From assembly GCA_050253415.1 (NCBI GenBank), contig JBFWJC010000002.1, positions 1 to 64,000 on the forward strand: a DNA stretch of 64,000 bases, given 5' to 3'. The notes beneath the pieces were generated by a model, which was not told where the DNA came from, made no database searches, and saw nothing but the letters and a program-made list of their open reading frames with translations. Shown piece by piece: positions 1-64,000 of the stretch (the first letter of the stretch is position 1; the number at the start of each line of letters is the position of its first letter). Origin of the DNA: Pedobacter sp. (GTDB lineage: Bacteria > Desulfobacterota > Desulfuromonadia > Desulfuromonadales > Syntrophotaleaceae). The translations under genes were made by a program, and so were the position numbers.

Positions 1-127
1 ACAACGCGCACCGACCACATCGTTCGCTCAACCAACTGACCCCGGAGGAATTTGCTGCAAACTTCAATCAGCACATAAAGGCTGGAATCACTAACCTAAA
101 ACTGGTCCAGTCAACGGGGTAAGGTCA
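1..127 (+). mobile_element. Right end of an IS3-family insertion sequence (transposase C-terminus and right inverted repeat); partial
   Basis: Frame from nt 3 reads NAHRPHRSLNQLTPEEFA...VQSTG*, matching the IS3 OrfB C-terminal motif YNxxRPHxSLxxxTPxEF; sequence ends ...CTGGTCCAGTCAACGGGGTAAGGTCA (terminal CA). Confidence 0.8.
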
Positions 128-336
128 AATCCAGGACTGAATTTAGAACAAAATGTAAGACACCCCAACCACTGGAAACAGAGTTGGGGTGTTCGACATA
201 TTGGAAATGGTGATTTGTAGGACAGGCCATCGAGATCCAGTCCTCCTGAGGCTAGGATCCTGCACCTCGGAAGTGCCTATGAAACCTGAGGCGATTCATA
301 CCAAAAACGCTCACACCTAACTTCCCATGTTAGCCA

Positions 337-1053
337 TTAAAGCAGGGCCGCTTTCTTAAAGAGAATGTTATTTTCGAGGTGGACGTGTTTGTGAAGGTCT
401 TCCTCGAACTCCTTGAGCTTGCGGTAGGTGACCGCAAAGGTGTTGCAGGCATCCTCCGGTATTGCGTAATCTTTCGCCAAATGACGAATCTGGTGGATCA
501 GGTCACCGATCTCCTCGTGTTCACGATGGAGCTTTTCCAGTGAAACTCTAATCAATACCCTGTCCTCTTTTGACGGTTCCGATCCGTCCTTCTGAATAGC
601 TTCGACTCTTTTGATGGTCGGGAAGAGATTCTTCTCCTCTTCCTCAAGATGAGCCTCCATGTCTGCGGCAATCTGAGCAAATAGTTCCGAGATCTCTATC
701 ACCTCTGGGTGGTGGGGGCCGTGCACCTCCGCGACTTTACATGTATAAGCGGCAATCTGACCGGTATTTTCGTTGAGCCATACATGATGGGTGTTCACGA
801 TGTAGTCGGCTAGAAACGAAAGTGCCCAGGCCTCGTAGTTTTCCCTCTGCTGGGCCGGAATATTCCTGATCTCTTCGATCTCTTTGTCAAGCGAGGTTGG
901 ATCAAGTCCTTTTTCTCTGCAGGCGGAGGAGAGGGACACCTGTCCTCCGCAGCAGAAGTCAATGCCGTATTTCTCGAAGACCGCTGCGCTGCGATAGTCC
1001 TCCGCGACATATTCGCCGATTGTCTTTTCTCCAAGAGTCTTTTCTTTTGCCAT
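337..1053 (-). CDS. ric: Iron-sulfur cluster repair di-iron protein (Ric/ScdA/YtfE)
   Basis: N-terminal GIDFCCGG motif; hemerythrin-like motifs HH, HLEEEE, EHE and HVHLENNILF. Confidence 0.95.
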   Translation of the reverse strand: MAKEKTLGEKTIGEYVAEDYRSAAVFEKYGIDFCCGGQVSLSSACREKGLDPTSLDKEIEEIRNIPAQQRENYEAWALSFLADYIVNTHHVWLNENTGQIAAYTCKVAEVHGPHHPEVIEISELFAQIAADMEAHLEEEEKNLFPTIKRVEAIQKDGSEPSKEDRVLIRVSLEKLHREHEEIGDLIHQIRHLAKDYAIPEDACNTFAVTYRKLKEFEEDLHKHVHLENNILFKKAALL

Positions 1054-1142
1054 TATACCACCTCCATGTTTCGTCGGTTTTCCCTCGGGCGAAATGCTAA
1101 ATGTTTACGATCTCATTTTATCATGCGTAGAAACCTGCCAGA

Positions 1143-1156
1143 TTGAGCAGTATCAA
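1143..1156. promoter_or_regulatory. Fnr/Dnr/HcpR-type box upstream of ric
   Basis: TTGAGCAGTATCAA (TTGA-N6-TCAA), about 90 bp upstream of ric. Confidence 0.6.
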
Positions 1157-1315
1157 CTTTCAGGTTTTAGTTTTTGCTTTGTTGATTATTCGATCTGCCG
1201 AGGTTCGATGATGTCCTCAACCACTGTGATTGACAGTGATTTGCAAAAACAGTTTCGATTCAGCCACACACAAGACAAAGAAAATTACTGATAATATCTT
1301 GCTCGACGTTACGTT

Positions 1316-1672
1316 TTAGCAATTAAACTTTGTTTCAAGATACTCCTTTAGGGCAACTGCATTGTTGTGTTTTTCATCGTGGGCCGCGAAGATCAAAGTC
1401 ACCTGGCCCTTTTTAGTAAAGAACAGCAATTCCTCCATTGCCGTCTTACACCCATCCAATTCAACGAAGAATCGATGCTTGAATTCATTCCACTTCTCCG
1501 GGTCGTGGCCGAACCACCGACGCAGTTCCGCGCTTGGGGCGAGCTCCTTCAGCCAGGCATCGAGTTTAAGCTTTTCCTTACTGACACCCCGAGGCCAGAT
1601 ACGATCCACCAATATCCGGTAGCCGTCATTGTCGCCCGGTTGCTCATACGCCCTTTTCAGCCATACCTGCAT
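1316..1672 (-). CDS. DUF488 (YeaO-like) protein
   Basis: MQVWLKRAYE...DGYRILVDRIWPRGVSKE...LAPSAELRRWFGHD; ATG at 1672 preceded by a GAGG-type RBS. Confidence 0.9.
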   Translation of the reverse strand: MQVWLKRAYEQPGDNDGYRILVDRIWPRGVSKEKLKLDAWLKELAPSAELRRWFGHDPEKWNEFKHRFFVELDGCKTAMEELLFFTKKGQVTLIFAAHDEKHNNAVALKEYLETKFNC

Positions 1673-1699
1673 TAGACACCCTCTTTCTGTCCTAGTCAG

Positions 1700-1997
1700 C
1701 TCTGGAAACGACTGGGGCTCCGTGAACTTCTCCACCTTCGAAACTGGAGCCAGCTCACCATAGCGATTGCGGTTTCGCCACATGCGTAAGGCCAGATAGA
1801 CCACTGGCAAAATCCCACCGACGATGAACAGAGCATCCGCCGGCAGGCGCAATCACTCGAAGAGTTGCACAGCCGGTTGTTGAAAAAACTCAGATTGTCT
1901 TGCGTGCCAGTAGGAGTTCTTCAGGCTATCTTCAAGTTGCAGATAGCCGATAGGGAATAGGTTGAAAGCATCCGGGCTAGCACGATATTCAGGCTCC
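1700..1997 (-). pseudogene. 3' remnant of a quinol-dependent nitric oxide reductase (qNor)
   Basis: Translates as SLNIVLARM / frameshift / FNLFPIGYLQLEDSLKNSYWHARQSEFFQQPAVQLFE*LRLPADALFIVGGILP, resembling the qNor C-terminus; in-frame TGA at 1853-1855 where Trp is expected. Confidence 0.75.
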
Positions 1998-2023
1998 TAA
2001 ATCGCCCCTAGCTTTGTAGACAC
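1998..2023 (+). mobile_element. Degenerate IS3-family terminal inverted repeat remnant
   Basis: TAAATCGCCCCTAGCTTTGTAGACAC resembles IS3-family ends (TGAxxCGCCCC...TGTAGACAC) and sits exactly where qNor similarity stops. Confidence 0.4.
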
Positions 2024-2245
2024 TCCCTCTTGAGAGTGACTAACCTTCACCCCCCTCCAAAAGACATGATCAGTCCCGGCTAAGCCATTAATTCCTTTTT
2101 AGATAACGATAGCAGTCCAAGGAGTGCAATCAAGGCGAGCTGGATAGAAATGCACGATTGGGGAGCATTTAGAATGGAAGCGTCCGACTGGAGGCGGGTC
2201 CCTGTAGTCAAGTCCTTTATTCCGCCTGTGTAAATTTAACGAAAA

Positions 2246-2259
2246 TTGAGCTTTATCAA
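2246..2259. promoter_or_regulatory. Fnr/Dnr/HcpR-type box upstream of the cupin gene
   Basis: TTGAGCTTTATCAA. Confidence 0.55.
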
Positions 2260-2354
2260 TATCTGCTGCATGAAAACTAGATAAAGTCGGAGTCATTGAA
2301 AGCCTGCTTGCCAGAAAAGTTATCGGGAGAACTTTGATTGGAAAGGAACAGATC

Positions 2355-2693
2355 ATGGAAATCGTTCAGGCGAAAACGGCTGATATCACAGCCAACCCCC
2401 ACCAGGTCAAGGCCAGCAAGCTGTATGACTCGGAACATGCTCAGGTCATACATATTGCTCTCGAACCGGGTGAATCGCTGAAAAAACACATTACACCCGT
2501 GGATGTGGTTTTTTATGTCCTCGAAGGACAGGGGGTTGTAGAAATCGGCGAAGAGACGCAACAGGTCGGGCCCGACACCCTAATTAACAGCCCGGCGAAA
2601 ATACCCCACTGCTGGTACAATGAAAGTTCCGCCGTACTCAGGTTTCTGGTGGTCAAAGTGCCACGCCCGACGGAGGCCACGAAGCTGCTGTGA
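2355..2693 (+). CDS. Cupin-domain protein
   Basis: LEPGESLKKHITP...FYVLEGQG...PAKIPH cupin motifs; RBS AAGGA. Confidence 0.9.
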   Translation: MEIVQAKTADITANPHQVKASKLYDSEHAQVIHIALEPGESLKKHITPVDVVFYVLEGQGVVEIGEETQQVGPDTLINSPAKIPHCWYNESSAVLRFLVVKVPRPTEATKLL

Positions 2694-2738
2694 GCAGACT
2701 TAAGCTCGCAGGAAGGCCTTTCCTTGGAGGGATATTTC

Positions 2739-3044
2739 ATGAGCATCGCACCTAATACCAAAGTTCGCATGTTCGGCTCATTGCATACCATCCAGCGCCG
2801 GCGAGGTAAGCAACCATTTGCAGAACTGTATATTCCGGCAGAGGGTTGTACGGGGCTCGATTTGGCTAAGGAATTGGATCTACCGCTGGATAAAATCGAA
2901 GGGGTTTTTATAAACAATTTCGCCCGCTCCCTCGAAGAACTCATCCATTCCGGCGACAAAGTGGCGTTCATTTCCACCGGAGTGCCGGGACCGCACCGCT
3001 ATTCCCTCAGCACCCACGCTGTCTTTGAATGCTCTGAGGAATAG
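2739..3044 (+). CDS. MoaD/ThiS-like (ubiquitin-fold) protein
   Basis: VRMFGSL...IEGVFIN...IHSGDKVAFI..GVPGP; RBS GGAGG. Confidence 0.7.
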   Translation: MSIAPNTKVRMFGSLHTIQRRRGKQPFAELYIPAEGCTGLDLAKELDLPLDKIEGVFINNFARSLEELIHSGDKVAFISTGVPGPHRYSLSTHAVFECSEE

Positions 3045-3149
3045 CTGTAGGCAGAGATGTGGCAAATCCCTGCTGTTTTTATTCCGTCTGAATAAATTGA
3101 ATTTGCTTTCGGATATCTGTGTGGTAAAAATAGAAGGTCGGCATTTAAG

Positions 3150-3165
3150 TTGGCGAAAATATTGC
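3150..3165 (+). promoter_or_regulatory. Sigma-54 (-24/-12) promoter for fprA-hcp
   Basis: TTGGCGAAAATATTGC fits GG-N10-GC, about 40 bp before the start codon. Confidence 0.55.
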
Positions 3166-3205
3166 CATTAGATCGACGTTGGAACTTCACCTCACAGGAG
3201 GCACC

Positions 3206-4399
3206 ATGCACTTTCCCGTCACAGATATCGTAACCTGGGTAGGAAAAACCGACTGGGAGCTTCGCAAGTTTCACGGAGAAGAATACTCCACCCATCGGGG
3301 CAGCACCTACAATTCTTACCTGGTTCAGGATCAAAAAACGGCCCTTATCGATACAGTCTGGGCGCCTTTCGCCAAAAGCTACGTTGAAGAATTGTTCCAA
3401 AAGGTTTCTCCAGAGGATATCGATTATGTTGTAGCCAATCATGCAGAGAGCGATCACAGCGGCGCCCTGCCCGAGTTGATGCGTCATCTTCCCGGGAAGC
3501 CAATCTATTGTACGGCCAACGGGGTCAAGTCACTGAAGGGGCACTATCATGCCGACTGGAACTTTCAGGTCGTTAAAACCGGGGACCGCCTGAGTTTAGG
3601 CGATCGAGAGCTGATCTTTATTGAAGCGCCGATGTTGCATTGGCCGGACAGCATGTTCTGTTATCTCACCGGAGAGGACATTCTGTTTTCCAACGATGCC
3701 TTCGGACAACACCTGGCGGCCGAGGAAGCCTACAATGACCGCGTGGATTCTTGTGAGCTCTGGGCGGAATGCATTAAATACTACGCCAATATTCTTACTC
3801 CCTTCAGTCCCCTGGTTCTGAAAAAAATCGAACAGTTCGCCGGCCTTGAATTGCCACTCAAGATGATTTGCCCCAGCCACGGTGTGCTCTGGCGCGATAA
3901 CCCGATGCAGATTGTTCAAAAGTATCTGGAGTGGGCCAACCAATACCGGGAAGACCAGGTCACCATTATTTACGACACGATGTGGAATAGTACCCGGAGC
4001 ATGGCCGAGGCTATTGCCGCGGGGATTCATCAGGCATCCCCTGCCACGGCGGTTAAGGTTTTCAACTGTGCCCGATCGGATAAAAACGATGTCATTACCG
4101 AGATTTTCAAATCCAAGGCGATTTTATTCGGTTCCCCGACCATCAATCAGGGCATCCTGACGGCGACGGCGGGAATGTTGGAAGAAATACGTGGGCTGAA
4201 ATTCCGCGGAAAGAAAGCTGCAGCATTCGGTGCTTTTGGCTGGAGTGGCGAAAGTGTCGGGATGCTCAGTGAGAAACTCGGTGAAGCCGGATTTGATGTG
4301 GTCAATGGCGGGCTGCGTTTGCCGTGGGCCCCTGATGCCGAAGCCTTGCAACAGTGTGTAGATTTTGGCAGGGCTTTTGCCGAAACAGTCGGCTCTTAA
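3206..4399 (+). CDS. fprA: Flavodiiron protein (FprA/NorV-type NO/O2 reductase)
   Basis: Metallo-beta-lactamase di-iron motifs NHAESDHSG, LHWPD, DAFG and PSHG, plus a flavodoxin domain (TMWNST, FGWSGE). Confidence 0.95.
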   Translation: MHFPVTDIVTWVGKTDWELRKFHGEEYSTHRGSTYNSYLVQDQKTALIDTVWAPFAKSYVEELFQKVSPEDIDYVVANHAESDHSGALPELMRHLPGKPIYCTANGVKSLKGHYHADWNFQVVKTGDRLSLGDRELIFIEAPMLHWPDSMFCYLTGEDILFSNDAFGQHLAAEEAYNDRVDSCELWAECIKYYANILTPFSPLVLKKIEQFAGLELPLKMICPSHGVLWRDNPMQIVQKYLEWANQYREDQVTIIYDTMWNSTRSMAEAIAAGIHQASPATAVKVFNCARSDKNDVITEIFKSKAILFGSPTINQGILTATAGMLEEIRGLKFRGKKAAAFGAFGWSGESVGMLSEKLGEAGFDVVNGGLRLPWAPDAEALQQCVDFGRAFAETVGS

Positions 4400-4530
4400 A
4401 CTTAGTGGGAAAACCGGGATAAACGCCGAAATGCAAAAATGGCGTATTGTGAATTCTCCCGGATTTGTTTGCAGGAATTCGTCATTGAGGCGAATAGTTG
4501 AAAGAAAAAAACCGAATTAGGAGGACTAAC

Positions 4531-6192
4531 ATGTTTTGTCATCAATGTGAGCAAGCAGCAAAAGGCACAGGCTGTACCAAGGTAGGGGTATGCGGTAAAC
4601 AACCGGATGTGGCCGCGCTGCAGGACAACCTGCTTTACGGCCTGCGGGGTCTGGCCTGCTACGCCAACGAAGCCCGCAAACTTGGGGCGAAGGACGCAGC
4701 CATCGACAAATTCATGCTTGAAGGGCTGTTTGCCACGGTGACCAACGTCGATTTCGATCCCAATCACCTTGCTGCCGTCATTAAAGAATGCGGCAAGATG
4801 AAGGACAAGGCCCGCGATTTGTTCGTCAAGGCCGGCGGCAAGGAAGAGGGCACCTCCCTGTTTGCCCGCATCAAGGCATTCTTCGGCGCCGAAGGCGACG
4901 GCAAAGGGCCTATCGCCTGGACTCCGGCTGGCAATCTGGTAGCCCAGGGCGAGAAAGTCGGCATCGAAACCCTGCACGCGGATGAGGATATCCGCTCGGC
5001 CATCGAGATTCTAATTTATGGCCTCAAGGGGATGGCGGCTTATGCCGACCATGCGCAGATTCTCGGCAAGACCGACGAAGAAGTGATGGCGTTCAACCAC
5101 AAGGCTCTGGCAGCCACCTGCGATCCCGAACTGGGCCTGATGGACTTTGTCAACCTGGGCATGGAGTGCGGCAAGCAAAACCTGACCATGATGGGCCTGC
5201 TCAATACCGCCCATGTGGAGAATTACGGCCACCCGGTCCCGACACCGGTCAGCACCGGCACCAAGGCCGGCAAGGGTATCCTGGTGTCCGGCCACGACCT
5301 GAAGATGCTTGAGGAGCTGCTCAAGCAGACCGAGGGCAAAGGAATTAACGTTTATACCCACGGCGAGATGCTGCCGGCGCACGGCTATCCCGGCCTGAAG
5401 AAGTACTCCCACCTGGTCGGTAACTTCGGCGGCGCCTGGCAGGATCAAGCCAAGGAACTGCCCCAGTTCCCCGGCGCCATCATCTTCAACACCAACTGCA
5501 TCCAGAAGCCGGCCGAGTCCTACAAGGACCGCCTGTTCACCTGGGGCTGCACCGCCTGGCCCGGCGTCACCCACATCGACGGTTTCGACTTCTCCGCGGT
5601 CATCGACAAGTCCCTGGCCTGTCCCGACCTGGCGAACGTATCGGGCAAAGAGATCCTGGTCGGCTTCGGTCACAACGCGGTGCTCGGCGTAGCCGACAAG
5701 GTCATCGAAGCGGTTAAGACCGGCGCGGTCAAGCACTTCTTCCTCATCGGCGGCTGCGACGGCGCCAAACCGGGGCGCAACTACTACACCGAGTTCGCCG
5801 AAAAAGTGCCTCAGGACTGTGTGATCCTGACTTTGGCCTGCGGCAAGTACCGCTTCAACAAGCTCGACTTCGGCGACATCGGCGGTATCCCGCGACTGCT
5901 GGATGTCGGTCAATGCAACGACGCCTACAGCGCGATTCAGATCGCGGTAGCCCTGGCCAACGCCTTTGATTGCGGTGTTAACGACCTGCCGTTGAGCCTG
6001 ATCCTCTCCTGGTACGAACAGAAGGCGGTGGTTATCCTGCTGACCTTGCTGCACCTGGGGATCAAGAACATCAAGCTCGGTCCCAGCCTGCCGGCATTCG
6101 TCACACCCAACGTCCTCAACTATCTGGTGGAGAACTTCAATATCGCGCCGATCACCACCCCGGATGAGGACCTCAAGGCGATTCTCGGCTAA
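4531..6192 (+). CDS. hcp: Hybrid-cluster protein (hydroxylamine/NO reductase)
   Basis: MFCHQCEQ...GCTKVGVCGK; SGHDL, HGEMLPAH, GGCDG, GQCND and SWYEQKA motifs. Confidence 0.97.
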   Translation: MFCHQCEQAAKGTGCTKVGVCGKQPDVAALQDNLLYGLRGLACYANEARKLGAKDAAIDKFMLEGLFATVTNVDFDPNHLAAVIKECGKMKDKARDLFVKAGGKEEGTSLFARIKAFFGAEGDGKGPIAWTPAGNLVAQGEKVGIETLHADEDIRSAIEILIYGLKGMAAYADHAQILGKTDEEVMAFNHKALAATCDPELGLMDFVNLGMECGKQNLTMMGLLNTAHVENYGHPVPTPVSTGTKAGKGILVSGHDLKMLEELLKQTEGKGINVYTHGEMLPAHGYPGLKKYSHLVGNFGGAWQDQAKELPQFPGAIIFNTNCIQKPAESYKDRLFTWGCTAWPGVTHIDGFDFSAVIDKSLACPDLANVSGKEILVGFGHNAVLGVADKVIEAVKTGAVKHFFLIGGCDGAKPGRNYYTEFAEKVPQDCVILTLACGKYRFNKLDFGDIGGIPRLLDVGQCNDAYSAIQIAVALANAFDCGVNDLPLSLILSWYEQKAVVILLTLLHLGIKNIKLGPSLPAFVTPNVLNYLVENFNIAPITTPDEDLKAILG

Positions 6193-6219
6193 ACCCTTTT
6201 CGCACTATGTCAGTTGATA

Positions 6220-6252
6220 ATACCGGGGCGAGCTTATTGCTCGCCCCGGTAT
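6220..6252 (+). terminator. Stem-loop terminator after hcp
   Basis: ATACCGGGGCGAGC-TTATT-GCTCGCCCCGGTAT. Confidence 0.75.
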
Positions 6253-6387
6253 TTCGTGCGCCAGACATAGCGTATAGCGCCTTGAACTGCGCACGAAAAA
6301 AAAGCCTGGCGAGAGATCCCACCAGGCCTCTATTATGCAAAAGGTATAAACTTGCAAAAAATAATCGGGCTCAGTTCACATGAGAGA

Positions 6388-6729
6388 TCAGGCCAAAGAA
6401 CCTTCAAAAACCATTTCCATCACACCGCCTAACGCATCCCCGTCGTAGAACGGTACGTTGACAATAGTAAGGGTCCCTCCGGGGCCGTCCATGGTCAGAT
6501 AGTTGATCTTGATCTTTTTGTCTGCGAAATCCTGATAGATGGCTTTCAACTTGTCCATGGTTTCCGGCTGATGACAGACTGCCATGTTCTTGCCCACTTC
6601 CAGGCCGGAAATGTCCAGTTCGTTAAAGAGTTCATAGGCACGCTGGTTGGCATAGGTCACATTGAATTCAGGGTCGGAAACGATCACGGCCGTGTTCAGG
6701 TTGTCCCAAGCTTTGCTGGCATCCTTCAT
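6388..6729 (-). CDS. Stand-alone PAS-domain protein
   Basis: AVIVSDPEFNVTYANQRA...VGKNMAVCHQPET...PFYDGDALGGVME; RBS GGAGGAG. Confidence 0.8.
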   Translation of the reverse strand: MKDASKAWDNLNTAVIVSDPEFNVTYANQRAYELFNELDISGLEVGKNMAVCHQPETMDKLKAIYQDFADKKIKINYLTMDGPGGTLTIVNVPFYDGDALGGVMEMVFEGSLA

Positions 6730-6802
6730 TTTTCTCCTCCTAGGTGCATGGTTGATAAAATTTGTGCCATATCCACGATATGGCACAGGGGATCAAAAGG
6801 AG

Positions 6803-8317
6803 TTACGGTGCATCACTGCTCGGCATCCCTCCTCCCATGGCTACTAAAAACGCCACGCTGTTGAGAAGTCGCTGTGCCTGCACCTCAATCAGATCCATTT
6901 CCGTTTTTTGCGACTGTTGTTGTGCGATGAGAAGTTCAATATAATCGGCTGCACCCATTTCGTACCTGTTCTTCATGATATCGAGTGCCTTCTGCGATGC
7001 CATATTGGCGACAGAAAAAGCCGACAATCTCCGGGAATCGTTCTCCAGATCACACAGCACGTCGGCTACATTTCGCAACGATTCGAGTACGATGTTTCGG
7101 TAATTCTCCAACGCGGCATCAAAAGCTGCTAGCGCCGCACGTTTCTCTGCAGAAAGGCCCGAATTGAAAAGAGGTTGTGTCAGTTGTCCGGCGAGGTTCC
7201 AAACTGCCGAGCCGCTGCCGAACAAACCTCCGATCGACAACGCCTGCGAACCGAGGTTTGCACTGAGATTCAACTGCGGATAGAGATTTGCTATTGCAAC
7301 ACCGTATTCCGCATTGGCTTTTTGCAACAGAGCCTCGGCGGCTTGAATGTCCGGGCGGGCGCGGACCAGTTCGGAGGGGACAATCAGTGGTAGAACAACG
7401 GGGAGATTGAAATCCTGAAGGGAAAAGGAGGGTGTCCCGGCGGCTCCGGGCTCTTTTCCAGTGAGAACGGCTAACAGGTGTTCGCTTCGCTGGAGCTGGT
7501 TAAGCAGCAGAGGGATGTCGGCACGGGTTTGCTCGACCCGGGTTTGCAGGGTCAGTATCTCTTCGGGGGCAGCCTGGCCAAGACGCACTTTCTCCCGGGT
7601 CAATTCCAGTTGTTCTTCCTGAACGTGGAGGATGGCTTCCGTAGCCTGAATTTGACTTGCGAACCTGGCCTGGGATATGGCCGTGCTGGCGACGTGGCTC
7701 GTCAATGCCAGCCGTGCCCCCGCCAATTGAAAGCGTTGATAATCGATCTCTGCGGCCAGAGCTTCCAATATGCGCCGGTTGCGTCCGAATAGGTCGAGAT
7801 TGTACCGCAGTCCTATGCCTGCGTTGAAAAGCTCGAATTCCCGGGGATCTCCGGTCAATCCCGATGAGCCGGGGTTAAATCGTTGGCGCTGACCGGTGAT
7901 GTTTGCCTCAGCTTGAGGGTAACGGGTCCAGCCGGACTTTGCCGCATAATTTTCCTGCGCCTGGCGCAGGGTAGCCCGTGCCGAAGCCAGTGTAGGACTG
8001 GCCTGTAGTGCTTCTATGATAAGAGCATTGAGCTTGCCCGAGCCCAGATCTTTCCACCAATGGGGATTTATAGCCCTATCCTCAACTAACCGTTGAGATG
8101 CTCCCAATCTTGTCGGAGCCGAAGTTGTAGTGTCGGGGAAAGGAACCGCGGTATAAGCTGTCACATTGGGTGCCGGCGGTTGTTTGAAGTCGGGACCGAC
8201 GACGCACCCGAACAGCAGTCCGACCACGACGGCCATGGCGCTTATTTTAGCAATTTTTTGGCACCACATATTCGTCAAATTTTTACCCGATATCACGTCC
8301 TTCACCTGCTTCCTCAT
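6803..8317 (-). CDS. Efflux outer-membrane factor lipoprotein (NodT/TolC family)
   Basis: Lipobox LLFGC followed by VVGPDF; PSELVRARPDIQAAE motif; exact start uncertain. Confidence 0.92.
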   Translation of the reverse strand: MRKQVKDVISGKNLTNMWCQKIAKISAMAVVVGLLFGCVVGPDFKQPPAPNVTAYTAVPFPDTTTSAPTRLGASQRLVEDRAINPHWWKDLGSGKLNALIIEALQASPTLASARATLRQAQENYAAKSGWTRYPQAEANITGQRQRFNPGSSGLTGDPREFELFNAGIGLRYNLDLFGRNRRILEALAAEIDYQRFQLAGARLALTSHVASTAISQARFASQIQATEAILHVQEEQLELTREKVRLGQAAPEEILTLQTRVEQTRADIPLLLNQLQRSEHLLAVLTGKEPGAAGTPSFSLQDFNLPVVLPLIVPSELVRARPDIQAAEALLQKANAEYGVAIANLYPQLNLSANLGSQALSIGGLFGSGSAVWNLAGQLTQPLFNSGLSAEKRAALAAFDAALENYRNIVLESLRNVADVLCDLENDSRRLSAFSVANMASQKALDIMKNRYEMGAADYIELLIAQQQSQKTEMDLIEVQAQRLLNSVAFLVAMGGGMPSSDAP

Positions 8318-8993
8318 AGGTCACTCCATCACGGATATGGTAAATCCGTTTGAAGGTGGGAATTATTTTTTCGTCATGGGTGACGACGATGATCGCGGTC
8401 TCAAATTTTTGCGCCATGTCGTTTAGAATCCGAATCACCGCTAAGGCGCGTTCGCTGTCGAGCGGTGCGGTCGGTTCGTCGGCGAGAATCACCGGTGGAT
8501 GGTTTACCAGCCCGCGGGCAATGGCGACCCGCTGCTGCTCTCCACCGGAAAGTTGCGAAGGCATGGCTCTGGCGCGATGCGCCACATCGAGTGCTTTCAA
8601 CATTTCTTTTGCACGTGTGCGCGCCTCACCGTTGGACCTGCCTGCCAGCATGGGCAGCAGGGCTACGTTGTCGGTGACATCTAGAAACGGGATGAGATAC
8701 GGTGCCTGAAAAACGAAACCGATTCTGTCTCGCCGCAGAGCACGGAGATCTTTAATCCTCCAACTGTCGTCATAAATGATGTCATCCCCGAGCATCATTT
8801 GGCCGCCGGTCGGTTCAGTTACCGCCCCCAGACATTTCAGCAGGGTGGTCTTGCCGGACCCGGAGGGACCGATCAGGCCAACGACTTCGCCCGGCGCAAC
8901 GTGCATGTCAACGGCCTTCAATGCATCTACGGCCGTGTCGCCGCTCCCATAGCGTTTTTTTAACCCCTTTATACGAATACCATTACCAGCCAT
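8283..8993 (-). CDS. ABC transporter ATP-binding protein (LolD/MacB-type)
   Basis: GPSGSGKT, LSGGEQQRVAIAR, ILADEPT. Confidence 0.95.
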   Translation of the reverse strand: MAGNGIRIKGLKKRYGSGDTAVDALKAVDMHVAPGEVVGLIGPSGSGKTTLLKCLGAVTEPTGGQMMLGDDIIYDDSWRIKDLRALRRDRIGFVFQAPYLIPFLDVTDNVALLPMLAGRSNGEARTRAKEMLKALDVAHRARAMPSQLSGGEQQRVAIARGLVNHPPVILADEPTAPLDSERALAVIRILNDMAQKFETAIIVVTHDEKIIPTFKRIYHIRDGVTYEEAGEGRDIG

Positions 8994-8994
8994 A

Positions 8995-10200
8995 TCAACC
9001 TCCAATGGCTTCGGCCGGATCGACCTTGAGTGCAGCATGGATGGCAATAATGCTCGACATCGCACAGATGATAACCACGGCGAAAAAACCAATGACTGAG
9101 TCAAGCGGCTGTAACAACACATATTTTGGGAAAATCGGCGCCATTAAGAGGGTTGCAGTGATCTTCCCCACCACGAAACCGATCAGGCCCAGGGCGAGGG
9201 ACTGTTGCATGATCAGGCCGACAATGGTCCGGTTCCTGGTGCCAATCAATTTCAGCACAGCGATTTCACGGATTTTTGCCAGCGTCAAAGTGTAGATAAT
9301 GAAGGCGACAATTGCCGAGCTGACGATCGAAAGGATCACCAGAAACATGGCAATCTGTTTTGCCGAAGAGGCGATTAACTTACCGACCAGAATTCCTTCC
9401 ATCTGACGGCGGGTGTAGACTGTCAATCGTTTCCAGCGCCGGATCGATCCGGCAACTTCTTCCGCATCACGTCCCCTTTCAACCCTCACCAAAACGGCGT
9501 TAACGTAGGGATTGATTCCTTGCGAAGCGATGACCGCATCGGTTAAACCCGATACCCCCGGTATGTTGAAATCCGGATTTTCAATGGTGCGACGACGTTG
9601 CTCCCGGATGGCGTCGTTGTCCTTGAGAAACTGGGCTTCTTGAGCATCCTTGAGAGGGATGAAAACCATCGGATCGCCGTTGGAAGACACCATTCTGCGG
9701 GTCAAGCCGACCACGGTGTAGTAATTGCGGCGGATTCGGATGCGTTCGCCCAGGTTGAATCCCGATGTGATGTCTGCAACTGCTTCATAATGGCTTCTGG
9801 TTATCTGTCGACCGGCGACAAGATAGGGTGGACGACCGGGTGTTCCTGGCCCACCGGGTATGATACCGGTTACCATAGCCCGCACATCCCCTTCTTGTCT
9901 GCGCACCTGCATGGTGAGATAAGTAACATTGGCCGCTTGCGCTACGCCCGGCATGCCACGAATCCCCCGCCAGGTATCATCGTATAGGCTTGATGATTCG
10001 GCATAGGGGCCGAGAGTATCTTTCTGGACCACCCAGAGATCTGCACCGCTGTTGTCGAGCAATACCTTGGCATCATCCACCATGCCACGATAGATGCCGG
10101 CCATCGAAAGCGTGACGCCGATCAGCAGTCCCAGCCCCATGCCGGTAAAAACGAATTTTCCCCAGGAGTGCAAAATGTCACGTCCTGCGAGGCTGATCAT
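8995..10200 (-). CDS. ABC transporter permease (MacB/FtsX family)
   Basis: One N-terminal TM, large periplasmic domain, REIAVLKLIG motif, three C-terminal TMs. Confidence 0.92.
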   Translation of the reverse strand: MISLAGRDILHSWGKFVFTGMGLGLLIGVTLSMAGIYRGMVDDAKVLLDNSGADLWVVQKDTLGPYAESSSLYDDTWRGIRGMPGVAQAANVTYLTMQVRRQEGDVRAMVTGIIPGGPGTPGRPPYLVAGRQITRSHYEAVADITSGFNLGERIRIRRNYYTVVGLTRRMVSSNGDPMVFIPLKDAQEAQFLKDNDAIREQRRRTIENPDFNIPGVSGLTDAVIASQGINPYVNAVLVRVERGRDAEEVAGSIRRWKRLTVYTRRQMEGILVGKLIASSAKQIAMFLVILSIVSSAIVAFIIYTLTLAKIREIAVLKLIGTRNRTIVGLIMQQSLALGLIGFVVGKITATLLMAPIFPKYVLLQPLDSVIGFFAVVIICAMSSIIAIHAALKVDPAEAIGG

Positions 10201-11348
10201 CGGTCGACTCCCGGGATCTGATCAACAATATGAATCCGGCTGTGCTCATTTAAAGTGTTTTCGCTGTAGACCACCACCCGGTCATCAACCTCGAGTCCTT
10301 CCCGGATCTGCAGATACCCGTCGAGATCGGCAAGTCCCCGGGAAATCGATGTAAAACGAAGGTCGCCCTCGATGACCTGCCATACACCTGTTCTGCCGTC
10401 AACAAAATGGACCGCGGCATCGGGAATAACCGGTGCGGGAGGAAGCGGCGGCAAAGCAACGGTGATTTCGGCCAATTCTCCGAGCGGAGGAAAAGGATCG
10501 GGAATTTGGTCAAAAACTACCTTGGCCAGAGATTCCTCGGTCACCGCATCTGCCAATGGCTCCACCCTGAGAACTCGTCCGCTCAGCACTTTACCTGACC
10601 TGGATCGTAAAGTGATCCGGGCAGGCAGGCCAGCAGCCAATCCATATGCGTGAATTTGATCAAACCGGACATTAACCCAAAGCGTATCCGAATCGACCAC
10701 CTCCACGACCGTCTGGCCCGCGACCAAAGTAGTGCCCGGATCGGCATCGCGGGAGACGACCAAACCATCGGCTGGCGCAATCAATGACAGACTTTTAAGC
10801 TGCTCCTTCAGGGCAATCCTCTCCGCGGTTAAACGGGCTATTTCCTGGTGCGCCGCGGTCAGTGCAGCCCCGGCAACCAGAAGATCCTGCTGCTTCGTCG
10901 CAAAAACTTCTTCGCTGGTCGAGCGGGCGTTTAATAGCCCTTCGTATCGTTTCGCCTGAGTTTGCGCAAAGTTGTGACGAGTCTCGGCTTCCTTGAGCTG
11001 CGCTTTTGCCCTATTTATTGCAGCATCCATTGATTGAAGGCGCGCATCGAGATCGACCGGATCCATTTCGCCAAGTACTTGTCCTGATTTTACGCGGTCC
11101 CCAACGTGAACATTCAGTTGTTTTATTCGCCCGGGGGATGTTGGCCCGATTTTATAAGTGAAACGGGCCTCGACGGTTCCGATACCGAAGAGTGCAGGTG
11201 AAATACTTTTATTTTCGACGCTTGCTAAAACGACAGAGACGGGAGCAAGTGGCCCCGAACGTAAAGCTACATAGACAAAGAGTCCAAGGAGGGGAACAAA
11301 AACGGCTACCAGAGCCAGTGTACGCTTTTGGTACGGTAACACTTTCAT
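10197..11348 (-). CDS. Efflux periplasmic adaptor (MFP, MacA-like)
   Basis: GRIKQLNVHVGDRVKSGQVL lipoyl half, coiled coil, IAPADGLVV. Confidence 0.92.
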   Translation of the reverse strand: MKVLPYQKRTLALVAVFVPLLGLFVYVALRSGPLAPVSVVLASVENKSISPALFGIGTVEARFTYKIGPTSPGRIKQLNVHVGDRVKSGQVLGEMDPVDLDARLQSMDAAINRAKAQLKEAETRHNFAQTQAKRYEGLLNARSTSEEVFATKQQDLLVAGAALTAAHQEIARLTAERIALKEQLKSLSLIAPADGLVVSRDADPGTTLVAGQTVVEVVDSDTLWVNVRFDQIHAYGLAAGLPARITLRSRSGKVLSGRVLRVEPLADAVTEESLAKVVFDQIPDPFPPLGELAEITVALPPLPPAPVIPDAAVHFVDGRTGVWQVIEGDLRFTSISRGLADLDGYLQIREGLEVDDRVVVYSENTLNEHSRIHIVDQIPGVDR

Positions 11349-11953
11349 AATTTGCTCCTGATTCCCCGTTGAAAAATGGCAAAAACTCCAGGTGCATCCC
11401 GCCGGATACGACGCATATCTCCCACCAGCAATGATTGCATCACCAGTCCCTGAATAGTGCCTATAAACAAATTTGCAGCGGCATCGCTATCGAGCGCTTT
11501 ATCGAGTTCTCCACATGTTTTTCCTTTTTCAAACAACCGATTGAGATATTCTCCATAGCGGCGGATAAGCATTTGGACGATACGTTTAGGACCAGTTTCA
11601 TCTGCTCGTTGCAATTCGCCAAACAACATTCGCGGGATGCCGGGATACTCCGTGATGAAATCCGAGTGGGTCCGAAAGATGTTTTCGAGGGCGGCCAAAG
11701 GCGACGAATGAGCCTTGCCCGCTTTTTCGACGCGAGCCATCAATTCCTTGAGGACCCATTCCATAACCGCTTCGATTATGGCGTCTTTGGTCGAAAAGTG
11801 GCGGAACAGTGCCCCCTGGGTCAATCCCATGCGTTTGGCGATAGCTGCCGTGGTGATCTCAACTGGATTCTGTTCCCCGGCTAATTCGATCACCGTTTTA
11901 ATGATAATCCCACGCCGCTCCTCCGCCGGCAAATGCTTGCGAGACCTACTCAT
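11345..11953 (-). CDS. TetR/AcrR-family transcriptional regulator
   Basis: HTH TTAAIAKRMGLTQGALFRHFSTK; heads the efflux operon with 4-bp overlaps. Confidence 0.93.
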   Translation of the reverse strand: MSRSRKHLPAEERRGIIIKTVIELAGEQNPVEITTAAIAKRMGLTQGALFRHFSTKDAIIEAVMEWVLKELMARVEKAGKAHSSPLAALENIFRTHSDFITEYPGIPRMLFGELQRADETGPKRIVQMLIRRYGEYLNRLFEKGKTCGELDKALDSDAAANLFIGTIQGLVMQSLLVGDMRRIRRDAPGVFAIFQRGIRSKL

Positions 11954-11957
11954 ACAA

Positions 11958-11997
11958 CCTCCACAAAGATAGTAATCACTTACTATCTTTGTGGAGG
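11958..11997. promoter_or_regulatory. Perfect 18-bp inverted repeat, probable TetR operator overlapping the RBS
   Basis: CCTCCACAAAGATAGTAA-TCAC-TTACTATCTTTGTGGAGG. Confidence 0.75.
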
Positions 11998-12105
11998 AAA
12001 AAGATTTTGTCAATAGCTTTTTGAAACATAGAAAACCTATCAGGGTACAGTCGGCTTTTTTGGATGAAAATTAGCGATGATCTACCGCCGGCCTTCAGTC
12101 CGTTG

Positions 12106-12639
12106 TTAAAACCAATGCCTTGGATAGCGTCGATGGTAAACGACATTATTGGTGAATAAAGCAACCAGCAGAAGTATCAGCGCTCCGGCCAACACCGGAA
12201 TGAAGACATAACTCAATCCGGCGCCGGCCTGGACTCCGATCAGGGCCGTCGCTCCACCGGGAGGGTGCGTTGTGTGGGTCAGATTCATGACCAGGATGGC
12301 GATTCCGACCGCAAGGGCAATGGAAAAGGGATTTGACCCTAAGGTGGCTACAATGATTACGGCGACTATGGCCGAAAGAACATGGCCACCTATCAGGTTG
12401 CGCGGTTGGGTTAGAGGCGAATCGTTGGCGCCGAACAACAGGACCGCCGAAGCGCCGAAGGACCCGATCAGTAGGGGGAATCCGACCAGGTTGGTGACGA
12501 AGTGTATCGCCAGGATACCCAGGGTTCCACTGACAAAGCTCCATACGGCATACCTGAAGGTCATGGCCGGTCGCTCGCCCTTCAGCGGCGCTTTCATTTT
12601 GAATGGAATCTGGAAAAATCGTCCGGTCATACTTTTCAC
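12106..12639 (-). CDS. HPP-family membrane protein (candidate nitrite transporter)
   Basis: SFGASAVLLFG..SPLTQPRNLIGGH and THPPGGATAL motifs; start uncertain. Confidence 0.9.
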   Translation of the reverse strand: MKSMTGRFFQIPFKMKAPLKGERPAMTFRYAVWSFVSGTLGILAIHFVTNLVGFPLLIGSFGASAVLLFGANDSPLTQPRNLIGGHVLSAIVAVIIVATLGSNPFSIALAVGIAILVMNLTHTTHPPGGATALIGVQAGAGLSYVFIPVLAGALILLLVALFTNNVVYHRRYPRHWF

Positions 12640-12751
12640 CTTTTTAGTCAGGGTATTTCACCGATGCAGCCATCCGTCCTGCCATTGAACGGGGCGGCGC
12701 AGGTGCTGTTTTAACCTGGAAGCGAGCATACCACGCCGAAGTTAAGAAAAA

Positions 12752-12765
12752 TTGTCGCTGATCAA
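12752..12765. promoter_or_regulatory. Degenerate Fnr/HcpR-type box on the HPP side
   Basis: TTGTCGCTGATCAA. Confidence 0.4.
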
Positions 12766-12821
12766 TTTGTTATGGATTCCTCTCTCTGGCATGCGATGCC
12801 CATATCTCAGAAAGGTCGAGA

Positions 12822-12837
12822 CTTGACCCGTGTCAAG
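12822..12837. promoter_or_regulatory. Fnr/HcpR-type palindrome upstream of nirB
   Basis: CTTGAC-CCGT-GTCAAG with perfect arms. Confidence 0.65.
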
Positions 12838-12990
12838 GATTTATTCCCCGGTGTCGGCCAAAGTGAGTTCCAAACGATCCAATGATTCAGAACGAAGTAT
12901 TCGTTAACATGGCTGACCGCCGGACATTTCCCTCTCCCGCCGAGCCATGGTCACGAACTCTCTGATCGAAAATAAGAAAGGGGAACGACT

Positions 12991-15906
12991 ATGGCTGAAA
13001 ATATCGTAATTGTCGGCAACGGCATGGTAGGCCACCGCTTTTGTGAAGAGTTGATCGAGCGGGGTCTGGTGGAAAAGAATCGAGTGATTGTGTTCGGCGG
13101 CGAACCACGGCCGGCCTATGACCGAGTGCAACTTTCCACCTGGTTTGCTGAAGAGGGCGTGGATCTGACGTTGGAGGACGAGGCCTGGTATCGGGAAAAC
13201 GGCATCGAACTGAACCTCGGCGACCCGGTGGTCGCCATCGACCGGGAGGGCCGCACCATCCGTACCGCCGCCGGACGCAGCCAGGCCTACGACCGGCTGG
13301 TGCTCGCCACCGGCTCCTCTGCCTTCATGCCGCCCATGCCGGGGATGAACCGGGAAGGCGTATTCGCCTACCGCACCATCGACGACCTGGAGGCAATAGC
13401 CGCCTACAGCCGGAAGGTATCGAGCGTTGCGGTGATCGGCGGCGGCCTGCTGGGGCTGGAAGCGGCCAAAGCCTGCCTCGACCTGGGACTGGCAACCAGC
13501 GTGATCGAGATGGCCCCGCGGCTCATGCCCCGTCAGCTCGACGACAAGGGCGCGGCGGTGCTCACCGAAGCCATCCAGCGCCTCGGCATCGAAGTGCTCA
13601 CCGGGGTGGCGACCACCGGCATCGAGGGCGACGCAGTGGTCAGCGGCATCGGCTGTCGCGACCGGGCGCCCCTGCCGGTGGAGATGGTGGTGGTTTCCGC
13701 AGGGATCGTGCCCAACGACAAACTGGCCCGCGACTGCGGCCTGGCTGTCGGCGAGCGGACCGGCATCGTGGTCGACGGTTCCATGCGGACCAGCGACCCG
13801 GCCATCTACGCCATTGGCGAATGCGCTCTGTTCGAAGGCATGATCTACGGCCTGATCGCCCCCGGTTACGAGATGGCGCGGGTCGCAGCGGCCCGTTTCG
13901 ACGGTGAGGACAAAGAATTCACCGGCTTCGACATGTCCACCAAGCTCAAGTTGCTTGGCCTCGACGTAGCCTCCCTGGGCAATCCCTTCGACGACCACCC
14001 GGACAACCGGGTAGTAGAGGTCCACGACACCGTCACCGGCATCTACAAGAAGATGGTCATCGATCCGAGTGGTCAGAAGCTGCTCGGCGCCATCCTGGTG
14101 GGCGACGCCGAACCCTACGGCATGCTGTCGCTGTACGTCAAGGGCAACAAGGTGCTGCCGGAGCAGCCCCAGTCGCTGATCGTCAAGGGCGGCGCCGGTA
14201 CCGGGATGGCCATTGACTCCCTGGAGGAAGAGGACATTATCTGCTCCTGCAACAATGTCAGCTACGGCACCATCTGCAATGCCATCGAGGAAAAAGAGCT
14301 GCGCACCGTCGAGGAGATTCAGAAGATCACCAAGGCCGGCACGGGCTGCGGCGGCTGCCTGCCGATGGTCAAGGCAGTCCTCAAGTACGAACTCGCCAAG
14401 GCCGGCATCGAGATGGACAATTCCCTGTGCTCACATTTCCGTTATTCCCGGCAGGACCTGCTGCACATCGTCAAGACCAAAAAGATTCGCAGTTACGAAG
14501 AACTGCTGAAGCAGTATGGCCAAGGCGACGGCTGTGCGATATGCAAAACCCAGGTCGCCTCGATCTTCTCCTCAATCTGGAACGAGTACATCCTCGACCA
14601 CGCCACACTGCAGGACACTAACGACCGCTTCCTCGGCAATATTCAGCGCAACGGCACCTACTCGGTGATCCCGCGCTCACCGGGCGGCGAGCTGACCCCG
14701 GAGCAACTGATCGTCATGGGCGAGGTAGCCAGGGAGTTCAATCTCTACACCAAGCTCACCGGCAGCCAGCGAGTGGCGCTGTTCGGCGTGCACCTGGAGG
14801 ATCTGCCCAAGGTCTGGGCCAGACTCGGAGAGGTCGGATTGGAATCGGGCCACGCCTATGCCAAGGGCCTGCGTATGGTGAAAAGCTGTGTCGGGGATTC
14901 CTGGTGCCGCATGGGCATGGGCCCTTCCGTCGATTTCGCCATCGAACTGGAAAACCGCTACAAGGGGATGCGCTCCCCGCATAAGCTCAAGGCGGCGGTC
15001 TCCGGCTGCACCCGCGAGTGTGCCGAAGCGATGTGCAAGGACTTCGGTCTGATCGCCACCGAGAACGGCTGGAACCTCTATGTCGGCGGCAACGGCGGCG
15101 CCTTCCCGCGCCATGCCGACCTGCTGGCCACCGATCTCGATCGCGAAACCGCCATCCGTTACATCGACCGCTACCTGATGTACTATGTGCGCACCGCCGA
15201 CAAACTGGAGCGCACCGCCACCTGGCTGGGCAACCTCGAAGGTGGAGTGGAAAAGCTAAAGAAGGTCATCATCGATGACTCCCTGGGCATCTGCGCCGAG
15301 CTCGAGGCCGACATGCAGCGCATCGTCGATACCCAGCACGACGAATGGGCTGTCACCCTCGGCAAACCGGAGCAGCTCGAGCAGTTCCGTCACTTCGCCA
15401 ATGCCGGTGGCAAGGCCCCGGTGCCGATGATCAGTGTGCGCGGCCAGGACAAACCGGAGCTCTGGCAGAAAGAATATGCCATGCCCGAAATCGAGCCCGA
15501 GGTACTGGAAGGTCCCCGCGATTGGGTGAAACTCGGCCACGCCTCAGCGGTACCCGAAGACGGCGGCGCTACCTTCCGGTATGGCCGACACCAGATCGCG
15601 GTGTTCAACTTCGCTCACCGCAACGAATGGTACGCCTGCCAGAACCTCTGTCCGCACAAGCAGGAGATGGTTCTGTCCCGCGGTTTGCTCGGCGATGCTG
15701 CGAGCATTCCTCAGGTGACCTGCCCGATGCACAAGAAATCTTTCTCACTCAAGGACGGCAAGTGCGCCAACGACGAAATCTATACCATTCAAACCTTTGA
15801 AGTGAAGGTCGATGGTGATGACCTCTTGGTCAAACTCCCCACACAGGAAAATCTCGATCGTTTGCACATTTGCAAGAGCAACGAACCTTGCACCTGCTTC
15901 GCTTGA
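12991..15906 (+). CDS. nirB: NADH-dependent nitrite reductase large subunit fused to a C-terminal NirD-like Rieske domain
   Basis: GNGMVG FAD motif, GGGLLGLEAA, two BFD-like clusters (CSCNNV...GCGGC; CSH...CAIC), siroheme motifs CVGDSWC and SGCTRECAE, and C-terminal NLCPHK...CPMHKKSF. Confidence 0.95.
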   Translation: MAENIVIVGNGMVGHRFCEELIERGLVEKNRVIVFGGEPRPAYDRVQLSTWFAEEGVDLTLEDEAWYRENGIELNLGDPVVAIDREGRTIRTAAGRSQAYDRLVLATGSSAFMPPMPGMNREGVFAYRTIDDLEAIAAYSRKVSSVAVIGGGLLGLEAAKACLDLGLATSVIEMAPRLMPRQLDDKGAAVLTEAIQRLGIEVLTGVATTGIEGDAVVSGIGCRDRAPLPVEMVVVSAGIVPNDKLARDCGLAVGERTGIVVDGSMRTSDPAIYAIGECALFEGMIYGLIAPGYEMARVAAARFDGEDKEFTGFDMSTKLKLLGLDVASLGNPFDDHPDNRVVEVHDTVTGIYKKMVIDPSGQKLLGAILVGDAEPYGMLSLYVKGNKVLPEQPQSLIVKGGAGTGMAIDSLEEEDIICSCNNVSYGTICNAIEEKELRTVEEIQKITKAGTGCGGCLPMVKAVLKYELAKAGIEMDNSLCSHFRYSRQDLLHIVKTKKIRSYEELLKQYGQGDGCAICKTQVASIFSSIWNEYILDHATLQDTNDRFLGNIQRNGTYSVIPRSPGGELTPEQLIVMGEVAREFNLYTKLTGSQRVALFGVHLEDLPKVWARLGEVGLESGHAYAKGLRMVKSCVGDSWCRMGMGPSVDFAIELENRYKGMRSPHKLKAAVSGCTRECAEAMCKDFGLIATENGWNLYVGGNGGAFPRHADLLATDLDRETAIRYIDRYLMYYVRTADKLERTATWLGNLEGGVEKLKKVIIDDSLGICAELEADMQRIVDTQHDEWAVTLGKPEQLEQFRHFANAGGKAPVPMISVRGQDKPELWQKEYAMPEIEPEVLEGPRDWVKLGHASAVPEDGGATFRYGRHQIAVFNFAHRNEWYACQNLCPHKQEMVLSRGLLGDAASIPQVTCPMHKKSFSLKDGKCANDEIYTIQTFEVKVDGDDLLVKLPTQENLDRLHICKSNEPCTCFA

Positions 15907-15984
15907 GTTTGGGTAAATCAGGGGGAAAGCTTCTTTTGCCAGCCAAAGCCCGTATATTAAGCGCTGATTGATTATAAATGTTGC

Positions 15985-16019
15985 AAGCCCCCTTCATTTG
16001 AAAAATGGAGGGGGCTTTT
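15985..16019 (+). terminator. Rho-independent terminator after nirB
   Basis: AAGCCCCCTTCATTT...AAATGGAGGGGGCTTTT. Confidence 0.7.
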
Positions 16020-16319
16020 GCCTGTAAAACCATCTCTGTTTTGAAGCCGTGAGCTCCCTACTAAAAAGTCAGACCAAAATTTGAGAGCAAAAACTGCGGT
16101 CCAGACATTTAAGCAACTGTGGTTCATTGGTCTCTCAAGTCTTGCTTGCGGGCCTTGTCTTCAGGTTCTTCCTGCAAACCTACCAATTTAAGATATTGGC
16201 AACCTAATCTGGTTGGGAGATTAAATCAAAGAATGATTTTATCCGACAAGTCGTCCGATTGAATTTCACTTATTGCCGGAGAACCAACCTCTCCACATCT
16301 CGGAACCCCTGCAACCCGA

Positions 16320-16352
16320 GAAACGCCCACCAAGGTTCCCTGGTGGGCGTTT
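16320..16352 (-). terminator. Stem-loop after the kinase gene
   Basis: GAAACGCCCACCA...TGGTGGGCGTTTC. Confidence 0.55.
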
Positions 16353-16413
16353 CATGTCTGATGAGTAGTGATTTTTGAGACACCTCAAGTATTTTTCACG
16401 GGGGATAGCTATG

Positions 16414-17517
16414 CTAGGGCGTAGGCATTTGAGGTAGGTAGATTGAAAAAGTGGTGCCTTCGCCAGGAGCGCTGAAAACATCTATATGGCCGCTGTGGTT
16501 TTGAACGATGGTATACGCGATAGGTAAACCCAGACCGGTGCCTTTACCCAGTTCTTTGGTGGTGAAAAACGGTTCGAAGATGTGAGACAGGGTTATGGCA
16601 TTCATGCCGCTGCCCGTATCGCTGACGGCAAGTAGCACATAAGGACCAGGTTCTAACCCAGCGGGACAGGAAGGATCAGTGTTAGCGAAATTGACATTGT
16701 GGATCTTAATGGTTAGTCGCCCGCCCTCGGCCATGACGTCCTTTGCGTTGAAAACCAGATTTGTGATGACCTGTTCAATCTGGCTTCGATCGGCCCTCAC
16801 TGCCCCAAGTACCGGATCGGAATCAATCGACAGGGCGACATGCCGACCGAGCAACTGCTGAATTAGTTTTTCCAGCCCAGCGACTACAGCCCTAAGGTCC
16901 AATTCTTCAAGGTGGCCTTTCTGGCCACGACTCAAGGCCAACAATTGTTCAGTCAGCGTGGTAGCACGCTTCCCAGCAGTGTAAATGTTTTCAACCCACT
17001 GGCGCAGATCTTCGTTCTCAAGGCGGTTTAGCAGCAATTCGCTGTAACCTTGCACGATCAGGAGGAGGTTATTGAAGTCGTGAGCTAGGCCGCTACCCAT
17101 GCGGGCAACAACTTCCATTTTTTGCGACTGTAAAAGTTGCTCTTCGAGTTTTTTGGGCCGGGAAATGTCAACCATTTGCTCTGCAACAAATGCGACTTTA
17201 CCTTCTTCGTTAAAGAGCGGGAAACATCGGATTTCAAGAGGGCCAGCCTTGGGGTGGTGCTTTTCCACGGTGATCGGTCGCCCGGTTCGAAACACTTCCT
17301 GCACATGGCAAGGGTTGCATGATGTCCCCTGTCCTGCGTAAAAGGCATCATAGCAGCACAGGCCTTCTCGTCGGAGCTCTTCGGGGATATGGTCGCATGC
17401 GCCCGCCCAATTACAAAGGACGATGCGCAGATCCTTGTCAACAACGATAAGACAATCAGGGATCAGGTGAAAGATGCTTTGATAAATCTGAGATATTTCC
17501 ATTGCAGACTTGTTCAT
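16414..17517 (-). CDS. PAS-domain sensor histidine kinase (CckA/NtrB-like, no receiver domain)
   Basis: H-box AHDFNNLL, N-box NLVFNAKD, DTGSGM, FEPFFTTK, GTGLGL. Confidence 0.92.
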   Translation of the reverse strand: MNKSAMEISQIYQSIFHLIPDCLIVVDKDLRIVLCNWAGACDHIPEELRREGLCCYDAFYAGQGTSCNPCHVQEVFRTGRPITVEKHHPKAGPLEIRCFPLFNEEGKVAFVAEQMVDISRPKKLEEQLLQSQKMEVVARMGSGLAHDFNNLLLIVQGYSELLLNRLENEDLRQWVENIYTAGKRATTLTEQLLALSRGQKGHLEELDLRAVVAGLEKLIQQLLGRHVALSIDSDPVLGAVRADRSQIEQVITNLVFNAKDVMAEGGRLTIKIHNVNFANTDPSCPAGLEPGPYVLLAVSDTGSGMNAITLSHIFEPFFTTKELGKGTGLGLPIAYTIVQNHSGHIDVFSAPGEGTTFSIYLPQMPTP

Positions 17518-17889
17518 ACTTCCTCCCGGTCCAGATAAGTATTATTGATTTTCTAGGAGGTGGTTGTTCCGGGACTTCGTTTTTGCTGCAAAGCCGTATC
17601 CTGTTTTAATAATACCAAACTTACTTAATGTTCGACATCGAATCACCCTAGTTTTCTAGGCACCCCTGACATGTGCGAATCATCGAAGGCAGAAGTGTTT
17701 ATATATCATCCCAGATTGTTAACAGCGGACAGATGTGGTTAAAAACAAGATTCTCATGAACCCTGGATTGCGAGAAAACCCCGTCTGGCGAACCGGATGG
17801 GGTTTCTGTGTTTTGGAACTCGTAACTTGTCATTTTTCACTAAATACGACGCGGATCTCTATGGAACTAGGTCCGACTCACATTACAAA

Positions 17890-18921
17890 TTATGCTTCCA
17901 GTTGAATGCAATTGCGGCCGGCCATTTTAGCGCGATAGAGCGCTGCGTCAGCTTGTCGCACCAGATCAACAGGAAGGCATTGGTTTGATGGCTGGAGGAT
18001 AGCCACACCAAGACTCGCAGTGACGATACCGGAAAATGAGTTAGCGTGGGGTATTGCAAGTGACAAGACCAATTGATGGATGTGCTTTGCAGTTTCCAAT
18101 GTAGCTTGTTTGTCCATGTTTGGCAACAGGATGGCGAACTCTTCACCTCCATAACGAGCTACTAACTCACCTGCACGACGTCCCGATTCCGCTAACCCCT
18201 TGGCCAGGGTCTGTAGGCAAGCATCTCCGGCTAAGTGGCCATATAGGTCGTTAAATCGTTTGAAATGGTCAATATCCAGCATGATAAGCGCCAGCGGGGT
18301 ACCGCTACGTTGGCCTCGATTCCATTCATTGATAAGCATTTGATCAAAAAGGCGGCGGTTACCAATGTTGGTCAAACTATCAGTGTTACTCTGTATTTCC
18401 AGCAGCCTGTTAGCCTCAGCCAATTCTTTCGTCCTGTTTTGGACAATCTGTTCAAGTTCTAGGTTGCGTATTTCCAGTCGAGACATCGGATAGATTTCAC
18501 TATCATTAGCCAAGCCATAAGGGATCGAGATCCCGCTGTGCACAATTTTCCAATCGTTATTCTCGTGCCGGAAAATGAGCACTAGCCTGGCAGTCTCGCG
18601 CGAAAGTATGTGCTCGGGTACTGGTAGGTGAATATGGAAAAAAGCAGTAACGGCAACAATGTCTTCCGCAAGGTCTTGTAATGACAAATTAAGCATTTCT
18701 ATATGAACTTTTCCGGGTATTTGTGCAAAATCTTGCCTTGTAACCCGGACCCACTCATCCTTGCTTGTGACGAGAACGTCGCTGCTGCCCGCATAACCAC
18801 TAAAATTGTCACTAAAGCGTGAGGTCAGTCGGTCATCACGTGACGAATACATTTCAATGTATTCGTCAAATAATGAACGGATCAGTTGCTGGCGCTCAAG
18901 CCGCATAGATCTATGCTCCAT
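17890..18921 (-). CDS. Diguanylate cyclase with an N-terminal SnoaL/NTF2-like domain
   Basis: DSLTNIGNRR, DIDHFKRFNDLYGH, ARYGGEEF; N-domain ends WKIVHSGIS. Confidence 0.92.
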   Translation of the reverse strand: MEHRSMRLERQQLIRSLFDEYIEMYSSRDDRLTSRFSDNFSGYAGSSDVLVTSKDEWVRVTRQDFAQIPGKVHIEMLNLSLQDLAEDIVAVTAFFHIHLPVPEHILSRETARLVLIFRHENNDWKIVHSGISIPYGLANDSEIYPMSRLEIRNLELEQIVQNRTKELAEANRLLEIQSNTDSLTNIGNRRLFDQMLINEWNRGQRSGTPLALIMLDIDHFKRFNDLYGHLAGDACLQTLAKGLAESGRRAGELVARYGGEEFAILLPNMDKQATLETAKHIHQLVLSLAIPHANSFSGIVTASLGVAILQPSNQCLPVDLVRQADAALYRAKMAGRNCIQLEA

Positions 18922-19341
18922 ATTAGGAACGTAAAAACGTTTCTAGGGATTTACCTGATCTTGCCCCACGGACTCTCAGAAACTAAACAATGTAGTTTAC
19001 TTGCAATTTACTTCAGCCGACCAAGAAGGTCAACAAAGTGTCGCGAAAGTTGTGTCGGCAACTCTGGTGGATAGAACTCGGTTGACTTACGACCTATCCT
19101 ACGGTGGGTGTCAGGGCATTTGTCGCCCCCGGCCCATCATGGGCATCGATCCTGTCTCACATGTTGTGTTGTTGATTTAAAATGTCGCCAGAGGTCAATG
19201 CTCTGGTATTCTTACTGATCCTGATTTTTTGAAAATTCGGGGGAGTGTCCCTATTTTTTGCAATAACAAAGACAGAATTTCGTGTAGGGCATGCCTCCCC
19301 GGACTTTCAGATGCTCAAATCAAGTAGCACCCCCAAAAAAA

Positions 19342-19371
19342 ACAGGGCCTGCAATTTTTTGCAGGCCCTGT
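19342..19371 (-). terminator. Rho-independent terminator downstream of the RelA/SpoT gene
   Basis: ACAGGGCCTGCAA-TTTT-TTGCAGGCCCTGT preceded by an A run (T tail on the minus strand). Confidence 0.65.
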
Positions 19372-19518
19372 CAAGGTTAAGCGTTTACCAGTTTAGTTTT
19401 CCAACTCTCAGCCGTCACCATTAGGTCTTTTCATGTATCCCTCCGTTTCAGCCTTTGTCTTGATAATACGACTTTTGCTAAACTTGTCAAGAATTTTATT
19501 ATAAATTATTTTAATTTA

Positions 19519-21258
19519 TTAAGCTCTCATCTCGTTACCTTCACGTATAATCGTTTCAATAATTTCATTATCACATAGTCCCTGCTGTAAAGAATTTTCC
19601 GCGAGAGGAATCAAGCGATCAAGTATCCTATTACGCTCTTCACACCTTCCTAGGTAGTCATAAGCTTTCGCCAAGGTATCAAGGGTATCAATGTCTTCGC
19701 TACTATCTATATCGAAACTTTCACTCAAATTATTTAGGTTTTTTTCTATAGAGTCAACTATGTCTTTTTTAATTTTTATGGCGCTATACATACTTTTGAC
19801 CTTAATCATATCTAGGGCATAATACAACAGGTTGTTATATAAATTATAGTTCCCATCATCATTTTCAAGACACTCCAAGGTTAAATAATAAGCCTTTTTA
19901 AGCATATTAACTTTCTTAATAGCATTTTTTACACAATCCAATTTTACTAATTCTGACTTATGCCAAAGATAATATCCGTATACCTTCGGAAGATATTTCT
20001 TGATGTGTTTATAATCAGATTCGGGTATTTCAACTGAATCTTCAAACCCCTTTTCTTCTATTTCTTTATATATACTATATGCTTCATTGCATTTTTTCAA
20101 AGATAGGTCTACAAGCCAATTTTGTCCATAAGCCTGGGCAAGTCTCATTTTGACTAGCAAAAAATCTGGGAAAATTTTTTCGATCTGCTCATATAAAATC
20201 AATGCGTCTTCTGCCTCTTTTTTTAAATTTGTTGACAAAAGACAAAAGGCATAATTCATACTCGAATAATAATAGAATAATTTTTTATCTTCATACTTAT
20301 CGTCAGCATATTTAAGATAAAGATCTTTGAATAATTTTCCAGACACAGAAAGTTTATCTATTTTTTCATTGTTTCTATCGGTAGAAAGGGACAATCCCTC
20401 CTCCCGTAAGCTCCTCGCTTCAACATATGTATCTATGTCACCCTGATCAATATTATGTTGTATAAAAAGATCAATAGTTTTTTGGTCAGATCCAACAGAT
20501 TTCAGTTTTAAATGGCCCACTTCTTCACAATTATCATCTAATATTTCAAGATGTATAGCATCAGCATATTCACCACAAGCATCAGAAAATTTCTTTAAAA
20601 TATCAAGGTGTCGAAGAATGCTATTTGGATTTCTTATTTTTAAATCACTATTTTTCCCTTTATTAAAGGAATAACCATACTTGTGGTCAACCTCTCCCCA
20701 TGCGTCTTCAAACACCGTCCTTATTTGTATCTCTACAGGTAAATAATATGTTTTTTCTTGAGAACTAAGTTTGTTAATTTTTTTATTAAGCCTTGCTACT
20801 ATATGAATGCTAGAATACTCACTACCTCTTTGCACGACGTTATAAATGCCATCTACTTCTAGATTTACTGATACATCCCTAAGCATTAAACCTATTTTAT
20901 CGTTAAATCGGTTTGAATAAAATATAAGTTCTTCTAGGCCATCCTTTTTAAAAGGATTAGGATCTAAACTGTTATTTCTAAGAACAATATTTAATAATTT
21001 TTCAAAGATATTTACCATATCAACACGAAATAAAGTTATCAGTCTTAGACCAATAACATCCGTGACATTTAGAATATCGTAATCAATTTTTCCTTCTTGT
21101 TTTTTTATAGATACCTTTTCAATCAATTTTTCTTCGGTTTTAACTCTTGTTTTATATGCATAACAGTCCGAAAGAACCCCGGCTTGTTTAAGTGCATTTA
21201 TTAGGAGTTCCTCTCCTTTTCGACCTTCGCTTTCAAGAAGCAACGCACTATATTCCAA
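19519..21258 (-). CDS. RelA/SpoT synthetase-domain protein with a long helical/TPR-like C-terminus
   Basis: RVKTEEKLIEK, TDVIGLR, YSSIHIV and EIQIRTVFEDAWGEVDHKYGY; TTG start after AAGGAG; visibly very AT-rich. Confidence 0.88.
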   Translation of the reverse strand: MEYSALLLESEGRKGEELLINALKQAGVLSDCYAYKTRVKTEEKLIEKVSIKKQEGKIDYDILNVTDVIGLRLITLFRVDMVNIFEKLLNIVLRNNSLDPNPFKKDGLEELIFYSNRFNDKIGLMLRDVSVNLEVDGIYNVVQRGSEYSSIHIVARLNKKINKLSSQEKTYYLPVEIQIRTVFEDAWGEVDHKYGYSFNKGKNSDLKIRNPNSILRHLDILKKFSDACGEYADAIHLEILDDNCEEVGHLKLKSVGSDQKTIDLFIQHNIDQGDIDTYVEARSLREEGLSLSTDRNNEKIDKLSVSGKLFKDLYLKYADDKYEDKKLFYYYSSMNYAFCLLSTNLKKEAEDALILYEQIEKIFPDFLLVKMRLAQAYGQNWLVDLSLKKCNEAYSIYKEIEEKGFEDSVEIPESDYKHIKKYLPKVYGYYLWHKSELVKLDCVKNAIKKVNMLKKAYYLTLECLENDDGNYNLYNNLLYYALDMIKVKSMYSAIKIKKDIVDSIEKNLNNLSESFDIDSSEDIDTLDTLAKAYDYLGRCEERNRILDRLIPLAENSLQQGLCDNEIIETIIREGNEMRA

Positions 21259-21285
21259 TTGATTCTCTCCTTTTTACAAACTTTC

Positions 21286-21579
21286 CTAAATTTGATAACA
21301 AAAAACCTGAGTTGGCTGCTCAGACTGAAGATCCGAGGGAAAAGAGGACTCTTCCCGATTTTTAATCGTTTCCCCATCCTTAGGTTTATAAAATCCTGGA
21401 GGCGTCCCCAGTTTCCTGAAAAAATAAATAAACCGCCAGTCGGCTAATGCCGATCTAACGGTGCGGATTTCGATTCCTAAAATTTTCGGTGATTTTGATT
21501 CGTCCAACCACGTCCACCCTCCTGAAAACCCACCAAAATAAGAAGAACTAAATGTATAGCATTTAAAACCAAGGGTCAA
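21286..21579 (-). CDS. Hypothetical protein or gene fragment upstream of the RelA/SpoT gene
   Basis: 97-aa ORF ending 27 bp before the next co-directional gene; no recognised motif. Confidence 0.25.
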   Translation of the reverse strand: MTLGFKCYTFSSSYFGGFSGGWTWLDESKSPKILGIEIRTVRSALADWRFIYFFRKLGTPPGFYKPKDGETIKNREESSFPSDLQSEQPTQVFCYQI

Positions 21580-21949
21580 GTTTATCGGCTTTCCAATAAG
21601 TTATCTCGGATTGCTTTTCGGTCGATCAAACGAATATGGGCGGGTCTTCTAACAACTCCTGATCAATAGGAAAGGCCCTCCGATTTTCCTGGCGGGCCTT
21701 TCGCGTTTGGTGAGTGGTGATTTGTCTGGGATGTAGGGATCCCTAGTACCTACCATCGTTCGATAATGCGCAAATAGGAGGACAGACCTGCCTGTATAGT
21801 GAGTGCGGCCTGGTGACGCATTAATGCTCGCGCCCTGGAAGGACAGGTCGGATTCATGAATAAACTCCCTATTTTCTCCAAAATAATTGAAATAATGATG
21901 AATTTTTGCGATTCTTCTCAAAAGAAGAAATGCGCTGAAAAATGGATAG

Positions 21950-22032
21950 GCAACACAAGTGTTGCAAACCTCCCCCTCCAAATAAAGCAACTTATTTGTT
22001 GCATATTTGAAATAAAGAAACTTATGTGTTTC
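21950..22032. promoter_or_regulatory. Three 16-bp palindromic operators upstream of the XRE gene
   Basis: GCAAC-ACAAGT-GTTGC (21950), GCAAC-TTATTT-GTTGC (21987), GAAAC-TTATGT-GTTTC (22017). Confidence 0.7.
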
Positions 22033-22063
22033 GTTTAGCACAAAAAGCAATAAAGGAGTTTCT

Positions 22064-22354
22064 ATGGAAAAATCTCTGCTGCAGCAGATCAAAAAAAGAC
22101 GATTGATGCTGGGTTTCAAGCAACACGATATGATGATGCGCATCGGCGTATCCCGTCAGCAATACCAACGTTTGGAGGCCAAGGGCAATCCGCAACTAAG
22201 TACACTGGAACTGATTGCTGAAGGCCTTAACAGCGAACTAATGCTTATTCCCAAAGAAAAAGCGCTGGCCGTGATAGCTGTGCTTGAAGGGGCGCAGGAA
22301 AGGAAAAACCTGTCTGACGACCCGTGGCAGGGCATCCTTGATGATGCTCTATGA
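22064..22354 (+). CDS. XRE-family HTH regulator (HipB-like antitoxin)
   Basis: IKKRRLMLGFKQHDM...GVSRQQYQRLE..GNPQLSTL; RBS AAGGAG; acidic DDPW tail. Confidence 0.85.
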   Translation: MEKSLLQQIKKRRLMLGFKQHDMMMRIGVSRQQYQRLEAKGNPQLSTLELIAEGLNSELMLIPKEKALAVIAVLEGAQERKNLSDDPWQGILDDAL

Positions 22355-22446
22355 GCTATCACGATAGATGTTTTGACCGGGCAAGTTTCGCAACCTTAGT
22401 TACGCATAACTTGTTGCGCCATCGGATCAGACCGGGTGCTGAAATT

Positions 22447-22583
22447 CCTGCAAGCCAGGACATTGCCAGGATTCAATCAGAATTGGTGGAGGGTTTTGAG
22501 CCAAGAAGCCCCGGCGGGTCTAGAGCAATAACAATTGGCGGTTTTGGTGTCAGAAACCTTGGTGGTTTTCATAAGAATATGCA
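22447..22583 (+). repeat. IS21-like terminal sequence, copy 1 of a 137-bp direct repeat
   Basis: Internal sub-repeats of about 25 bp (TGGxGGxTTT...AGAA), ending AGAATATGCA; close copy at 24878-25014. Confidence 0.7.
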
Positions 22584-22830
22584 CTTTGTGCGCAACCGGA
22601 GCCGACCCCCAGGCCCTTGATTGCATTTCCGTCTGTTTTTCGTTGTGTGACCCTGGACTCTTAGTCATATTTTTTCGGTGAATTTTTCATTTTTTCATTT
22701 CATACAGAAAACGATGTAAAATCATATTGTTGTCCTTTAGACCTCGAAAGTAAACCCCTTGCCTTAAGTCTGAGGGTAGCAAAGGTCGCGACATGGACCA
22801 CCTTATGGTTATAGAGAGTTCCAAGCTTTC

Positions 22831-23541
22831 TTAGAATTGATCTCTGTCGAGGTAACGGCGTACGGCCAAAATACCTTCTTTTTTCATCACATCAAGAGGT
22901 GTCGCACCGTCAAAATGTCGATTGGACTGGGTAACCCAGCGATAGGCCAAATCAATGTTGTGCGGAAAGGTGATGCGCAGGGATTTATGTATGCCGAGAA
23001 GATGTCCCGCCCTTTCAAATAGATCCTGACTATCATCAAACGGGGCTCCGTTGCGATATTTGGAAAGGGAGTCAACGGACAAGCCGAGCAATGCGGCCTG
23101 ATCTCTGGTGTCCAACTGCCAGAGATCAAAAAGTTGGAACACTATCTTTGCCAGTCTTTGTCGGCCCTCGGATTCATGCAAATCGACTTTAAAGTGACCA
23201 TTTAGCGTGATATCCTCATCAATTTCGCGATTGATTTTTTCGAGACAATACTCAGCAAAGCCACTTTTCTCGCCTTCTATAAGCGCCTTGCGCAAGGCCT
23301 CCTTTTTGGCAACATCCTGGAGGATGATCGATGCGAGTATTGTTATCCCCTCGTCTCTGACATGCAGGACCTCCCCTTCCGTAACTTGAGAGGTATCAAG
23401 GTCTTCAGCAGAATATCGATAGACACGCAAGGGGTTTTCCCTATCCCCATCCGGCGATTTAGCATTGTGGCCTGTAACACGCAGAACCTCCTTGATGGTA
23501 CCTAAGGGGTTCTGTATTTTGATGCTGATTTCAAAAGGCAT
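22831..23541 (-). CDS. Antitoxin-like protein: Xre/MbcA/ParS-type C-terminal half with a ParD-like internal segment
   Basis: LFDLWQL...QAALLG...ERAGHLLGIHKSLRITFP...RWVTQSNRHFDGATPLDVM...VRRYLD; internal ALRKALIEGEKSG. Confidence 0.75.
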   Translation of the reverse strand: MPFEISIKIQNPLGTIKEVLRVTGHNAKSPDGDRENPLRVYRYSAEDLDTSQVTEGEVLHVRDEGITILASIILQDVAKKEALRKALIEGEKSGFAEYCLEKINREIDEDITLNGHFKVDLHESEGRQRLAKIVFQLFDLWQLDTRDQAALLGLSVDSLSKYRNGAPFDDSQDLFERAGHLLGIHKSLRITFPHNIDLAYRWVTQSNRHFDGATPLDVMKKEGILAVRRYLDRDQF

Positions 23542-23734
23542 AACGTTACTCCACCGATTCGTCTCCCACTGAAGAATTATGTTTGGTTAGTGCAGGAGCA
23601 ATCATGCTCCTCGAGCGTAACGCCCTTCGCATTAACACTGACACCGTAACTGCAATATTTCATAATATACTCGGGAGTGCCTACGAAACTAGTGGCGATC
23701 CAAAAGAGTCACAACGGGCGGAAATACGGAGCCT

Positions 23735-24765
23735 CTAGGAGTGATTCCACAATTGGTTAAAAATCGCATGATTACAGTTGGTTGTCATGGCTTGCGGCCT
23801 TGCCATGGTACCTAGGTCTGATTCCACGATTGCCGGGGGCGGGCAGATCGGCCGGAAGGAACGAACCCCTAGGTTTAGTTCCCCAATTGGCGCAAAACGC
23901 CATGATTACGATGAGTTATCCTGCTTGATGGACCTATGCCAGTACCTAGGTCTGATTCCACGATTGGCGGGGATCGTTGCTCGGGCCAGAGTGCCGGAGC
24001 CCTAGGAGTGATTCCACGATTGGTGGAAAAGCCCATAATTACAGTTGGTTATCATAGCTTGCGGCCTTGCCATGGTACCTAGGTCTGATTCCACGATTGC
24101 CGGGGGCGGGCAGATCGGCCGGAAGGAACGAACCCCTAGGTTTAGTTCCCCGATTGGCGCAAAACGCCATGATTACGATGAGTTATCCTGCTTGATGGAC
24201 CTATGCCAGTACCTAGGTCTGATTCCACGATTGCCGGGGGCGGGCAGATCGGCCGGAAGGAACGAACCCCTAGGTTTAGTTCCCCGATTGGCGCAAAACG
24301 CCATGATTACGATGAGTTATCCTGCTTAATGGCCCTATGCCAGTGCCTAGGTTTGGTTCCACGATTGGCAGAGAGCTTCACCTTGGTCGGAAGTGCGGAC
24401 TATTAAGGAGTGGTTCCATGATTGGCGAGAAACGTCATGATTACGGCTAGTTGCATGATTTGAGCAAATTTTCGCTATCTAGGTCTGATTCCACGATTGG
24501 CAGGGATCGCCATCCTGCCCGGAAGCGCGGGCTATTGAGGAGTGATCCCACGATTTGCGAGAAAAGCCATGATTACGGCGAGTTGCGCGATCTCAACAAT
24601 TGCCAAGCTATCTAGGTTTGATTCCCCGATTGCCGTGGGCGCCAGATCGGCCGGAAGGAAAGGACCCCTAGGTTTAATTCCACGATTGGCGAGAAGCGGT
24701 ATGATTACAGCAAGTTGCACGTGTTGAAGGGGGTTATTCTCTATCTAGGTCTGATTCCACGATTG
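23735..24765 (+). repeat. Non-coding array: 16 copies of a 21-bp box at alternating ~77/~57-bp spacing (~134-bp higher-order unit)
   Basis: Consensus CTAGGTCTGATTCCACGATTG starting at 23735, 23812, 23869, 23946, 24002, 24079, 24136, 24213, 24270, 24347, 24404, 24479, 24536, 24612, 24668 and 24745. Confidence 0.95.
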
Positions 24766-24877
24766 CATCGCCCCGATTTCCCCAAAACTATTGGCCTATG
24801 GTTAGAATATGTCTCGGAAGTTGTCCTGGATAAATTAAAACTTTCATTTTGGGGTAAAACCTTGGGGGCTCACAACC

Positions 24878-25014
24878 CCTGCAACCCAGGACATTGCCAG
24901 AATTTTATCAGAATTGGTGGAGGGTTTTGAGCCAAGAAGTTCCGGCGGGTTTAGAGCAATCACAAGTGGCGGGTTTGGTGTCAGAATCCCTGGCGGTTTT
25001 CATCAGAATATGTA
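24878..25014 (+). repeat. IS21-like terminal sequence, copy 2 of the 137-bp direct repeat
   Basis: CCTGCAACCCAGGACATTGCCAG...TGGCGGTTTTCATCAGAATATGTA. Confidence 0.7.
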
Positions 25015-25083
25015 GCATAGGGGCTTTGCTTTTCTATAGAGCATATTCCCGCTACCCAACTTTATGCGCAAACCCTACGAACA

Positions 25084-25524
25084 CTATTTACCCAATAACT
25101 GTAGAATGGCCAAGTGCCCTCTCACCGTTTTGAGCTCTTCCTTCAGCTCATCGACTTTTTTTTCCGCATTCTGTCGCTTGCGTACCTCTTCATTCTTGTC
25201 AGCTATTGCTTTGTGCCACTTCTTTTTATACCTATCTCGGTCTTCCTGAATTTTTACATATTCCTCCCTGGTAATGGTCTCGCCAGGTGCGGGGATTTTG
25301 AGGTGCTTCTGCTTCCCCCACTTAAGTTCCTTTAGCTCTTCTTTGACGTGGCCTTTGTAGAGGAGCGACTGTGTCGACAAACCTACTTCTTCTAATGAAG
25401 CTGGCGTCTCAGGGAGCCCGAGTTCACGCACAGCAGCAACTAATTCCCGTATCTCCTTCCGTGTTTCTTGTCTTTGTGCTTCCCAACGCTTTTCAAGGTG
25501 TTCAGGTTTTTGTCCTTTGCCCAT
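25084..25524 (-). CDS. Small basic coiled-coil protein, last gene of the recombinase operon (TnpC/GinD-like by architecture)
   Basis: RBS AGGAGG; MGKGQKPEHL...; possible HTH followed by a C-terminal coiled coil. Confidence 0.7.
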   Translation of the reverse strand: MGKGQKPEHLEKRWEAQRQETRKEIRELVAAVRELGLPETPASLEEVGLSTQSLLYKGHVKEELKELKWGKQKHLKIPAPGETITREEYVKIQEDRDRYKKKWHKAIADKNEEVRKRQNAEKKVDELKEELKTVRGHLAILQLLGK

Positions 25525-25535
25525 AACAGCCCTCC

Positions 25536-27722
25536 TTACGCGGCAAGAGCAGAATCCAAACAAAAGCCAACATTCAACATGTCTGCCCTTGGAGACCTCT
25601 TTACAGCACTATCAAAATGACTTCGATTTCCGATAAGCACAACTTGTACTCGGGCGCGTGTAATTGCAGTGTAAATTAGACTGCGATCTAAATGTCCATA
25701 ATCAAACACAGGGATTATTATGCGGTCAAACTCGCTTCCCTGAGACTTGTGAACCGTTATTCCATATGCCAACTCAATCCCTGACTCAGAGATTTCATCG
25801 TCTGTCATGGAGTATTCTTTGCCGTCAAACTCAAAAACAGGTTTCCGCCCATCCAGATGCTTTAAGACACCCAGAGTGCCATTGTAAAGCTCTAGCTCTT
25901 GATTGTTTCTGGTAACGATAACCGGGTCATTGACATACATCTTCCAGCGCACCAGTTCCATTTGTTTCTGGGCATCATTGTGGCCAAACTGAAAATAGCT
26001 GTTAATTCGATTTGTTGAGTCTTTGCCCTTGCGCTTTCGAGCAGAAAGTATCTGGCAATCATGTTTCAATTCTTTGCTGACACGGAACAGTTCTTTAACT
26101 ACCAAGTCTTCCTCACAGTCCAAAAAGAAGACCCCATCCGCCGGACCTACATAATCAGGCAAGGTCTGCATCTCTTTATTGCGAACCTTTTGCGCGACAA
26201 GAGGAATCTCGGTAAGACCTCCACGAACGACGACATCGAGATTAACGCGACGTATAGCCTTAGATGTGCATAGACGGTGAAACACCAGCCCGAACCCGAT
26301 AGGGGGCAACTGCGCCGGGTCGCCAACCATAAGAAGGCGGTAGTGTTTGGGGAGGGAGCGCAGTAGTCTGTGAAATAGGGCTAAGTCAACCATGCTCGCT
26401 TCATCGATAATTATCAACGGGTTTGGCTCAAGAGTGATTGCCTTCGGGTCATCTGGAGACTCTAGCCCCAGATTGATCTTGTGGATAAAGGCATGAATCG
26501 TGTGAGCTGGGCGACCTGTCGTTTTGCGCAAATGCTCCTTCGCGCGACCTGAGAGCGCCATCTGATAAACGGTCTGACCGAGGGCAGTGGCAACGCTATG
26601 AACCCCCTTCATGATAGTGGTCTTGCCTGTGCCTGCACCTCCAGTGATTATTGAAAGGTTGGACGTAGTCGCAACCTCTATAGCCTCCTTCTGGCTGGGT
26701 TTGAGGCGGCTCTCCTTTTCGCTATAGAAGGTGTCATCATAGCGGGCGACCAGTTTTCGTAATTGCTCAAAATCTTTAGAAAACAAGCTTGTCTGGCTTT
26801 GGCTGTGGTCTCGTCTCACCAGTTCGACCAAATCCTTTTCGATGTATGCTTCCATGGCGGCCGGTCCTATGCCCTGAATGTTGGAGGAGCCGAGCTGCAC
26901 GATAGCATTTTTTCCAGCAGCCGCCCTAATCGCGTCATCGGCGAGCTTGTTACTAGAGCTGCCTAGTAGGGTCTTTATCCTCTCTCTTAGGGCAGGCAAT
27001 TCTGTGCTTGTGTGCCCCTCTTCCAAGCGGTCATAGATTGCTTGTTCGACGGCTGCTGCAAGCCTCTTTTTATCATTTTTGCCGAAACCCAGCTTAGCGG
27101 CACTCTCATCTGCTGCCTTCCATAGACTCCTTCTACCAAAGCCAAATGCAATAAGCCGATAAGGGTTATCCCTCAACCGCTCTTCTGCATTGTTGCCATA
27201 AATCTTTATGATCGTGTTGGCTAGGCCACGGTCAAATCCGTACTTTTCAAGAAAGTTAAGGGTGCCAGTTTCCGCTGAGACCCTATGCCACGCACCGAGC
27301 AGAGATTCAGCGACATTTGTCGTTAGAATCGAGGACAGAAGCAGTAAGTCTTTGTCGTTTAAAGCTTTGAGCAAAGAGGGGCCTTCGAGACCATTTGCCT
27401 TTAGCTGGTCCATCTTTTTCTTGCCGAAACCAAATCCTCTGAACTCAGGATGTTCAAGAAGAAATCGGCGGAGAAGGCCAGTTTCACTCGGGACAACTGG
27501 AGTCGCACTTTTGCAATGAATTGTGTCCGGATATTTAGAATGTGGCTTACGTTCACCCTTGACACGCCAGGTCTCGCCTATTTGTGGGATGCGGTAAAGC
27601 CACTTCATGTCCACCTTGGCGCTGAAGTCGAAACCGTCCGCACACTTGCCGAAAAAAACTGCCCCGCCTAATGGTCCGGCTTCCACATGCTCTACCTGAA
27701 AGGTTGCTTCAACAGCACACAT
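25536..27722 (-). CDS. RecD2-like SF1B DNA helicase
   Basis: GGAGTGKT, IIDEASM, GDPAQLPPIG, YGITVHKSQGSEFD, YTAITRAR; N-terminal HhH region with DNPYRL. Confidence 0.93.
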   Translation of the reverse strand: MCAVEATFQVEHVEAGPLGGAVFFGKCADGFDFSAKVDMKWLYRIPQIGETWRVKGERKPHSKYPDTIHCKSATPVVPSETGLLRRFLLEHPEFRGFGFGKKKMDQLKANGLEGPSLLKALNDKDLLLLSSILTTNVAESLLGAWHRVSAETGTLNFLEKYGFDRGLANTIIKIYGNNAEERLRDNPYRLIAFGFGRRSLWKAADESAAKLGFGKNDKKRLAAAVEQAIYDRLEEGHTSTELPALRERIKTLLGSSSNKLADDAIRAAAGKNAIVQLGSSNIQGIGPAAMEAYIEKDLVELVRRDHSQSQTSLFSKDFEQLRKLVARYDDTFYSEKESRLKPSQKEAIEVATTSNLSIITGGAGTGKTTIMKGVHSVATALGQTVYQMALSGRAKEHLRKTTGRPAHTIHAFIHKINLGLESPDDPKAITLEPNPLIIIDEASMVDLALFHRLLRSLPKHYRLLMVGDPAQLPPIGFGLVFHRLCTSKAIRRVNLDVVVRGGLTEIPLVAQKVRNKEMQTLPDYVGPADGVFFLDCEEDLVVKELFRVSKELKHDCQILSARKRKGKDSTNRINSYFQFGHNDAQKQMELVRWKMYVNDPVIVTRNNQELELYNGTLGVLKHLDGRKPVFEFDGKEYSMTDDEISESGIELAYGITVHKSQGSEFDRIIIPVFDYGHLDRSLIYTAITRARVQVVLIGNRSHFDSAVKRSPRADMLNVGFCLDSALAA

Positions 27723-27731
27723 ATCTGCTCC

Positions 27732-28247
27732 TTAGAGAATGGTCCTGCGCCCCGTTTCAAAGAGATGATCAAGGGCTGTTTTTTCGCTCCGATACCTAGC
27801 TTTCAGCTTCCTCTTACAACTTTCCAGTTCAGCTTCGAGGGTCTCTTTTTCCTGAGTGAGACGGTAAATGGTTTCCTGATATGCGCTTATAGTTGCGTCT
27901 TTCTCGGCGTCACTATTCTTAATGTCACTGTCCGCCTTTACCACCTCACATCCAACCTCAGCGATATCGTCATCGATGCGGCATTTGATGTATCTGTTTT
28001 TATAAAGTCGTCCTCGGTCAACCCCGACGGCGCCTGCAATGGCTGCAATATTGGCTGAACCTGTGTTCCTTGCCGCCGGAAACCTTTGCCCGGAAGATTT
28101 CAACTCCTCGACATAGTCCAACCACCAAAGGTACTGAATAATTGCCACTTCGGAGTTGTTGCCGCACGTCACCTCCTTCATTGCATTTTTGTCCCCACGC
28201 TTTATCTTGCGATACTCTGGATTGATAGATTCAGGGACCTCATACAT
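27732..28247 (-). CDS. Small HTH/coiled-coil accessory protein (TnpC/GinD-like)
   Basis: ANIAAIAGAVGVDRGRLYKN HTH-like segment plus a coiled coil; overlaps the upstream recombinase stop. Confidence 0.7.
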   Translation of the reverse strand: MYEVPESINPEYRKIKRGDKNAMKEVTCGNNSEVAIIQYLWWLDYVEELKSSGQRFPAARNTGSANIAAIAGAVGVDRGRLYKNRYIKCRIDDDIAEVGCEVVKADSDIKNSDAEKDATISAYQETIYRLTQEKETLEAELESCKRKLKARYRSEKTALDHLFETGRRTIL

Positions 28248-30051
28248 TGTCGCCTCCTATTGGTATTTCGGCATTGTCAATGCGCTCTATGAGCTTCTTG
28301 TAGAGGCTGGCCTTGTTCAGGGCATTATTCATCAGGGAATCATGCGCCATGGCCTCTGCCTTGTGCGCCTTATCTTCATACTCCGAGATCTTGTTAAGGT
28401 AATAGTCCCTCTCCTCGGCATCTGGAATCAGGTAGTCGCAGCCAAGGCACTGAAACAGGCCTGACCCACAGCTTGTCATGTCTGCGCAAATTCCCAATCT
28501 CCCGACCCTCTGGGCTTTGATATTCCTTTCAAGTAGGATCTTTTCAGCGGCATCTGAATTGATGATTTTGCCCTTGAAAAAGATGGATTCGCCCTTACGC
28601 TCTCTGATTTTATCAGCAACTTTCTTCTGGCGTTCGTCCTGGGAATGGTCATAAGTATCCTCAATCATCCTCTCATTACGGTGGCCGGTTTCCGCCATGA
28701 CTTGGTGTGTAGTCCATCCTTCCGCCATGCGGTCAGTGACATTATTATGTCGCAGTTGATGGGGATTGATGGAATACAAGTTTCCGTCCTCATCAACAAC
28801 ATGTTCCTTTGGGAGTTCACGATAGAGCCAAATATAAACGTTTCTTCGAGTAGCAACCTGAGGCTTATCAGCTTTTTCAAACCAGGAGACCGGAGGGCAC
28901 GGTGGCGTGTGTTTATCAATCAGGGCGTCGTCAATAACGGACGGCCCACCGCACCCAAACTTTACATCATCAAGAAAAGCCTGCATGTAAGGGCTATGGA
29001 ATGTTTGATGACTCAAGCGCTTCTCGGGAGGAGAAAGTTTTGGCCCCATCTTCAACAAAGCGGTTTGGTTTTCGGCAAGGTGGTGCTCGCGCATATATTC
29101 AATGCACTTCTTCGCCCTTACCAAAGCATCTCGTTGTTGAGGGGTGTTGTCGGTTGCCCGATGCTTCCATGTGTAGGTCAACAAAAAGCCCCGTTTCTTT
29201 ATGGGTAGATCCTTTTGAAGTTGCCGTGCGACAGCTTGTTGCTGTTTGATAAGATCGACAAGGAAAGCTCCCATCCCCTCAAGCTTGACTGTTGTCACCA
29301 AAATCCGGCCAGGCCCGTCAGGGTTGCCTGATTGCTTATATTCAGGGATAAGAACGGACATGTACCCTTTACGGTTCGGTTTCAGGCAGTCAATTTGCAT
29401 CGAGGAAACCTCTGTGCCGCGATTGGGAATGAGGCGATGAAGCCAGTAAGCAACTCTCCGCTCAAGCGGGGTTGTTTCGGCACTATAGATTTTGTCGATC
29501 TGAGCGAGTACATACTCAGGCACAGGCTTGACTTCAGAGCGCTTGCTTCTCAGAAAGGGGTTGGGCCTCGGGACCGGGAATTTAATGGGAGAAAAGGGCC
29601 ACCCGACCATTGAAGAATAGAAAACGTCAACGGCGCTCCAGTAGGAATTGCGTGTTCTCTGCGCTAATTTCTGTGACGTCAAGCGAGCCTGGAATAAGGT
29701 CATGCTTTGCCTGTCAACACTGTCAAACCAAATGTTATGCTCATTCAAAAACTCGCAAAAGGGTACTAGGTTGGATACGGCGACTCTTGTAGTGTTGAGG
29801 CTGACTCCAGTTTGAAGCCTGTATAAAGCATAGAGCTTAATTGGCTCACGATATGCTTCAGGAATGGTGATGAAACGAAGGGTCTTTTCGTCATTTGATA
29901 TATTCTTGGCGCCAGAAACCGACTTGTCCATGACCCACGCATTGTCCGACGGTTTGGCGGCTGAGGAATAAGTTGAAAGGAGCTCATATAGCTTGAGGTC
30001 AGAGTTCTCCTCATAAACTTCAGCAATATTGTAATATGCACTGCTACCCAT
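28240..30051 (-). CDS. Tyrosine recombinase 3 (large, Cys-rich C-terminus)
   Basis: PNRGTE (R), PHQLRH (HxxR), TGH...DTY (H, Y); tail GICADMTSC...CLGC. Confidence 0.88.
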   Translation of the reverse strand: MGSSAYYNIAEVYEENSDLKLYELLSTYSSAAKPSDNAWVMDKSVSGAKNISNDEKTLRFITIPEAYREPIKLYALYRLQTGVSLNTTRVAVSNLVPFCEFLNEHNIWFDSVDRQSMTLFQARLTSQKLAQRTRNSYWSAVDVFYSSMVGWPFSPIKFPVPRPNPFLRSKRSEVKPVPEYVLAQIDKIYSAETTPLERRVAYWLHRLIPNRGTEVSSMQIDCLKPNRKGYMSVLIPEYKQSGNPDGPGRILVTTVKLEGMGAFLVDLIKQQQAVARQLQKDLPIKKRGFLLTYTWKHRATDNTPQQRDALVRAKKCIEYMREHHLAENQTALLKMGPKLSPPEKRLSHQTFHSPYMQAFLDDVKFGCGGPSVIDDALIDKHTPPCPPVSWFEKADKPQVATRRNVYIWLYRELPKEHVVDEDGNLYSINPHQLRHNNVTDRMAEGWTTHQVMAETGHRNERMIEDTYDHSQDERQKKVADKIRERKGESIFFKGKIINSDAAEKILLERNIKAQRVGRLGICADMTSCGSGLFQCLGCDYLIPDAEERDYYLNKISEYEDKAHKAEAMAHDSLMNNALNKASLYKKLIERIDNAEIPIGGDNV

Positions 30052-30068
30052 TCCTTTCCTCCAAGAAC

Positions 30069-32012
30069 TTAAAGGTCAATGTTCCTAAGTGTGTCAGTGT
30101 AAGAATCCAGCCTATGTTTTTCAGATTGATATTCGCGATATTTAGAGAAAACTGCTTCAGGGATACCTTCACTTTGATAGGCCCTGACAAGCTCATCGGT
30201 AATTCTGATTTGAGAATCAACGAGGTTCTGCCATTTCTTGCGATATTTCTTGCCCGTGCATAGATTTGGGCACTCGGCACAGGATGTTTCATGCTCACTC
30301 CGCTTGCCGCAAGGCCCGTCCGCCATGTGTTTAACACACTGTCCAAATTCAACATCTCGGCGCCCGAGGCAAAAATCAACAAACAGTTGGCGCCTTTCAT
30401 CTTCGGTATAGGCCTTCAGAACTTCTTCGCCAACATGAACCTCAAATCGTTTATTCCAAAACTCGTTGTTCATGTCGGCAAGTTTTAATTGTTTCGCTTC
30501 GTTATAGTAGGTGTCCGCAGTCTGAATGGTCGCCCAATTGAACTGCGCCAGAAGTTCTGGAGTTGTTGCGCCATCGTTAATTAGATCTACCGCCAAGGTC
30601 TTGCGGCACTGGTGCGTACCAAAGCGCCACAGGGTTCCATCCCAGGTGCAAATGTTATGCTTGGCGATTAGTTCATTCATCTCCCTGATAATAGTGCCTG
30701 TGCTTAAAGGAGAGATGTCGCCCAGAAACTTTGAGTTTCTTCGGACAAAAATCTCTTTTATCTCTTTTCCAGAACGCATGTCCTTTGTAGATTCTGCCTG
30801 CTGGATAAAGGCGGCGAGAACATCGTTGTCGGCGACGTTTATGACATGAAACTTGTCTAGGCCTTTCAGCTTTCGGAATTTCGCTGTTTTATTGGGGAGG
30901 TATTTGAGCCAATACTCGTCTTTCAGTGGTTCGTGCCTGAGCCAATCCTCTTCAAGAGAATTGGCCTCACCGACACGCATCCCCGTCCCCGACATGATTT
31001 CAAAAATGTGTCGGACATCATTGTTGAGGTCTGCCCTGTGGAGGTAAATTTGATCTATCACCTCTTCAGGGATGAAGTCCGCATTTTTAACGTGGTCGTC
31101 TATTGCTCTAAATACGACGCGGCTAAAGGGGTTCTGATGAGGTGGTTGCTCGCCAGTAGGCAGCAGTTCAGGTTTTTTAACGAAGAAGTCAAGGAAGCTG
31201 TCCATCAAGCGAATATGTGAAAATACGGTCTTGGGGGCCATCCCTTTTCGCTCCGTATTTCTATTTCTATTGGTTTCTATCTCATGCTCAAGGTAGTGTA
31301 GAAGCTTGCGCATTAGGGTTATATTGATATCTCGCAGAGACAAGACTTCGGGTGCCGCGTCCTGAATGTACAGCAAGCAGGTCTTTATATTTTCGAAAGG
31401 AGTACTGGTAAGAGGTTGCCATTGGCCCCCCTTGTACCCATTCGCCAGGTAGGTCTTCAGGCACTGTCTGAAAGAAGCATTTTTAATCACACGGAAATCA
31501 AAGGTCCTGCTCGAAAGCGTATCGACGTTAAGTAGGTAAATAGACCAGACATCATCAGTTGTTTCGTAAACCTTCCGATTTTCCTTTGGAAAGAGTTTCT
31601 TCTGTAATTCGCCCTCGCGAAGCACGTGAGGGAGAATAAATTTTTGGTGCACTTTACCTATTGGAATACCATTAGAGCTTTCTGGTAATATGTATTCGAG
31701 CATAAACGCTTGGACTGAAACCTGTCGCCGATTAGCGGTAAACTGCTCCTTCAAGACCCTTTCCACGTAAGCGTCAAATTTCCCCGGCCAAAGCTGCTCC
31801 GCAATAGTGACCATGCTGCTCATAGCCATTTCCTTGTAGACAGACCTGAGCGGAGCGATCCCGTTCAGGCCATCACGCAGTTCATCAATTACCCTGACGG
31901 CTAATTCGGGGTCGCGGCGAAAGGCCTTGCTTGTCTTCCATGACGGATTATATTCAATCGTTACCCCATTGTAGTCCAGGGTGCGCATAGGTTTAGTCAT
32001 CACCACGCTCAT
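30069..32012 (-). CDS. Tyrosine recombinase 2 (large, Tn554 TnpB-like)
   Basis: TGMRVGE, THQCRKT, FNW...DTYY; tail GQC...PC...CAEC. Confidence 0.9.
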   Translation of the reverse strand: MSVVMTKPMRTLDYNGVTIEYNPSWKTSKAFRRDPELAVRVIDELRDGLNGIAPLRSVYKEMAMSSMVTIAEQLWPGKFDAYVERVLKEQFTANRRQVSVQAFMLEYILPESSNGIPIGKVHQKFILPHVLREGELQKKLFPKENRKVYETTDDVWSIYLLNVDTLSSRTFDFRVIKNASFRQCLKTYLANGYKGGQWQPLTSTPFENIKTCLLYIQDAAPEVLSLRDINITLMRKLLHYLEHEIETNRNRNTERKGMAPKTVFSHIRLMDSFLDFFVKKPELLPTGEQPPHQNPFSRVVFRAIDDHVKNADFIPEEVIDQIYLHRADLNNDVRHIFEIMSGTGMRVGEANSLEEDWLRHEPLKDEYWLKYLPNKTAKFRKLKGLDKFHVINVADNDVLAAFIQQAESTKDMRSGKEIKEIFVRRNSKFLGDISPLSTGTIIREMNELIAKHNICTWDGTLWRFGTHQCRKTLAVDLINDGATTPELLAQFNWATIQTADTYYNEAKQLKLADMNNEFWNKRFEVHVGEEVLKAYTEDERRQLFVDFCLGRRDVEFGQCVKHMADGPCGKRSEHETSCAECPNLCTGKKYRKKWQNLVDSQIRITDELVRAYQSEGIPEAVFSKYREYQSEKHRLDSYTDTLRNIDL

Positions 32013-33198
32013 TCTTTTTTTGACGCTCCGTTTGCTCTGTTTTGCGTTTTTTTATACGCCCAGCAACATGCTTTTGTGTCTCTTCGTTCATAGGGTCCAG
32101 ATAATTCAACAAAGGGGAACCGGACTTCCACTTGCGTTTATCAATTATGTAACGGTCATTTACTCCATCCTCTGGGTGCTTCATTGCATGAAGGACGAGG
32201 TTTTGTGTATCAGTGCTTCGCCCAGCATGGGTGACTATTATTTGGGGATCGAACCCAGCAAGATTTGCTGCCGTCTTGAGAATAGTAAGGAAATTGCTGT
32301 AACTAACAGCCTTGCCTTGGTGTTTTTGGTGTCGTTTTAGGTTCACGAAGAAAGGAACCAGAAGCCGCCCTAGGCGCTGTTCTAAAGGAGTTCTTTCGAG
32401 ATTGATATAGTCTTGCAGAATGCGTGCAGTATCCGGGTTACTAAAGTGGACCCAACCAATTTCGCTCTGAGTCACCTTTCCCTTTGACCGTGTTGGCCGA
32501 ACCTTTGCTTCATAGGGGTCGAACCCGTCAGCTTCAATGCTAAGGACTTCGTCTATTCGTAAGCCCTCCAAAGTCAAGGCGAAGATGGCCCTGTCTCGCA
32601 ATGTCCGAAAGCAAGCCATAATGCCGTTGACCTGGTCTTGGCTATAGTGCTTGAGTTTTTTATGCTTGGGTGGGTCAGGTAAACCCAAGAGGTTAATGTT
32701 ATCAAGGTATTGATTGGTCTCGATTTCCCAAATTTGGCCATAAACATAACTCTGCTTTGAGCGCTTATAGCCTTTTGCTTCGCGGGTTTTTCTAGATACA
32801 GGCTCGTTTTCGTCAATATTACCGTCCATATGCTTGTAAAGCTCCTTCAGGACAGTAATGTATGTCTTTAGGGTGGGGAGGTCGACCTGTGGATTAAGGG
32901 ACACCACCTGTTCTTTCAAGTCAGCCCCCATGCCGATGGTTCGCAAGTATACGTTGACATCCTTCTTGGTGGCATCAGTAAAAGTCTTGTTGCGCCCAAG
33001 GAGAAAATTCAACCATGGAACGATAATGTTGCCGTAAGTACGGGCGGTGCCGATAGACCTCAGCGCCTTAGATATGAGAAATGAGTTAATCTCAGCTACG
33101 AGCATAAGGTCGGGGTCTTCCACAATGCAGACCTCAACCTCCCTCTCTTTTATCGAGAAAACAGCGTTCACCAATCTATACCTACCCTTGTTACTCAC
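31993..33198 (-). CDS. Tyrosine recombinase 1 (Tn554 TnpA-like)
   Basis: LRDRAIF..EGLRIDE, THAGRS, RKW...LNY; probable GTG start at 33198 after GAGGAG. Confidence 0.88.
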   Translation of the reverse strand: MSNKGRYRLVNAVFSIKEREVEVCIVEDPDLMLVAEINSFLISKALRSIGTARTYGNIIVPWLNFLLGRNKTFTDATKKDVNVYLRTIGMGADLKEQVVSLNPQVDLPTLKTYITVLKELYKHMDGNIDENEPVSRKTREAKGYKRSKQSYVYGQIWEIETNQYLDNINLLGLPDPPKHKKLKHYSQDQVNGIMACFRTLRDRAIFALTLEGLRIDEVLSIEADGFDPYEAKVRPTRSKGKVTQSEIGWVHFSNPDTARILQDYINLERTPLEQRLGRLLVPFFVNLKRHQKHQGKAVSYSNFLTILKTAANLAGFDPQIIVTHAGRSTDTQNLVLHAMKHPEDGVNDRYIIDKRKWKSGSPLLNYLDPMNEETQKHVAGRIKKRKTEQTERQKKNERGDD

Positions 33199-33291
33199 GC
33201 TCTCCTCCTCGTTCCGTTTCCCGAGGGTAAACATTAACCTTCTGCAATAAACCAACAAGACTTCTTTAACACAAAAATTCACGATAGTAAA

Positions 33292-33322
33292 CAAAAAAGG
33301 TGCCTATAAATACAGGCACCTT
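33292..33322 (-). terminator. Terminator just inside the element end, blocking read-through from pncB
   Basis: Minus strand reads AAGGTGCCT-GTATTTAT-AGGCACCTT followed by a T run. Confidence 0.65.
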
Positions 33323-33368
33323 CAGGATTATTTATTGTGAAATTGGTTTATTGTGAAGAGTTTATCAA

Positions 33369-34058
33369 CTAAACATGAGCCATGGTGCCGACCGGTGGCA
33401 AACCCAGTTGGCGGGCCAGGTGCATGTTGCTGGTTCCCGCCAGGTAGTCCGGAATTTCACGGTTGAGGATATCCAGTACCCGTTCCTGCCACTGGCGGTT
33501 GAAGCGGCGGCGGGTGCCGAAGTCGATAATCCGCAGTCCGTCCAGCTGGCCGCGCTGCTGCAACAGTGCGATCTTTTCGAAAAGGCGCCGCTGTCCCGTA
33601 GCATAATCGGGCCGGGGGTAGGCGGCTCTGGTATGGACCTCGTTGATGATCGACAGGCCGTAGATTTCAAAGAGGGTGACCTGCAGCAGGGGACCGTGCA
33701 GGCGCAGCTCGATGTTCTCGCTGTCAGGGCGCAGCGAGAGGTGGTTCATCTCGAGACGCACCGTGGCCAGATAGTCCAGGAAATCAGGTTTGAAATAGCC
33801 CAGGGTCGCCAGGTAGCGAATTTCGTCGTCTTGAAAGCGTAGCGAGCACAGATGCTCGAATTGGCGACGGATCTCCGGGATCAACCGCCGGAGTTGCTTG
33901 TTTTCGGGATTCCGGCACTTGAATTTCCATTCGGTGTCAGCCCCCTCGAATGCACTGCAGTGGTAAAAGGCCTGCAACATGGTGAGCTTGTACAGGTCCG
34001 TATCCAGCAGGGTCTCGATAATCCAGGGCATGTTTTGTGTCTGTGCGGTCATTGTCAT
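33369..34058 (-). pseudogene. pncB: Nicotinate phosphoribosyltransferase, 5' half only
   Basis: LLDTDLYKLTM, DFGTRRRF, GTSN, then GTMAH followed immediately by V-stop; about 230 codons versus about 400 expected. Confidence 0.9.
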
Positions 34059-34266
34059 CTCCGGAAGAGGTGAACTGAACGTTACCATATCCTTTGCAAG
34101 GGAAAAACCCGTTTTGCGCAAAAAGGTCCGGAGCGCAGCTAGTGGACGGGGCCAAATTTTTAAGGGACAATGGCTTATGAGAGAAAGACCAAGGGGATTT
34201 CGAAGTTCGGCTGGTATCGGTCCGGGCGCATTCATGGAATAGGCATTTCATCCAGGGGATTTTATC

Positions 34267-34575
34267 ATGGTAAGAGTTTATAGCTCGCAAATACTTGCTT
34301 TAGTGGAAAATATGAAGAACCTACTCGCGATTCAAGGCATCGGTTCCAAGATCACCAATCAATATTTGAGCGCAGCGGTTGGCGAAATCCCCCCTATCGA
34401 AGCCTGGCCTCAATTGTGGGTCTCGGATGAAGACGCCGATCTTGCAAAAAAGATCGTCGAAGATGCCCTCAAGGATCACCCTGAATACAATGAGGTCCGG
34501 ATCTGCCCCCATTGCGGAGAGGAAGTCGAAGGCCAATTCGCCGAGTGTTGGAATTGTGGAACAAGGCTGGATTGA
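34267..34575 (+). CDS. DUF2007-type protein with a C-terminal zinc ribbon
   Basis: GEIPPIEAWPQLWV and CPHCGE..EGQFAECWNCG. Confidence 0.85.
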   Translation: MVRVYSSQILALVENMKNLLAIQGIGSKITNQYLSAAVGEIPPIEAWPQLWVSDEDADLAKKIVEDALKDHPEYNEVRICPHCGEEVEGQFAECWNCGTRLD

Positions 34576-34775
34576 AGGTTGGATTCCGAGAGGTGTAGGT
34601 CGGAAACGAGGCCGGAGGGGGAGGTCGAAAGGTGCAGCGGTACCCCTGTCATTGGTGGATCTAAATAAAACTTGTGAGAATTAATGAAGATACCTAATAT
34701 AGGACATGGTGCGCGGCGCAATGAGATGCGGCCGCACCCGGTTTCTCCGTTTTATAAAGAATAGAGGTTTGCAAC

Positions 34776-35372
34776 TTGCCATCCGCTATAAATCATGCCG
34801 TCGTCGGCATTTCATTGGGCCTGGCGATCTCAAAGGGTAAAGCTCCCAAGCGATTTTGGGTATTGTCGATAATTTGCGCGATGTTGGCCGATCTCGATGT
34901 CCTTACGTTTAAGTTCGGGATCTCCTATGCCAGCCTTTGGGGACACAGGGGCTTCTTTCATTCGATATTTTTCTCGTCCTTATTTGGTTTTTTAATCGCC
35001 ACTGTCTTTTTTCGAAAACATGGGATGTTTTCAAAAAGATGGCTGGTTTATTCGCTGTACTTTTCGGCAGTGACATCGACCCACGGCGTGCTCGACGCCT
35101 TCACCAATGGCGGACTCGGCGTCGCTCTTTTATCCCCCTTTGATGATAAACGTTACTTTTTTTGGGCTACTCCCATTTCGGTTTCCCCCCTGAGTGTCAA
35201 AGCTTTCTTCGCTGGAAGAGGTCCGGGGATTCTAAAGAATGAATTTATGTGGGTTTGGTTACCCTCCCTTTTCATGGCGCTAATCGGCAAGTTAAGCTTT
35301 TCGCACAGCGGGTTGGACGACAGTGACCCCGGTGGAATGAGTCGGCCGTCAAAGGCATCCATGCAAAAATGA
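34776..35372 (+). CDS. Membrane-bound metal-dependent hydrolase (YdjM family)
   Basis: ADLD, GHRGFFHS and HGVLDAFTNGG motifs. Confidence 0.88.
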   Translation: MPSAINHAVVGISLGLAISKGKAPKRFWVLSIICAMLADLDVLTFKFGISYASLWGHRGFFHSIFFSSLFGFLIATVFFRKHGMFSKRWLVYSLYFSAVTSTHGVLDAFTNGGLGVALLSPFDDKRYFFWATPISVSPLSVKAFFAGRGPGILKNEFMWVWLPSLFMALIGKLSFSHSGLDDSDPGGMSRPSKASMQK

Positions 35373-35503
35373 AAAGCAGTCCCGAAACTCGGTGAGCATC
35401 TGGCCGGTCGTTTGTGGCCCATCGGTCCGGGGCGTATAGCGGGGTTCGCAGAACTCTATCCGGCGGTATTATCGCAGATCTTTTATCTTCATCAGGAGTC
35501 CAT

Positions 35504-35734
35504 GTGGAAACGGAATTTCTCGCTGCATCCATCATTAATCTCGTCATAAATCTGCTTTATACCCTTTTGGCATTGGTGGTCGGGGTCTATGCTCTATTGT
35601 GGATCGATAAGAAGCTGCTGAAAAACATTGATTTCGAAGAAGAGTTGAAAAAAGGCAACCTGGCCGTGGCCGTATTTGTTTCGACGATTTTAATTTTTAT
35701 AGCGATTATGATCGCTTTTGGCTTCCGTGGCTAG
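35504..35734 (+). CDS. DUF350 small membrane protein
   Basis: IDFEEELKKGNLAVAV between two TM segments; probable GTG start after AGGAG. Confidence 0.75.
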   Translation: METEFLAASIINLVINLLYTLLALVVGVYALLWIDKKLLKNIDFEEELKKGNLAVAVFVSTILIFIAIMIAFGFRG

Positions 35735-36572
35735 AAAGAGATCGACAGGCCGGCGGGCGGGAATCTTTTTCCTCTTATGTATTATTTTGTGGTTCCTGGC
35801 CTTTTTAAATTCGATAAAACGCGAGTGGGAGTCGGATTTTGAACTGAACCGGAAGATCGATGCTTCCCTGTCGGCGTTAAACGGGCAGGATCTGGGCCTG
35901 AAGGACGGCGCATTCAGTCTTGAGATCTTGCCGGGTAATGGTATGAAACGCACCGCTCGTCAGATAGAGCTGATGTTGCGTGCTACCGGAGACCGGAGCG
36001 GGACCTTTACCTTTGAGGATAGGATTGCCGGAATCTTTACCATGTCGGCCCAGGCGATCGATCGGCGACAGTATCTGGTAAATGCCTTTCTGGAAGGGTA
36101 TGAACCCTTCAGGGTTGATAATGTGATACTCCCTTTGTATGTCCTGGCGCAGCGCAAGAGCTATCAGTTGGACGTGGAGCAATACGCGGGTCGGGAAGAG
36201 GTATGGCAGTCGAGTCGACAGGCCTATTTTTATCCACGGGGGGATTGCGAAGACCACGCGATTTTGCTTGCCGATTGGCTGATTTCCATGGGAGAAGACG
36301 CCCGGGTTGTCGTCGGAGAGATGCGGGGTGGTGGTCATGCCTGGGTCGTTTTGTTTAAAAACGGCAATGAATATTTGCTGGAAGCGACGACAAAGAATGG
36401 GATTTCGCGCCACAAACCTTATCCCCTGGCGGCTCTATTTGCCGGATACTGTCCCGCATATATGTTTAACCGGGAGTCCTTTTGGGAAAACACCGGCATG
36501 AAATTCACCACCAAATATTCAGGCAAGCACTGGGTGCGGAAAAGTTTTCTGCGATTTGAGGCGGAACCTTAA
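35718..36572 (+). CDS. Transglutaminase-like cysteine protease domain protein
   Basis: GDCEDHAILL, GHAWV and LLEAT motifs; N-terminal TM; start uncertain. Confidence 0.8.
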   Translation: MASVARKRSTGRRAGIFFLLCIILWFLAFLNSIKREWESDFELNRKIDASLSALNGQDLGLKDGAFSLEILPGNGMKRTARQIELMLRATGDRSGTFTFEDRIAGIFTMSAQAIDRRQYLVNAFLEGYEPFRVDNVILPLYVLAQRKSYQLDVEQYAGREEVWQSSRQAYFYPRGDCEDHAILLADWLISMGEDARVVVGEMRGGGHAWVVLFKNGNEYLLEATTKNGISRHKPYPLAALFAGYCPAYMFNRESFWENTGMKFTTKYSGKHWVRKSFLRFEAEP

Positions 36573-36770
36573 GAACGCAAACGAGGCGTTGAAAGAATAA
36601 GTAAAAGCAGGTCCACAAAAATAAGGAAATAAGATAAAGGTTATTTTATGGAAGTGTATGCGAAGTCAATTGGCGACAGACTTGATAGGGTTTTTAAAAT
36701 TATCGCGTGAACCTCTTAAATTTTAGGTAATCAAATAGGTAATGAATACAAGCAAATAAGGATATTTTCG

Positions 36771-37223
36771 ATGATGCGTTTTGATGGTGTACTTGGTTCA
36801 ATCATGATTTTTTGGAGTGAAAGTTTTCACTATATCTTTACATATTCCATTTATGCACTAATTGTGTGCAGCATCATTTTATTTGTTGAAATTAAAATTC
36901 CAAGTAACGATGTCGGGTTAATAAAGTTGGCATTATCAAATTTAATTATGGCAACTATATCAGTTGTGTTAATAACTCTATCAATGCTCGCAGTCGGTTG
37001 GTTGCCGTGGAGTTTAGGTGGAGAGTTGGGGAAACTTATTTTTACCGTAATTTTTATGTTTGTAGTGCTTTTATTTGTAAAACTTTATATTGTAAATAGT
37101 TGTCGTATCCCATATTCCCTCCCGTTTTTATCTAGTGTAGTAACGACATTGTTCCTGTTAGCTCCGTATATAGCCTTTAATACTTTTGTATTTATGCTGG
37201 GATCCGGAGGTTGGCAGAATTAA
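36771..37223 (+). CDS. Hypothetical multi-pass membrane protein, AT-rich
   Basis: 150-aa hydrophobic ORF in an AT-rich patch. Confidence 0.5.
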   Translation: MMRFDGVLGSIMIFWSESFHYIFTYSIYALIVCSIILFVEIKIPSNDVGLIKLALSNLIMATISVVLITLSMLAVGWLPWSLGGELGKLIFTVIFMFVVLLFVKLYIVNSCRIPYSLPFLSSVVTTLFLLAPYIAFNTFVFMLGSGGWQN

Positions 37224-37259
37224 AAGTGTAAGGAACTTGTCTGGCAGGGTGCACTAACG

Positions 37260-37430
37260 ATGAAAAGAAAGTGCCGTTGCAGAGGGGATGATGGTGCTGA
37301 ACGTGCCTCTTCCGATTATCGACTGTTTCGCTTGGGCCTGATTCACGTGGCACCGGTGGCGGGAGATTCCACATATAACACCGGAATCATCGAGCGCTGT
37401 ACCGAATGGGCTGCGTCTCAAGGGACCCTC
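37260..37430 (+). pseudogene. Possible N-terminal fragment of a carbon-nitrogen hydrolase
   Basis: FRLGLIHVAPVAGDSTYNTGIIERCTEWAASQG resembles a nitrilase-family N-terminus; similarity stops before the expected PE motif. Confidence 0.35.
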
Positions 37431-37771
37431 GGCCAGGGGGCGGTCAAAAGGCGCTCTGCGCCGTTCGCCTCGAAACCGGTTCTCCATGTTATATTTTCGA
37501 AGCAGGTCTTCCGCCTGCCGGCTCAAACCTACTCGCCACGTTTTCGTGCAGCAATGCTGCATAGGCTTTTGGTGGCTTTTGCAGCCGGTCACGCGGCGGG
37601 TGCGCTCCCGGTTTGCAGGGCATTCCCTTTATCGCCTTTCTTATAGGTTATTTGTTCCGAATTTAGGATGTTTGGCAAATGACTTATATTCATGTATATC
37701 TTTAATATGTCATTCATGCCAGTTAACCTCTGAAGCTAATGCGTTGCTATAGCTGAGAAAAGGAGTTCATC

Positions 37772-38203
37772 ATGCCGACTATCATGGAAACCATTGCCGC
37801 CGATCCCTCCTTGAAAACCCTCAAAAAAGCGTTGGGAATTGTCGGAGGAGTTCGTGAGAGGTTGGAGAGAACTGGAACCTTGACCTTTTTTGCTCCCAAC
37901 GATGAGGCCTTTGCACGGCTTAACATGGAACAGATTCTGGGCGATACTGCCAAATTGACGGATATTTTGAATTACCATCTGGTGGGGGAAAAGCATTTTC
38001 AAAAGGAGATGGATGTGAAAAATCTGGATTCCCTGGTGACCGAACTGGGCAAGAGTCTTTCCATCTATCTGGATGAAAACGAGATCATGATCGACAATGC
38101 CCACCTCATCACCACCGATATCGAGTGCAGTAACGGCGTGATCCACATCATTGACAATGTCTTTTTACCGCAGCATTCCGGGTGGTATGAAACCCTGGCC
38201 TGA
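37772..38203 (+). CDS. Fasciclin (FAS1) domain protein
   Basis: TFFAPNDEAF, ILNYHLV, DIECSNGVIHIIDNV. Confidence 0.93.
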   Translation: MPTIMETIAADPSLKTLKKALGIVGGVRERLERTGTLTFFAPNDEAFARLNMEQILGDTAKLTDILNYHLVGEKHFQKEMDVKNLDSLVTELGKSLSIYLDENEIMIDNAHLITTDIECSNGVIHIIDNVFLPQHSGWYETLA

Positions 38204-38221
38204 GAGCAGGGGACATCATAT

Positions 38222-38254
38222 AAAAAAAGGGCGGCTTTTCAGCCGCCCTTTTTT
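38222..38254. terminator. Bidirectional terminator
   Basis: AAAAAAAGGGCGGCT-TTTC-AGCCGCCCTTTTTT between convergent genes. Confidence 0.85.
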
Positions 38255-38269
38255 ATATTTGTTATATGA

Positions 38270-39067
38270 TTACTTGCCCCAGGATTTAAGTCGCTGTTTG
38301 GCGGTCTGGGCTTCCTCGGACAAGGGGAAACTCTTAGTCAGTTTTTCCAGTATGGCAATGGCGCTTTTGCGGTCGCCCAATTGCTCAAACGTCAGTCCTT
38401 GTTTGAGATAGGCCGCAGCGGCTTTTGGGTGTTCCCCGTAGGTTTGGATGACTTCCTCAAATTGCAGGATGGCTTTTTCATATTCTTTTTCGCCAAGGTA
38501 CGATTCCCCTATCCAGTAAGCGGCATTCGATGCCAGGGCATGTTTGGGGTTTTGTTGCAGGAAACCTTCCAGTTGTTTACGGCCGTTGGCATATTGCTTT
38601 TGTTTGCGAATCATGTCCACGGCTTGCAAATAAACGGTCTCAGGCTGCGTTGCGGTTGCAACTGAGGTTTGAGCGGCACCGGTGGTGCTGACCGCAGCGG
38701 GTGGCTGCCCTTCCAGGGCACTGATGCGTAGACCCAGATCGTCGCGAACCAGGGCCAGTTCTTCCTGCAGTTCATTGCGCTGCTGCTCGATATCGGCAAA
38801 GCGGCCGTTGACGCTCTGCAGTTCGAGGCGCAGGTTGTCCAGGTCAGCCTGGGTCTTTGCCTGTTGTTGCGTGAGGGTATCCAGGCGTTGGCGCGTTTGC
38901 CCGACCCGGTCGGACTGCTGAGAGGCAAGCTCGCGTTCGGTCGCGGCCAGGCGGCGTTTCATTTCTGCCAGATCACGTCCCATGGCCAGTTCCTGCTGGG
39001 AGGCGATGCAACCCGGTAAAAGGGTGAGTACAGCCAGAAGCAACACAGCAAATTTAAGATTTTTCAT
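38270..39067 (-). CDS. cpoB: Tol-Pal system protein CpoB/YbgF
   Basis: Lipoprotein signal, coiled coil, TPR (NAAYWIGESY); lies downstream of pal. Confidence 0.9.
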   Translation of the reverse strand: MKNLKFAVLLLAVLTLLPGCIASQQELAMGRDLAEMKRRLAATERELASQQSDRVGQTRQRLDTLTQQQAKTQADLDNLRLELQSVNGRFADIEQQRNELQEELALVRDDLGLRISALEGQPPAAVSTTGAAQTSVATATQPETVYLQAVDMIRKQKQYANGRKQLEGFLQQNPKHALASNAAYWIGESYLGEKEYEKAILQFEEVIQTYGEHPKAAAAYLKQGLTFEQLGDRKSAIAILEKLTKSFPLSEEAQTAKQRLKSWGK

Positions 39068-39136
39068 GACAATCGGTCCTCATTTTTTGAGGGTGGCGGG
39101 TCGGTTTGGCCGACCCGCCTTGGACATAATGCTAAA

Positions 39137-39700
39137 TCAGGGGATGATTTTGAATTCTGCACGCCGGTTCATGGCGTAAGCGGCTTCATTCTGGGCCGGA
39201 TCAAGAGGCATTTCCTCGCCGTAGGAAATCACGCTCAGGCGATCTTTAGCGACTCCCAGGGACTCAAGATAGTTCTGAGTAGCCAGGGCGCGACGCTCAC
39301 CGAGAGCCAGGTTGTATTCATCCGAACCGCGCTCGTCGCAGTAACCTTCGATACGAATTTTCTGCTCGGAGTTGGCTTTGAGGTAATTTGCATTATTGAC
39401 CAGAGTGGCCTGAGCTTCGGGGCTCAGGTCGTAACGGTCAAAGTTGAAGTAGATGCGTTCCAGGGAAGAAACGGCTTGGGGCATACCCATGGCGTTTTCA
39501 TCGCCAACCATGCCTTCGCCAATACCTGTTTCCCCTGCGCCCATCTCTTCAACACCCTGTGTAACCTGTTGTGCTCCTGCCTGATCTGCTGCTGTTGCAG
39601 TCGTTGCGGCTGGTTTTTTGGCGCAGCCTACGGCCAACATGGCAGCAAAGACCATCATCAACAACACCTGCATAGAATTCCTTACACCTGCGCGCTTCAT
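39137..39700 (-). CDS. pal: Peptidoglycan-associated lipoprotein
   Basis: Lipobox AVGC; EGYCDERGSDEYNLALGERRA; NRRAE. Confidence 0.95.
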   Translation of the reverse strand: MKRAGVRNSMQVLLMMVFAAMLAVGCAKKPAATTATAADQAGAQQVTQGVEEMGAGETGIGEGMVGDENAMGMPQAVSSLERIYFNFDRYDLSPEAQATLVNNANYLKANSEQKIRIEGYCDERGSDEYNLALGERRALATQNYLESLGVAKDRLSVISYGEEMPLDPAQNEAAYAMNRRAEFKIIP

Positions 39701-39866
39701 GGTTTTGCTCCTTTAACTTTGTTGACAAAAAGGGGTTGAAGACAAAGAACAACTTCGGGAACACCCCGAAGATTTAGAAACCGTCCTATTAAAAATTAAC
39801 TAATGGTGCAACTTGCGGCACATTATACTTAAACGTCAAAAAAAAAAATAGGGGTATTTAAATGGG

Positions 39867-41159
39867 TCAACGCTGCCGGGACCACGCCGGGTGCTGGCTT
39901 TGTCCGCCGGTGGCGGAAATGCGCTGCATGCCTGTACCGTCCGCCCGCATGATATAAATTCCTCTGCTGCCATCCTGATCCGAAGAATACACCAGGAATC
40001 TTCCGTCCGGACTCCAGCGCGGATGTTCCTTGTTGCCCGGTCCGAAAGTCAGCCGCCGTTCATCGGTGCCATCGGGCCGAATGGTATAGATATCGAAAAC
40101 GTTGCCCTCCAGGCGGGTGAAGGCGATGCGGTCGCCATCGGGGCTCCAGGCCGGGGTGGCATTGTATTTACCGTTGCCGCTGATCCGCTTGGTCTGGCCG
40201 CTGAGCAGATCAAGCACAAAAATGTGCGGGTTGCCCTGCCGGTCGGAGACAAATGCAAGTTTATCGCCGGCTGGACTCCAGCTCGGATCGACATCGATGC
40301 CCCAATGGTTGGTAAGGCGTCGACGCTGACTGCCGTCGGTACCCAGCAGAACCAGTTCCGGATTGCCGCTTTCCGATTGGGTTAATGCAATTTCCCGACC
40401 GTCCGGCCGGAAACGTGCGGAAATATTCAATCCTTTTTTAAACGACAAGCGGGCTTCCTGGCCTGTGCCAAGGTATTTTCGATAGAGATCGGGGTTGCCG
40501 GGACGATAGGAAGTGAAGATCACTTCCCGGCCATTTGGCGAGAAGTCGGGGTTCAGGACGATGGAACGATGGTCCGTCAGGCGCAGCGAATTGGCCCCAT
40601 CGGTGTCCATCAGGTAGAGTTCCTTGTGTCCGCTGCGATTGTCGATGTAAGCGATACGTGAGCTGAATGGGCCCTCTTTGCCGGTAACGCTCTTCAGTAT
40701 CAGATCGGCAAATTTATGGGCCATGGTGCGCACGTCGCCTTGATAGCCGGAGTAACTCCGACCGGTAAGGAGTCGTCTGTGGATGACATCGAACAGGCGG
40801 AATTCAACCAGCAGACGGTCCCCCTGCATGCGATAACCGCCCTTGATAAGGATCTCTGTTCCCAAGAGGGACCACTGATTAAAATCGACCTGGGTGCTGG
40901 TCAGGCCGAGTCGCTGTGCATCATCCAGAAACGATGCAGGATCCAGCTGGCGGAACAGCCCCGACATGTCGAGATCATGGCTCATGACCTCGTGCAACTC
41001 CCTGGCTACGGCGGGTAACGGGGGCCCGGAAAGGGGCAACATCTCCGTATTGGCCACGGCAACGGTTTGCTGACCGGGGGCGCGAACTTCCACCTGTGCC
41101 ATGGCGGCGGTCGCCGACAGGCACAGCAGGGCAAACAACAGGCTTGCGAAACGGCGCAT
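39867..41159 (-). CDS. tolB: Tol-Pal beta-propeller protein
   Basis: Repeated P(S/A)WSPDG PD40 motifs; operon context. Confidence 0.95.
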   Translation of the reverse strand: MRRFASLLFALLCLSATAAMAQVEVRAPGQQTVAVANTEMLPLSGPPLPAVARELHEVMSHDLDMSGLFRQLDPASFLDDAQRLGLTSTQVDFNQWSLLGTEILIKGGYRMQGDRLLVEFRLFDVIHRRLLTGRSYSGYQGDVRTMAHKFADLILKSVTGKEGPFSSRIAYIDNRSGHKELYLMDTDGANSLRLTDHRSIVLNPDFSPNGREVIFTSYRPGNPDLYRKYLGTGQEARLSFKKGLNISARFRPDGREIALTQSESGNPELVLLGTDGSQRRRLTNHWGIDVDPSWSPAGDKLAFVSDRQGNPHIFVLDLLSGQTKRISGNGKYNATPAWSPDGDRIAFTRLEGNVFDIYTIRPDGTDERRLTFGPGNKEHPRWSPDGRFLVYSSDQDGSRGIYIMRADGTGMQRISATGGQSQHPAWSRQR

Positions 41160-41163
41160 GGGC

Positions 41164-42000
41164 TTAATCCATAAGGTCTTTAAGGTTAAATACAACATCG
41201 AACTGCAGTAGCTTGCCGGGCTTGAATGGCAGGACTTTGGTCTTAAGAATAGCTTTTTTGAGCGAATCGTCAAAGGTCGCATCGCCGGAGGACTCGACAA
41301 ACCGATAGTTGGTCAGCGTGCCGTCGGCGCTATAGCTCACATGCACGGTGGCTTGCAGGTCACGGCGGGAAACCTGGTATTTGGAAAGACTCCAGTTTTC
41401 TTTGTAAAAGGCCTGCAGCCAGGTTTGCTGGTCCACGCCTATTTCATCCCCGCTGCCATCGGGCATGCCCAGGGGGGCACCGGAACCGTAGCTTTTGCCG
41501 GTGGGAGCGTCCCCTGATAATGCAGCGATTTTGTTTTTCAGGTCGGCCAGTTCCTGCTGCCGTTGCTGATTCTGGCGCATGGCGGCAATTTTATCCTGAA
41601 CGCTCTGCTCTGCATGCTGGACCGCCTCGGTCGGTTTGGCAGGTTTGCTGCTGTCTTTCACAGGAGCAGGTTTCGTCACGGCTGGTTTGCTGGCGACCGA
41701 TTTTGGTTTTGATGTGCGCGGCTCTGGCTTGGGGGCCGGCTGAGGAGCAGGTGCCGCTGGTTTCGGCTTGGCGGCCGGTTTGGCTTTCGGCGCAGTCCCG
41801 CCGTCAGGGCGTCCGGCCTGGGGATTGAGGACCGGCATTTTGCTCAGGTCCACATAATAGACAGGCCGCTTGTCGATGTGTGTTCCCCCGAAAAAAACGC
41901 CGGAAAACAGCACGAAAACCACGATGTGCAGGGCCAGGGAGATAACCAGCAGCCAAAACAGACTTGGTTCATTGCGGGAGTATAACGGTGGTGTTGTCAC
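41164..42000 (-). CDS. tolA: TolA/TonB-type energy transducer
   Basis: TM with SLALH, Pro/Lys-rich linker, C-terminal SSGDATFD; start approximate. Confidence 0.8.
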   Translation of the reverse strand: MTTPPLYSRNEPSLFWLLVISLALHIVVFVLFSGVFFGGTHIDKRPVYYVDLSKMPVLNPQAGRPDGGTAPKAKPAAKPKPAAPAPQPAPKPEPRTSKPKSVASKPAVTKPAPVKDSSKPAKPTEAVQHAEQSVQDKIAAMRQNQQRQQELADLKNKIAALSGDAPTGKSYGSGAPLGMPDGSGDEIGVDQQTWLQAFYKENWSLSKYQVSRRDLQATVHVSYSADGTLTNYRFVESSGDATFDDSLKKAILKTKVLPFKPGKLLQFDVVFNLKDLMD

Positions 42001-42043
42001 AGTCGTATCGGCCTTTGCGGCATGGCAAGGTGCAAGTAAATGT

Positions 42044-42478
42044 TCAACGGCGTTTGGCCGGTTCCGGGGGTTGCGAAACCATCCCCAATTTGTCGATGCC
42101 GGCACCCTTGATGGCAGCCATGACCTGCACAACCTTGCCGTAAGCGACGTCGCGGTCGGCCTGCAGAAAGACTTCCTTGTCTTTGCGGCCTTCCATGATC
42201 TGGCGCAGTACCGGCATCAGCTTGTCGGGGCCGGGGATGCTGGTTTTGCCGATGGAGATGGCGCCACTTTTATCGACGGTGACCACCAGCGGTTCCTTGC
42301 CCGCAGCTAACCCGGGGGCGTCGGATACTTCCGGCAGGTTGACTTCCACGCCTTGCTCAAGCATCGGAGCGGTAACCATGAAGATGATCAGCAGGACCAG
42401 CATGACGTCAACCAACGGGGTGACGTTGATTTGCGACAAGGTGGAGCGTGCCGAGCCGTTGCGTTGGCCTACTTCCAT
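42044..42478 (-). CDS. tolR: TolR/ExbD protein
   Basis: INVTPLVDVMLVLLIIFMVTAP. Confidence 0.93.
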   Translation of the reverse strand: MEVGQRNGSARSTLSQINVTPLVDVMLVLLIIFMVTAPMLEQGVEVNLPEVSDAPGLAAGKEPLVVTVDKSGAISIGKTSIPGPDKLMPVLRQIMEGRKDKEVFLQADRDVAYGKVVQVMAAIKGAGIDKLGMVSQPPEPAKRR

Positions 42479-42479
42479 G

Positions 42480-43199
42480 TCAGCTCCTTCGCAGCATGCG
42501 GCCGACGATATTCAGGAACTCCTGGCAGAAGCTGTCCATATCGCCGGTCAGGACGTTGACCTTGCTGACAAAGTGGTTGTAGGCAACAACCGCGGGGATG
42601 GCGGCTACCAGGCCAATGGCGGTGGCAACCAGTGCCTCGGAGATGCCGGGGGCGACGACCGCCAGGGAAGCGCTGCCGGTTTGGCCAATACCGTGAAACG
42701 AATCCATGATCCCCCATACGGTACCGAACAGACCGATAAACGGCGCAGTCGAACCGGTGGTGGCAAGAAACGGCAAATACCGCTCCAGACGCTGAGTTTC
42801 CTGGTTGGTGGCGCGCCGCAGGGCTCGGGCGACATTGTCCGCCTGGCCCATCTCTGCGCTGAACGGGGTCGGCTCGTCGCCGTTGTTCTCGCGCTGGTTG
42901 CGCATCAGTTCCTGATAGCCATCCCGAAACAACACAGCAGTCGGGGCATGGGGGAAATCCTTCAGGTTTTTACTGATGGTGTCGAGGCGGCGTTTGTTCC
43001 AGAAGAATTGCTGAAATCGCCCGGAGTCGCCGATCGCGCTATAGATAACCCGAAACTTCAAAAAGATGATTGCCCAGGAAAGCAGGGAAAACCCGATAAG
43101 TATAAGCAGAACCAGTTTGACTACCAGTCCGGCGCCGGAAATCAGCTCCAAGGTGTTACCTCCATGCGTGGGGAAGAAATCTGAAAGTTGTTTCCTCAA
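42480..43199 (-). CDS. tolQ: TolQ/ExbB protein
   Basis: APFIGLFGTVWGIM, GISEALVATAIGL; start probably about 43151. Confidence 0.93.
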   Translation of the reverse strand: MRKQLSDFFPTHGGNTLELISGAGLVVKLVLLILIGFSLLSWAIIFLKFRVIYSAIGDSGRFQQFFWNKRRLDTISKNLKDFPHAPTAVLFRDGYQELMRNQRENNGDEPTPFSAEMGQADNVARALRRATNQETQRLERYLPFLATTGSTAPFIGLFGTVWGIMDSFHGIGQTGSASLAVVAPGISEALVATAIGLVAAIPAVVAYNHFVSKVNVLTGDMDSFCQEFLNIVGRMLRRS

Positions 43200-43344
43200 G
43201 TGAGTTTATCGTGGAAACGCGTAGATTATTCATGAACCTTTGATGCAAGTCAACTGGCATCATCGCAGTGTCCGGTGTGCATGAGCACGGACTTGTGTCT
43301 TCTGCCTGAGTCGATATGCTCATAGAAAAAGCAAGGAGGATGCC

Positions 43345-44556
43345 ATGCTTGCCTTGACGCAGATTCGGGAAGCGGCAGCTGCGCTGCGGGGCAGGTTCTG
43401 TCGCACGGAACTGATTCATTCCCACTATTTTTCCGAACAGATCGACTTGCCGGTCTATTTCAAGTGTGAAAACCTGCAGCGCTCCGGATCGTTCAAAGTG
43501 CGGGGGGCTTTTAATTTTATGAGTCGGCAATCGGCAAGCCGTCTTGCCGCGGGTGTCGTAACCGCTTCCGCCGGCAACCATGCCCAGGGGGTGGCCCTGT
43601 CGGCGGCGCGTCTGGGCGTGTCCTCGACGGTGGTGATGCCCGAAAATACGCCTTTGGCCAAAATGCAGGCCACGCGTGCTTATGGCGCCGAGGTGGTGAT
43701 GCATGGCACGGTGTTTGACGAGGCTCTGGAGGAAGCTTTGCGTCTGAAAAAAGAGCACGGTCTGTTGTATGTGCCGCCCTTTGACGATTTGCTGGTCATG
43801 GCCGGCCAAGGGACCGTGGGGCTTGAGATTGTTGAGGACCTGCCCTGTGTCGATACGGTACTGGTGCCTGTCGGTGGTGGCGGATTGATTGCCGGAGTGG
43901 CAACCGCCATCAAAGCACTCAGGCCTGCTGCGCGGATTATCGGGGTAGAAGCCGAAATGGCTGCGTCGGCCGTGGCTTCGCGTCGTCAGGGGTGTGTTGT
44001 CAGTTTGCCCGCCGCTCATTCTCTTGCAGACGGCATTGCACTGAAGCGTATAGGTGAGAAGACTTTTCCGATCATTGAAGCCTTGGTTGACGAGCTGGTG
44101 ACGGTCAGTGAAGAACGGATTGCCCTGGCTATTGTGGCGTTGATGGAAAAGACGCGACTGGTGGTGGAAGGTGCCGGCGCTGTCGGGTTGGCGGCTTTGC
44201 TGCACGCAGCGCGTCCGCTGGTGCGCGGGAACACTGTGTGTTTGTTGTCGGGAGGCAACATCGATGTGCAGACCATAGCCCGGGTGGTGGATCGGGGCCT
44301 GGTGGCGGCCGGACGTTATCTCAAGTTGCGGGTCGAGCTCAACGATGCCCCCGGATCTCTGGGGCAACTGGCGCATTTATTGGGTGAGTGCCGTGCCAAT
44401 ATCTATCATGTCAGTCATGATCGACACCGGCTCGGTGTGCCGATGGGGCGGGCCGAGGTGCATCTGGAGCTTGAAACGCGCGGGCCGGAGCATATTCGGG
44501 AGATCCTGGCAGCGCTGGAAAAGGCCGCCTATCGGGTGGGGCGGATGGAAGGCTGA
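43345..44556 (+). CDS. ilvA: Threonine ammonia-lyase with an ACT domain
   Basis: KCENLQRSGSFKVRGA, SAGNHAQG, VGGGGLIAG, SGGNID. Confidence 0.93.
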   Translation: MLALTQIREAAAALRGRFCRTELIHSHYFSEQIDLPVYFKCENLQRSGSFKVRGAFNFMSRQSASRLAAGVVTASAGNHAQGVALSAARLGVSSTVVMPENTPLAKMQATRAYGAEVVMHGTVFDEALEEALRLKKEHGLLYVPPFDDLLVMAGQGTVGLEIVEDLPCVDTVLVPVGGGGLIAGVATAIKALRPAARIIGVEAEMAASAVASRRQGCVVSLPAAHSLADGIALKRIGEKTFPIIEALVDELVTVSEERIALAIVALMEKTRLVVEGAGAVGLAALLHAARPLVRGNTVCLLSGGNIDVQTIARVVDRGLVAAGRYLKLRVELNDAPGSLGQLAHLLGECRANIYHVSHDRHRLGVPMGRAEVHLELETRGPEHIREILAALEKAAYRVGRMEG

Positions 44557-45206
44557 CCAGACACGGTTTCATCAAGCAGTTGGGTTGCCAATTGGGCGGT
44601 GACGCTGTCGGGCGATCGCTGCATGAGTTGTCGCAGACTGGCGACATCGTCCACATCGTGCCACTCGGGGAGTTCGAGGCAGCTTAACTGCATGTCTAGC
44701 ATCCGTTTACGGGTTGCAGTCAACACCTCGCCGGTACTCCAGGGGATGTTCCGGAAAAGGTCCGGGGCGGGGTGGCGCAAGCCGATAAGGACGTAGCCGC
44801 CATCGCCTGCCGGTGCCAGGACTGCGTCATGATCGTTGAGCCCGGCAAAAGCCTGCCGGATGATAGCTGCAGGCAGGTCGGGACTGTCGGAGCCGATGAT
44901 CACAACCTGTCGAGCGCCGGAGGCAAAGCGTGAGGCGAACGCCTGTGCCAGGCGTTCGCCGAGATCGTCGCCGGTTTGTTCCGCCAGAGGCAAGTCCGGA
45001 AAGTTTCTGTCGAAGAACCGGCGATCCCCCTGGTAAAACAGCACCGTGCGCCAATCGCCCAACCCCGCCAGGTGTGCAGTCTCCCGCAGACTGCATTGGT
45101 ATAATCGGGCGGCCAGCTCAGGTGTCAGCGGGGGACATAGCCGGGTTTTCACCTGGCCTGGGATCGGTTGTTTGGCAAAAATACCCAGTACCGCTGTTGC
45201 TGTCAT
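44529..45206 (-). CDS. DUF2064/CofC-like transferase (TIGR04282-like)
   Basis: FAKQPIPGQVKTRL, QTGDDLGERL, IGSDSP, GDGGYVLIG, DVDD. Confidence 0.88.
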   Translation of the reverse strand: MTATAVLGIFAKQPIPGQVKTRLCPPLTPELAARLYQCSLRETAHLAGLGDWRTVLFYQGDRRFFDRNFPDLPLAEQTGDDLGERLAQAFASRFASGARQVVIIGSDSPDLPAAIIRQAFAGLNDHDAVLAPAGDGGYVLIGLRHPAPDLFRNIPWSTGEVLTATRKRMLDMQLSCLELPEWHDVDDVASLRQLMQRSPDSVTAQLATQLLDETVSGQPSIRPTR

Positions 45207-46012
45207 GGCACCACGGGGGACTCTGTGTCTTCGGCACGGGGCGGAAATTCGACCATGGCGTAAGCCGAATGGTTGTGGATCGATTCGAAGTTTTCGCATT
45301 CCACCCGAAACCAGGTGATCTCCGGCGCCGATTTCAGTTTGAGGGTGACTGCCCGCACGATGTCTTCCACAAACATGGGGTTGTCGTAAGCCTGCTCGGT
45401 GACGGCTTTTTCATCCTCACGCTTGAGCAGTGCATAGACCGGGGCGCTGCCACATTCTTCGACCCAGCTGATAAGGTCCTCGATCCAGATGAATTTGCTC
45501 ATGCGAACTTCCACCTTGACCGCGCTGCGCTGGTTGTGAGCGCCGCGTTCGCTGATCTCCTTGGAACAGGGGCACAGGGCGGTCAGCGGGACTTCCACCG
45601 CCAGCACGAAATCCTTTTCTTCCGCCAGGGTGCCGCGCAGGCAGCAGCGATATTCCATGAGACTGCGGGCCTTGGAAACCGGTGCTTCTTTTTCGATAAA
45701 GTAGGGGAAATCCATTTCGATGTGGGCGCAGGAAGCGTCGAGGCGGTCCTTCATCTCCTGCAGCAGGCCACCCATGTTGCGCATGGTGATTTCGCCCCGA
45801 TACTGGTTGAGTATCTCCACGAAACGGCTCATGTGGGTGCCCTTGAAGTGATGGGGCAGATCGACGTACATGTTGATGCGGGCCACCGTGTGCTGCTGGT
45901 CCTTGTTTTTATCCATGACCACGATGGGATAACGGATATCCTTGACGCCAACCTTGTCGATGGCGACGTTACGCGTATCGCGCTCCATCTGCATATCGCG
46001 CATGCGGCTCAT
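45203..46012 (-). CDS. folE2: GTP cyclohydrolase IB
   Basis: [32 protein letters not shown]. Confidence 0.95.
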
Positions 46013-46701
46013 CGGGACACCTCCTTGACGTAAGCGGCGGGATCGGCAATCCCCACTTCGGCAAAGCCTTTCAGACGCAATTGGCAGGAGTCGCACAATC
46101 CGCAGGCCAACCCCTCCGGGGTGGGGTCGTAGCAGGAATGTGTCAGGGCGTAATCGACACCCAGGTCCAGTCCGCGCTGAATGATCTGTGCCTTGGTCAA
46201 ATGCAGAAGCGGCGCATGAACGCGGTATTGGCCTTGCCCCTCAACGCCGGCTTTGGTGGCGAGATTGGCGAGCTGCTCGAAGGCACTGATGAATTGCGGC
46301 CGGCAGTCCGGGTATCCGGAATAATCGAGGGCGTTGACCCCGATAAAAATGTCGAACGAGCCCAGCACCTCCGCCCAGCCCAAAGCAAAAGACAGGAAGA
46401 TGGTGTTGCGGGCCGGTACGTAGGTTACCGGGATGGCCTCGTCGATTTGGCGCCCTTTAGGCACTTCCTGGTCGGAGGTCAGGGCACTGCCACCGATACG
46501 GCGCAGGTCGAAATCGATAATCATATGGTCGGCGGCGCCGACTTGGGGAGCGTAAATGCGGGCTTTTTCCAGCTCCACCGTGTGCCGCTGCCCGTAATTG
46601 AAACTCAAGGCATAGGGGGTAAAGCCGGCCGCACGGGCTTCGGCCATACAGGTTGTGGAATCAAGGCCTCCGCTGTATAGAACAACTGCTTTTTTGCTCA
46701 T
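46009..46701 (-). CDS. queC: 7-cyano-7-deazaguanine synthase
   Basis: SGGLDS, TYVPARN, YPDCR, CGLCDSC. Confidence 0.96.
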
Positions 46702-46750
46702 GGATGGTATTCCTTGTTGAAACGGTGTGTTCAGGATCGTCTGATGACGA

Positions 46751-48220
46751 TCAGTTGATCTCGTAATATTTGCCGGTGCCCAACTGGTGCACCTTCATCA
46801 GATTGGTCGTTCCGTAGGCTGCCACAGGGCTACCCATGGTAATGATAACAATATCCCCTTTTTGCAGCACTCCCGCCGCCAGCACGGCCTCTTCCACCGA
46901 ATGAATCTGCGATTCCGTATCCCCGGCAAAATCAACCCGGATCGATTGTACCCCGGAATAGAGGGACAGTCGTCGGCGTACTTCACGCGACGGTGTCACG
47001 GCATAAATGGGGATCTCCGGACGAAACCGCGAAACCATGGCTGCCGTCGAGCCGGTCTGGGTAAACGCCAGGATGGCTTTTGCCCCGACATGCATAGCGG
47101 TGCGGCAGGCGGCCTCGCCGATGGCATCGGACAGTCGCCGCGGGCTGCCCTGGAGTTTGGGGAAGCTGTAAAACAATTGCTGTTTGAGCAGGGCATCGCT
47201 TTCAACGCTGCGCGCCACCCGGTCCATCAAAGCGACCGCTTCGACCGGGTACTTGCCCGTGGCGGTTTCGCCCGACAACATGACCGCATCGGTTCCATCG
47301 AGAATGGCGTTGGCCACATCCGATGTTTCAGCTCGGGTCGGACGCGGGTTGTAAATCATGCTTTCAAGCATCTGGGTGGCGGTAATCACAGGCTTGCCCA
47401 TTTCATGGCAGCGCCGAATAATATGTTTCTGTATCAGAGGCACGCGTTCCGGGCTGATCTCCACTCCCAGGTCGCCACGCGCCACCATGATGGCGTCGGA
47501 CTCTTCCAGGATAGCATCAAAATCCTCGACAGCCTGGGGTTTTTCGATTTTGGCAACCACCGAAATGGTGCTGTTTTTCGTATGCAGTAAAGTTTTTAAT
47601 TGTTGCACGTCGGTTGCTTGCCGCACAAACGAAAGAGCCAGGTAGTCGAAGCCCTGGTCTACGGCAAAAGTAACGTCGTCTCGATCTTTATCTGTCAAAG
47701 ACGGAACGGACAGTGCTGCTCCGGGTAGATTGACGCCTTTGTGATCCTTCAAGGTTCCGCCGGTAAGGATGCGGCAGCGAACAGCCGTCGGCGCTGTGTC
47801 GAGGACCTCGAGTTCCAGCAATCCGTCGTCCAGCAGAATCCGGTCGCCACTGGCCACTTCCGAGGCTAGCTCCGAATAGGTCACGGGGATGCGACTGGCT
47901 TCGCCTTCGGTATCGTCGGAGGTCAGGATAACCGTATCGCCGGTTTTAAGCTGAACCATGCCGTTTTGCATGCGCCCGGTGCGGATTTTTGGTCCTTGCA
48001 GATCCCCGAGAATAGCTACCGGGATCTGGTGCTGCTTGGCCAGATCGCGGATGCGTGTGACGATCAGGGCTTTATTTTTCTGGTCCCCGTGAGAAAAATT
48101 CAAACGAAAGAGATCGGTTCCTGCTTTTATCAGCCGCTCGATGCATTCCCGTGAATCGCAGCCCGGTCCGATGGTAGCGATGATTTTGGTATGGCGGAAC
48201 ATGTTTGGATGGTCCTCCAT
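46751..48220 (-). CDS. pyk: Pyruvate kinase
   Basis: [41 protein letters not shown]. Confidence 0.97.
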
Positions 48221-48289
48221 TAAAATGCAAGAGACAGCCGTAAATGAAAGGACCCTGACTATCGAAGTCAGGGTCCCGAACCTGGCGGT

Positions 48290-48610
48290 TTAGTGGTGGT
48301 AGCGTCCGAGACGTTCCGTATGCGCCCGACTTGGTCCTTTGTGGCAGCGGAAGCAGGGTTCGCCCTCGACTTTCTGCTGCTGTATGGGAGACACATCGGG
48401 TGGCAGAACCGAGGTTTCCTTTTGCCAGGATTCGCGACCGTATTCGTCGGACAGGGTGACGGCTGTTGCCCGTACTTCCCAGTTGGCACTGATCGGTACG
48501 CTATGGCATTGGTCGCAACCTCCCGGGGGTGGGATGGCTTTCCATGCGCCCATCATGGCACAACCGCAAATCACAGCAGCCGGTAATAGCATCCAAAGGA
48601 ATTTTTTCAT
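48290..48610 (-). CDS. Small diheme c-type cytochrome lipoprotein
   Basis: Signal peptide ending ICGC; heme motifs CDQCH and CFRCH. Confidence 0.85.
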   Translation of the reverse strand: MKKFLWMLLPAAVICGCAMMGAWKAIPPPGGCDQCHSVPISANWEVRATAVTLSDEYGRESWQKETSVLPPDVSPIQQQKVEGEPCFRCHKGPSRAHTERLGRYHH

Positions 48611-49085
48611 GTGGGCAACTATCCTCTCTCGGGAAGTTTCTAAAATCGCAGCAACTATACCATAGCCTCCGACCAAGGCCAATGCGAAATAACGGCCCTT
48701 TCACGTCGGTTTGTAGCTGTCGGAGCGGCGTGTTTTTCGATTCTGCTGGTAAGGGTGAGCTTTGACCGGGGAAAATCCTCCGGAGGCATTGCCTGTTAAG
48801 CAGGCATCCCGTCGTCGCCGATTGGGAGGTAAATTTCCTGGCTGGCGAGACAAAATCGAACACCGTGCTATTATGTTGCTAAGTGAGTGAACTTGGAAGG
48901 CTTTACGCGTTGCCCTTGAAGGGTGCGTGAGGGTGGAAGTTGTGTCACAACGGAGCGTATGCGAAAAAAGTGAGACATATTGATCCGTAATGAATTACTT
49001 AAGGATGAATAACTGGGGGTCTGCACCAGTCTGTACTTCGGCCGATAGGCTGTGCCTGTCGAAGCATTTTTCCTGAAAGCTGTTA

Positions 49086-49100
49086 TGGCATTGAAATTGC
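49086..49100 (+). promoter_or_regulatory. Sigma-54 (-24/-12) promoter
   Basis: TGGCATTGAAATTGC (GG-N10-GC) in an AT-rich intergenic region. Confidence 0.55.
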
Positions 49101-49541
49101 GTTAAGGTAAAACACTGGTTTATTGATATGTGATCTTTTGGTTGAAATGTTTGGAACCTCTCTGTGTTGTGTGGGCCATATGCTGAAATTATTGGGTTTT
49201 TACGTTGTTGCCCAATTTGAAAAGACGTTCATCTTGGCTGAAAGTTTTCTCTGGAAGCAAGTTTAATGGCGCCTGTAGTCATACCGAACCGCAAACGGCA
49301 TGTTTAGCCGCGCTTAGGGTAGGAGCGCACACCCGGCTTACCGACGATTGTTCCCGCTGCATCGGGAGTTCGGTAAGAAGGGGGCAACTATGGCGGTTGC
49401 AGTTAAGTCCGAGCGAAAACCGAATGGCGGCTTCCGCTATTTTGTTTTCTGTTTCGGGCATCCCCGTGGCTAGAGGCTTTTTGGCAAGACCCGAGTTGGG
49501 TAAAAAAGAGGATTTTCAAACTTCAAAGGAGGAGTACAAAG

Positions 49542-50036
49542 ATGACCCTTGCAATTCTCATTGCTATTTCCTTAATGTGGGTACCCGTAGCCCTGTTGTT
49601 TCTTGGTTTCGGTGAAGCAAAAGGAACCGGCGCCATTACTGCATTTGTCGGTGCCTGCGTTGTAGTCAGTGCTTTTGTCCTTGCTATCCAAGGGGACGCT
49701 TTTACCGCCGGTCTGCTGTTTGCCCATGGTCTGCTGTACTGTACCGTTGCTTATGCCCTGCTTGCCGGTCTGGAAAGCATGGCTTCGGTCGGTAACGTCA
49801 GCCTTACGGTTGCCATTGTCTCTTTTATCTACATGGTGCTGTTCTACACCGTTAAGGGCAGCGGTTACTTCGCATTTGCCTGCGCCGGGTACACGGTTCT
49901 TACCCTCGAGGTGTGGTTGAACGCTTACGGCAAGTTCTCCGCCAAACTGCTGGCCTTCTCCCTGCTCATCTGGGCCGCAGTCGGATTGTACTACCCTGCT
50001 TTCATGCTGTTGGCCGGCAAGGAATTGCCTTTCTAG
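49542..50036 (+). CDS. AmiS/UreI-family channel
   Basis: 164 aa, about 6 TM segments, GLLFAHGLLY motif; strong RBS AAGGAGGAG. Confidence 0.7.
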   Translation: MTLAILIAISLMWVPVALLFLGFGEAKGTGAITAFVGACVVVSAFVLAIQGDAFTAGLLFAHGLLYCTVAYALLAGLESMASVGNVSLTVAIVSFIYMVLFYTVKGSGYFAFACAGYTVLTLEVWLNAYGKFSAKLLAFSLLIWAAVGLYYPAFMLLAGKELPF

Positions 50037-50057
50037 CAGCTGCCAGAATTAAGAATG

Positions 50058-50097
50058 AAAAAAAACCGGGAGCGCAATCGCGCTCCCGGTTTTTTTA
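50058..50097. terminator. Bidirectional terminator
   Basis: A-run-CCGGGAGCG-CAAT-CGCGCTCCCGG-T-run. Confidence 0.85.
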
Positions 50098-50150
50098 TAA
50101 TTACCGAGTCTTGTGCTTTGGAGATAATCTCCGGCTACTCAGTCCGCTTA

Positions 50151-51140
50151 CTACAAACGAAGGATACTGGAACCCCATGTGAAACCAGCCCCGAAGGTAA
50201 CCAGGCCGATCAGGTTGCCTTCGCTGAGGCGACCTTCACGGCGGGCCTCGTCCAGGGCGATGGGGATGGAGGCAGCCGAGGTGTTGCCGTAGCGGTCGAC
50301 GTTGACATAGGTCTGCTCATCGGTCAATTTCAAGCGTTTGCCGAGGGCTTCGATAATACGCAAGTTGGCCTGGTGGGAAATAACCAGGTCCAGGTCTTCA
50401 ATGGCCACGCCGGAAAGTTTCAGGGCCTTTTTCATGGCTTTGCTCATACAGACCACCGCATGGCGAAAAACTTCGCGACCTTCCATGCGCATGGTATGAA
50501 GCTTTTGCTGAACATTTTCGACCGTAGGCGGATTGAGGGAGCCGCAGCCGAGATTGTAGAGCAGATTGCTATGGGTGCCATCGGCGCCGATATGGGTAGA
50601 CAGGATGCCGCGCTCTTGCTGCGAGGGTCCCACTACCACGGCTCCGGCGCCATCGCCGAACAGTACGCAGGTATTGCGGTCTTCCCAGTCGACCATGGAG
50701 GTGAGAATTTCTCCCCCGATCAGCAGTATATGCCGGTGCGTGCCGGAGCGAATCAGACTGTCGGCCAACTGCAGACCGTAGATAAAGCCGGAACAGGCAG
50801 CGCTGATATCGAAGGCTGCCGCATTACTCGCTCCGATAAGGGTCTGGACAAAGCAGGCCGTGGCGGGGAACTTCATGTCACCGGTGACCGTGGCCATAAT
50901 AATCAGGTCGATATCGGTGGCAGCAAGGTTGGCGTCTTCAAGTGCCTTTTTCGCCGCATCGGCGGCCAGACTTGAAAGGGCGGTTCCCGGTTCGACGATG
51001 TGGCGGGTGCGAATGCCGGAACGTTCAATAATCCAGGCATCGTTGGTGTCCACCATCTTTTCCAGATCTGCGTTGGTCAGGATCTTTTCGGGGATGGCGC
51101 GGCCGGTACCGAGGATCATGGCGCGCTTGCTGTTGTCCAT
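50151..51140 (-). CDS. fabH: Beta-ketoacyl-ACP synthase III
   Basis: AACSGF, FGDGAGA, HQANLRII, GNTSAASIP. Confidence 0.96.
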   Translation of the reverse strand: MDNSKRAMILGTGRAIPEKILTNADLEKMVDTNDAWIIERSGIRTRHIVEPGTALSSLAADAAKKALEDANLAATDIDLIIMATVTGDMKFPATACFVQTLIGASNAAAFDISAACSGFIYGLQLADSLIRSGTHRHILLIGGEILTSMVDWEDRNTCVLFGDGAGAVVVGPSQQERGILSTHIGADGTHSNLLYNLGCGSLNPPTVENVQQKLHTMRMEGREVFRHAVVCMSKAMKKALKLSGVAIEDLDLVISHQANLRIIEALGKRLKLTDEQTYVNVDRYGNTSAASIPIALDEARREGRLSEGNLIGLVTFGAGFTWGSSILRL

Positions 51141-51304
51141 ACGGGTCTCCTCCTGATCTAGTAGGAAATAAACGAGCACAAAATAGCATGTTTAGCGTGA
51201 GGTCTCAAGGTATTGCGCAACGCGCATCCGTTTATCGGCGTTTAAAACGTCAACGGAACCACCCTGCCTCGCCCATTCTTCTGCAAGTGAATGGCCAACT
51301 TCGA

Positions 51305-53722
51305 TTAAGGCGAACTTTTCCTTTGGTCGGATGTATTCCATTCCTGAAGGACGGTCGCATCTACCGAGCGCAGGTGCAGATCCCGTTGCGGGAAGGGAAT
51401 TTCGATCTCTTCTTCGCGAAAACGCCGGTCGATGTATAGCAACAGGTCGTTTTTGATGATCAGGCGTTCGGCCACAGACTTTGCCCAAACGCGCAGTTCA
51501 AAATCGAGGGAACTGGCACCAAAAGCTGTAAAAATAGCCGAAGGTGGGGGGGTGTCAAGGACGTCGGGGTGGGTTTGAGCCGCGCTGTACAGGATTTTCA
51601 GAACCTTTTCAACATCGCTGCCGTAAGCTACCCCAACCGGGACAACGATGCGGCACTGTTCATTGGAGAGAGTCCAGTTGGTGACTTTTTCGGATACCAG
51701 CAGCGAGTTGGGTACGATAACTTCCGATTGATCAAAGGTTTCAACGGTGGTGGAGCGCAGGCCAATTTTGCGCACCGTGCCCCATTCGTTGTCCAGAACC
51801 ACCAAGTCCCCGATTTTGATGGGGCGTTCAAACAGCAGAATAAGGCCACTGACAAAATTGTTGACGATATTTTGCAGTCCAAAGCCGATACCGATACCAA
51901 GCGCTCCGGCCAGTACCGCAAAATTTTTCAATTCGATGCCGGCCAGACTCAGGGCCATGACTACACCGAAGGCCAGAATGGCATAGTGAAGCAGTTTTTT
52001 AATGGAATCACGCACCCCCCTGTCCATCTGCCGGCGCGGGAAAACCTCCTCTTCCAACAGGCTGCGTAACAGCCAGGAAACGAGGATGGCCGTGTACAGG
52101 GCAGCGAGTGCGATCAAGAGCATGTTTGCGGAGACGGTTTTGTCGCCCAGCACTATTCCCGTGGATACGATGGTATGCCAGGCTTCGCCAACGCTGTCAA
52201 ACAGGCGCCAGATCACCATCAGGTGCAAAGCGGTATAGACCATGATGGCAATCGGGACAAGGTGCCAGATGCGGGTTTGTAGTTCCTGTCCATGCCGACG
52301 GAAAAAACGCTGTCTTTTAAACATTCTGAGTTTTGCCAGCGTCAGCAATGCTGCGTGCAGCAGGCGTAACGTCAACACTGCAAGCAGGCAGATGAAAACG
52401 GTCTTCAGTCCCGCAAAAATAAAATGCTCAGCCAGATTGCCATAACCTCCCACCTGCGCCATGGCGGAAACCCCGAGCAACCCCATCCCGAGTTTCAAAA
52501 GATTGCGGAACTGATGCTGTCGGTCTGGCCTGGCCTGCAGCGAGGAATTTTTTATACGCCACAGCACGCATATGCCGGCCAGACATATCCCTGTCAGATA
52601 GAGACTGTAGAGAGGTGCGGGGAGTGACAGGCTTTGCAGAATTCGCGACAGAATATAAACGTAGGCCAGCACGCGAATAACCAGTCGTTGCCGGGGACTA
52701 TCAAACAGTTCGACGCTAAGGGGCACCAGGGACAGGACCGCCCCGGTTGTGAGGATCAGAATCCAGCCTGAAGGCGCATGGCCGTAAAAAGGAGCCAGCA
52801 CGATGGTCGACAGAAACAAGCTTGCGGAGAAGGGATGGCGCAGGGCGAATAGCAGATCTTCCTCATCCGCCAAACGCTTACCTCGAGATCGCAACATGCC
52901 AACCAGAAAAACGACCAAAAACACATGCAAAGCGACCAGTCCACCGCGGTTTTTCCAGAATAGACTGTTGAGAAGATCCAGCTTGCCGAGTCCGGCAGGG
53001 ATGGAAGAAAACAGGGTGCTGTCGAATTGCCGATAGAATTCCGGATTGAAAACGGAAGGTTGATTACGCGCCAGGAGTTGTACGCGACTGACGGCCAGAA
53101 GCTGTTCAATCTGGCCGATTTGTTGGGTAATCCGCGTTTGCAGGGCCGTGACTTTCTGCTGCAGGGCCACAAGGGGAGGCGATAGCTCCTCGAGTTGTTG
53201 CAGGGATTGCTCAATGGTTTGTCGTGCCTGGATGAAAACTTCCGGAGGTGCAAGTGGGCTGGGGGTTGGGAATGATTTCTGCCATTGCTGCCAGAACTGT
53301 TTTTGGTCCTGCCATTTACCGCGCAAGGCCTCGATCTGTGCCAGTCGCAGGAAGAGTTCGTCCAGCAGTTGCGTGGTTTTATCCTTGTGACCCAAAAGCG
53401 TGGTTCTGGACTGCTGCAAATTGTCGAGGGGCCAATTCTGAATCGGACCCATGTTATTTTCACGTTCGGTCCATTGGTCCTGCCATTGTTGAAGGGAGGT
53501 CAGGGTCAGGTTAATAGCGTCGAGATTGGCAAGAGCGTTTAGCTGGTTATCCAAGGCGCTCTTTTCTTCTGTGAGTTTAGCCAATCGGGGATAAATCTCA
53601 GCCACGCCGGGTAAAGGTGCCGGTTCCGCGGATTCCGGGGTGGCGGCAGGCTGATCGGCATGGACCGTCACAGCCATGGACAACAGAAGTAAAACAACAC
53701 AGCAGGTCAGCAGACGTTTCAT
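51305..53722 (-). CDS. MscS/MscK-family mechanosensitive channel
   Basis: GIGFGLQNIVNNFVSG, VPNS, IPFPQRDLH; long periplasmic N-terminus. Confidence 0.93.
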   Translation of the reverse strand: MKRLLTCCVVLLLLSMAVTVHADQPAATPESAEPAPLPGVAEIYPRLAKLTEEKSALDNQLNALANLDAINLTLTSLQQWQDQWTERENNMGPIQNWPLDNLQQSRTTLLGHKDKTTQLLDELFLRLAQIEALRGKWQDQKQFWQQWQKSFPTPSPLAPPEVFIQARQTIEQSLQQLEELSPPLVALQQKVTALQTRITQQIGQIEQLLAVSRVQLLARNQPSVFNPEFYRQFDSTLFSSIPAGLGKLDLLNSLFWKNRGGLVALHVFLVVFLVGMLRSRGKRLADEEDLLFALRHPFSASLFLSTIVLAPFYGHAPSGWILILTTGAVLSLVPLSVELFDSPRQRLVIRVLAYVYILSRILQSLSLPAPLYSLYLTGICLAGICVLWRIKNSSLQARPDRQHQFRNLLKLGMGLLGVSAMAQVGGYGNLAEHFIFAGLKTVFICLLAVLTLRLLHAALLTLAKLRMFKRQRFFRRHGQELQTRIWHLVPIAIMVYTALHLMVIWRLFDSVGEAWHTIVSTGIVLGDKTVSANMLLIALAALYTAILVSWLLRSLLEEEVFPRRQMDRGVRDSIKKLLHYAILAFGVVMALSLAGIELKNFAVLAGALGIGIGFGLQNIVNNFVSGLILLFERPIKIGDLVVLDNEWGTVRKIGLRSTTVETFDQSEVIVPNSLLVSEKVTNWTLSNEQCRIVVPVGVAYGSDVEKVLKILYSAAQTHPDVLDTPPPSAIFTAFGASSLDFELRVWAKSVAERLIIKNDLLLYIDRRFREEEIEIPFPQRDLHLRSVDATVLQEWNTSDQRKSSP

Positions 53723-53868
53723 AAATCACCCATGGGGACAGGAATTTCTTATTTTTCGACAGGCGCAAGTCTACCATTTGCCCGCTGGTTTGCCACCTTT
53801 TTTAAACAACAACCAACACAACCGGTTGGGGTTCGGGGGACGATAGGGAAAAGTCTGGTAAAATTTGA

Positions 53869-55696
<1,828 letters not shown>

Positions 55697-55700
<4 letters not shown>

Positions 55701-56065
55701 CCGATGAAAAGGATAAGACGCCCCGCACCGGGCAACAGTCGCGCGATGAATTGCGGCGCCTGCTGGCGGCCAAGCAGGCACGCAAGCTGCGGGCCATGGA
55801 ACAGCGAGGGCGCAGCGCCTGGTTCGGTCTTGGCATGTTTGGCCTGGTCGGTTGGTCGGTGGCCATCCCGGCGGTGGCGCTTACGGCTCTCGGAGTGTGG
55901 ATCGATGCCCGCCACGCCGGCCCTTATTCCTGGACCCTGATGCTGTTGGTGATCGGAGTTGGTTTGGGCTGCGTCAATGCCTGGATCTGGATCAGTCGCG
56001 AACGCAGGGATATCGAAACCGAGCGTCGCGAACCGCCACAGGATGATGCGCATGACCACGACTGA
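55697..56065 (+). CDS. atpQ: N-ATPase AtpQ (AtpZ/gene 1 family)
   Basis: WFGLGMFGLVGWSVAIP...GCVNAW. Confidence 0.88.
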
Positions 56066-56357
56066 ACTCAGCCGACTGGCGATGTCCCTGGTGGCCGGAG
56101 GTCTGTTGGGTGCAGGTTATTTCGGCGGACTTTACCTGACCGTGAAACGTGTGGGACGAGTGTCGTCTCCGCAGTTGTTACTGGTCGCCAGCTTTTTGGT
56201 TCGGCTGCTGGTGGTGCTGGGGGCTTTTTACCTGCTATCTTCCTGGGGAGCTTTGGCCATGATGACCGGCATGGGGGGATTTTTAATCGCGCGGATGGCA
56301 TGGCTGCGGTCCCGGTATGGACGTGGGGGGGTAGGCTCAAGGTCCGGCACAAGATGA
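56052..56357 (+). CDS. atpR: N-ATPase AtpR
   Basis: LGAGYFGGLYLTV...SFLVRL; operon position. Confidence 0.85.
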   Translation: MTTTELSRLAMSLVAGGLLGAGYFGGLYLTVKRVGRVSSPQLLLVASFLVRLLVVLGAFYLLSSWGALAMMTGMGGFLIARMAWLRSRYGRGGVGSRSGTR

Positions 56358-56485
56358 AAGGAGCCAGTGATTAGTGATTGGTAACGGCCTGTCGCCTTTG
56401 CTTCCCCCTTTGATGCCGGTACAACCCCGCGGTCCTGGCTTTCCGGTACCGGTCATCGGGTTTTGAGTAATGAGGATTAATATTT

Positions 56486-57178
56486 ATGGAAATTACACCA
56501 GACATCTTCATCTTCTGGCAATGGCAGGGGCTCAAGGTTAATGCCACCATCGCCATAACCTGGTTCAACATGTTGATCCTGGTTATGGGGGCCTGGCTGG
56601 TGACGCGGCGCCTGCGCCGGGAAGGGCGTTTGTCACGCTGGCAGAACCTGCTTGAGGTGCTGGTCTCCGGCATGGAAGAGCAGATCAACGACATGGGGTT
56701 GGCGCCGCCACGGGAGTTTCTGCCGTTTCTAGGCAGCCTGTTTTTGTTCGTGTTGTTTTCCAACCTGCTGGCTGTGATTCCCGGTTATGTCGCGCCGACG
56801 GGATCGCTATCGACGACCACTGCCCTGGCCATCTGTGTGTTTATATCCGTGCCGCTGTGGGGCATTCAGCGACGCGGTCTTATCGGTTACTTGCGGATGT
56901 ACATCAAGCCTTCGGTTTTCATGTTGCCTTTCAACATTATGGGTGAGGTGTCCCGCACCCTTGCTCTGGCTGTGCGCCTGTTCGGCAACGTTATGAGCGG
57001 CAGCATGATAGCCGGCATCCTGTTGTCCATCGCTCCCCTGTTTTTCCCGGTGCTGATGCAGCTTCTGGGACTGATTACCGGAGTCATTCAGGCTTATATC
57101 TTTGCGGTGCTGGCGGCGGTTTATATTGCCGCCGGCGCACAGATGGAGCAGCAAAGGGAGCAACAGGTCCAAGGCTAG
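56486..57178 (+). CDS. atpB: N-ATPase subunit a
   Basis: SRTLALAVRLFGN, IQAYIFAVL. Confidence 0.95.
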   Translation: MEITPDIFIFWQWQGLKVNATIAITWFNMLILVMGAWLVTRRLRREGRLSRWQNLLEVLVSGMEEQINDMGLAPPREFLPFLGSLFLFVLFSNLLAVIPGYVAPTGSLSTTTALAICVFISVPLWGIQRRGLIGYLRMYIKPSVFMLPFNIMGEVSRTLALAVRLFGNVMSGSMIAGILLSIAPLFFPVLMQLLGLITGVIQAYIFAVLAAVYIAAGAQMEQQREQQVQG

Positions 57179-57231
57179 TAGCACTTGTAAGTTTACAATG
57201 ATGTTTTCAGGCTGATTGAAAGGAGTCCTGC

Positions 57232-57516
57232 ATGGAAAGTCTTACATGGGTTGCCGTGTCGTCCATCTTGTCGGCGGGCATCTGCATCGGAATCGGAGCT
57301 ATCGGCCCGGCTCTCGGCGAGGGGCGGGCGCTTGCCCAGGCCCTGGCGGCCCTGGCACAGCAGCCGGACGAAGCCAATACCATCACCCGCACCCTGTTTG
57401 TCGGGTTGGCGATGGTCGAATCCACGGCGATTTACTGTTTCGTGGTTTCCATGATCCTTATTTTTGCCAATCCCTTCTGGCGGTTCTTTCTGGCCCGAGT
57501 CGGTGAAGGAGGCTAA
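57232..57516 (+). CDS. atpE: N-ATPase subunit c
   Basis: GPALGEG, AQQPD, MVESTAIY. Confidence 0.95.
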   Translation: MESLTWVAVSSILSAGICIGIGAIGPALGEGRALAQALAALAQQPDEANTITRTLFVGLAMVESTAIYCFVVSMILIFANPFWRFFLARVGEGG

Positions 57517-57519
57517 TCG

Positions 57520-58299
57520 GTGCTTATCGACTGGTTCACTGTTGCGGCCCAAGCGGTCAATTTTTTGATTCTGGTGGCTTTGCTCAAGCGGTTTTTGTAT
57601 GGACCGATCCTGCGCGCCATGGATCGCCGTGAGGAACGCCTGGCTGTCTGTTTTGCCGAGGCCGAGAGCAAGTTGGTCGAAGCGGGGCAGCTCGAAGAGC
57701 AATACCGCGGTCTGTTGCAGGAGCTCGAGGAAGCGCGCGGCGTCAAGTTGCGTCAGGTGGAGGAGGATGTTGAGGAACAACGCCGTAAGCTGATCGCCGC
57801 CGCCAAGGAAGAAGCTTCCGAGGTCCGGCGGGCCTGGGCCACGGCCATTCGTGAGGAACGGGAATCCTTTTTCACCGAGCTTAAAAAACGCGTGGGTGGT
57901 GAAATGTTAAAAATCGCTCGCAAGTCGCTCGGGGATTTGGCCAATACCGAACTGGAGCAATTGATGGTTGCGCGTTTTAACGAGCGACTGGCGGAACTCC
58001 GCAGTGACGAGCGGGAACAGGTCGCTTTGGCGGCCTGCGATCGCGGGGTCCTGGTTCGAAGTCCTTTCGCCCTGCCCGAGTCGCTACGCCAGCGTCTGGC
58101 CGAAGGCGTACAACAGGCACTGGGGCAGCCGGTGGCGTTGCAGTACCAGGATCAGGCAGTGATGCCGCTCGGCATCGAATTGACCGTGGGAGGGCTTAAG
58201 TTGTCCTGGGGCGTCGACAGTTATTTTGAGCAGTTGGAGCAGGAGGTAGCAATCCTTTATGACGGTCAGGCCAGCATCTCGGCAGAGGGCCACCTATGA
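57520..58299 (+). CDS. atpF: N-ATPase subunit b (extended)
   Basis: [26 protein letters not shown]; delta-like C-terminal extension. Confidence 0.92.
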
Positions 58300-59864
58300 A
58301 CGATCCCAGCCCCTCACTGACTTCGGTGCTAAAGAGCGCTTTTGATACTCTCGATCAGGCGGTGGAAGGATTCTCACCGGTACTGGCGGTGCAACATGTC
58401 GGCTGGGTGGAGTATGTCGGCAAGGGCATTGCGCGGGTAGGGGGGCTGCCGGGGGTACGCTGCGAGGAGTTGCTGGCCTTTCCGGGTAATTTGTTGGGAC
58501 TGGCGCTTGATGTCGCCGAAGAGCAGGTCGGGGTGGTGCTGCTGGGCGATTACGGTCATCTGCAGGCCGGGGACGAGGTACGGCGTACCGGGCGGGTGTT
58601 TGATGTGCCGGTAGGTGACGGCCTGATCGGGCGGGTGGTTGATCCTGTCGGGCGTAGTCTCGATGGCGGCAAGCCTGTGACCTTTCAGCGTCGACTTCCG
58701 GTGGAACGCCCTGCCCCGCCGATTATGGATCGTCTGCCGGTAACTCAGCCGCTGATGACCGGTATCAAGGTCATCGACGCTCTGATTCCCATAGGACGTG
58801 GACAGCGCGAATTGATCCTCGGCGATCGGCAGACCGGCAAGACGGCTATCGCTATCGATGCCATCATCAATCAGCACGATCAGGATGTGCTGTGCATTTA
58901 CTGCGCTATCGGGCAACGTGCCTCCAGTGTTGCCGGGGTGGTCTCCGAATTGCGCAACTGCGGCGCCCTCGACTACAGCATCGTGGTGGTGGCGGAGGGG
59001 GACGCGCCGCCGGGCCTGCAGTATATTGCCCCGTATGCCGCGACCAGCATGGCTGAGCATTTCATGGAACATGGTCGCGATGTGTTGATCGTTTATGACG
59101 ATTTGACTCACCACGCCCGTGCTTATCGCGAGATTTCCCTGCTATTGCGCCGGCCGCCGGGCCGCGAAGCTTTTCCCGGCGATATTTTCTACGTTCACTC
59201 GCGGCTTCTGGAGCGCGCCACGCACCTCTCTGAACCGCGAGGTGGCGGCAGTCTTACGGCTTTGCCTATTATTGAGACCGAGGCCCAGAACCTGTCGGCC
59301 TATATTCCGACCAACCTGATTTCCATTACCGACGGCCAGGTCTACCTGTCACCGGAGCTGTTCCAGAAAGGGTTGTTACCCCCCGTCGATGTCGGCAAAT
59401 CGGTCTCCCGTGTCGGAGGCAAAACCCAGTTGGCCGCCTACCGGGCGGTAGCCGGCGATTTGCGCCTGACCTATTCCCAGTTCGAGGAACTCGAAGCCTT
59501 CGCCCGCTTCGGTACCCGCCTGGATGAAGAAACCCGTCAGGTTCTGCACCGTGGTCGCCGGGTGCGCGCTATCCTTAAGCAGCCGCAGTTCCGGCCGCGT
59601 ACCGCGCCTCAGCAGGTATTGGTGTTGCATGCGCTGAACAACGGGGTTTTCGATAAGGTCGACGAAGCAGATCTTTTCGAGGTGGAGCAGGCGGTTTGCT
59701 CAGCGGTGCCTGAATTGCCTGAAATCGTAGAGAAAATTTTACGCGGAGAGGCTCTGTCGAGCGAAGATCTTATCGCCATGCTGGACGCCGCCACCCGCGC
59801 GGTGCGACCGTTTATCAAGGTCGGGGAGGACGAGGATGCCGGCGCTGCAGGAGTTGCAACATAA
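58296..59864 (+). CDS. atpA: N-ATPase alpha subunit
   Basis: [27 protein letters not shown]. Confidence 0.96.
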
Positions 59865-60732
59865 AATCAAAAGCGCCTCGGACCTGCACATGGTGGTGCG
59901 CACCATGAAGGCGTTGGCGGCGGTCAGCATCCGTCAATACGAGGATGCGGTGCGAGCCCTCGATGGCTATTATGACGCCGTTGAGCTGGGGCTGCGTGCG
60001 GTGTTGCGCGATCGCCCTCTCACCGGCCGCGCGCGACCTGCCGGGGATACCGTGGCGCTGATTCTCGGTTCGGATCAGGGCATGGCGGGGCGCTTCAACG
60101 ACGCCATGCTCGAATATGCGACGGGCTGGCTGCAGCGCGATGCCGATATCAAGGGTGCGCCAGAGTGTTGGGTTGCCGGGGAAAAAATCGCTGGCGGCGT
60201 GGAAGAACGTTTTGGCGATGTGCGGGAGCTTTTTGCCCTGCCGACCTCGGTACAGAGTATCACCGCCACCGTGCAGGAGGTGCTGGTGCGGTTTGAGCGC
60301 CGCCGAAGTCACAGCGAGTGCCGGCTGCTGTTATTTCACAACCGGCCACTGGCCGGGGCGGCCTATGAACAGCAGTGCGTATTGCTGCTGCCCCCCGATG
60401 AGCGTTGGTTACGACACATGGCCGGTCAAAAGTGGCCCGGCCGTTGCCTGCCCATGGTTGCAGCTCCTTGGGAGCAGTCTTTTCCCGCCTTGATCAGCGA
60501 ATACCTGTTCGTCACACTGTTTCGCGGTTTTGCCACCTCCCTTGCGGCGGAAAACGCCGCCCGGCTGGCGGCCATGCAACGTGCCGAAAAAAATATCGAG
60601 GAACTCCAGGCCGATCTGCAATCCCGCTACCACGCGCTGCGGCAGACGGTCATTACCGAGGAGCTGTTCGACATTATTTCAGGTTTCGAAGCCCTCGGCG
60701 GCAACGACGACCGGGCCGGGCGCTATAAGTAA
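59836..60732 (+). CDS. atpG: N-ATPase gamma subunit
   Basis: [27 protein letters not shown]. Confidence 0.94.
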
Positions 60733-60743
60733 AGTCGGAGTGT

Positions 60744-61052
60744 TTATTTTATTCCAAGTTTCTCCATGAGTTCCTCCACTTCTTCCGCCCCTTCGTCGTA
60801 GAGTTCTTCCTCCTCCGGCGCCAGATGCTTGAGCAACCGCAAGAACTCACCGGCATGCACCCGTTCCTCATCGGCGATGTCCTTGAGTACCTCGATGGCC
60901 AGCTCATCGTCTGTCGATTCGGCCAGTTGCATGTAAAGCTGCACCGCTTCGTATTCGGCAGACACCATATATCGGATGGCGCGGATCAGCTCCTGCTTGG
61001 TCAATTTGCGATCGCAGGCATTACCGGCAAAGGGATTGGCGAATTCAGGCAT
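60744..61052 (-). CDS. Short ferritin-like protein (rubrerythrin/encapsulin-cargo type)
   Basis: AEYEAVQLY...DIADEERVHAGEF. Confidence 0.88.
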   Translation of the reverse strand: MPEFANPFAGNACDRKLTKQELIRAIRYMVSAEYEAVQLYMQLAESTDDELAIEVLKDIADEERVHAGEFLRLLKHLAPEEEELYDEGAEEVEELMEKLGIK

Positions 61053-61180
61053 GACGGTTTCCTTTCGATTGGGAATGGGCAGGATGGTGCCACGTGGATT
61101 CTTTCGACGCGGCTTTATTCTATGCTGGATATCCTATGGGAGAGGGTAGTCAAGGTAGTGGCAGTGGAAAAGGGTGTTTT

Positions 61181-61476
61181 CACCACGAAGAGCACGAAGG
61201 ACACGAAGAATGGATTAAGCGTACTGACAGAGCAAGAGACTGATCCTGCGATATGTTCTTACCCTTTAAACCTCTGACCTTGAATTTCCTCGTGCTCTTC
61301 GAGTCCTTATATATGTTATTCGTTGTCCTCTGCAATCTTGCTTTTACAGGGATGTGCAGGATGATCAGGATAACCCCCTAAACTCAGGGCCGATGGTTCT
61401 CATCCTGTCCATCCTGTATATCCCTGTTCGTGGTGGCGTTGTCGTTATCGAAACTTCTTAGTGTCCTTCGTGGTAA
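61181..61476. repeat. Nested REP-like palindromic elements
   Basis: CACCACGAAGAGCACGAAGGACACGAAG with complementary arms at ~61286 and ~61454; inner pair ACAGGGATGTGCAGGATGATCAGGAT / ATCCTGTCCATCCTGTATATCCCTGT at 61346-61427. Confidence 0.75.
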
Positions 61477-61558
61477 AAAAATTAATGCATCGGTTCATTA
61501 GGTTATAAGGGGTTCCCGGCAGGAGTGGTCAGGGGGTATCATAGGTCTGAGGCTTATT

Positions 61559-62725
61559 ATGACCAAACCATCGACCACTCAGCCACCGGATTGGCATTTC
61601 GAACAGGGGCCCATCCGGCCGCCGAGCGAGGCCCGCAGCCTTTTACTACGGGTCAGCCGCAACTGCCCATGGAACCGCTGTACCTTCTGTCCGGTTTACA
61701 AGGGGCGCAAGTTTTCAATGCGGTCCGTTGAGGAGGTATGCCGCGATATCGATGCGGTCGCCCGGCATCTTGACCTGCTGCGTCGGAACCTCCGCGACGT
61801 CGGTGTTGAAACACAGGGGTTGTTGCAGCTATTGCATGACCGGTTGCCGCCTGAAGAGCAGACTTCGTTTCGGGCTGCGGCGCATTGGCTGGTCGGGGGC
61901 TTGCAGTCGGTTTTCCTGCAGGATGCTGACGGACTGGTCGTTGGACCCAAACGGCTGAGTGTTATCCTTGCGCATCTGCAGGCAACTTTTCCGTGGACGT
62001 TTCGCATTACCGCCTACACCCGTTCGCAAACGGTCCTGCGGTTTAGCCAGGAGGAATTAATTGCTCTGCGGAAGTCGGGCCTGACGCGGTTGTATATCGG
62101 TCTGGAGTCCGGCTGCGACGCGGTGCTGGAAAAGGTTTGCAAAGGTGCGACCCGGGCGATGCACATCCAGGCCGGCCAGCGTGTCAAGCAAGCGGGGATC
62201 GAACTGTCGGAATATGTCATGCCCGGCCTGGGTGGCAGGGCGTTATCGGAGCGCCATGCTTGTGACTCCGCCACCGCGCTGAATGCTATCCGCCCCGATT
62301 TTATCCGCCTGCGCACCTTGGCCCTTCCGGAGGGCACGCCCCTGCATGCGGAGTGGCTCAGCGGTCGGTTCGAGCCCTGCACCAGTGTCGAAATTGCCGG
62401 GGAGCTTTTGCTTTTTCTGCAAACCCTGGATGGGATTGCTGGTGAACTGGCCAGCGATCACGTGCTGAATCTGTTTGAAGATCTGGCCGGAATCTTGCCC
62501 GGCGATCAACCACGGCTGGTGGCCATGGTGCAAGCGTTTCTCGATCTGACTGAGGAGCGGCGCTGCGTCTACCTGGTCGGCCGCCGAGGCGGTGTGTTGC
62601 GCGGCCTGCAGGATCTGAACGATCCCGATAAGGAAGCTGCCGCCCAGGCACTTTGTCTGCAACTTGGGGCCAATCCGGATAACGTCGAGGATATTTGCCG
62701 CAGGCTGATGCAGCGCTTTATCTGA
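61559..62725 (+). CDS. Radical SAM protein
   Basis: QGPIRPPSEA, CPWNRCTFC, FLQDAD, IGLESG. Confidence 0.9.
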   Translation: MTKPSTTQPPDWHFEQGPIRPPSEARSLLLRVSRNCPWNRCTFCPVYKGRKFSMRSVEEVCRDIDAVARHLDLLRRNLRDVGVETQGLLQLLHDRLPPEEQTSFRAAAHWLVGGLQSVFLQDADGLVVGPKRLSVILAHLQATFPWTFRITAYTRSQTVLRFSQEELIALRKSGLTRLYIGLESGCDAVLEKVCKGATRAMHIQAGQRVKQAGIELSEYVMPGLGGRALSERHACDSATALNAIRPDFIRLRTLALPEGTPLHAEWLSGRFEPCTSVEIAGELLLFLQTLDGIAGELASDHVLNLFEDLAGILPGDQPRLVAMVQAFLDLTEERRCVYLVGRRGGVLRGLQDLNDPDKEAAAQALCLQLGANPDNVEDICRRLMQRFI

Positions 62726-62747
62726 ATTGAAAGGAGATCGTTTCGCT

Positions 62748-63281
62748 ATGATACGCACTTGCACCATCGATACCCCTTTGGGGCCTATGACGGCTGCGGC
62801 TTTGAACGGCAAGCTTATCGGTTTATGGTTTGTGGGCCAGAAACACTATCCGGCCGCTGCGCAGAGCTGGGCGTCCCAGCCCGATTATCCTGTTCTGGTA
62901 AATTTACGGGCATGGATCGAGGAATACTTTGCGGGGAAGGGTGAAAGATTTGATCTGCCATTGGAGCCGCAGGGGACCCCTTTTCAAAAAGCCGTCTGGA
63001 AAATCCTGCTGCAGGTGCCACCGGGAAAAACCATCACCTACGGAGATATTGCCAGACAACTCGCGGCTGTACGCGGTGTGCCTTCCATGTCGGCCCAGGC
63101 CGTGGGAGGCGCTATCGGGCGCAACCCCATTTCCATCCTGATCCCCTGTCATCGAGTGATCGGGGCCGACGGTAGTCTGACCGGCTACGCAGCGGGCGTG
63201 GATAAAAAACAGGCGCTGTTGCAGTTGGAAGGGGCTGGCAGGAACCCGGATGCAGTGCCGGGTTCATTACCAAATAGGTAG
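62748..63281 (+). CDS. ogt: Methylated-DNA-protein-cysteine methyltransferase
   Basis: GTPFQKAVW, AVGGAIGRNP, IPCHRV. Confidence 0.93.
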   Translation: MIRTCTIDTPLGPMTAAALNGKLIGLWFVGQKHYPAAAQSWASQPDYPVLVNLRAWIEEYFAGKGERFDLPLEPQGTPFQKAVWKILLQVPPGKTITYGDIARQLAAVRGVPSMSAQAVGGAIGRNPISILIPCHRVIGADGSLTGYAAGVDKKQALLQLEGAGRNPDAVPGSLPNR

Positions 63282-63294
63282 AAAGGGCATTATT

Positions 63295-63413
63295 ACCACG
63301 AAGGACACGAAGTGCACGAAGACAGACGTAAAGGCAAACCTTTATGTGCTTTTTAAAATACCTAAAGAAATGGTTTTGGTTTTTCTTCGTGTCCTTCGTG
63401 CTCTTCGTGGTGA
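63295..63413. repeat. REP-like palindromic element, same family as 61181
   Basis: ACCACGAAGGACACGAAGTGCACGAAGA ... TCTTCGTGTCCTTCGTGCTCTTCGTGGT. Confidence 0.8.
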
Positions 63414-63457
63414 AAATCTAAATAAAAACTTCTATCTCTTATCCTCAATTGTCCCGC

Positions 63458-64000
63458 CTATCCCTGAAAATCCTTGAAACTCACCCTGAAAAATAAGCTG
63501 TAGAGCACCGGCACGACACCCAAAGTCAGTACCGTCGCGAAGATCAGACCGAAAATGATGGCGATGGCCATGGTCTCCCACAACGGGCCGCCGCCGAGCC
63601 ACAGAGGCAGCAGGCCGCCGACGGTGGTGCCTGTAGTCAGCAGGATCGGTCGTAATCGGCGCATGGCCGATTCGAGGATGGCCTGGGCCGGTGGCAGGCC
63701 GTTCTGCTCGATTTCGATATTGATGCGGTCGATGAGCACAATGGCATTGTTTATGACGATCCCCGCCAACGATATAATCCCCAGCAAGGTCATGAAGCCG
63801 AAATAACTGCCGGTCAGCAACAGGCCGATGGTGACGCCGATCATGCCCAACGGGATGGTAAGCAGGATGATCAGGGGGCGTCGCAGAGAGTTGAATTGCC
63901 CCACCAGCAGCAGTACCACGATCAGTCCGGTAATCGGCAGGTTGACAGCGATCGACTCGTTGGCTTTGCCCGAGGTCTCCAGCTCCCCGCCCATCTCATA
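63458..64000 (-). CDS. RND efflux permease (AcrB family), C-terminal part; runs off the window
   Basis: GIVINNAIVLID, RLRPILLT, TLGVVPVLY. Confidence 0.92.
   Translation of the reverse strand, partial: YEMGGELETSGKANESIAVNLPITGLIVVLLLVGQFNSLRRPLIILLTIPLGMIGVTIGLLLTGSYFGFMTLLGIISLAGIVINNAIVLIDRINIEIEQNGLPPAQAILESAMRRLRPILLTTGTTVGGLLPLWLGGGPLWETMAIAIIFGLIFATVLTLGVVPVLYSLFFRVSFKDFQG

Follow-up and report, generated by a model that had tools for sequence, protein, structure and literature searches.

What does the gene on the reverse strand at 19519..21258 encode, and does its product act against phages or in some other way? The DNA analysed (the window) is a 64,000-nt stretch of a Pedobacter sp. 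contig, and a first-pass annotation made from its letters had proposed a single-gene anti-phage system composed of an alarmone synthetase and a helical repeat region. The gene codes for 579 aa plus stop in the list of open reading frames and appears to specify a PRel3-type small alarmone synthetase joined to a TPR-like module.

A foreign gene in an insert within pncB

The 579-aa gene begins with a TTG codon. Upstream of it, a ribosome-binding site was read from the sequence of the same strand (AAGGAGAG, 21265..21272), with GGAG at positions 21270-21267, 8 nt 5' of the start. An intrinsic terminator lies about 150 nt past the stop codon (19341..19372, reverse strand; a 14-bp stem with a T run behind it), and the region covering it, 19333-19457, gave a fold z-score of -4.19. 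An Rfam scan of 15500-39000 returned no match at gathering level. Measured in 200-nt windows, the GC content falls to 0.27-0.34 between about 19700 and 21300, the flanks on either side being at 0.41-0.51; the gene is of foreign composition, as had been claimed from the letters, and horizontally acquired.

The gene was also said to lie in accessory DNA, and it is indeed found inside an insert that splits pncB. In the same-genus genome G202, pncB is uninterrupted, and its matches to C1:931-381 and to window positions 33374-34117 stand back to back. By this comparison the inserted DNA occupies 1..33373 of the window, extends off the start of the contig and terminates in G000:C1:1-380, giving a length of at least 33.7 kb with the 579-aa gene between the two pncB halves. 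The sequence CTCATG marks the junction of the N-terminal part of pncB with the insert (33374..33379, reverse strand, from sequence comparison), and a second copy is present at G000:C1:381-386, before the C-terminal part. The inserted gene has tyrosine recombinase genes beside it, and two genes of toxin-antitoxin type, an HTH_3 gene and an Xre/MbcA/ParS-like antitoxin gene, are located near the 579-aa gene in the window. Contigs assembled from four DNA runs have the same gene arrangement. Joints from 17.7-17.8 kb to 21.7-22.4 kb were also observed in the DNA-run contigs; because their sides are short and their depth is much higher, they are read as dispersed-repeat copies and not as deletions.

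The synthetase head and its subfamily

Residues 1-205 (20644..21258, reverse strand) form a RelA/SpoT synthetase domain, as defined by the Pfam RelA_SpoT model (PF04607, residues 37-198, E 1.2e-10, 42.1 bits for a cut-off of 27), by invariant columns and by matches to RelQ and RelP. Neither HD, TGS nor ACT domains were found by Pfam in the 579 aa, and the AlphaFold2 model contains the RSH fold plus helices and nothing else, in agreement with the synthetase-only RSH head described before. The strings quoted in that description are all in the translation: RVKTEEKLIEK (residues 38-48), TDVIGLR (with D67), VKMRLAQAYG and TLDTLAKAYDYLG. In the family alignment, R38, K40, K48, D67, G70, R72, Y148, S150, H152, E176, Q178 and R180 are invariant in 53/53 members, and the EDAWGE.DH motif is also invariant. 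The RSH motifs R.K...(S)...K, D..G.R, Y.S.H and E.Q.RT are kept in all 53, the Ser of the first motif (Syn1) excepted. This column holds Ser in none of the 53 members (K in 33, D in 8, R in 7, A in 2, and three further residues in one member each), so the K noticed at the usual Ser position is real and characterises the whole family.

From its conserved catalytic residues the head is predicted to be a RelP/RelQ-like ATP-dependent pyrophosphokinase. RelP and RelQ (SAS2/SAS1; 6ewz, 6fgk, 5dec, 5ded) provide the best structure and sequence matches to residues 1-242: in the fold search RelQ 5dec_D matched the head with Z 16.8 (rmsd 2.9, 182 residues aligned) and RelP with Z 15.7, and the family profile matched RelP in the PDB with E 6e-10, the RSH entries obtained at E <= 10 being of RelP/RelQ type only. 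RelP and RelQ are non-toxic housekeeping SAS enzymes. They share the catalytic motifs of the family and lack a TPR module; leading up to the stacking Tyr, the aligned RelP chains read NGY and the family mostly E-G-Y. The RSH domain is on average electrically neutral (net charge about -0.6), which lends no support to tRNA binding. On the 579-aa protein, NCBIfam returned only YjbM, below threshold, and the PADLOC models nothing beyond a weak PDC-S33 match (E 0.003).

The likeness to CapRel put forward in the first-pass annotation is not supported. The PDB profile matches are RelP and RelQ, and the motifs are closer to the DsRel and RelP rows than to the CapRel rows. No entry labelled CapRel or toxSAS was matched by the family profile in a PDB set that may or may not include a CapRel chain. 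Foldseek and VIA-align gave no toxSAS entry among the matches listed; these lists are dominated by TPR proteins, and the missing entry is not evidence of absence.

Among small alarmone synthetases, the family appears to correspond to the PRel3 subfamily, an assignment made by elimination in one genome together with shared motifs. PMC7229694 (Jimmy et al. 2020) assigns RelA, Rel and PRel3 to Mariprofundus micogutta ET2, and exactly three RelA_SpoT matches were found in its genome, the third being family locus L006. The assignment was made on L006, and the window protein, 37% identical to it over residues 3-560, is linked to PRel3 through this homology and not through a PRel3 HMM score. YSSIHIV and E.Q.RT.FED.WGE.DH are common to the family alignment and to the pRel3 rows given for Psychrobacter, Jannaschia and Pseudoruegeria in PMC7229694, and Psychrobacter and Bradyrhizobium occur both in the PRel3 list there and among the family loci. 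PRel3, otherwise a name from phylogeny, is termed paraphyletic in one text passage; PMC7229694 lists at least 10 PRel3 genomes among the 24,072 genomes stated there to have been classified. The literature searched describes neither what PRel3 does in the cell nor an activity, a structure or a trigger for it.

The TPR module and the heads that it carries

The head is followed by a connecting region (residues 206-258; 20485..20643, reverse strand) made, by secondary structure and pLDDT, of a long helix at 211-240 and, at 241-258, a linker modelled with low confidence; L218, K222, F224, Y231 and I235 are kept in this region in the family alignment. The remainder, residues 259-579 (19522..20484, reverse strand), is according to the AlphaFold2 model and the alignment a TPR-like solenoid of 14 helices and about 320 aa, which gives a fold to the roughly 330 aa of helical repeats noticed initially. 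The model of the 579 aa (mean pLDDT 91.3, pTM 0.87) comprises an alpha/beta domain at 1-200, the helix at 211-240, a disordered segment at 241-258 and the 14 helices at 259-578. In the fold search the TPR domain of LGN (3sf4_C) matched the solenoid with Z 18.7 (rmsd 4.2, 251 residues aligned); Pfam TPR models match the C-terminal half below threshold only. Y356, R372, G428, W432, A456, N475, N476, Y479, Y480, L526, D527 and T528 are invariant or nearly so.

A contact between the synthetase half and the TPR half is predicted. Docking of residues 1-245 against residues 256-579 gave a score of 0.74, a value reached by 116/157 solved complexes and 2/215 mismatched pairs, and the best of three controls scored 0.00; the runs share at least 92% of contacts, with a partner pLDDT of at least 87. 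The predicted contact sits at helix 119-136 of the head, where the family has an extra helix (121-132) that is absent from RelP and RelQ. The helical region had been proposed to be an autoinhibitory sensor for a phage protein. As worded, this proposal is not supported: the contact predicted at helix 119-136 may leave the catalytic cleft uncovered, and the invariant groove-type residues of the TPR module fit a constant ligand better than a phage protein that changes fast in an arms race.

With the C-terminal domain alone as query, 147 representatives were obtained, 47 of which were covered by a Pfam scan of the heads. An RSH head was found in 39 of these; 2 were N-terminally cut fragments and 6 had another or an unidentifiable head. 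CARF-like heads replace RSH in P0151 and P0155 (PADLOC CARF6 model, E 1e-73 and 1e-77), a TIR head in P0198 and a metallophosphoesterase head in P0222 (PDC-S60, E 2e-24), and in P0191 and P0206 the TPR module is joined to an unassigned non-RSH head. RSH as the sole head prevails by a wide margin, and 6/39 RSH carriers have an extra head in front: TIR in P0138 (PDC-S66, E 3e-53) and a caspase-like head in P0210, P0184, P0187, P0196 and P0213. A 110-121-aa partner of the caspase variants was found only at L058, L061 and L062. The invariant residues of the TPR module are mostly kept in all ten head variants aligned; as exceptions, three of the caspase-head variants differ at Y479, and some variants have single changes at Y356, G428, N475, N476 and the L526-D527-T528 triplet. 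Since the TPR module is joined to typical immune enzymes in relatives, a one-protein stress or anti-phage switch is probable. STAND/Avs sensors likewise combine a TPR-type C-terminal module with swappable TIR, caspase and phosphoesterase heads. They are much larger, however, and have a central STAND NTPase domain; no P-loop or other NTPase domain was detected in the 579 aa by Pfam, PADLOC or the model, and it is the TPR module of the 579-aa protein that carries invariant residues.

Full-length homologues are 30-57% identical to the 579-aa protein. The gene is carried by 1/233 genomes of the same order and by 0/6 of the same genus, and in two Psychrobacter species the family gene is present at different loci. 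A credible defence gene was found among the nearest ORFs at 9/35 loci (L003, L007, L013, L014, L017, L037, L040, L060 and L062), a raw share of 26% to be read without a background comparison, which makes the enrichment in defence islands expected of an anti-phage gene moderate only; 15/35 loci have a defence or mobile-element gene nearby. Mobile settings include Tn7-like elements (L033, L040), a relaxase-bearing mobilisable element (L061) and adjacent IS elements (L005, L060), and about half of the loci are located amid housekeeping genes (MetRS, TyrRS/AnmK, FBPase, RecQ, TrmB, PBP1A, PolA). No flanking ORF, including an antitoxin or a hydrolase, is conserved among 18 loci (E <= 1e-3). With the terminator of its own, this bears out the single-gene arrangement first described. 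Small upstream ORFs at L004, L005 and L014 were considered as antitoxin candidates and discarded, as they have no homology among themselves or to the neighbours of the window gene. A search of 2.9 million viral contigs gave 44 pattern matches and no relative of the 579-aa protein.

Competing readings of the role of the protein

We give about an even chance to the reading in which the 579-aa protein is the single-polypeptide sensor-effector of a conflict or defence system, probably directed against phages. In the resting state, the TPR module would keep synthetase activity low. A trigger, by analogy with TPR grooves of the LGN/OGT type probably a peptide or a protein, would bind the conserved TPR groove, upon which the head would be released or assembled. 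With ATP as donor, the head would then pyrophosphorylate a purine nucleotide at its 3'-OH, yielding (p)ppGpp or (p)ppApp; the 3' end of tRNA is a less likely acceptor. As a result, the cell under infection or stress would stop growing. Tde-SAS offers a precedent for a TPR brake on a synthetase (PMC10434055). Of the anti-phage role first suggested, plausibility stands, through the immune-type heads on the TPR module and the extreme patchiness of the family; proximity to defence genes, at 9/35 loci, is moderate. Several observations count against defence: 26% of loci are defence-adjacent, about half are among housekeeping genes and no relatives were found on viral contigs. The kinship of the head with non-toxic RelP and RelQ, the nearest solved relatives, and the invariance of the groove-type TPR residues would weigh in the same direction.

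Part of the answer to why a bacterium has more than one small alarmone synthetase is that CapRel is a fused phage sensor and that five subfamilies are toxins of toxin-antitoxin pairs. The logic of CapRel may be matched here by a single polypeptide in which a regulatory domain follows the RSH head, with the antitoxin not encoded separately and the gene on mobile DNA. The C-terminal domain of CapRel is a small zinc-finger-like antitoxin/sensor of non-TPR fold, whereas that of the 579-aa protein is an all-helical TPR solenoid in the model. In toxSAS modules (FaRel, FaRel2, PhRel, PhRel2) the synthetase shares an operon of two or three genes with a conserved adjacent antitoxin, in contrast to the 18 loci, where none is conserved, and to the separate terminator of the window gene. 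Membership in CapRel/toxSAS was rejected on the lack of a conserved antitoxin at the 18 loci, the differing motifs and the differing C-terminal fold.

A bolder proposal, which we advance tentatively and rate below even chance, is that an undescribed, NTPase-less family of modular immune sensors, with a fixed ligand site and swappable heads, is defined by the C-terminal half. R372, W432, N475-N476, Y479-Y480 and D527-T528 are the candidate residues of this site. If it is correct, infection would turn PRel3 on directly through a TPR receptor, a first among alarmone synthetase families, and the principle of CapRel would have been realised a second time with an unrelated structure. Should the TPR module be a receptor controlling a RelP/RelQ-like head, alarmone chemistry would be tied to a new, compact, NTPase-less receptor type, and the protein would offer a tractable one-gene system for the control of an adjacent enzyme by a TPR solenoid.

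The alternative that survives best, although we hold it to be unlikely, is a regulatory small alarmone synthetase like DsRel/Tde-SAS, in which the TPR domain acts as a brake and a stress-reporting host protein raises (p)ppGpp; the gene would be a horizontally spread accessory regulator and not an immune gene. DsRel/Tde-SAS is likewise a single chain that starts with a synthetase-only SAS head and finishes with a TPR domain, and in Tde-SAS (TDE1711, Treponema denticola) the effect of the TPR domain is a lower kcat and a higher Km (PMC10434055). After E.Q.RT, the family motif FEDAWGE.DH resembles LQDAWAEVEH of the DsRel rows and is unlike QHAWAT of the CapRel rows. The RelP/RelQ kinship of the head, the housekeeping surroundings of about half of the loci, conserved TPR residues that would fit a constant host ligand and the absence of an antitoxin or an adjacent hydrolase at the 18 loci are likewise in line with such a regulator. 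Against it, the Syn1 Ser kept in the DsRel, RelP and CapRel rows is lost in 53/53 members, and TIR, caspase and metallophosphoesterase heads, found on the same TPR module, are not domains of stress regulators. Its distribution, with one carrier among the 233 genomes of the order and the at least 10 PRel3 genomes listed of 24,072 in PMC7229694, its foreign GC content and its integrative island argue in the same sense, as do a long Rel and two other RSH genes already present in the host. By comparison, T. denticola has no long RSH, and Tde-SAS is the sole synthetase homologue described for it in PMC10434055, whereas the window gene is a rare, horizontally acquired extra. Tde-SAS is also smaller, with 410 aa and four TPR motifs (about 180 aa) in PMC10434055 compared to 579 aa and 14 helices (about 320 aa). 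Membership in DsRel was rejected because size, repeat number, Syn1 Ser and classification (PRel3) all differ. Should the protein be a DsRel-like regulator nonetheless, modules that tune the stringent response would travel on integrative islands.

Much less probable than such a regulator is a selfish addiction toxin that stabilises its mobile element, the TPR half being a cis antitoxin that fails upon element loss or stress, with no part played by phages. The fused two-part architecture without a separate antitoxin, the island in the window with its neighbouring HTH_3 and Xre/MbcA/ParS-like antitoxin genes, and the Tn7-like, relaxase-bearing and IS-adjacent settings of other members are compatible with this role. 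A covalently fused antitoxin cannot be diluted separately, however, and classical post-segregational killing does not follow from such an arrangement; many members are moreover single genes amid housekeeping genes with no element in sight.

It is similarly improbable that the RSH head generates a nucleotide second messenger for other proteins or for a fused TIR or caspase head, since the order TIR-RSH-TPR or caspase-RSH-TPR, with RSH between the effector head and the TPR module, and the CARF-like head of nucleotide-sensor type that can replace RSH on the same module, are set against a 579-aa form with no conserved partner gene at 18 loci to read the signal and a family in which RSH, present in 39/47 scanned, is preceded by an extra head in 6/39.

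Architecture and subfamily of the RSH-TPR protein

The gene located in the first-pass annotation at 19519..21258 (minus strand) is exactly one ORF of 579 aa with a TTG start, and each of the sequence strings quoted there was found in its translation. The start is credible because GGAG lies 8 nt upstream of the TTG and, in the family alignment, the N-termini of homologues line up with that of this protein. No flanking ORF was shared among 18 loci of relatives and the gene is thus considered monocistronic; an intrinsic terminator with a 14-bp stem (19372-19341, minus strand) is present ~150 nt past the stop.

The synthetase domain was recovered by Pfam RelA_SpoT (PF04607) at residues 37-198 (42.1 bits, cut-off 27), and the predicted lack of HD, TGS and ACT domains was borne out by the Pfam scan of the protein. 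In the same protein, Pfam TPR models matched only below threshold, NCBIfam gave only a sub-threshold YjbM match and PADLOC gave PDC-S33 only (E 0.003). An AlphaFold2 model built on a 53-member family alignment (mean pLDDT 91.3, pTM 0.87) consists of an alpha/beta domain (1-200), a long helix (211-240), a low-confidence linker (241-258) and 14 helices (259-578) with TPR-solenoid fold matches, as expected from the helical repeats noticed earlier. Using Foldseek and VIA-align, residues 1-242 matched RelQ (5dec_D: Z 16.8, rmsd 2.9, 182 aligned, 24% identity) and RelP (6ewz_B: Z 15.7). Residues 259-579 matched peptide-binding TPR solenoids, among them LGN (3sf4_C: Z 18.7, rmsd 4.2, 251 aligned), PilF, OGT and IFIT1/5, such Z values indicating fold class only in repeat proteins. 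When the family profile was compared with all PDB sequences, RelP (E 6e-10 to 3e-9) and RelQ (2e-5) were retrieved. The sole additional RSH entry at E <= 10 was 3l9d, a putative GTP pyrophosphokinase whose match is borderline (E 0.96). The mean charge is neutral for the RSH domain (about -0.6) and acidic for the TPR module (about -12).

A word-indexed search gave 156 relatives, the closest being 57% identical; the best 120 of the 156 are nearly all 560-626 aa long, with precomputed PF04607 and generic names only. Conservation spans the full length of the alignment. Since residues R38, K40, K48, D67, G70, R72, Y148, S150, H152, P174, E176, Q178 and R180 and the EDAWGE.DH helix are invariant in 53 of 53 members, the enzyme should, judging by its sequence, be active. 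The Ser of R.K...S...K, already seen to be replaced in this protein, is missing family-wide (Ser 0/53; K in 33, D in 8, R in 7, A in 2 and three other residues once each). Two positions ahead of the stacking Tyr, the family has E, A or G and aligned RelP chains have N. We take this site and the Ser site to contact ATP and the base of the acceptor. The RSH domain averages 45% pairwise identity and the TPR module 30%; despite the latter value, helices of the module are sharply conserved, with Y356, R372, G428, W432, A456, N475 and N476 invariant and Y479, Y480, L526, D527 and T528 nearly so.

It is close to certain that the gene encodes a PRel3-type fusion of a small alarmone synthetase (SAS) to TPR. 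Mariprofundus micogutta ET2 is listed with RelA, Rel and PRel3 in Dataset S2 of Jimmy et al. 2020 (PMC7229694), and only three RelA_SpoT matches occur in its genome. Two of these are long RSH; the third is locus L006, a full-length relative of our protein (37% identical over residues 3-560). In the portion of that paper available to us, the pRel3 alignment rows bear the family motifs YSSIHIV and E.Q.RT.FED.WGE.DH, at least ten PRel3 genomes are tabulated, including a Psychrobacter and a Bradyrhizobium, both also found among the family loci here, and the one sentence on PRel3 found describes it as one of eight paraphyletic subfamilies. Both the SAS-TPR architecture class and the fusion of a regulatory domain to an RSH toxin are already known; PRel3 itself is a named subfamily for which the literature searched, also with regard to TPR-bearing toxSAS, CapRel and alarmone synthetases and to defence, yielded no functional study. 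The host encodes three other RSH proteins: a long Rel, an HD-RSH-TGS protein and a 375-aa SAS without TPR. The latter (L023, G000:C1:1700759-1704157, on another contig) is stand-alone with an unassigned ~170-aa C-terminal part, a weak match to the PADLOC candidate PDC-S33 (E 2e-8) and RelP/RelQ matches in the PDB.

Association of the TPR module with other heads

The main new evidence is the sharing of the TPR module with other heads. The C-terminal 375 residues alone were searched against 1.84 billion representatives, giving 147 matches, nearly all of which measure ~560-630 aa and have the module from about residue 210 onward. Pfam scanning of 47 of the 147 identified 39 RSH proteins, 2 N-terminally cut fragments and 6 proteins with another or unrecognised head, in which the module is colinear (family HMM, E 1e-34 to 1e-68). 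These six heads are a PADLOC CARF6 model (P0151 and P0155, E 1e-73 and 1e-77), TIR_2 (P0198), a metallophosphoesterase (P0222; PDC-S60, E 2e-24) and two that were not recognised (P0191, P0206). Elsewhere, a domain precedes the complete RSH-TPR: a ThsB-like TIR in P0138 (PDC-S66, E 3e-53) and a caspase-like domain in P0210 (Pfam Peptidase_C14). An unassigned ~300-aa N-terminal extension of the same size as in P0210 is found in P0184, P0187, P0196 and P0213; P0184 is homologous to P0210 over its full length, including the GHG and D.C.SG motifs, and its atlas caspase value of 0.91 is a lead only. Invariant residues of the module are largely kept in the variants. Three of those with a caspase head have A or C at Y479, and isolated positions differ elsewhere. 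Domains of the TIR, caspase, metallophosphoesterase and CARF types are typical components of prokaryotic immunity. No description of a TPR module common to TIR, caspase, phosphoesterase and CARF-like heads was found in the literature searched.

In the 926-aa caspase-RSH-TPR relatives, a conserved gene of 110-121 aa is immediately upstream (L058:1108-1473, L061:1634-1966, L062:6531-6875; 61-68% identical between loci). It gave no Pfam or PADLOC match, is absent from all other loci examined and is likely a partner specific to this sub-branch.

Distribution, mechanism and possible role

Of 233 species genomes of the order, only the host itself had a family-profile match at E <= 1e-20, with none in 6 genomes of the genus and 16 of the family. 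Pattern scanning across 185,579 species genomes yielded 21 loci. Seventeen of them (L002-L018) were analyzed with 146 neighbour ORFs within 6 kb; L001 was excluded for being identical to the window, L019 because a contig end cuts it, and L020 and L021 because their matches are weak and partial. Among 37 loci from metagenome contigs, 17 are on contigs that are short or partial and 2 look like duplicates (L047 of L042, L059 of L060), leaving 18 that were analyzed with 95 neighbour ORFs. A credible defence gene was present at 9 of these 35 loci (26%, a descriptive share and not a measure of enrichment): type I R-M directly upstream (L003), PDC-M65B and HEPN (L007), SoFic (L013), a mad3/mad8-like giant ATPase (L014), a Lamassu-like SMC and a metallophosphoesterase effector-like gene (L017), TIR-TM (L037), PDC-M19A/B, caspase and ThsB-TIR (L040), SMC/Lmu-like and Mrr (L060) and type III R-M and Mrr (L062). 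Mobile-element genes occurred at 8 of the 35 (prophage L004, IS21 L005, integrase L031, Tn7-like L033 and L040, GPA L044, IS3 L060, relaxase L061). One or the other was found at 15 loci, the remainder lying among housekeeping genes; no family member was found in viral contigs. Generic PADLOC matches (IstB as DrmD, RecQ as DpdF/PsyrT, ArsR as Csa3, ThiF as E1-E2) were discounted at genome loci, as were TniQ/TnsB, PolA and two Rep/UvrD helicases at metagenome loci.

The mechanism best supported for the protein is a one-protein switch: the TPR module would restrain the RelP/RelQ-like pyrophosphokinase to low activity until a ligand binds in the conserved groove of the solenoid and releases or assembles the head, and the resulting product burst would arrest growth. 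The proposed brake is supported by the Tde-SAS precedent (PMC10434055) and by predicted docking of the two halves. When RSH (1-245) and TPR (256-579) were co-folded as separate chains, the docking score was 0.74 compared with 0.00 for the best of 3 controls; among 157 solved complexes, 116 attain that mark, as do 2 of 215 mismatched pairs, and these counts are a rough guide since our own alignment was used. At least 92% of contacts agreed between runs and partner pLDDT was at least 87. The predicted interface is small (23-26 contacts), joining RSH residues 119-136 to TPR residues 350-388; helix 121-132 belongs to a stretch extending the domain past the Pfam model and precedes the Y148 loop shortly. 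The model supports RSH-TPR binding, which is expected for parts of one chain, but does not prove it; it may indicate where the halves touch, not that the active site is blocked.

The leading reading, at about even odds, is that this switch serves as the sensor-effector of a conflict system. A conflict role is supported by the swapping of the module, by the patchy distribution and mobility of the gene and by some of its neighbourhoods; it is weakened by the modest defence adjacency, by a head that resembles non-toxic SAS enzymes and by how conserved the presumed ligand site is. That conservation fits a constant ligand, although a conserved component of phage or host would also qualify. A regulatory synthetase like DsRel is a possible though less probable reading: in the PMC7229694 alignment rows available, DsRel resembles the family in the helix after E.Q.RT whereas CapRel is unlike it. 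An addiction-type toxin is improbable, and we similarly consider a signal generator unlikely.

At three of the 17 genome loci the gene adjoins aminoacyl-tRNA synthetase genes: TyrRS-AnmK in Mariprofundus (L006:752-8227) and Psychrobacter (L018:7007-11662) and MetRS in a Thiodiazotropha MAG (L002:9983-14428). Coincidence or a hot spot for insertion may account for this, or it may hint at some connection with tRNA.

The inserted DNA carrying the gene

The foreign composition and accessory location proposed for the gene were both confirmed. In 200-nt windows, GC is 0.27-0.34 from ~19700 to 21300 and 0.41-0.51 on both sides, and the gene lies inside at least 33.7 kb of DNA inserted into pncB (nicotinate phosphoribosyltransferase). 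Its downstream neighbours encode a SnoaL-GGDEF protein and a PAS histidine kinase. Upstream, an HTH_3 gene is followed by an antitoxin-type gene (Xre/MbcA/ParS-like), a repeat array and a RecD2-like helicase, then a DUF6262 gene, two tyrosine recombinase genes, both large (products of 647 and 603 aa), a 433-aa ORF without Pfam match and the truncated pncB (junction region 28240-34235). The C-terminal part of pncB, absent at this junction, lies at the start of another contig (G000:C1:381-898). In a complete same-genus genome (G202) pncB is intact, and the DNA there matches C1:931-381 directly adjoining window 33374-34117, the two matches overlapping by 6 bp (CTCATG). Window 1-33373 together with C1:1-380 is therefore inserted DNA; the size given assumes colinear contigs. 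The recombinase genes are at one end of the insert, beside the pncB junction.

The CTCATG hexamer is present at both junctions. As the only two NAPRTase matches in the genome are the pncB halves, the gene seems inactivated by the insertion. Between the Xre/MbcA/ParS-like and helicase genes, the array at 23710-24765 comprises about eight units of 132-134 nt, in each of which a ~29-nt core (CTAGGTCTGATTCCACGATTG) occurs twice, at spacings of 56/77 nt. A CRISPR array was rejected since the sequence between cores is also repeated, and Rfam gave no match to the array, which may represent iterons or the origin of the island. A ~137-nt repeat has three copies in the genome, 82-90% identical and all inside the inserted DNA (22447-22583, 24877-25012, G000:C1:146-284), the last being ~100 nt from the island end.

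The HTH_3 gene overlaps by 4 nt an 89-aa ORF without known family (22064-22620, plus strand), and the 236-aa protein at 22831-23541 (minus strand) combines an Xre-like HTH with MbcA/ParS-type toxin-binding domains, with no RES-type toxin gene following it; these genes may be remnants of toxin-antitoxin modules. Directly after the RSH-TPR stop (19333-19490, minus strand), a near-consensus promoter (TTGACA, 16 nt, TATTAT; 11/12 matches) is predicted, whose transcript would end ~120 nt on at the strong terminator. With a fold z-score of -4.19, the stretch might encode a small RNA, or else a leader containing an ORF of 8 codons; it is not conserved at other family loci. Finally, the GGDEF and RSH-TPR genes are flanked by segments 17772-17825 and 21676-21841. 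In contigs of other metagenomes the depth of these segments is far above the surroundings and some contigs join both directly, so that they resemble dispersed repeat copies.

Follow-up and report, generated by a model that had tools for sequence, protein, structure and literature searches.

A regular chromosomal array of 16 boxes that match a putative plasmid iteron

Architecture of the array and its flanks

The window (the whole 64,000-nucleotide stretch of DNA that was analysed) contains an array of short direct repeats embedded in DNA rich in mobile elements. The array and the features that surround it are as follows.

22064–22354, + strand: 96-amino acid HTH_3 protein
22447–22581, + strand: copy a of a 135-nucleotide repeat, in the same orientation as copy b, with which it shares 90% identity
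22831–23541, − strand: 236-amino acid protein with an Xre-like helix-turn-helix and a C-terminal domain of the MbcA/ParS antitoxin type
23571–23734, + strand: upstream block common to the second array on contig C4, the first 75–90 nucleotides of which are also present at a third locus, C7, without an array
23638–23666, + strand: promoter-like site CTGACA-17-CATAAT directed into the array (a consensus match only)
23669–23702, − strand: 34-nucleotide remnant resembling a terminal inverted repeat of the IS3 family
23735–24765, + strand: array of 16 direct boxes that make up eight units of about 134 bp (box search, alignment and Tandem Repeats Finder)
23735–24688, + strand: A boxes, a diverged subtype, at 23735, 23869, 24002, 24136, 24270, 24404, 24536 and 24668
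23812–24765, + strand: B boxes, iteron-type, 21 nucleotides each, at 23812, 23946, 24079, 24213, 24347, 24479, 24612 and 24745
24766–24884, + strand: downstream block common to C4, containing TAGAAT and a 9-codon ORF
24878–25012, + strand: copy b of the 135-nucleotide repeat, within which the sub-repeat GGCGGKTTT occurs three times
25084–33294, − strand: neighbouring mobile element, outside the array and inserted in pncB

Each unit of the array consists of an A box, a 56-nucleotide long spacer, a B box and a short spacer of 35–36 nucleotides. When up to six mismatches are permitted and the boxes are kept in register, all 16 are recovered, and their start-to-start distances (77, 57, 77, 56, 77, 57, 77, 57, 77, 57, 75, 57, 76, 56 and 77) reproduce exactly those of the first-pass annotation. 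At three mismatches or fewer the 21-bp box occurs 11 times in the window, always on the + strand and within 23735–24765, with a chance expectation of none from 100 dinucleotide shuffles. The periods given by Tandem Repeats Finder are 134, 267 and 132. The array had been described as non-coding, with two alternating box subtypes, and both descriptions hold: no long ORF runs across it, the boxes that precede short spacers read AGGTCTG (6/8) or AGGTTTG (2/8), and those that precede long spacers read AGGAGTG or AGGTTTA (four each). The alignment likewise bears out the motif AT(G/A)ATTAC in all eight long spacers, CGGAAG in six of the seven short spacers and the recent duplication of some units, short spacers 2, 6 and 8 being identical and long spacers 3, 7 and 9 nearly so.

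A conserved block of about GGCGAGAAAYGCC-ATGATTAC-N4-AGTT follows every A box. We considered and rejected an IHF site at the ATGATTAC motif: matches to the E. coli consensus are no commoner than in shuffled sequences, the motif has none with up to one mismatch in the window (C2) array, and the single match in the C4 array is out of phase and not above the shuffles. The box itself is asymmetric and not palindromic. Neither 57 nor 77 bp corresponds to an integral number of helical turns.

The arrays sit in strain-specific DNA with many mobile elements, IS remnants and rearrangements. The genome has three copies of a 0.8-kb module that contains the HTH_3 gene (21641–22449), and such modules flank both arrays; no recognisable toxin gene adjoins that of the 236-amino acid Xre-like protein. 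The mobile element at 25084–33294 encodes three tyrosine recombinases (433, 647 and 603 amino acids), a DUF6262 protein, a RecD2-like helicase (728 amino acids) and a 159-amino acid protein. A functional link between this operon and the array had been proposed, and three observations argue against it: (i) the distal end of the element is copy b of the 135-nucleotide repeat, which interrupts the conserved downstream block of the array, (ii) the second array adjoins a different trio, GmtY/Z/X, without RecD2, and (iii) the operon encodes no Rep-like protein. The array thus lies outside the element, and a search of 400 further genomes of the class for the middle (647-amino acid) recombinase, at E ≤ 1e-20, yielded no homologous trio beside which an array could recur. 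We conclude that the recombinase/RecD2 element was inserted next to the array and that the array is not tied to it. Three copies of the 135-nucleotide repeat exist, the pncB gene is split and the contig ends are broken at IS elements. Positions 24790–24864 are also conserved at two array-less loci of a sister genome (G197).

A second array and the pattern of conservation

The genome that contains the window (G000, with the window array on contig C2) carries a second 16-box array at C4:5471–6501 on the − strand, which brings its total to 32 boxes. The C4 array is 78% identical to that of the window over 1323 nucleotides, including 165 nucleotides upstream and 120 nucleotides downstream, and despite this modest overall identity both arrays retain 16 boxes and the same spacing. 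In a comparison of 16 units pooled from both arrays, pairwise identity averages 0.92 in the B box, 0.78 in the A box and 0.74 in the motif that follows it, and falls to 0.59 in the short spacer and 0.49 in the variable part of the long spacer. The observed clustering of conservation was reached by 0 of 5000 column shuffles, so the earlier remark that the boxes were kept while the spacers diverged is well founded. A 19-mer that recurs in clusters on plasmid-like contigs is perfectly preserved in 10 of the 16 B boxes over both arrays (6/8 in the window), and the A boxes of the window differ from it by 2–5 mismatches.

The array was found neither in 232 other genomes of the order (BLAST) nor, by its pattern, in 400 genomes of the phylum, seven of which gave isolated single matches (three for the reversed control). 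In the sequencing runs, contigs assembled from DNA break inside the array; four runs are labelled RNA-Seq but are probably DNA, and two of these gave three 150-nucleotide contigs at a depth of 2–3.

The first-pass annotation had taken the fixed geometry as a sign of selection for protein binding or RNA processing. The pattern of conservation described above is of the type expected of protein-binding sites and speaks for the former; the RNA reading receives no such backing. RNAalifold applied to 134-nucleotide units (14 units, the last two being omitted; four phases, both strands) gave −2.7 kcal/mol on the + strand and −4.3 kcal/mol on the − strand, with no helix beyond 2–5 pairs, and single-strand folds of three 300-nucleotide pieces were not better than shuffles (z-scores of −0.59, −0.97 and +0.92). 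Neither Rfam (E ≤ 1) nor ARAGORN returned a match in the array. With no conserved structure and no Rfam match, the array has the properties of neither a structured nor a known RNA family, and the suggestion that it is a small-RNA array was not sustained. A CsrA-type sponge RNA, brought up by GGA motifs noticed by eye, was also dropped, as the fold results lent the RNA reading no support.

With its regular alternation of repeat and spacer and a ‘leader’-like upstream block at both loci, the array resembles a CRISPR array, but the resemblance ends there. CRISPR arrays have uniform repeats of 23–55 nucleotides, unique spacers of one size and cas genes, whereas the repeat of the window is a non-palindromic 21-bp box of two subtypes and its spacers are of two lengths (36 and 56 nucleotides) and are copies of one another. 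As had been noted, cas genes are absent: none is encoded by the flanking ORFs, and a search of the genome for Cas1 returned no match.

The F-plasmid centromere sopC consists of 12 tandem 43-bp repeats, each with an inverted repeat bound by a ParB-type protein, and adjoins sopAB. The array shares with sopC the form of a long, regular tandem array of (here putative) protein-binding units, but it differs in the asymmetry of its box and in the lack of adjacent par genes. No ParA, ParB, ParM or ParR was seen among the scanned ORFs of 12991–34235, and the array therefore lacks both the adjacent partition genes and the symmetric or adaptor-specific repeat of a centromere of the sopC or parC kind.

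The box beside a plasmid initiator gene

A scan for the exact 19-mer returned three stretches in genome contigs, nine in metagenome contigs and none in viral contigs. The 19-mer occurs there only as a near-copy of the window locus (L022), as clusters on plasmid-like contigs and as six single matches, a number compatible with chance. The largest cluster is carried by L031 and L032, two contigs that we joined through an overlap of 127 identical nucleotides; it has eight boxes at spacings of 23, 75, 33, 32, 22, 52 and 23 bp and a DnaA-box-like 9-mer with one mismatch, and its first box lies 5 nucleotides past the stop codon of a 364-amino acid ORF on L032. L029 and L026 contain five and four boxes, respectively, with spacings of 23, 91–102, 32 and 22 bp, and no rep gene in the parts of these contigs that were examined.

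The homology between the array and the plasmid clusters spans just 21–23 nucleotides. The ATGATTAC...AGTT motif that follows the A boxes is absent from the clusters, and the array spacing of 57/77 bp is much wider than their 22–33 bp. No protein is common to the G000 loci and the box-bearing plasmid-like loci (blastp, E ≤ 1e-3), and tblastn yielded only generic helicase, resolvase and phosphoesterase matches elsewhere in the genome. A comparison of the array with plasmid and phage collections, which had been proposed as a check, gave no blastn match, and neither the box core nor its reverse complement was matched in a full-text literature search. Because the plasmid clusters have spacings of 22–33 bp, arrayed transposase sites of the Tn7, Mu or Tn402 kind were also considered; this reading was dropped as the adjoining ORF encodes a Rep and no transposase was seen beside the boxes.

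The 364-amino acid product was characterised by profile, feature and structure comparisons. Its Atlas feature scores to RepC, RPA, Rep3_N and TrfA clusters are 0.94–0.95, and its structure aligns to ‘replication protein’ clusters with TM scores of 0.82–0.84. Among 36 aligned homologues, Pfam recognised Rep3_N in three and RepC in one, and tblastn retrieved 1272 plasmid records with annotated replication proteins of 32–34% identity. Sequence searches of the PDB with the protein and with its profile returned nothing relevant, and a fold search was therefore needed. With the AlphaFold model (pLDDT of 87.6) as the query, all 46 Foldseek matches in the PDB at E ≤ 0.001 were RctB or complexes of RepE54 with its iteron, of π with its iteron, or of a Rep with a DUE. 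The product of the L032 ORF is, as judged from its predicted fold, a dual winged-helix initiator of the Rep_3 type, similar to RepA of IncA-C plasmids.

Related replicons are organised in a similar manner. The IncA plasmid pRAx, used as a control, has a homologous rep gene followed by many direct repeats (spacings of 23, 33, 65, 93 and 104 bp) and two perfect DnaA boxes, and the rep gene of G084, the product of which is 29% identical to the L032 Rep, has downstream of it five to six direct repeats of 20–22 nucleotides with a different sequence. PMC7433901 describes 11–14 iterons of 19 bp and one DnaA box for IncA/IncC replicons. Because eight copies of the box and a DnaA-box-like site abut a gene for a protein with an initiator fold, the box is probably a plasmid iteron. 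The plasmid that encodes this initiator comes from a related family within the order.

The array of the window thus has direct repeats within the size range of iterons (~17–22 bp) in multiple copies, 16 here and 16 on C4, and its box is letter-identical to the ~19–21-bp direct repeats beside the homologous rep gene; the clustering of this sequence beside an initiator gene is a property of the L032/L031 plasmid and not of the window. Unlike IncA/C-type replicons, which have their repeats at irregular distances of 22–100 bp, the window array has 16 sites in a strict two-part period of 134 bp, is chromosomal, exists in two copies and has no rep gene, DnaA box or plasmid backbone. No homologue of the cognate Rep was found in G000 by tblastn, by a single-protein search or with a profile of 36 sequences (the scope being the draft of 18 contigs less 4535 bases), and Pfam RPA, TrfA and Rep3_N all scored below their cut-offs; as the genome is a draft, a rep-bearing plasmid may have been left unassembled. 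No 9-mer within one mismatch of a DnaA box is present in 22300–25200, and the A+T-richest 40-mers lie ~1 kb from the array, beyond the Xre gene. The array is consequently without the cognate rep and the adjoining DnaA box and A+T-rich element of a functional oriV. Among the functions listed by the first-pass annotation, the one related to replication came closest, in that the box is probably of the plasmid iteron kind, but an origin for the excised element is disfavoured by the lack of a DnaA box and of rep.

A possible role in trans and its alternatives

Titration and handcuffing by iterons are textbook mechanisms of copy control, known from replicons that encode the initiator themselves, and P1 incA and F incC are iteron arrays of this kind that determine copy number and incompatibility. 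Combining the above comparisons, we put forward the following model, to which we assign a little less than an even chance as a whole: the array is a bank of plasmid iterons that lies on the chromosome, has no rep gene and would act on a plasmid Rep in trans. As its chromosome lacks the initiator, the array could act only on an incoming replicon. If a plasmid of the cognate replicon type entered the cell, Rep monomers would load onto the arrays, which would drain free Rep (titration), and bridges between Rep molecules would tie the arrays to the plasmid origin (handcuffing). Replication of the plasmid would then fail to initiate, as though several copies were already present, and the chromosome would in effect exert iteron incompatibility in trans. 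We infer both the binding of Rep to the boxes and its effect on incompatibility from sequence identity. The A boxes may bind weakly or not at all because they differ at 2–5 positions. The A-box-linked motif is unaccounted for by a pure iteron model. The further proposal that the arrays are a DNA-only anti-plasmid device, amplified and kept by selection within an island rich in mobile elements, which mimics the iterons of several plasmid copies and, by titration or handcuffing, blocks the establishment of an incoming IncA/C-like plasmid of this replicon type, is more speculative and, on balance, rather doubtful.

Known systems contain elements of this model. For RctB, the initiator of Vibrio cholerae chromosome 2, titration and handcuffing by origin-remote iterons are established (PMC6090056). 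The RctB-titrating locus described there, like P1 incA and F incC, consists of initiator-binding repeats without origin function that act by titration or handcuffing; unlike the window array, which lies on a chromosome without the initiator, these loci share a replicon with the gene of their initiator and help to control the copy number of that replicon. Two chromosomal loci cited in the same paper, crtS of V. cholerae and datA of E. coli, also bind an initiator and thereby resemble the array, which would likewise modulate replication in trans via an initiator, but they regulate resident essential replicons, have few sites and are not known to form long tandem arrays. SGI1 (PMC7433901) is a chromosomal island that interferes with the upkeep of an IncA/C-type plasmid through replication functions; it has a rep gene of its own and four iterons that differ in sequence, whereas the island of the window carries copies of the plasmid’s own iteron and no rep gene. 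Among 5426 E. coli genomes we found no rep-less arrays of IncA/C-family iterons: the 129 IncA/C matches are all whole origins (127 on plasmids, two chromosomal), and there is therefore no precedent in this set.

The strongest competitor to the trans-acting bank, though unlikely, is a relic: an accessory island would have picked up a two-iteron piece of the origin or copy-control region of a plasmid, which was amplified eightfold, later copied to a second locus and is now functionless. The mobile, rearranged and strain-specific surroundings, the recent exact duplication of several units, the absence of rep and of origin features, and the restriction of the array to one genome among those searched (0/232 of the order by BLAST, 0/400 of the phylum by pattern) are all as such a history would have it. 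Neutral decay, however, should hit boxes and spacers alike, and what is seen is a B box at 0.92 beside a variable spacer at 0.49, a clustering that no shuffle reached, perfect 19-mers in most B boxes, and two arrays that hold 16 boxes at the same spacing after diverging to 78% identity. The route of amplification in this account is unequal crossing-over. Considerably less probable is another binder, be it a regulator of the host or island (the 96-amino acid HTH protein or the 236-amino acid Xre-like protein), a partition adaptor acting on a sopC-like centromere, or the tyrosine recombinases. The HTH_3 module flanks both arrays, the A-box-linked motif is not explained by Rep, and a plasmid-like contig encodes ParA-like and actin-like segregation proteins. 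Against this, it is rep that adjoins the box cluster, with the segregation genes at a distance of 3–8 kb, no protein is common to the G000 loci and the plasmid-like box loci at the blastp threshold used, and the box is not palindromic; as recombinase sites, direct repeats would delete one another, and the two arrays adjoin two unrelated recombinase sets.

Improbable, too, and slightly more so, is a helper-dependent origin, by which the excised island, as an oriV-only satellite, would borrow the Rep of a visiting plasmid for its replication, much as some islands make use of the transfer functions of a helper. Both arrays are 0.1–0.75 kb from the distal end of multi-recombinase integrative elements, and islands of the SGI1 type depend on a helper IncC plasmid for their replication (PMC7433901); according to the same paper, however, SGI1 uses a rep gene and iterons of its own, and the window array has no DnaA-box-like site in its vicinity, its A+T-richest 40-mers are ~1 kb off, and it lies outside the recombinase/RecD2 element as bounded by the 135-nucleotide repeat. 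We regard as highly improbable that the array is transcribed and processed into small RNAs or serves as an RNA sponge. A promoter-like site is directed into the array and the upstream block is conserved between both loci, but the spacers are diverged copies of one another and not acquired sequences, the same box is present on plasmids at irregular 22–100-bp spacing beside rep, and the Rfam, alignment-fold and single-strand fold results given above are all negative or weak.

Were the trans-acting iteron bank to prove correct, the incompatibility determinants of a foreign plasmid would have been captured and amplified on a chromosome that lacks the initiator, and the array would serve in defence against or competition with plasmids, or the island would exploit a helper. 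If the arrays act as a DNA-only decoy, they would constitute a natural ‘iteron decoy’ immunity that works without any protein of its own. Such arrays would, in addition, provide a sequence-based link between unbinned environmental plasmids and the hosts that have met them.

Two arrays with unevenly conserved units

A 21-bp box recurs in 16 direct copies at window positions 23735–24765. Eleven copies lie within three mismatches of the consensus given in the first-pass annotation, against none expected from 100 shuffles, and all 16 fall into register once up to six mismatches are allowed, which reproduces the spacings listed there (77,57,77,56,77,57,77,57,77,57,75,57,76,56,77). Tandem Repeats Finder reports periods of 134, 267 and 132, and no ORF of note spans the array. 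Each unit consists of an A box, a long spacer, a B box and a short spacer. The claimed alternation of two box subtypes holds: B boxes, which precede short spacers, read AGGTCTG (n = 6) or AGGTTTG (n = 2), and A boxes, which precede long spacers, read AGGAGTG or AGGTTTA (n = 4 each). The secondary spacer motifs and recent unit duplicates noted earlier are both seen in the unit alignment.

A paralogous array of 16 boxes lies on the minus strand of contig C4 of the same genome (5471–6501; spacings 77,57,76,57,76,57,76,57,76,57,77,57,76,59,77). Identity between the two loci is 78% across 1323 nt, a stretch that takes in about 165 nt upstream and about 120 nt downstream of the boxes. In an alignment of 16 units from both arrays, conservation differs between segments.

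Mean pairwise identity of unit segments
B box: 0.92
A box: 0.78
Motif after the A box: 0.74
Short spacer: 0.59
Long spacer, variable part: 0.49

None of 5000 column shuffles clustered the conserved columns as strongly as observed, and the 19-mer core that B boxes share with plasmid clusters is perfect in 10 of the 16 B boxes of the two arrays together. As conservation is this uneven, plain neutral decay of a minisatellite is argued against.

The box beside a predicted initiator gene on plasmid-like contigs

When the whole locus was compared by BLAST with 232 other genomes of the order, only small flank pieces and one 23-nt box match, in genome G072, came back. Exact 19-mer scans found three stretches in the genome collection, nine in the metagenome collection and none in the viral collection: a near-identical public copy of the window locus (L022), six single hits that chance could account for, and clusters on plasmid-like contigs. 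With up to two mismatches allowed, only isolated single hits turned up, in 7 of 400 genomes of the phylum, versus 3 for the reversed control. The clusters are as follows.

L031/L033 (contig C136 of G072): 8 boxes, spacings 23, 75, 33, 32, 22, 52, 23
L029 (3978–4164) and L026 (3978–4153): 5 and 4 boxes, spacings 23, 91–102, 32, 22

Similarity between these clusters and the array ends with the box, at 21–23 nt. The G072 contig encodes a MobA/MobL relaxase, an actin-like segregation protein, a ParA-like ATPase and SSB. The L029 and L026 clusters are flanked by an ORF of 198–203 aa and a serine resolvase, followed by an LlaJI/McrB-like restriction module; no rep gene was seen in the examined parts of these contigs, which may carry a second kind of rep-distant iteron cluster.

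Contig L032 overlaps L031 by 127 identical bases, and its first box lies 5 nt past the stop codon of a 364-aa ORF. The product, here called Rep, has no Pfam hit of its own. Considering (i) its Atlas feature neighbours (0.94–0.95), which carry RepC, RPA, Rep3_N, RepA_C or TrfA, and its Atlas structure, which matches 'replication protein' clusters at TM 0.82–0.84, (ii) a recorded Rep_3 domain in two of 58 homologues and, in the Rep alignment, a Rep3_N match in 3 and a RepC match in 1 of 36 members, (iii) the 46 PDB matches (E ≤ 0.001) of its AlphaFold model (pLDDT 87.6), all iteron-binding initiators (RctB, RepE54 and π on iteron DNA, and a Rep–DUE complex), and (iv) 1272 plasmid records found by tblastn at 32–34% identity over at least 90% of the protein, annotated as replication proteins and mostly from enterobacterial conjugative plasmids, sequence and model comparisons show Rep to be a predicted replication initiator.

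In the IncA plasmid pRAx, one of these tblastn records, many direct repeats lie downstream of the homologous rep gene, spaced by 23, 33, 65, 93 and 104, and a passage of PMC7433901 assigns IncA/IncC replicons 11–14 19-bp iterons and a DnaA box. In genome G084, a Rep of 29% identity precedes 5–6 direct repeats that differ in sequence from the box; within the G072 cluster lies a DnaA-box-like 9-mer that has one mismatch. Because the cluster abuts the initiator gene and the family repeats this layout elsewhere, the box is likely to be an iteron of a Rep_3/IncA-C-like replicon.

In the window's own genome, tblastn, a single-protein search and a 36-sequence profile found no Rep homologue, in searches that exclude 4535 bases of the 18-contig draft; draft assemblies of this kind often miss plasmids. 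Pfam RPA, TrfA and Rep3_N reached at best 15.3 bits there, versus a cut-off of 22.4. No DnaA-box-like site occurs in window 22300–25200; the pRAx control gives two perfect ones. The array thus fits the sequence definition of iterons and, lacking a rep gene and a DnaA box, fails two tests of a functional origin.

Mobile elements around the arrays

To the right of the window array, on the minus strand, lies an element encoding three tyrosine recombinases of 433, 647 and 603 aa together with DUF6262, a RecD2-like helicase and a protein of 159 aa. It is inserted in pncB (nicotinate phosphoribosyltransferase).

Window 33369–34235: 5′ part of pncB, ending at 33369
C1:380–898, another contig of the genome: 3′ part of pncB
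Window 33374–33379 and C1:381–386: CTCATG at both pncB junctions
Window 22447–22581, window 24878–25012 and C1:145–284: copies of a 135-nt repeat, that at 24878–25012 marking the distal end of the element

The pncB halves lie on separate contigs and face opposite ways along the likely path through them, which suggests that a rearrangement followed. The 135-nt repeat holds three GGCGGKTTT sub-repeats, is preceded by CCTKCAA at every copy and is probably an arm or end region of the element. Two direct-orientation copies bracket the Xre gene and the array; the third is 100 nt away from the 3′ junction of pncB, beside an IS3-type IS at the contig end. Contigs C1, C4 and C8 each terminate in the same 127-nt IS end. 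The copy at 24878–25012 cuts into a block downstream of the array that continues differently in the C4 copy and at two array-less loci of the sister genome G197. Downstream of both arrays lies a small conserved unit (window 24790–24884; TAGAAT and a 9-codon ORF, MSRKLSWIN), found twice in G197 without arrays (L013, L019); it is the insertion point of the element and may be a small-RNA or leader-peptide gene.

The recombinase set near the C4 array, 750 nt away, is of another kind, a gamma-mobile-trio without RecD2 (C4:1–4602, L009: GmtZ, 1021 aa; GmtX, 240 aa; a GmtY-like integrase interrupted by an IS3-type IS at the start of the contig). Window 16.2–33.4 kb has no counterpart in three same-genus genomes, save pncB and short repeats; the array sits in strain-specific, element-rich DNA. 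Given these surroundings, the 135-nt end repeat and the different trio at C4, the recombinase/RecD2 operon is a neighbour of the array rather than its partner.

At 1e-20, a search of 400 other genomes of the class gave no homologue of the 647-aa recombinase. The helicase (25536–27722) best matches the type IV-D CRISPR-associated RecD model of PADLOC (E 1.2e-59), which probably reflects general RecD2 similarity, as no Csf/Cas proteins lie nearby and a search of the genome gave no Cas1. A 0.8-kb HTH_3 module encoding a 96-aa protein flanks both arrays in three copies of about 91% identity (window 21641–22449; C4:7058–7858 and 15879–16667). A protein of 579 aa that contains a RelA/SpoT synthetase domain (19519–21258) has HTH and antitoxin-like genes as neighbours in the accessory segment; it has no PADLOC match and may represent a toxic module of the small-alarmone-synthetase type. 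The first box is preceded, at a distance of 33 nt, by a 34-nt remnant of an IS3-family terminal inverted repeat (23669–23702), which is kept in the C4 copy. Contig C7 (1129–1645, L011) encodes a protein paralogous to the N-terminal 112 aa of the Xre-like protein of 236 aa, with the same 90 nt upstream as in the array 'leader', without the IS remnant or an array.

Rival readings and a possible role in plasmid inhibition

The best-supported reading, from sequence comparison, is that the two arrays are rep-less banks of a plasmid's putative initiator-binding sites, 32 in all. Four observations count against it or are left unexplained by it: the 57/77-bp spacing, far wider than on plasmids, the diverged A boxes, the conserved motif after each A box, which has no plasmid counterpart, and the lack of a rep gene in the examined parts of L029 and L026. 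An amplified relic, with which the recent unit duplicates sit easily and the uneven conservation does not, is a possible though unlikely account. Sites for another DNA-binding protein, to which the motif after the A box might point, are improbable, and a helper-dependent origin for an excised island, iteron-like in sequence and devoid of a DnaA box, is slightly more doubtful still.

Least credible, and very improbable, is an RNA array. A promoter-like hexamer pair (23638–23666; consensus match only) is directed into the boxes; Rfam (E ≤ 1) and ARAGORN gave no match in the array, RNAalifold on 14 units (the two last left out) yielded −2.7 kcal/mol on the plus and −4.3 on the minus strand with helices of only 2–5 pairs, and three 300-nt folds had z-scores of −0.59, −0.97 and +0.92. 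A CRISPR array is ruled out: the spacers are diverged copies of each other rather than unique inserts, and, as first noted, no cas genes occur among flanking ORFs. Of the initial interpretation, protein binding and a relation to replication survive; the recombinase/RecD2 tie, the origin and the RNA candidates do not.

The closest known things are IncA/C-type plasmid iteron origins, copy-control iteron arrays on plasmids and Vibrio Chr2, datA and crtS, and SGI1 with its replication-based conflict with IncC plasmids. We found no description in the literature of a chromosomal array in which a foreign plasmid's iterons are amplified without rep; a full-text search with the box core gave no paper, and abstracts on iterons, incompatibility, titration and handcuffing mention no such array. 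Among 5426 E. coli genomes, IncA/C iterons were found in whole origins only, not as partial arrays.

Extra iterons lower the initiation of iteron plasmids through Rep titration and Rep-mediated origin coupling (handcuffing), P1 incA and F incC being the classical cases. For RctB, iterons remote from the origin are described, in a passage of PMC6090056, as acting by titration/handcuffing. For the proposed banks of initiator-binding sites, a functional reading is attractive and testable, if unproven: on entering the cell, a plasmid of this replicon type would encounter iterons worth about four plasmid copies, and predicted Rep binding at the arrays would then inhibit it.

Follow-up and report, generated by a model that had tools for sequence, protein, structure and literature searches.

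A six-gene operon with three tyrosine recombinases and a helicase

The window, as we call the whole stretch of 64,000 nucleotides analysed here, contains six co-oriented open reading frames on the minus strand, running from position 33198 to 25084 just as the first-pass annotation of the sequence had reported. The first gene, A (31993..33198), encodes a TnpA-like tyrosine recombinase of 401 aa that starts at a GTG codon, with a GGAGGAG Shine-Dalgarno sequence 5 nt upstream. It is followed by two genes for large TnpB-like tyrosine recombinases, B (30069..32012; 647 aa) and C (28240..30051; 603 aa), by D (27732..28247), coding for a TnpC/VPA1267-like protein of 171 aa that we propose to be a helicase adaptor, and by H (25536..27722), which encodes a RecD2-like SF1B helicase of 728 aa from a clade tied to recombinase modules. 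The last gene, F (25084..25524), specifies a small coiled-coil protein; its reading frame at full extent begins with a TTG codon (25084-25563), but the ATG at 25524, giving 146 aa, is the more likely start. A and B overlap by 20 nt, B and C are separated by 17 nt, C and D overlap by 8 nt, and D and H lie 9 nt apart, while H and F either overlap by 28 nt (TTG start) or leave a gap of 11 nt (ATG start). A promoter scan gave no excess over shuffled sequences (7 found; shuffle mean 9.6).

The nearest sequence relatives of this module appear to be TnpA, TnpB and TnpC of Tn554, a family represented in our comparisons by a dfrK-linked copy on the S. aureus plasmid NZ_CP096533.1 (locus L127). B matches PF00589 (E 1.6e-10) and aligns with TnpB over 438 aa at 21% identity (E 5e-13), whereas C, which matches Phage_int_SAM_1 and, of PF00589, the C-terminal part, is a weaker TnpB-like member (E 1e-4). 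Both share with TnpB a four-cysteine tail, C-x(6-9)-C-x(5-9)-C-x2-C, found at residue 559 in B and 522 in C; the Cys-rich tails previously noticed on two of the recombinases are thus confirmed. All three recombinases had also been credited with the full set of catalytic residues. This holds for B, where the profile alignment (E 3.4e-23) places Arg, Lys, HxxR, W or H, and Tyr, and for C (E 5.3e-9), where all catalytic positions are placed despite an insertion of about 90 aa: Arg aligns in NRGTE, and Lys, HQLRH, His and Tyr are also there. In A, only Arg and HxxR align with the first-gene recombinase profile that has TnpA among its members (E 1.4e-16); the final W and Y are candidates picked by eye outside the alignment coverage.

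The link between A and TnpA is indirect, as it runs through A2 of a second module in the same genome. A and A2 are 28% identical (E 6e-8), and A2 is 33% identical to the Tn554-family TnpA over its full length (E 1e-59). Further proteins of the second module match the Tn554 set as well: TnpB has matches in B2 (E 3e-60) and C2p (E 2e-83), TnpC in S1 (E 1.5e-9). Homologue searches with B and with C returned only each query's own cluster, and B had no match in the genomes of 60 relatives.

The island and its insertion site in pncB

The six genes constitute the left, mobility end of a 33,499-nt (33.5-kb) island, an IS3-family insertion being extra to this length, that splits the host gene pncB for nicotinate phosphoribosyltransferase. 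The 5' part of pncB occupies 33374..34235 on the minus strand and retains NAPRTase_N together with positions 1-54 of the 239 of NAPRTase (Pfam); it is cut after ..GTMAH, and the truncated frame continues to a stop within the element (33369-33371). The remainder of the gene lies on another contig of this genome (G000:C1:381-925), placing the split at C2:33374 / C1:381. A 6-bp core, CTCATG, is present at both element junctions, the left copy at 33374..33379 (minus strand) and the second at G000:C1:381-386, whereas in a genome of the same genus (G005) pncB is intact and the empty site has CTCATG only once (L122 1500-1505). Differences in depth between pncB and the element in sequencing runs X2-X4 do not represent copy numbers. 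The runs gave no joints within this contig, where a circle junction would have escaped notice because the right end is on another one. The assembly is broken by the IS3-family insertion sequence, whose 3' end lies at 1..127 of the window (plus strand) and whose other end is at C1:1-127.

The layout of the element is tripartite, comprising the core, 25 kb of cargo and a right end of 253 nt, the last 110 nt of which have 25.5% GC. The left end (33199..33373, minus strand; 35% GC) holds two direct TTCACAATAA motifs, one inverted TTCACGATAG and a terminator hairpin with a 12-bp stem (33296-33323). Near the right end there is a matching TTCACGATAA (C1:351-359). A search for a long terminal inverted repeat returned only these short sub-terminal motifs. 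For the second element, the dut gene beside A2 is only 43-44% identical to the dut of the genus, which precludes an empty-site comparison.

Comparison with known multi-recombinase elements

The Tn554-family features found in this element are a TnpA-like first gene for a small recombinase (~360 aa in the family), a TnpB-like gene for a large recombinase with the four-cysteine tail (~630 aa in the family), then a TnpC protein of the DUF6262 type ("DUF6262 family protein (TnpC)" in PMC11947258, Table 1), and site-specific insertion at a 6-bp core without long terminal inverted repeats. Unlike the three-gene tnpABC set, however, the core described here has six genes, with the large recombinase duplicated (B and C), a RecD2-like helicase and F added, and the small protein extended by a tail predicted to bind the helicase. 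Further differences from Tn554 are the 25 kb of cargo, the Gram-negative environmental host, and the low identity of B to TnpB.

A parallel had been drawn in the first-pass annotation with GInts, the Tn6571 family with the genes ginABCD (Bardaji et al. 2017, PMC5385486). Judging from the available text of that paper, the parallel extends to the three recombinase genes followed by a small gene at the 5' end, the long and variable cargo, the short AT-rich 3' end and site-specific insertion, either inside a gene or at its end; the paper also describes GinD as TnpC-like. The parallel breaks down in that GinC is without the first catalytic arginine, whereas C has the full set, and in that the GInt flanking repeats are imperfect and 10-17 nt long rather than exact and 6 nt long (PMC5385486). 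The same available text does not mention a helicase, and the likeness to GInts is one of descriptions, not of compared sequences. SEs are likewise similar in combining several proteins of the tyrosine-recombinase fold with a small protein, a 6-bp footprint, which the available text of the SE paper gives as common to Tn554, and target specificity. According to this text, SEs occur mainly in Gammaproteobacteria, and a helicase is neither encoded nor discussed. Their gene order is intA-tfp-intB-srap, with a Tfp devoid of RHRY, as against a small and two large recombinases here.

RIT recombinases comprise some 300-400 aa and come with long inverted repeats, whereas the recombinases of the present element have 401, 647 and 603 aa and no long terminal inverted repeat was found with them, a difference drawn from descriptions only. 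The available account of RITs has three adjacent, overlapping recombinase genes, ritA, ritB and ritC, that form separate families.

Finally, the "gamma-mobile-trio" of GmtY, GmtZ (a PF13009 protein) and GmtX, with a VPA1267 family protein, is known from the NCBIfam models NF040693, NF047926, NF040692 and NF040697. Behind some copies of the trio come a small gene of the VPA1267 family and an H-clade helicase, as on a Klebsiella IncHI1B plasmid and in Halomonas. None of A, B, C and D matched the Gmt models at E 0.01 or better. In the literature that we searched, Gmt names appeared as annotation only, with no paper tying Gmt to a helicase.

A helicase clade associated with recombinase modules

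H has the RecD2 domain set (AAA_30, HHH_RecD2, SH3_13 and UvrD_C_2 in Pfam) and keeps all SF1B motifs, including the Walker A sequence GGAGTGKT to which the first-pass annotation had drawn attention. Although the domain order is that of RecD2, H scores 366.4 bits against the RecD2 equivalog model TIGR01448, below the curated cut-off of 500, and falls on a separate tree branch. In the tree, which covers the helicase alone, a single branch with an SH-like support of 100 separates 51 associated rows from 67 canonical ones, a split that is partly built in because the metagenome loci were selected by a sequence motif. The clade of H is marked by a distinctive N-terminal region and by a motif III that reads QL[PS]P[IV]GFG. 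At a threshold of E 1e-20, RecD2 was matched in none of 13 genomes of the same order or class.

A helicase, H2, likewise belongs to the diverged second copy of the module that this genome carries; it shares 30% identity with H across its entire length. H2 scores 272.6 bits, whereas no RecD2 from 400 genomes of the phylum exceeds 219.8 bits; 104 cluster representatives outrank it. Its Walker A motif has GKN and its Walker B motif VE instead of DE, which may mean that ATPase activity is dispensable or that the H2 copy is decaying.

The identical order of recombinases, small gene and helicase recurs in Noviherbaspirillum and Halomonas, on the Klebsiella IncHI1B plasmid, and on five alphaproteobacterial plasmids examined (rhizobial, Bradyrhizobium and Brucella). 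In Paraburkholderia, the same genes are present but the recombinases lie downstream of the helicase. For a broader survey of gene neighbourhoods, an approach already suggested by the first-pass annotation, metagenome loci were selected with nothing but the helicase motif QLPPIGFGL, and the helicase is present in 71 of these 80. Among the 35 loci with at least 5.5 kb of upstream sequence, 32 had one or more same-strand tyrosine recombinases upstream and 33 had a D-like gene, both labels having been assigned by iterated phmmer searches. A Pfam spot check was concordant and recovered one of the three recombinase misses. By contrast, neither a recombinase nor a D-like gene was found in any of 49 canonical RecD2 loci (0/49 for each). 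These controls derive from 80 loci kept among the contig-scan matches listed, of which four were clade members and 76 canonical RecD2, 49 of the latter having enough upstream sequence. Furthermore, in 32 of 40 loci the stop codon of the small gene and the start of the helicase share a 4-nt overlap. The earlier proposal of an extended multi-recombinase element with a helicase is thus borne out by the second copy, by the alpha-, beta- and gammaproteobacterial loci, by the difference between metagenome and control loci, and by the translational coupling of the helicase to the D-like gene.

The helicase is absent from both Tn554-family plasmid copies examined, from a Pseudomonas syringae Gmt trio and from a third module of this genome, on contig C4. 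Among plasmids, a GmtZ-like gene is present in 149 records as against 38 with any H-like helicase (E 1e-40 or better), and we saw two cases of both on one record. A merely sporadic adjacency, which the first-pass annotation had held to speak against its idea, is therefore true of the superfamily as a whole, many modules of which have no helicase, but not of the loci that possess one, where its position is fixed. To judge from these comparisons, the helicase is, where present, a truly co-conserved member of the module rather than a chance neighbour, and its clade seems almost confined to recombinase modules, of three types and in several phyla. Since many relatives are without them, the D-like gene and the helicase can be regarded as an optional accessory cassette of two genes, one that appears to have joined several kinds of multi-recombinase modules, namely Tn554-like, three-recombinase and gamma-mobile-trio modules.

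The optional nature of this cassette would also suit a hitch-hiking cargo, for instance in defence or anti-defence, that preferentially comes to lie directly behind recombinase operons and has no part in movement of the element. Indeed, the available text of PMC5385486 has the GInt cargo begin directly behind the small gene, and in Halomonas the helicase is followed by defence genes such as one for a NACHT protein. We nevertheless consider a cargo role very unlikely, given the fixed position and the 4-nt gene overlap, the near-exclusive association of the helicase clade with recombinase modules of three types across several phyla, and the kinship of the small partner to TnpC, itself a transposition protein.

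Predicted interaction of D with the helicase

D barely exceeds the DUF6262 cut-off of 29 bits (30.6 bits, E 4.2e-7). HTH-like in its N-terminal part, it further has a coiled coil and, at the C-terminus, the conserved tail ..ETGRRTIL. D can be aligned with 31 helicase-adjacent small proteins, and VPA1267 members align with it as well. The D-type tail is confined to the helicase-adjacent members and is missing from the Tn554-family TnpC, S1 and GmtX.

Structural modelling predicts that this conserved tail sits on H. The D-H complex obtained a score of 0.70 (0.69-0.72 in three runs), a measure of model confidence computed on custom alignments, whereas the best control reached 0.00. Of 157 solved complexes, 116 attained the mark, as did 2 of 215 mismatched pairs. 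The partner pLDDT was at least 77, and at least 93% of contacts were common to the runs. In the predicted interface, residues 150-171 of D contact residues 170-195, 223-233 and 271-290 of H, including the clade-invariant NPY of the helicase.

The second small coiled-coil gene, F, had also been counted as part of the module. However, F gave no family match in profile searches and an hhalign probability of 3% against the D family, and among 17,350 open reading frames from all fetched loci its sole match was F itself. Having no homologue in the other loci, unlike the D family, F appears to be specific to this element and to stand outside the conserved machinery.

Proposed role of the helicase

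We think it probable that a Tn554-superfamily element has inserted in pncB in which A, B and C recombine the ends, D holds H, and H unwinds one strand. The recombinases would cut and rejoin the element ends, and D, as a TnpC-like DNA-binding protein holding the 5'-to-3' helicase by its C-terminal tail, would recruit H to the recombinase-bound, nicked end. There, in the role that we infer for it, H would peel one strand of the element off the chromosome, and such unwinding could favour strand-biased, copy-out-like formation of a circle, or replication of the circle, without a host helicase. For related elements, the available text of the SE paper makes the case that circles form in a strand-biased, copy-out-like manner, a model that requires one strand to be unwound or replicated. 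According to the papers describing them, in the text available, Tn554, GInts and SEs recombine with their own three or four genes, and no helicase is mentioned there. Our literature searches found no paper linking a helicase with Tn554, GInt, SE, RIT or Gmt modules. Thus, the helicase with its small adaptor is apparently an undescribed, recurrent add-on of tyrosine-recombinase transposons.

H also matches TIGR02768 (E 8.5e-35), reflecting kinship to the helicase domains of the TraA/TraI relaxases, and many of the related modules reside on conjugative plasmids. These findings allow for a split relaxase-helicase, in which a recombinase would nick the end and H would unwind 5' to 3' for a co-resident conjugation pore, making the island mobilisable. 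Tyrosine recombinases, however, attach to the 3' phosphate and relaxases to the 5' end, so that the polarity would be unlike that of known transfer. The core yielded no oriT, no coupling protein and no relaxase-type motif, and we regard this role as quite unlikely, even though the SE paper, in its available text, labels GInts and SEs "putatively non-mobilizable", which leaves their spread between cells to be explained.

If strand displacement by H at the recombinase-bound end were general, Tn554-, GInt- and Gmt-type transposons would move via a single-stranded intermediate, with the D-like adaptor and the helicase as a dedicated strand-displacement motor. We hold this wider view to be doubtful; if true, adaptor, helicase and recombinases would make up a split relaxase-helicase-like machine for copy-out or intercellular transfer. 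Genes for resistance, virulence, defence and metabolism travel on Tn554-like, GInt and SE elements. The helicase and its predicted TnpC-like adaptor offer a mutable handle on how the circles of these elements form and why apparently only one strand is used, through the Walker A motif, the adaptor tail and the NPY pocket. Furthermore, such islands, among them copies on large enterobacterial (Enterobacterales) and rhizobial plasmids, can be sought by sequence, with the helicase clade plus a VPA1267-like gene as the marker.

Cargo and repeats

In this genome, the element has disrupted pncB and imported a gene set for nitrite and nitrosative stress. A Pfam scan of the cargo (128..25083) identified in this set a ScdA/YtfE-like protein, a flavodiiron protein, Hcp, HPP and a fused NirBD-like reductase. 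The other cargo includes a MacAB/TolC-like efflux set with TetR, a PAS kinase, a GGDEF protein, a RelA/SpoT-like protein and an Xre/MbcA-like antitoxin.

Some 300 nt beyond F lies a tandem array of 8 units of ~134 bp (23710..24775) with ~16 copies of the 21-nt motif CTAGGNNTGATTCCACGATTG. A related array, with a 185-bp segment of 95% identity, stands behind another recombinase module (G000:C4:5352-6426), and a Rhodovastum plasmid relative has a gene with a RepB-primase domain inside the module. H might act after excision, serving the circle in replication or maintenance, perhaps with the array as an origin-like or centromere-like loading site, and so give the element a plasmid-like persistence until reintegration, much as excised SCC elements and ICEBs1 are reported to replicate. 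This we judge unlikely. The C4 module has its array without a helicase, hence array and helicase are not tied together; the core in the window contains no initiator or primase, and no SF1B helicase is known to serve as a replicative helicase. An Rfam search of 22300-25200 gave no match.

A repeat of ~135 bp occurs in three copies: copy a at 24878..25012, where metagenome contigs branch, copy b at 22447-22581 (90%), and copy c at C1:145-273 (83%), which is close to the right end and, read in the orientation of the island, inverted.

The six-gene core

The window contains six minus-strand ORFs that together span 33294-25084, and the tight, co-oriented operon described in the first-pass annotation was borne out: neighbouring genes overlap at two junctions (by 20 and 8 nt) and stand 17 and 9 nt apart at two more, and the last two genes have a 28-nt overlap or an 11-nt gap between them, depending on the start codon. 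In order, the genes encode a TnpA-like tyrosine recombinase, A (31993-33198; 401 aa from a GTG start, with the Shine-Dalgarno sequence GGAGGAG 5 nt 5' of it), two TnpB-like recombinases, B (30069-32012; 647 aa) and C (28240-30051; 603 aa), a small TnpC-like protein, D (27732-28247; 171 aa), a RecD2-like helicase, H (25536-27722; 728 aa), and a small coiled-coil protein, F (25084-25563). A TTG start would give F 159 aa; the ATG at 25524, giving 146 aa, is more likely. Pfam detected Phage_integrase in B and in the C-terminal part of C, DUF6262 in D (30.6 bits, cut-off 29), and the RecD2 domain set AAA_30, HHH_RecD2, SH3_13 and UvrD_C_2 in H, which nevertheless scored below the NCBIfam RecD2 equivalog cut-off (366 vs 500 bits). 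No Pfam match was obtained for A.

All three recombinases had been credited with a full catalytic set, which alignment places in B and C and only in part in A. On a TnpB-like large-recombinase profile built in this analysis, B (E 3.4e-23) has the Arg (GMRVGE), Lys, HQCR, W and Tyr all placed, and C (E 5.3e-9), which carries an insertion of about 90 residues, has the Arg (NRGTE), Lys, HQLRH, His and Tyr. On a first-gene recombinase profile, A (E 1.4e-16) aligned through its Arg (GLRIDE) and HAGR; its last W and Y, beyond the end of the alignment, are candidates. The two Cys-rich tails noticed earlier were found again as a C-x(6-9)-C-x(5-9)-C-x2-C motif directly after the catalytic Tyr of both B and C. 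The same motif occurs in Tn554-family TnpB, in the second or third recombinases of two other loci, and in both TnpB-like proteins (B2 and C2p) of a second module in this genome.

The proposal that F belongs to an extended module was not upheld. F matched no Pfam or NCBIfam family and did not resemble the D family (hhalign probability 3%); of the 17,350 ORFs in the fetched loci taken together, it matched none but itself.

The core lies in an island that interrupts pncB

The ORF adjoining the core (33369-34235) encodes the first 286 residues of nicotinate phosphoribosyltransferase (Pfam), and the remainder of pncB lies at the start of another contig (C1:381-925). In a genome of the same genus, G005, pncB is intact, with 84% amino-acid identity, and its DNA aligned with our left flank up to position 1500 of the fetched locus (L122) and with our right flank from 1505. 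Because the two alignments meet at this point, the 6-bp sequence CTCATG is seen to be single in the empty site, whereas the element has a copy at each of its junctions (C2:33374-33379, on the contig of the window, and C1:381-386). Insertion is site-specific.

The contig break is an IS3-family element, with ends at C2:1-127 and C1:1-127. The genome holds at least three copies; the ends of two others pair through the 4-bp target duplications CTTC and CTTG, so that C1 and C2 are joined through the remaining copy by elimination. This island copy has no matching target duplication and may therefore have removed neighbouring DNA, pointing to deletion or rearrangement of cargo mediated by the IS. When the IS is left out, the element measures 33,499 nt and consists of the 8.3-kb core (47.6% GC), about 25 kb of cargo, and a right end of 253 nt, with 25.5% GC over its last 110 nt. 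The left end carries two direct TTCACAATAA motifs, an inverted TTCACGATAG, and a strong terminator hairpin (33296-33323) that would block read-through coming from pncB; TTCACGATAA lies close to the right end.

The junction stretch was present in runs of four further studies. In metagenome sample X2, one 8,500-letter contig equals 24910-33409 with zero differences, including 36 letters across the left junction; in X3 two contigs cover the same span, again with zero differences, and X4 and X5 gave fragments. Other contigs of X2 and X4 differ at several bases and pass directly from pncB into the reverse complement of C1:387-416, an uninterrupted gene. Occupied and empty sites thus occur together in these samples. 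Since the empty-site contigs differ in sequence, the pattern shows presence/absence polymorphism among strains rather than excision.

Further modules in the same genome

When the six proteins were compared with the genome by tblastn, a second module was found on contig C5, with all genes on one strand: the recombinases A2 (376 aa), B2 (613 aa) and C2p (632 aa), the small proteins S1 (134 aa; DUF6262, E 1.6e-11) and S2 (147 aa; 27% identical to D), and the helicase H2 (720 aa; full-length 30% identity to H). With GKN in Walker A, VE instead of DE in Walker B, and IS debris after its gene, H2 may be inactive. As a Tn554-family reference we used tnpA-tnpB-tnpC of a Staphylococcus aureus plasmid (L127). 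Full-length A2 is 33% identical to its TnpA (E 1e-59), B2 and C2p match its TnpB (E 3e-60 and 2e-83), and S1 matches its TnpC (E 1.5e-9), whereas B and C of the window match TnpB only at E 5e-13 and 1e-4. By these comparisons the C5 module plainly belongs to the Tn554 family, and the weaker matches of B and C make the window element a member that shares its plan but has diverged further. The ends of the C5 element were not found. A dUTPase gene (L005 16548-17009, on C5) lies 4 nt upstream of A2; since it shares only 43-44% identity with the dut genes of three genomes from the same genus, it too is probably foreign. A third module, on contig C4 (C4:122-4602), comprises the C-terminal part of a tyrosine recombinase, interrupted by the same IS, together with a GmtZ-like PF13009 protein of 1021 aa and a protein of 240 aa, and has no helicase.

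A helicase clade associated with recombinase genes

A large protein collection yielded no close relatives of B or C, and a search of 60 related genomes did not find B; the survey was therefore started from the helicase. Matches of RecD2 type occurred in 208 of 400 genomes of the phylum, scoring at most 219.8 bits, against 272.6 for H2, and, at E 1e-20 or better, in 0/13 genomes of the same order or class. Among 1.84 billion cluster representatives, 104 score above H2, the best being 46% identical; in most of them coverage of H starts within its first 20 residues, and their motif III reads VGDxxQL[PS]P[IV]GFG.

A scan of genome contigs returned at least four members of this clade among the matches listed. 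In Noviherbaspirillum, recombinase genes of 429, 516 and 732 aa and small genes of 171 and 169 aa precede the helicase; in Halomonas, the helicase follows a 494-aa gene, an 879-aa PF13009 gene and small genes of 226 and 156 aa. The order is permuted in Paraburkholderia, and the fourth locus ends at a contig end. Five plasmids (rhizobial, Bradyrhizobium and Brucella), two of them with partly decayed copies, carry genes of about 390, 510, 786, 151 and 136 aa, the helicase, and then varied cargo including a mer operon. A Rhodovastum record represents a variant module with a RepB-primase-domain gene. On four of the five plasmids (L116, L118, L120, L121), an ISNCY-family transposase gene lies divergently, directly upstream of the first recombinase.

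Metagenome contigs were scanned with back-translated QLPPIGFGL, which gave at least 120 stretches and DNA for 80 loci, 71 of them with a helicase matching the clade profile. We counted recombinases of at least 250 aa on the same strand within 7.5 kb, in the 35 loci with at least 5.5 kb upstream. At least one tyrosine recombinase was present upstream in 32/35 loci, at least two in 22 and three in 10, and a D-like gene lay directly upstream of the helicase in 33/35. The labels came from three phmmer rounds, and 26 proteins spot-checked with Pfam agreed with them. Among the three misses, L194 does begin with a Phage_integrase gene by that check, and the other two have truncated helicases. Canonical RecD2 loci put through the same pipeline had neither a same-strand upstream recombinase (0/49) nor a D-like gene (0/49), and only 2/49 had a recombinase anywhere within 9 kb. 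In a FastTree phylogeny of 118 helicases, one branch with SH-like support of 100 separated 51 associated from 67 canonical rows, a split partly built in, since 45 of the 51 had been picked by motif; H2, a plasmid row and three genome rows had not. In 32/40 loci the stop of the small gene and the start of the helicase gene share 4 nt; D and H of the window are separated by 9 nt. The helicase clade is thus tied to a recombinase context, and the co-conservation sought in gene neighbourhoods, seen also in the second module, held.

The cassette of D-like gene and helicase is optional across these modules. Both Tn554-family plasmid copies examined carry tnpABC without a helicase. The Halomonas-type module is the "gamma-mobile-trio" of NCBI, which is followed by a VPA1267-family gene and helicase on a Klebsiella IncHI1B plasmid and not on a P. 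syringae plasmid; among plasmid records, 149 have a GmtZ-like gene and only 38 any H-like helicase (E 1e-40 or better). Merely sporadic adjacency had been named in advance as evidence against a joint function. Seen from the recombinases, adjacency is indeed sporadic, the helicase being absent from the Tn554-family copies, the P. syringae trio and the C4 module; seen from the helicase it is regular, as the clade loci show. That the D-like gene and helicase are an unrelated cargo cassette would suit the first pattern and not the second, and is the least probable of the alternatives we weighed.

A predicted interface between D and the helicase

D is a TnpC-like protein and a predicted partner of the helicase. 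Aligned with 31 helicase-adjacent small proteins, it shows an HTH-like N-terminal part, a coiled coil and a conserved end, ..TGRR..P (..ETGRRTIL in D). The small proteins of Halomonas, Noviherbaspirillum and Klebsiella are assigned by NCBIfam to its "VPA1267 family", and the Halomonas member matches TnpC (E 3e-5). D and S2 have the conserved tail, as do the members from Noviherbaspirillum and Halomonas; the two Tn554-family TnpC proteins, S1, GmtX and F lack it.

Structure prediction of an H + D complex scored 0.70 (runs 0.69, 0.72 and 0.70), against 0.00 for the best control, with a partner pLDDT no lower than 77 and 93% or more of the contacts common between runs. This mark is reached by 116/157 solved complexes and 2/215 mismatched pairs, counts that apply here only roughly, since the prediction used alignments made in this analysis. 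In the model, D residues 150-171 contact H at 170-195, 223-233, 271-290, 448-452 and 477, a region that takes in the clade-invariant NPY (H 186-188). This predicted tail-to-helicase interface supports binding of D to H.

Possible role of the helicase

We propose that D would bind either to the ends of the element or to the recombinase complex, keeping H in place there. A recombinase would nick one strand, leaving a 5'-OH; H, as a 5'-to-3' helicase, could then unwind the nicked strand across the element, and this unwinding would feed strand-biased, copy-out-like circle formation, or circle replication. Circle formation of this kind has been proposed for related elements in the paper on SEs (intA-tfp-intB-srap elements). 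As far as the consulted parts of the sources go, Tn554, the ginABCD islands (GInts; PMC5385486) and SEs operate without a helicase gene, so that the best view of the cassette is that of an enhancer, or of a substitute for a host function; the sampled relatives of the host, as noted, lack RecD2 (0/13). Two other roles would involve the same helicase. Action only after excision, as the replicative or maintenance helicase of the excised circle, is unlikely; mobilisation via a conjugation pore, with clade members residing on plasmids, is a little less likely again.

In the literature searched, as far as it was accessible, no helicase is linked to these elements, and the word "helicase" is absent from the searched text of the GInt, SE, E. 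coli defence-island and TBSSR annotation papers. Gmt and VPA1267 already exist by name as database families; the helicase linkage itself is apparently undescribed in that literature.

Cargo and repeats

By Pfam, the cargo includes a ScdA/YtfE-like protein, a flavodiiron protein, a hybrid-cluster protein, an HPP protein, a fused NirBD-like nitrite reductase, a MacAB/TolC-like efflux set with a TetR regulator, a PAS histidine kinase, a GGDEF protein, a RelA/SpoT-like protein (31% GC) and an Xre/MbcA-like antitoxin. The stretches 19519-21258 and 21649-23541 take in the gene of the 579-aa RelA/SpoT-domain protein, in its 31% GC patch, and, adjoining it, an HTH gene, an unassigned 164-aa ORF and the Xre/MbcA/ParS-type antitoxin-like gene. 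Together these may form a toxin-antitoxin or defence pocket.

Directly past the core lies a tandem array (23710-24775) of eight units of about 134 bp with some 16 copies of CTAGGNNTGATTCCACGATTG and no Rfam match. A related array with a 185-bp segment of 95% identity follows the helicase-less module on C4 (C4:5352-6426; L254). Such arrays may provide binding sites, or be origin-like or centromere-like. A separate repeat of about 135 bp occurs in three copies with 83-90% identity, two within the island in the same orientation (24878-25012 and 22447-22581) and a third, inverted, by the right end (C1:145-273); metagenome contigs branch at this repeat. Long heptanucleotide tandem-repeat runs (CACTTGT and ACCAGTC units) are found at the ends of contigs C7, C8 and C10 of the same genome.
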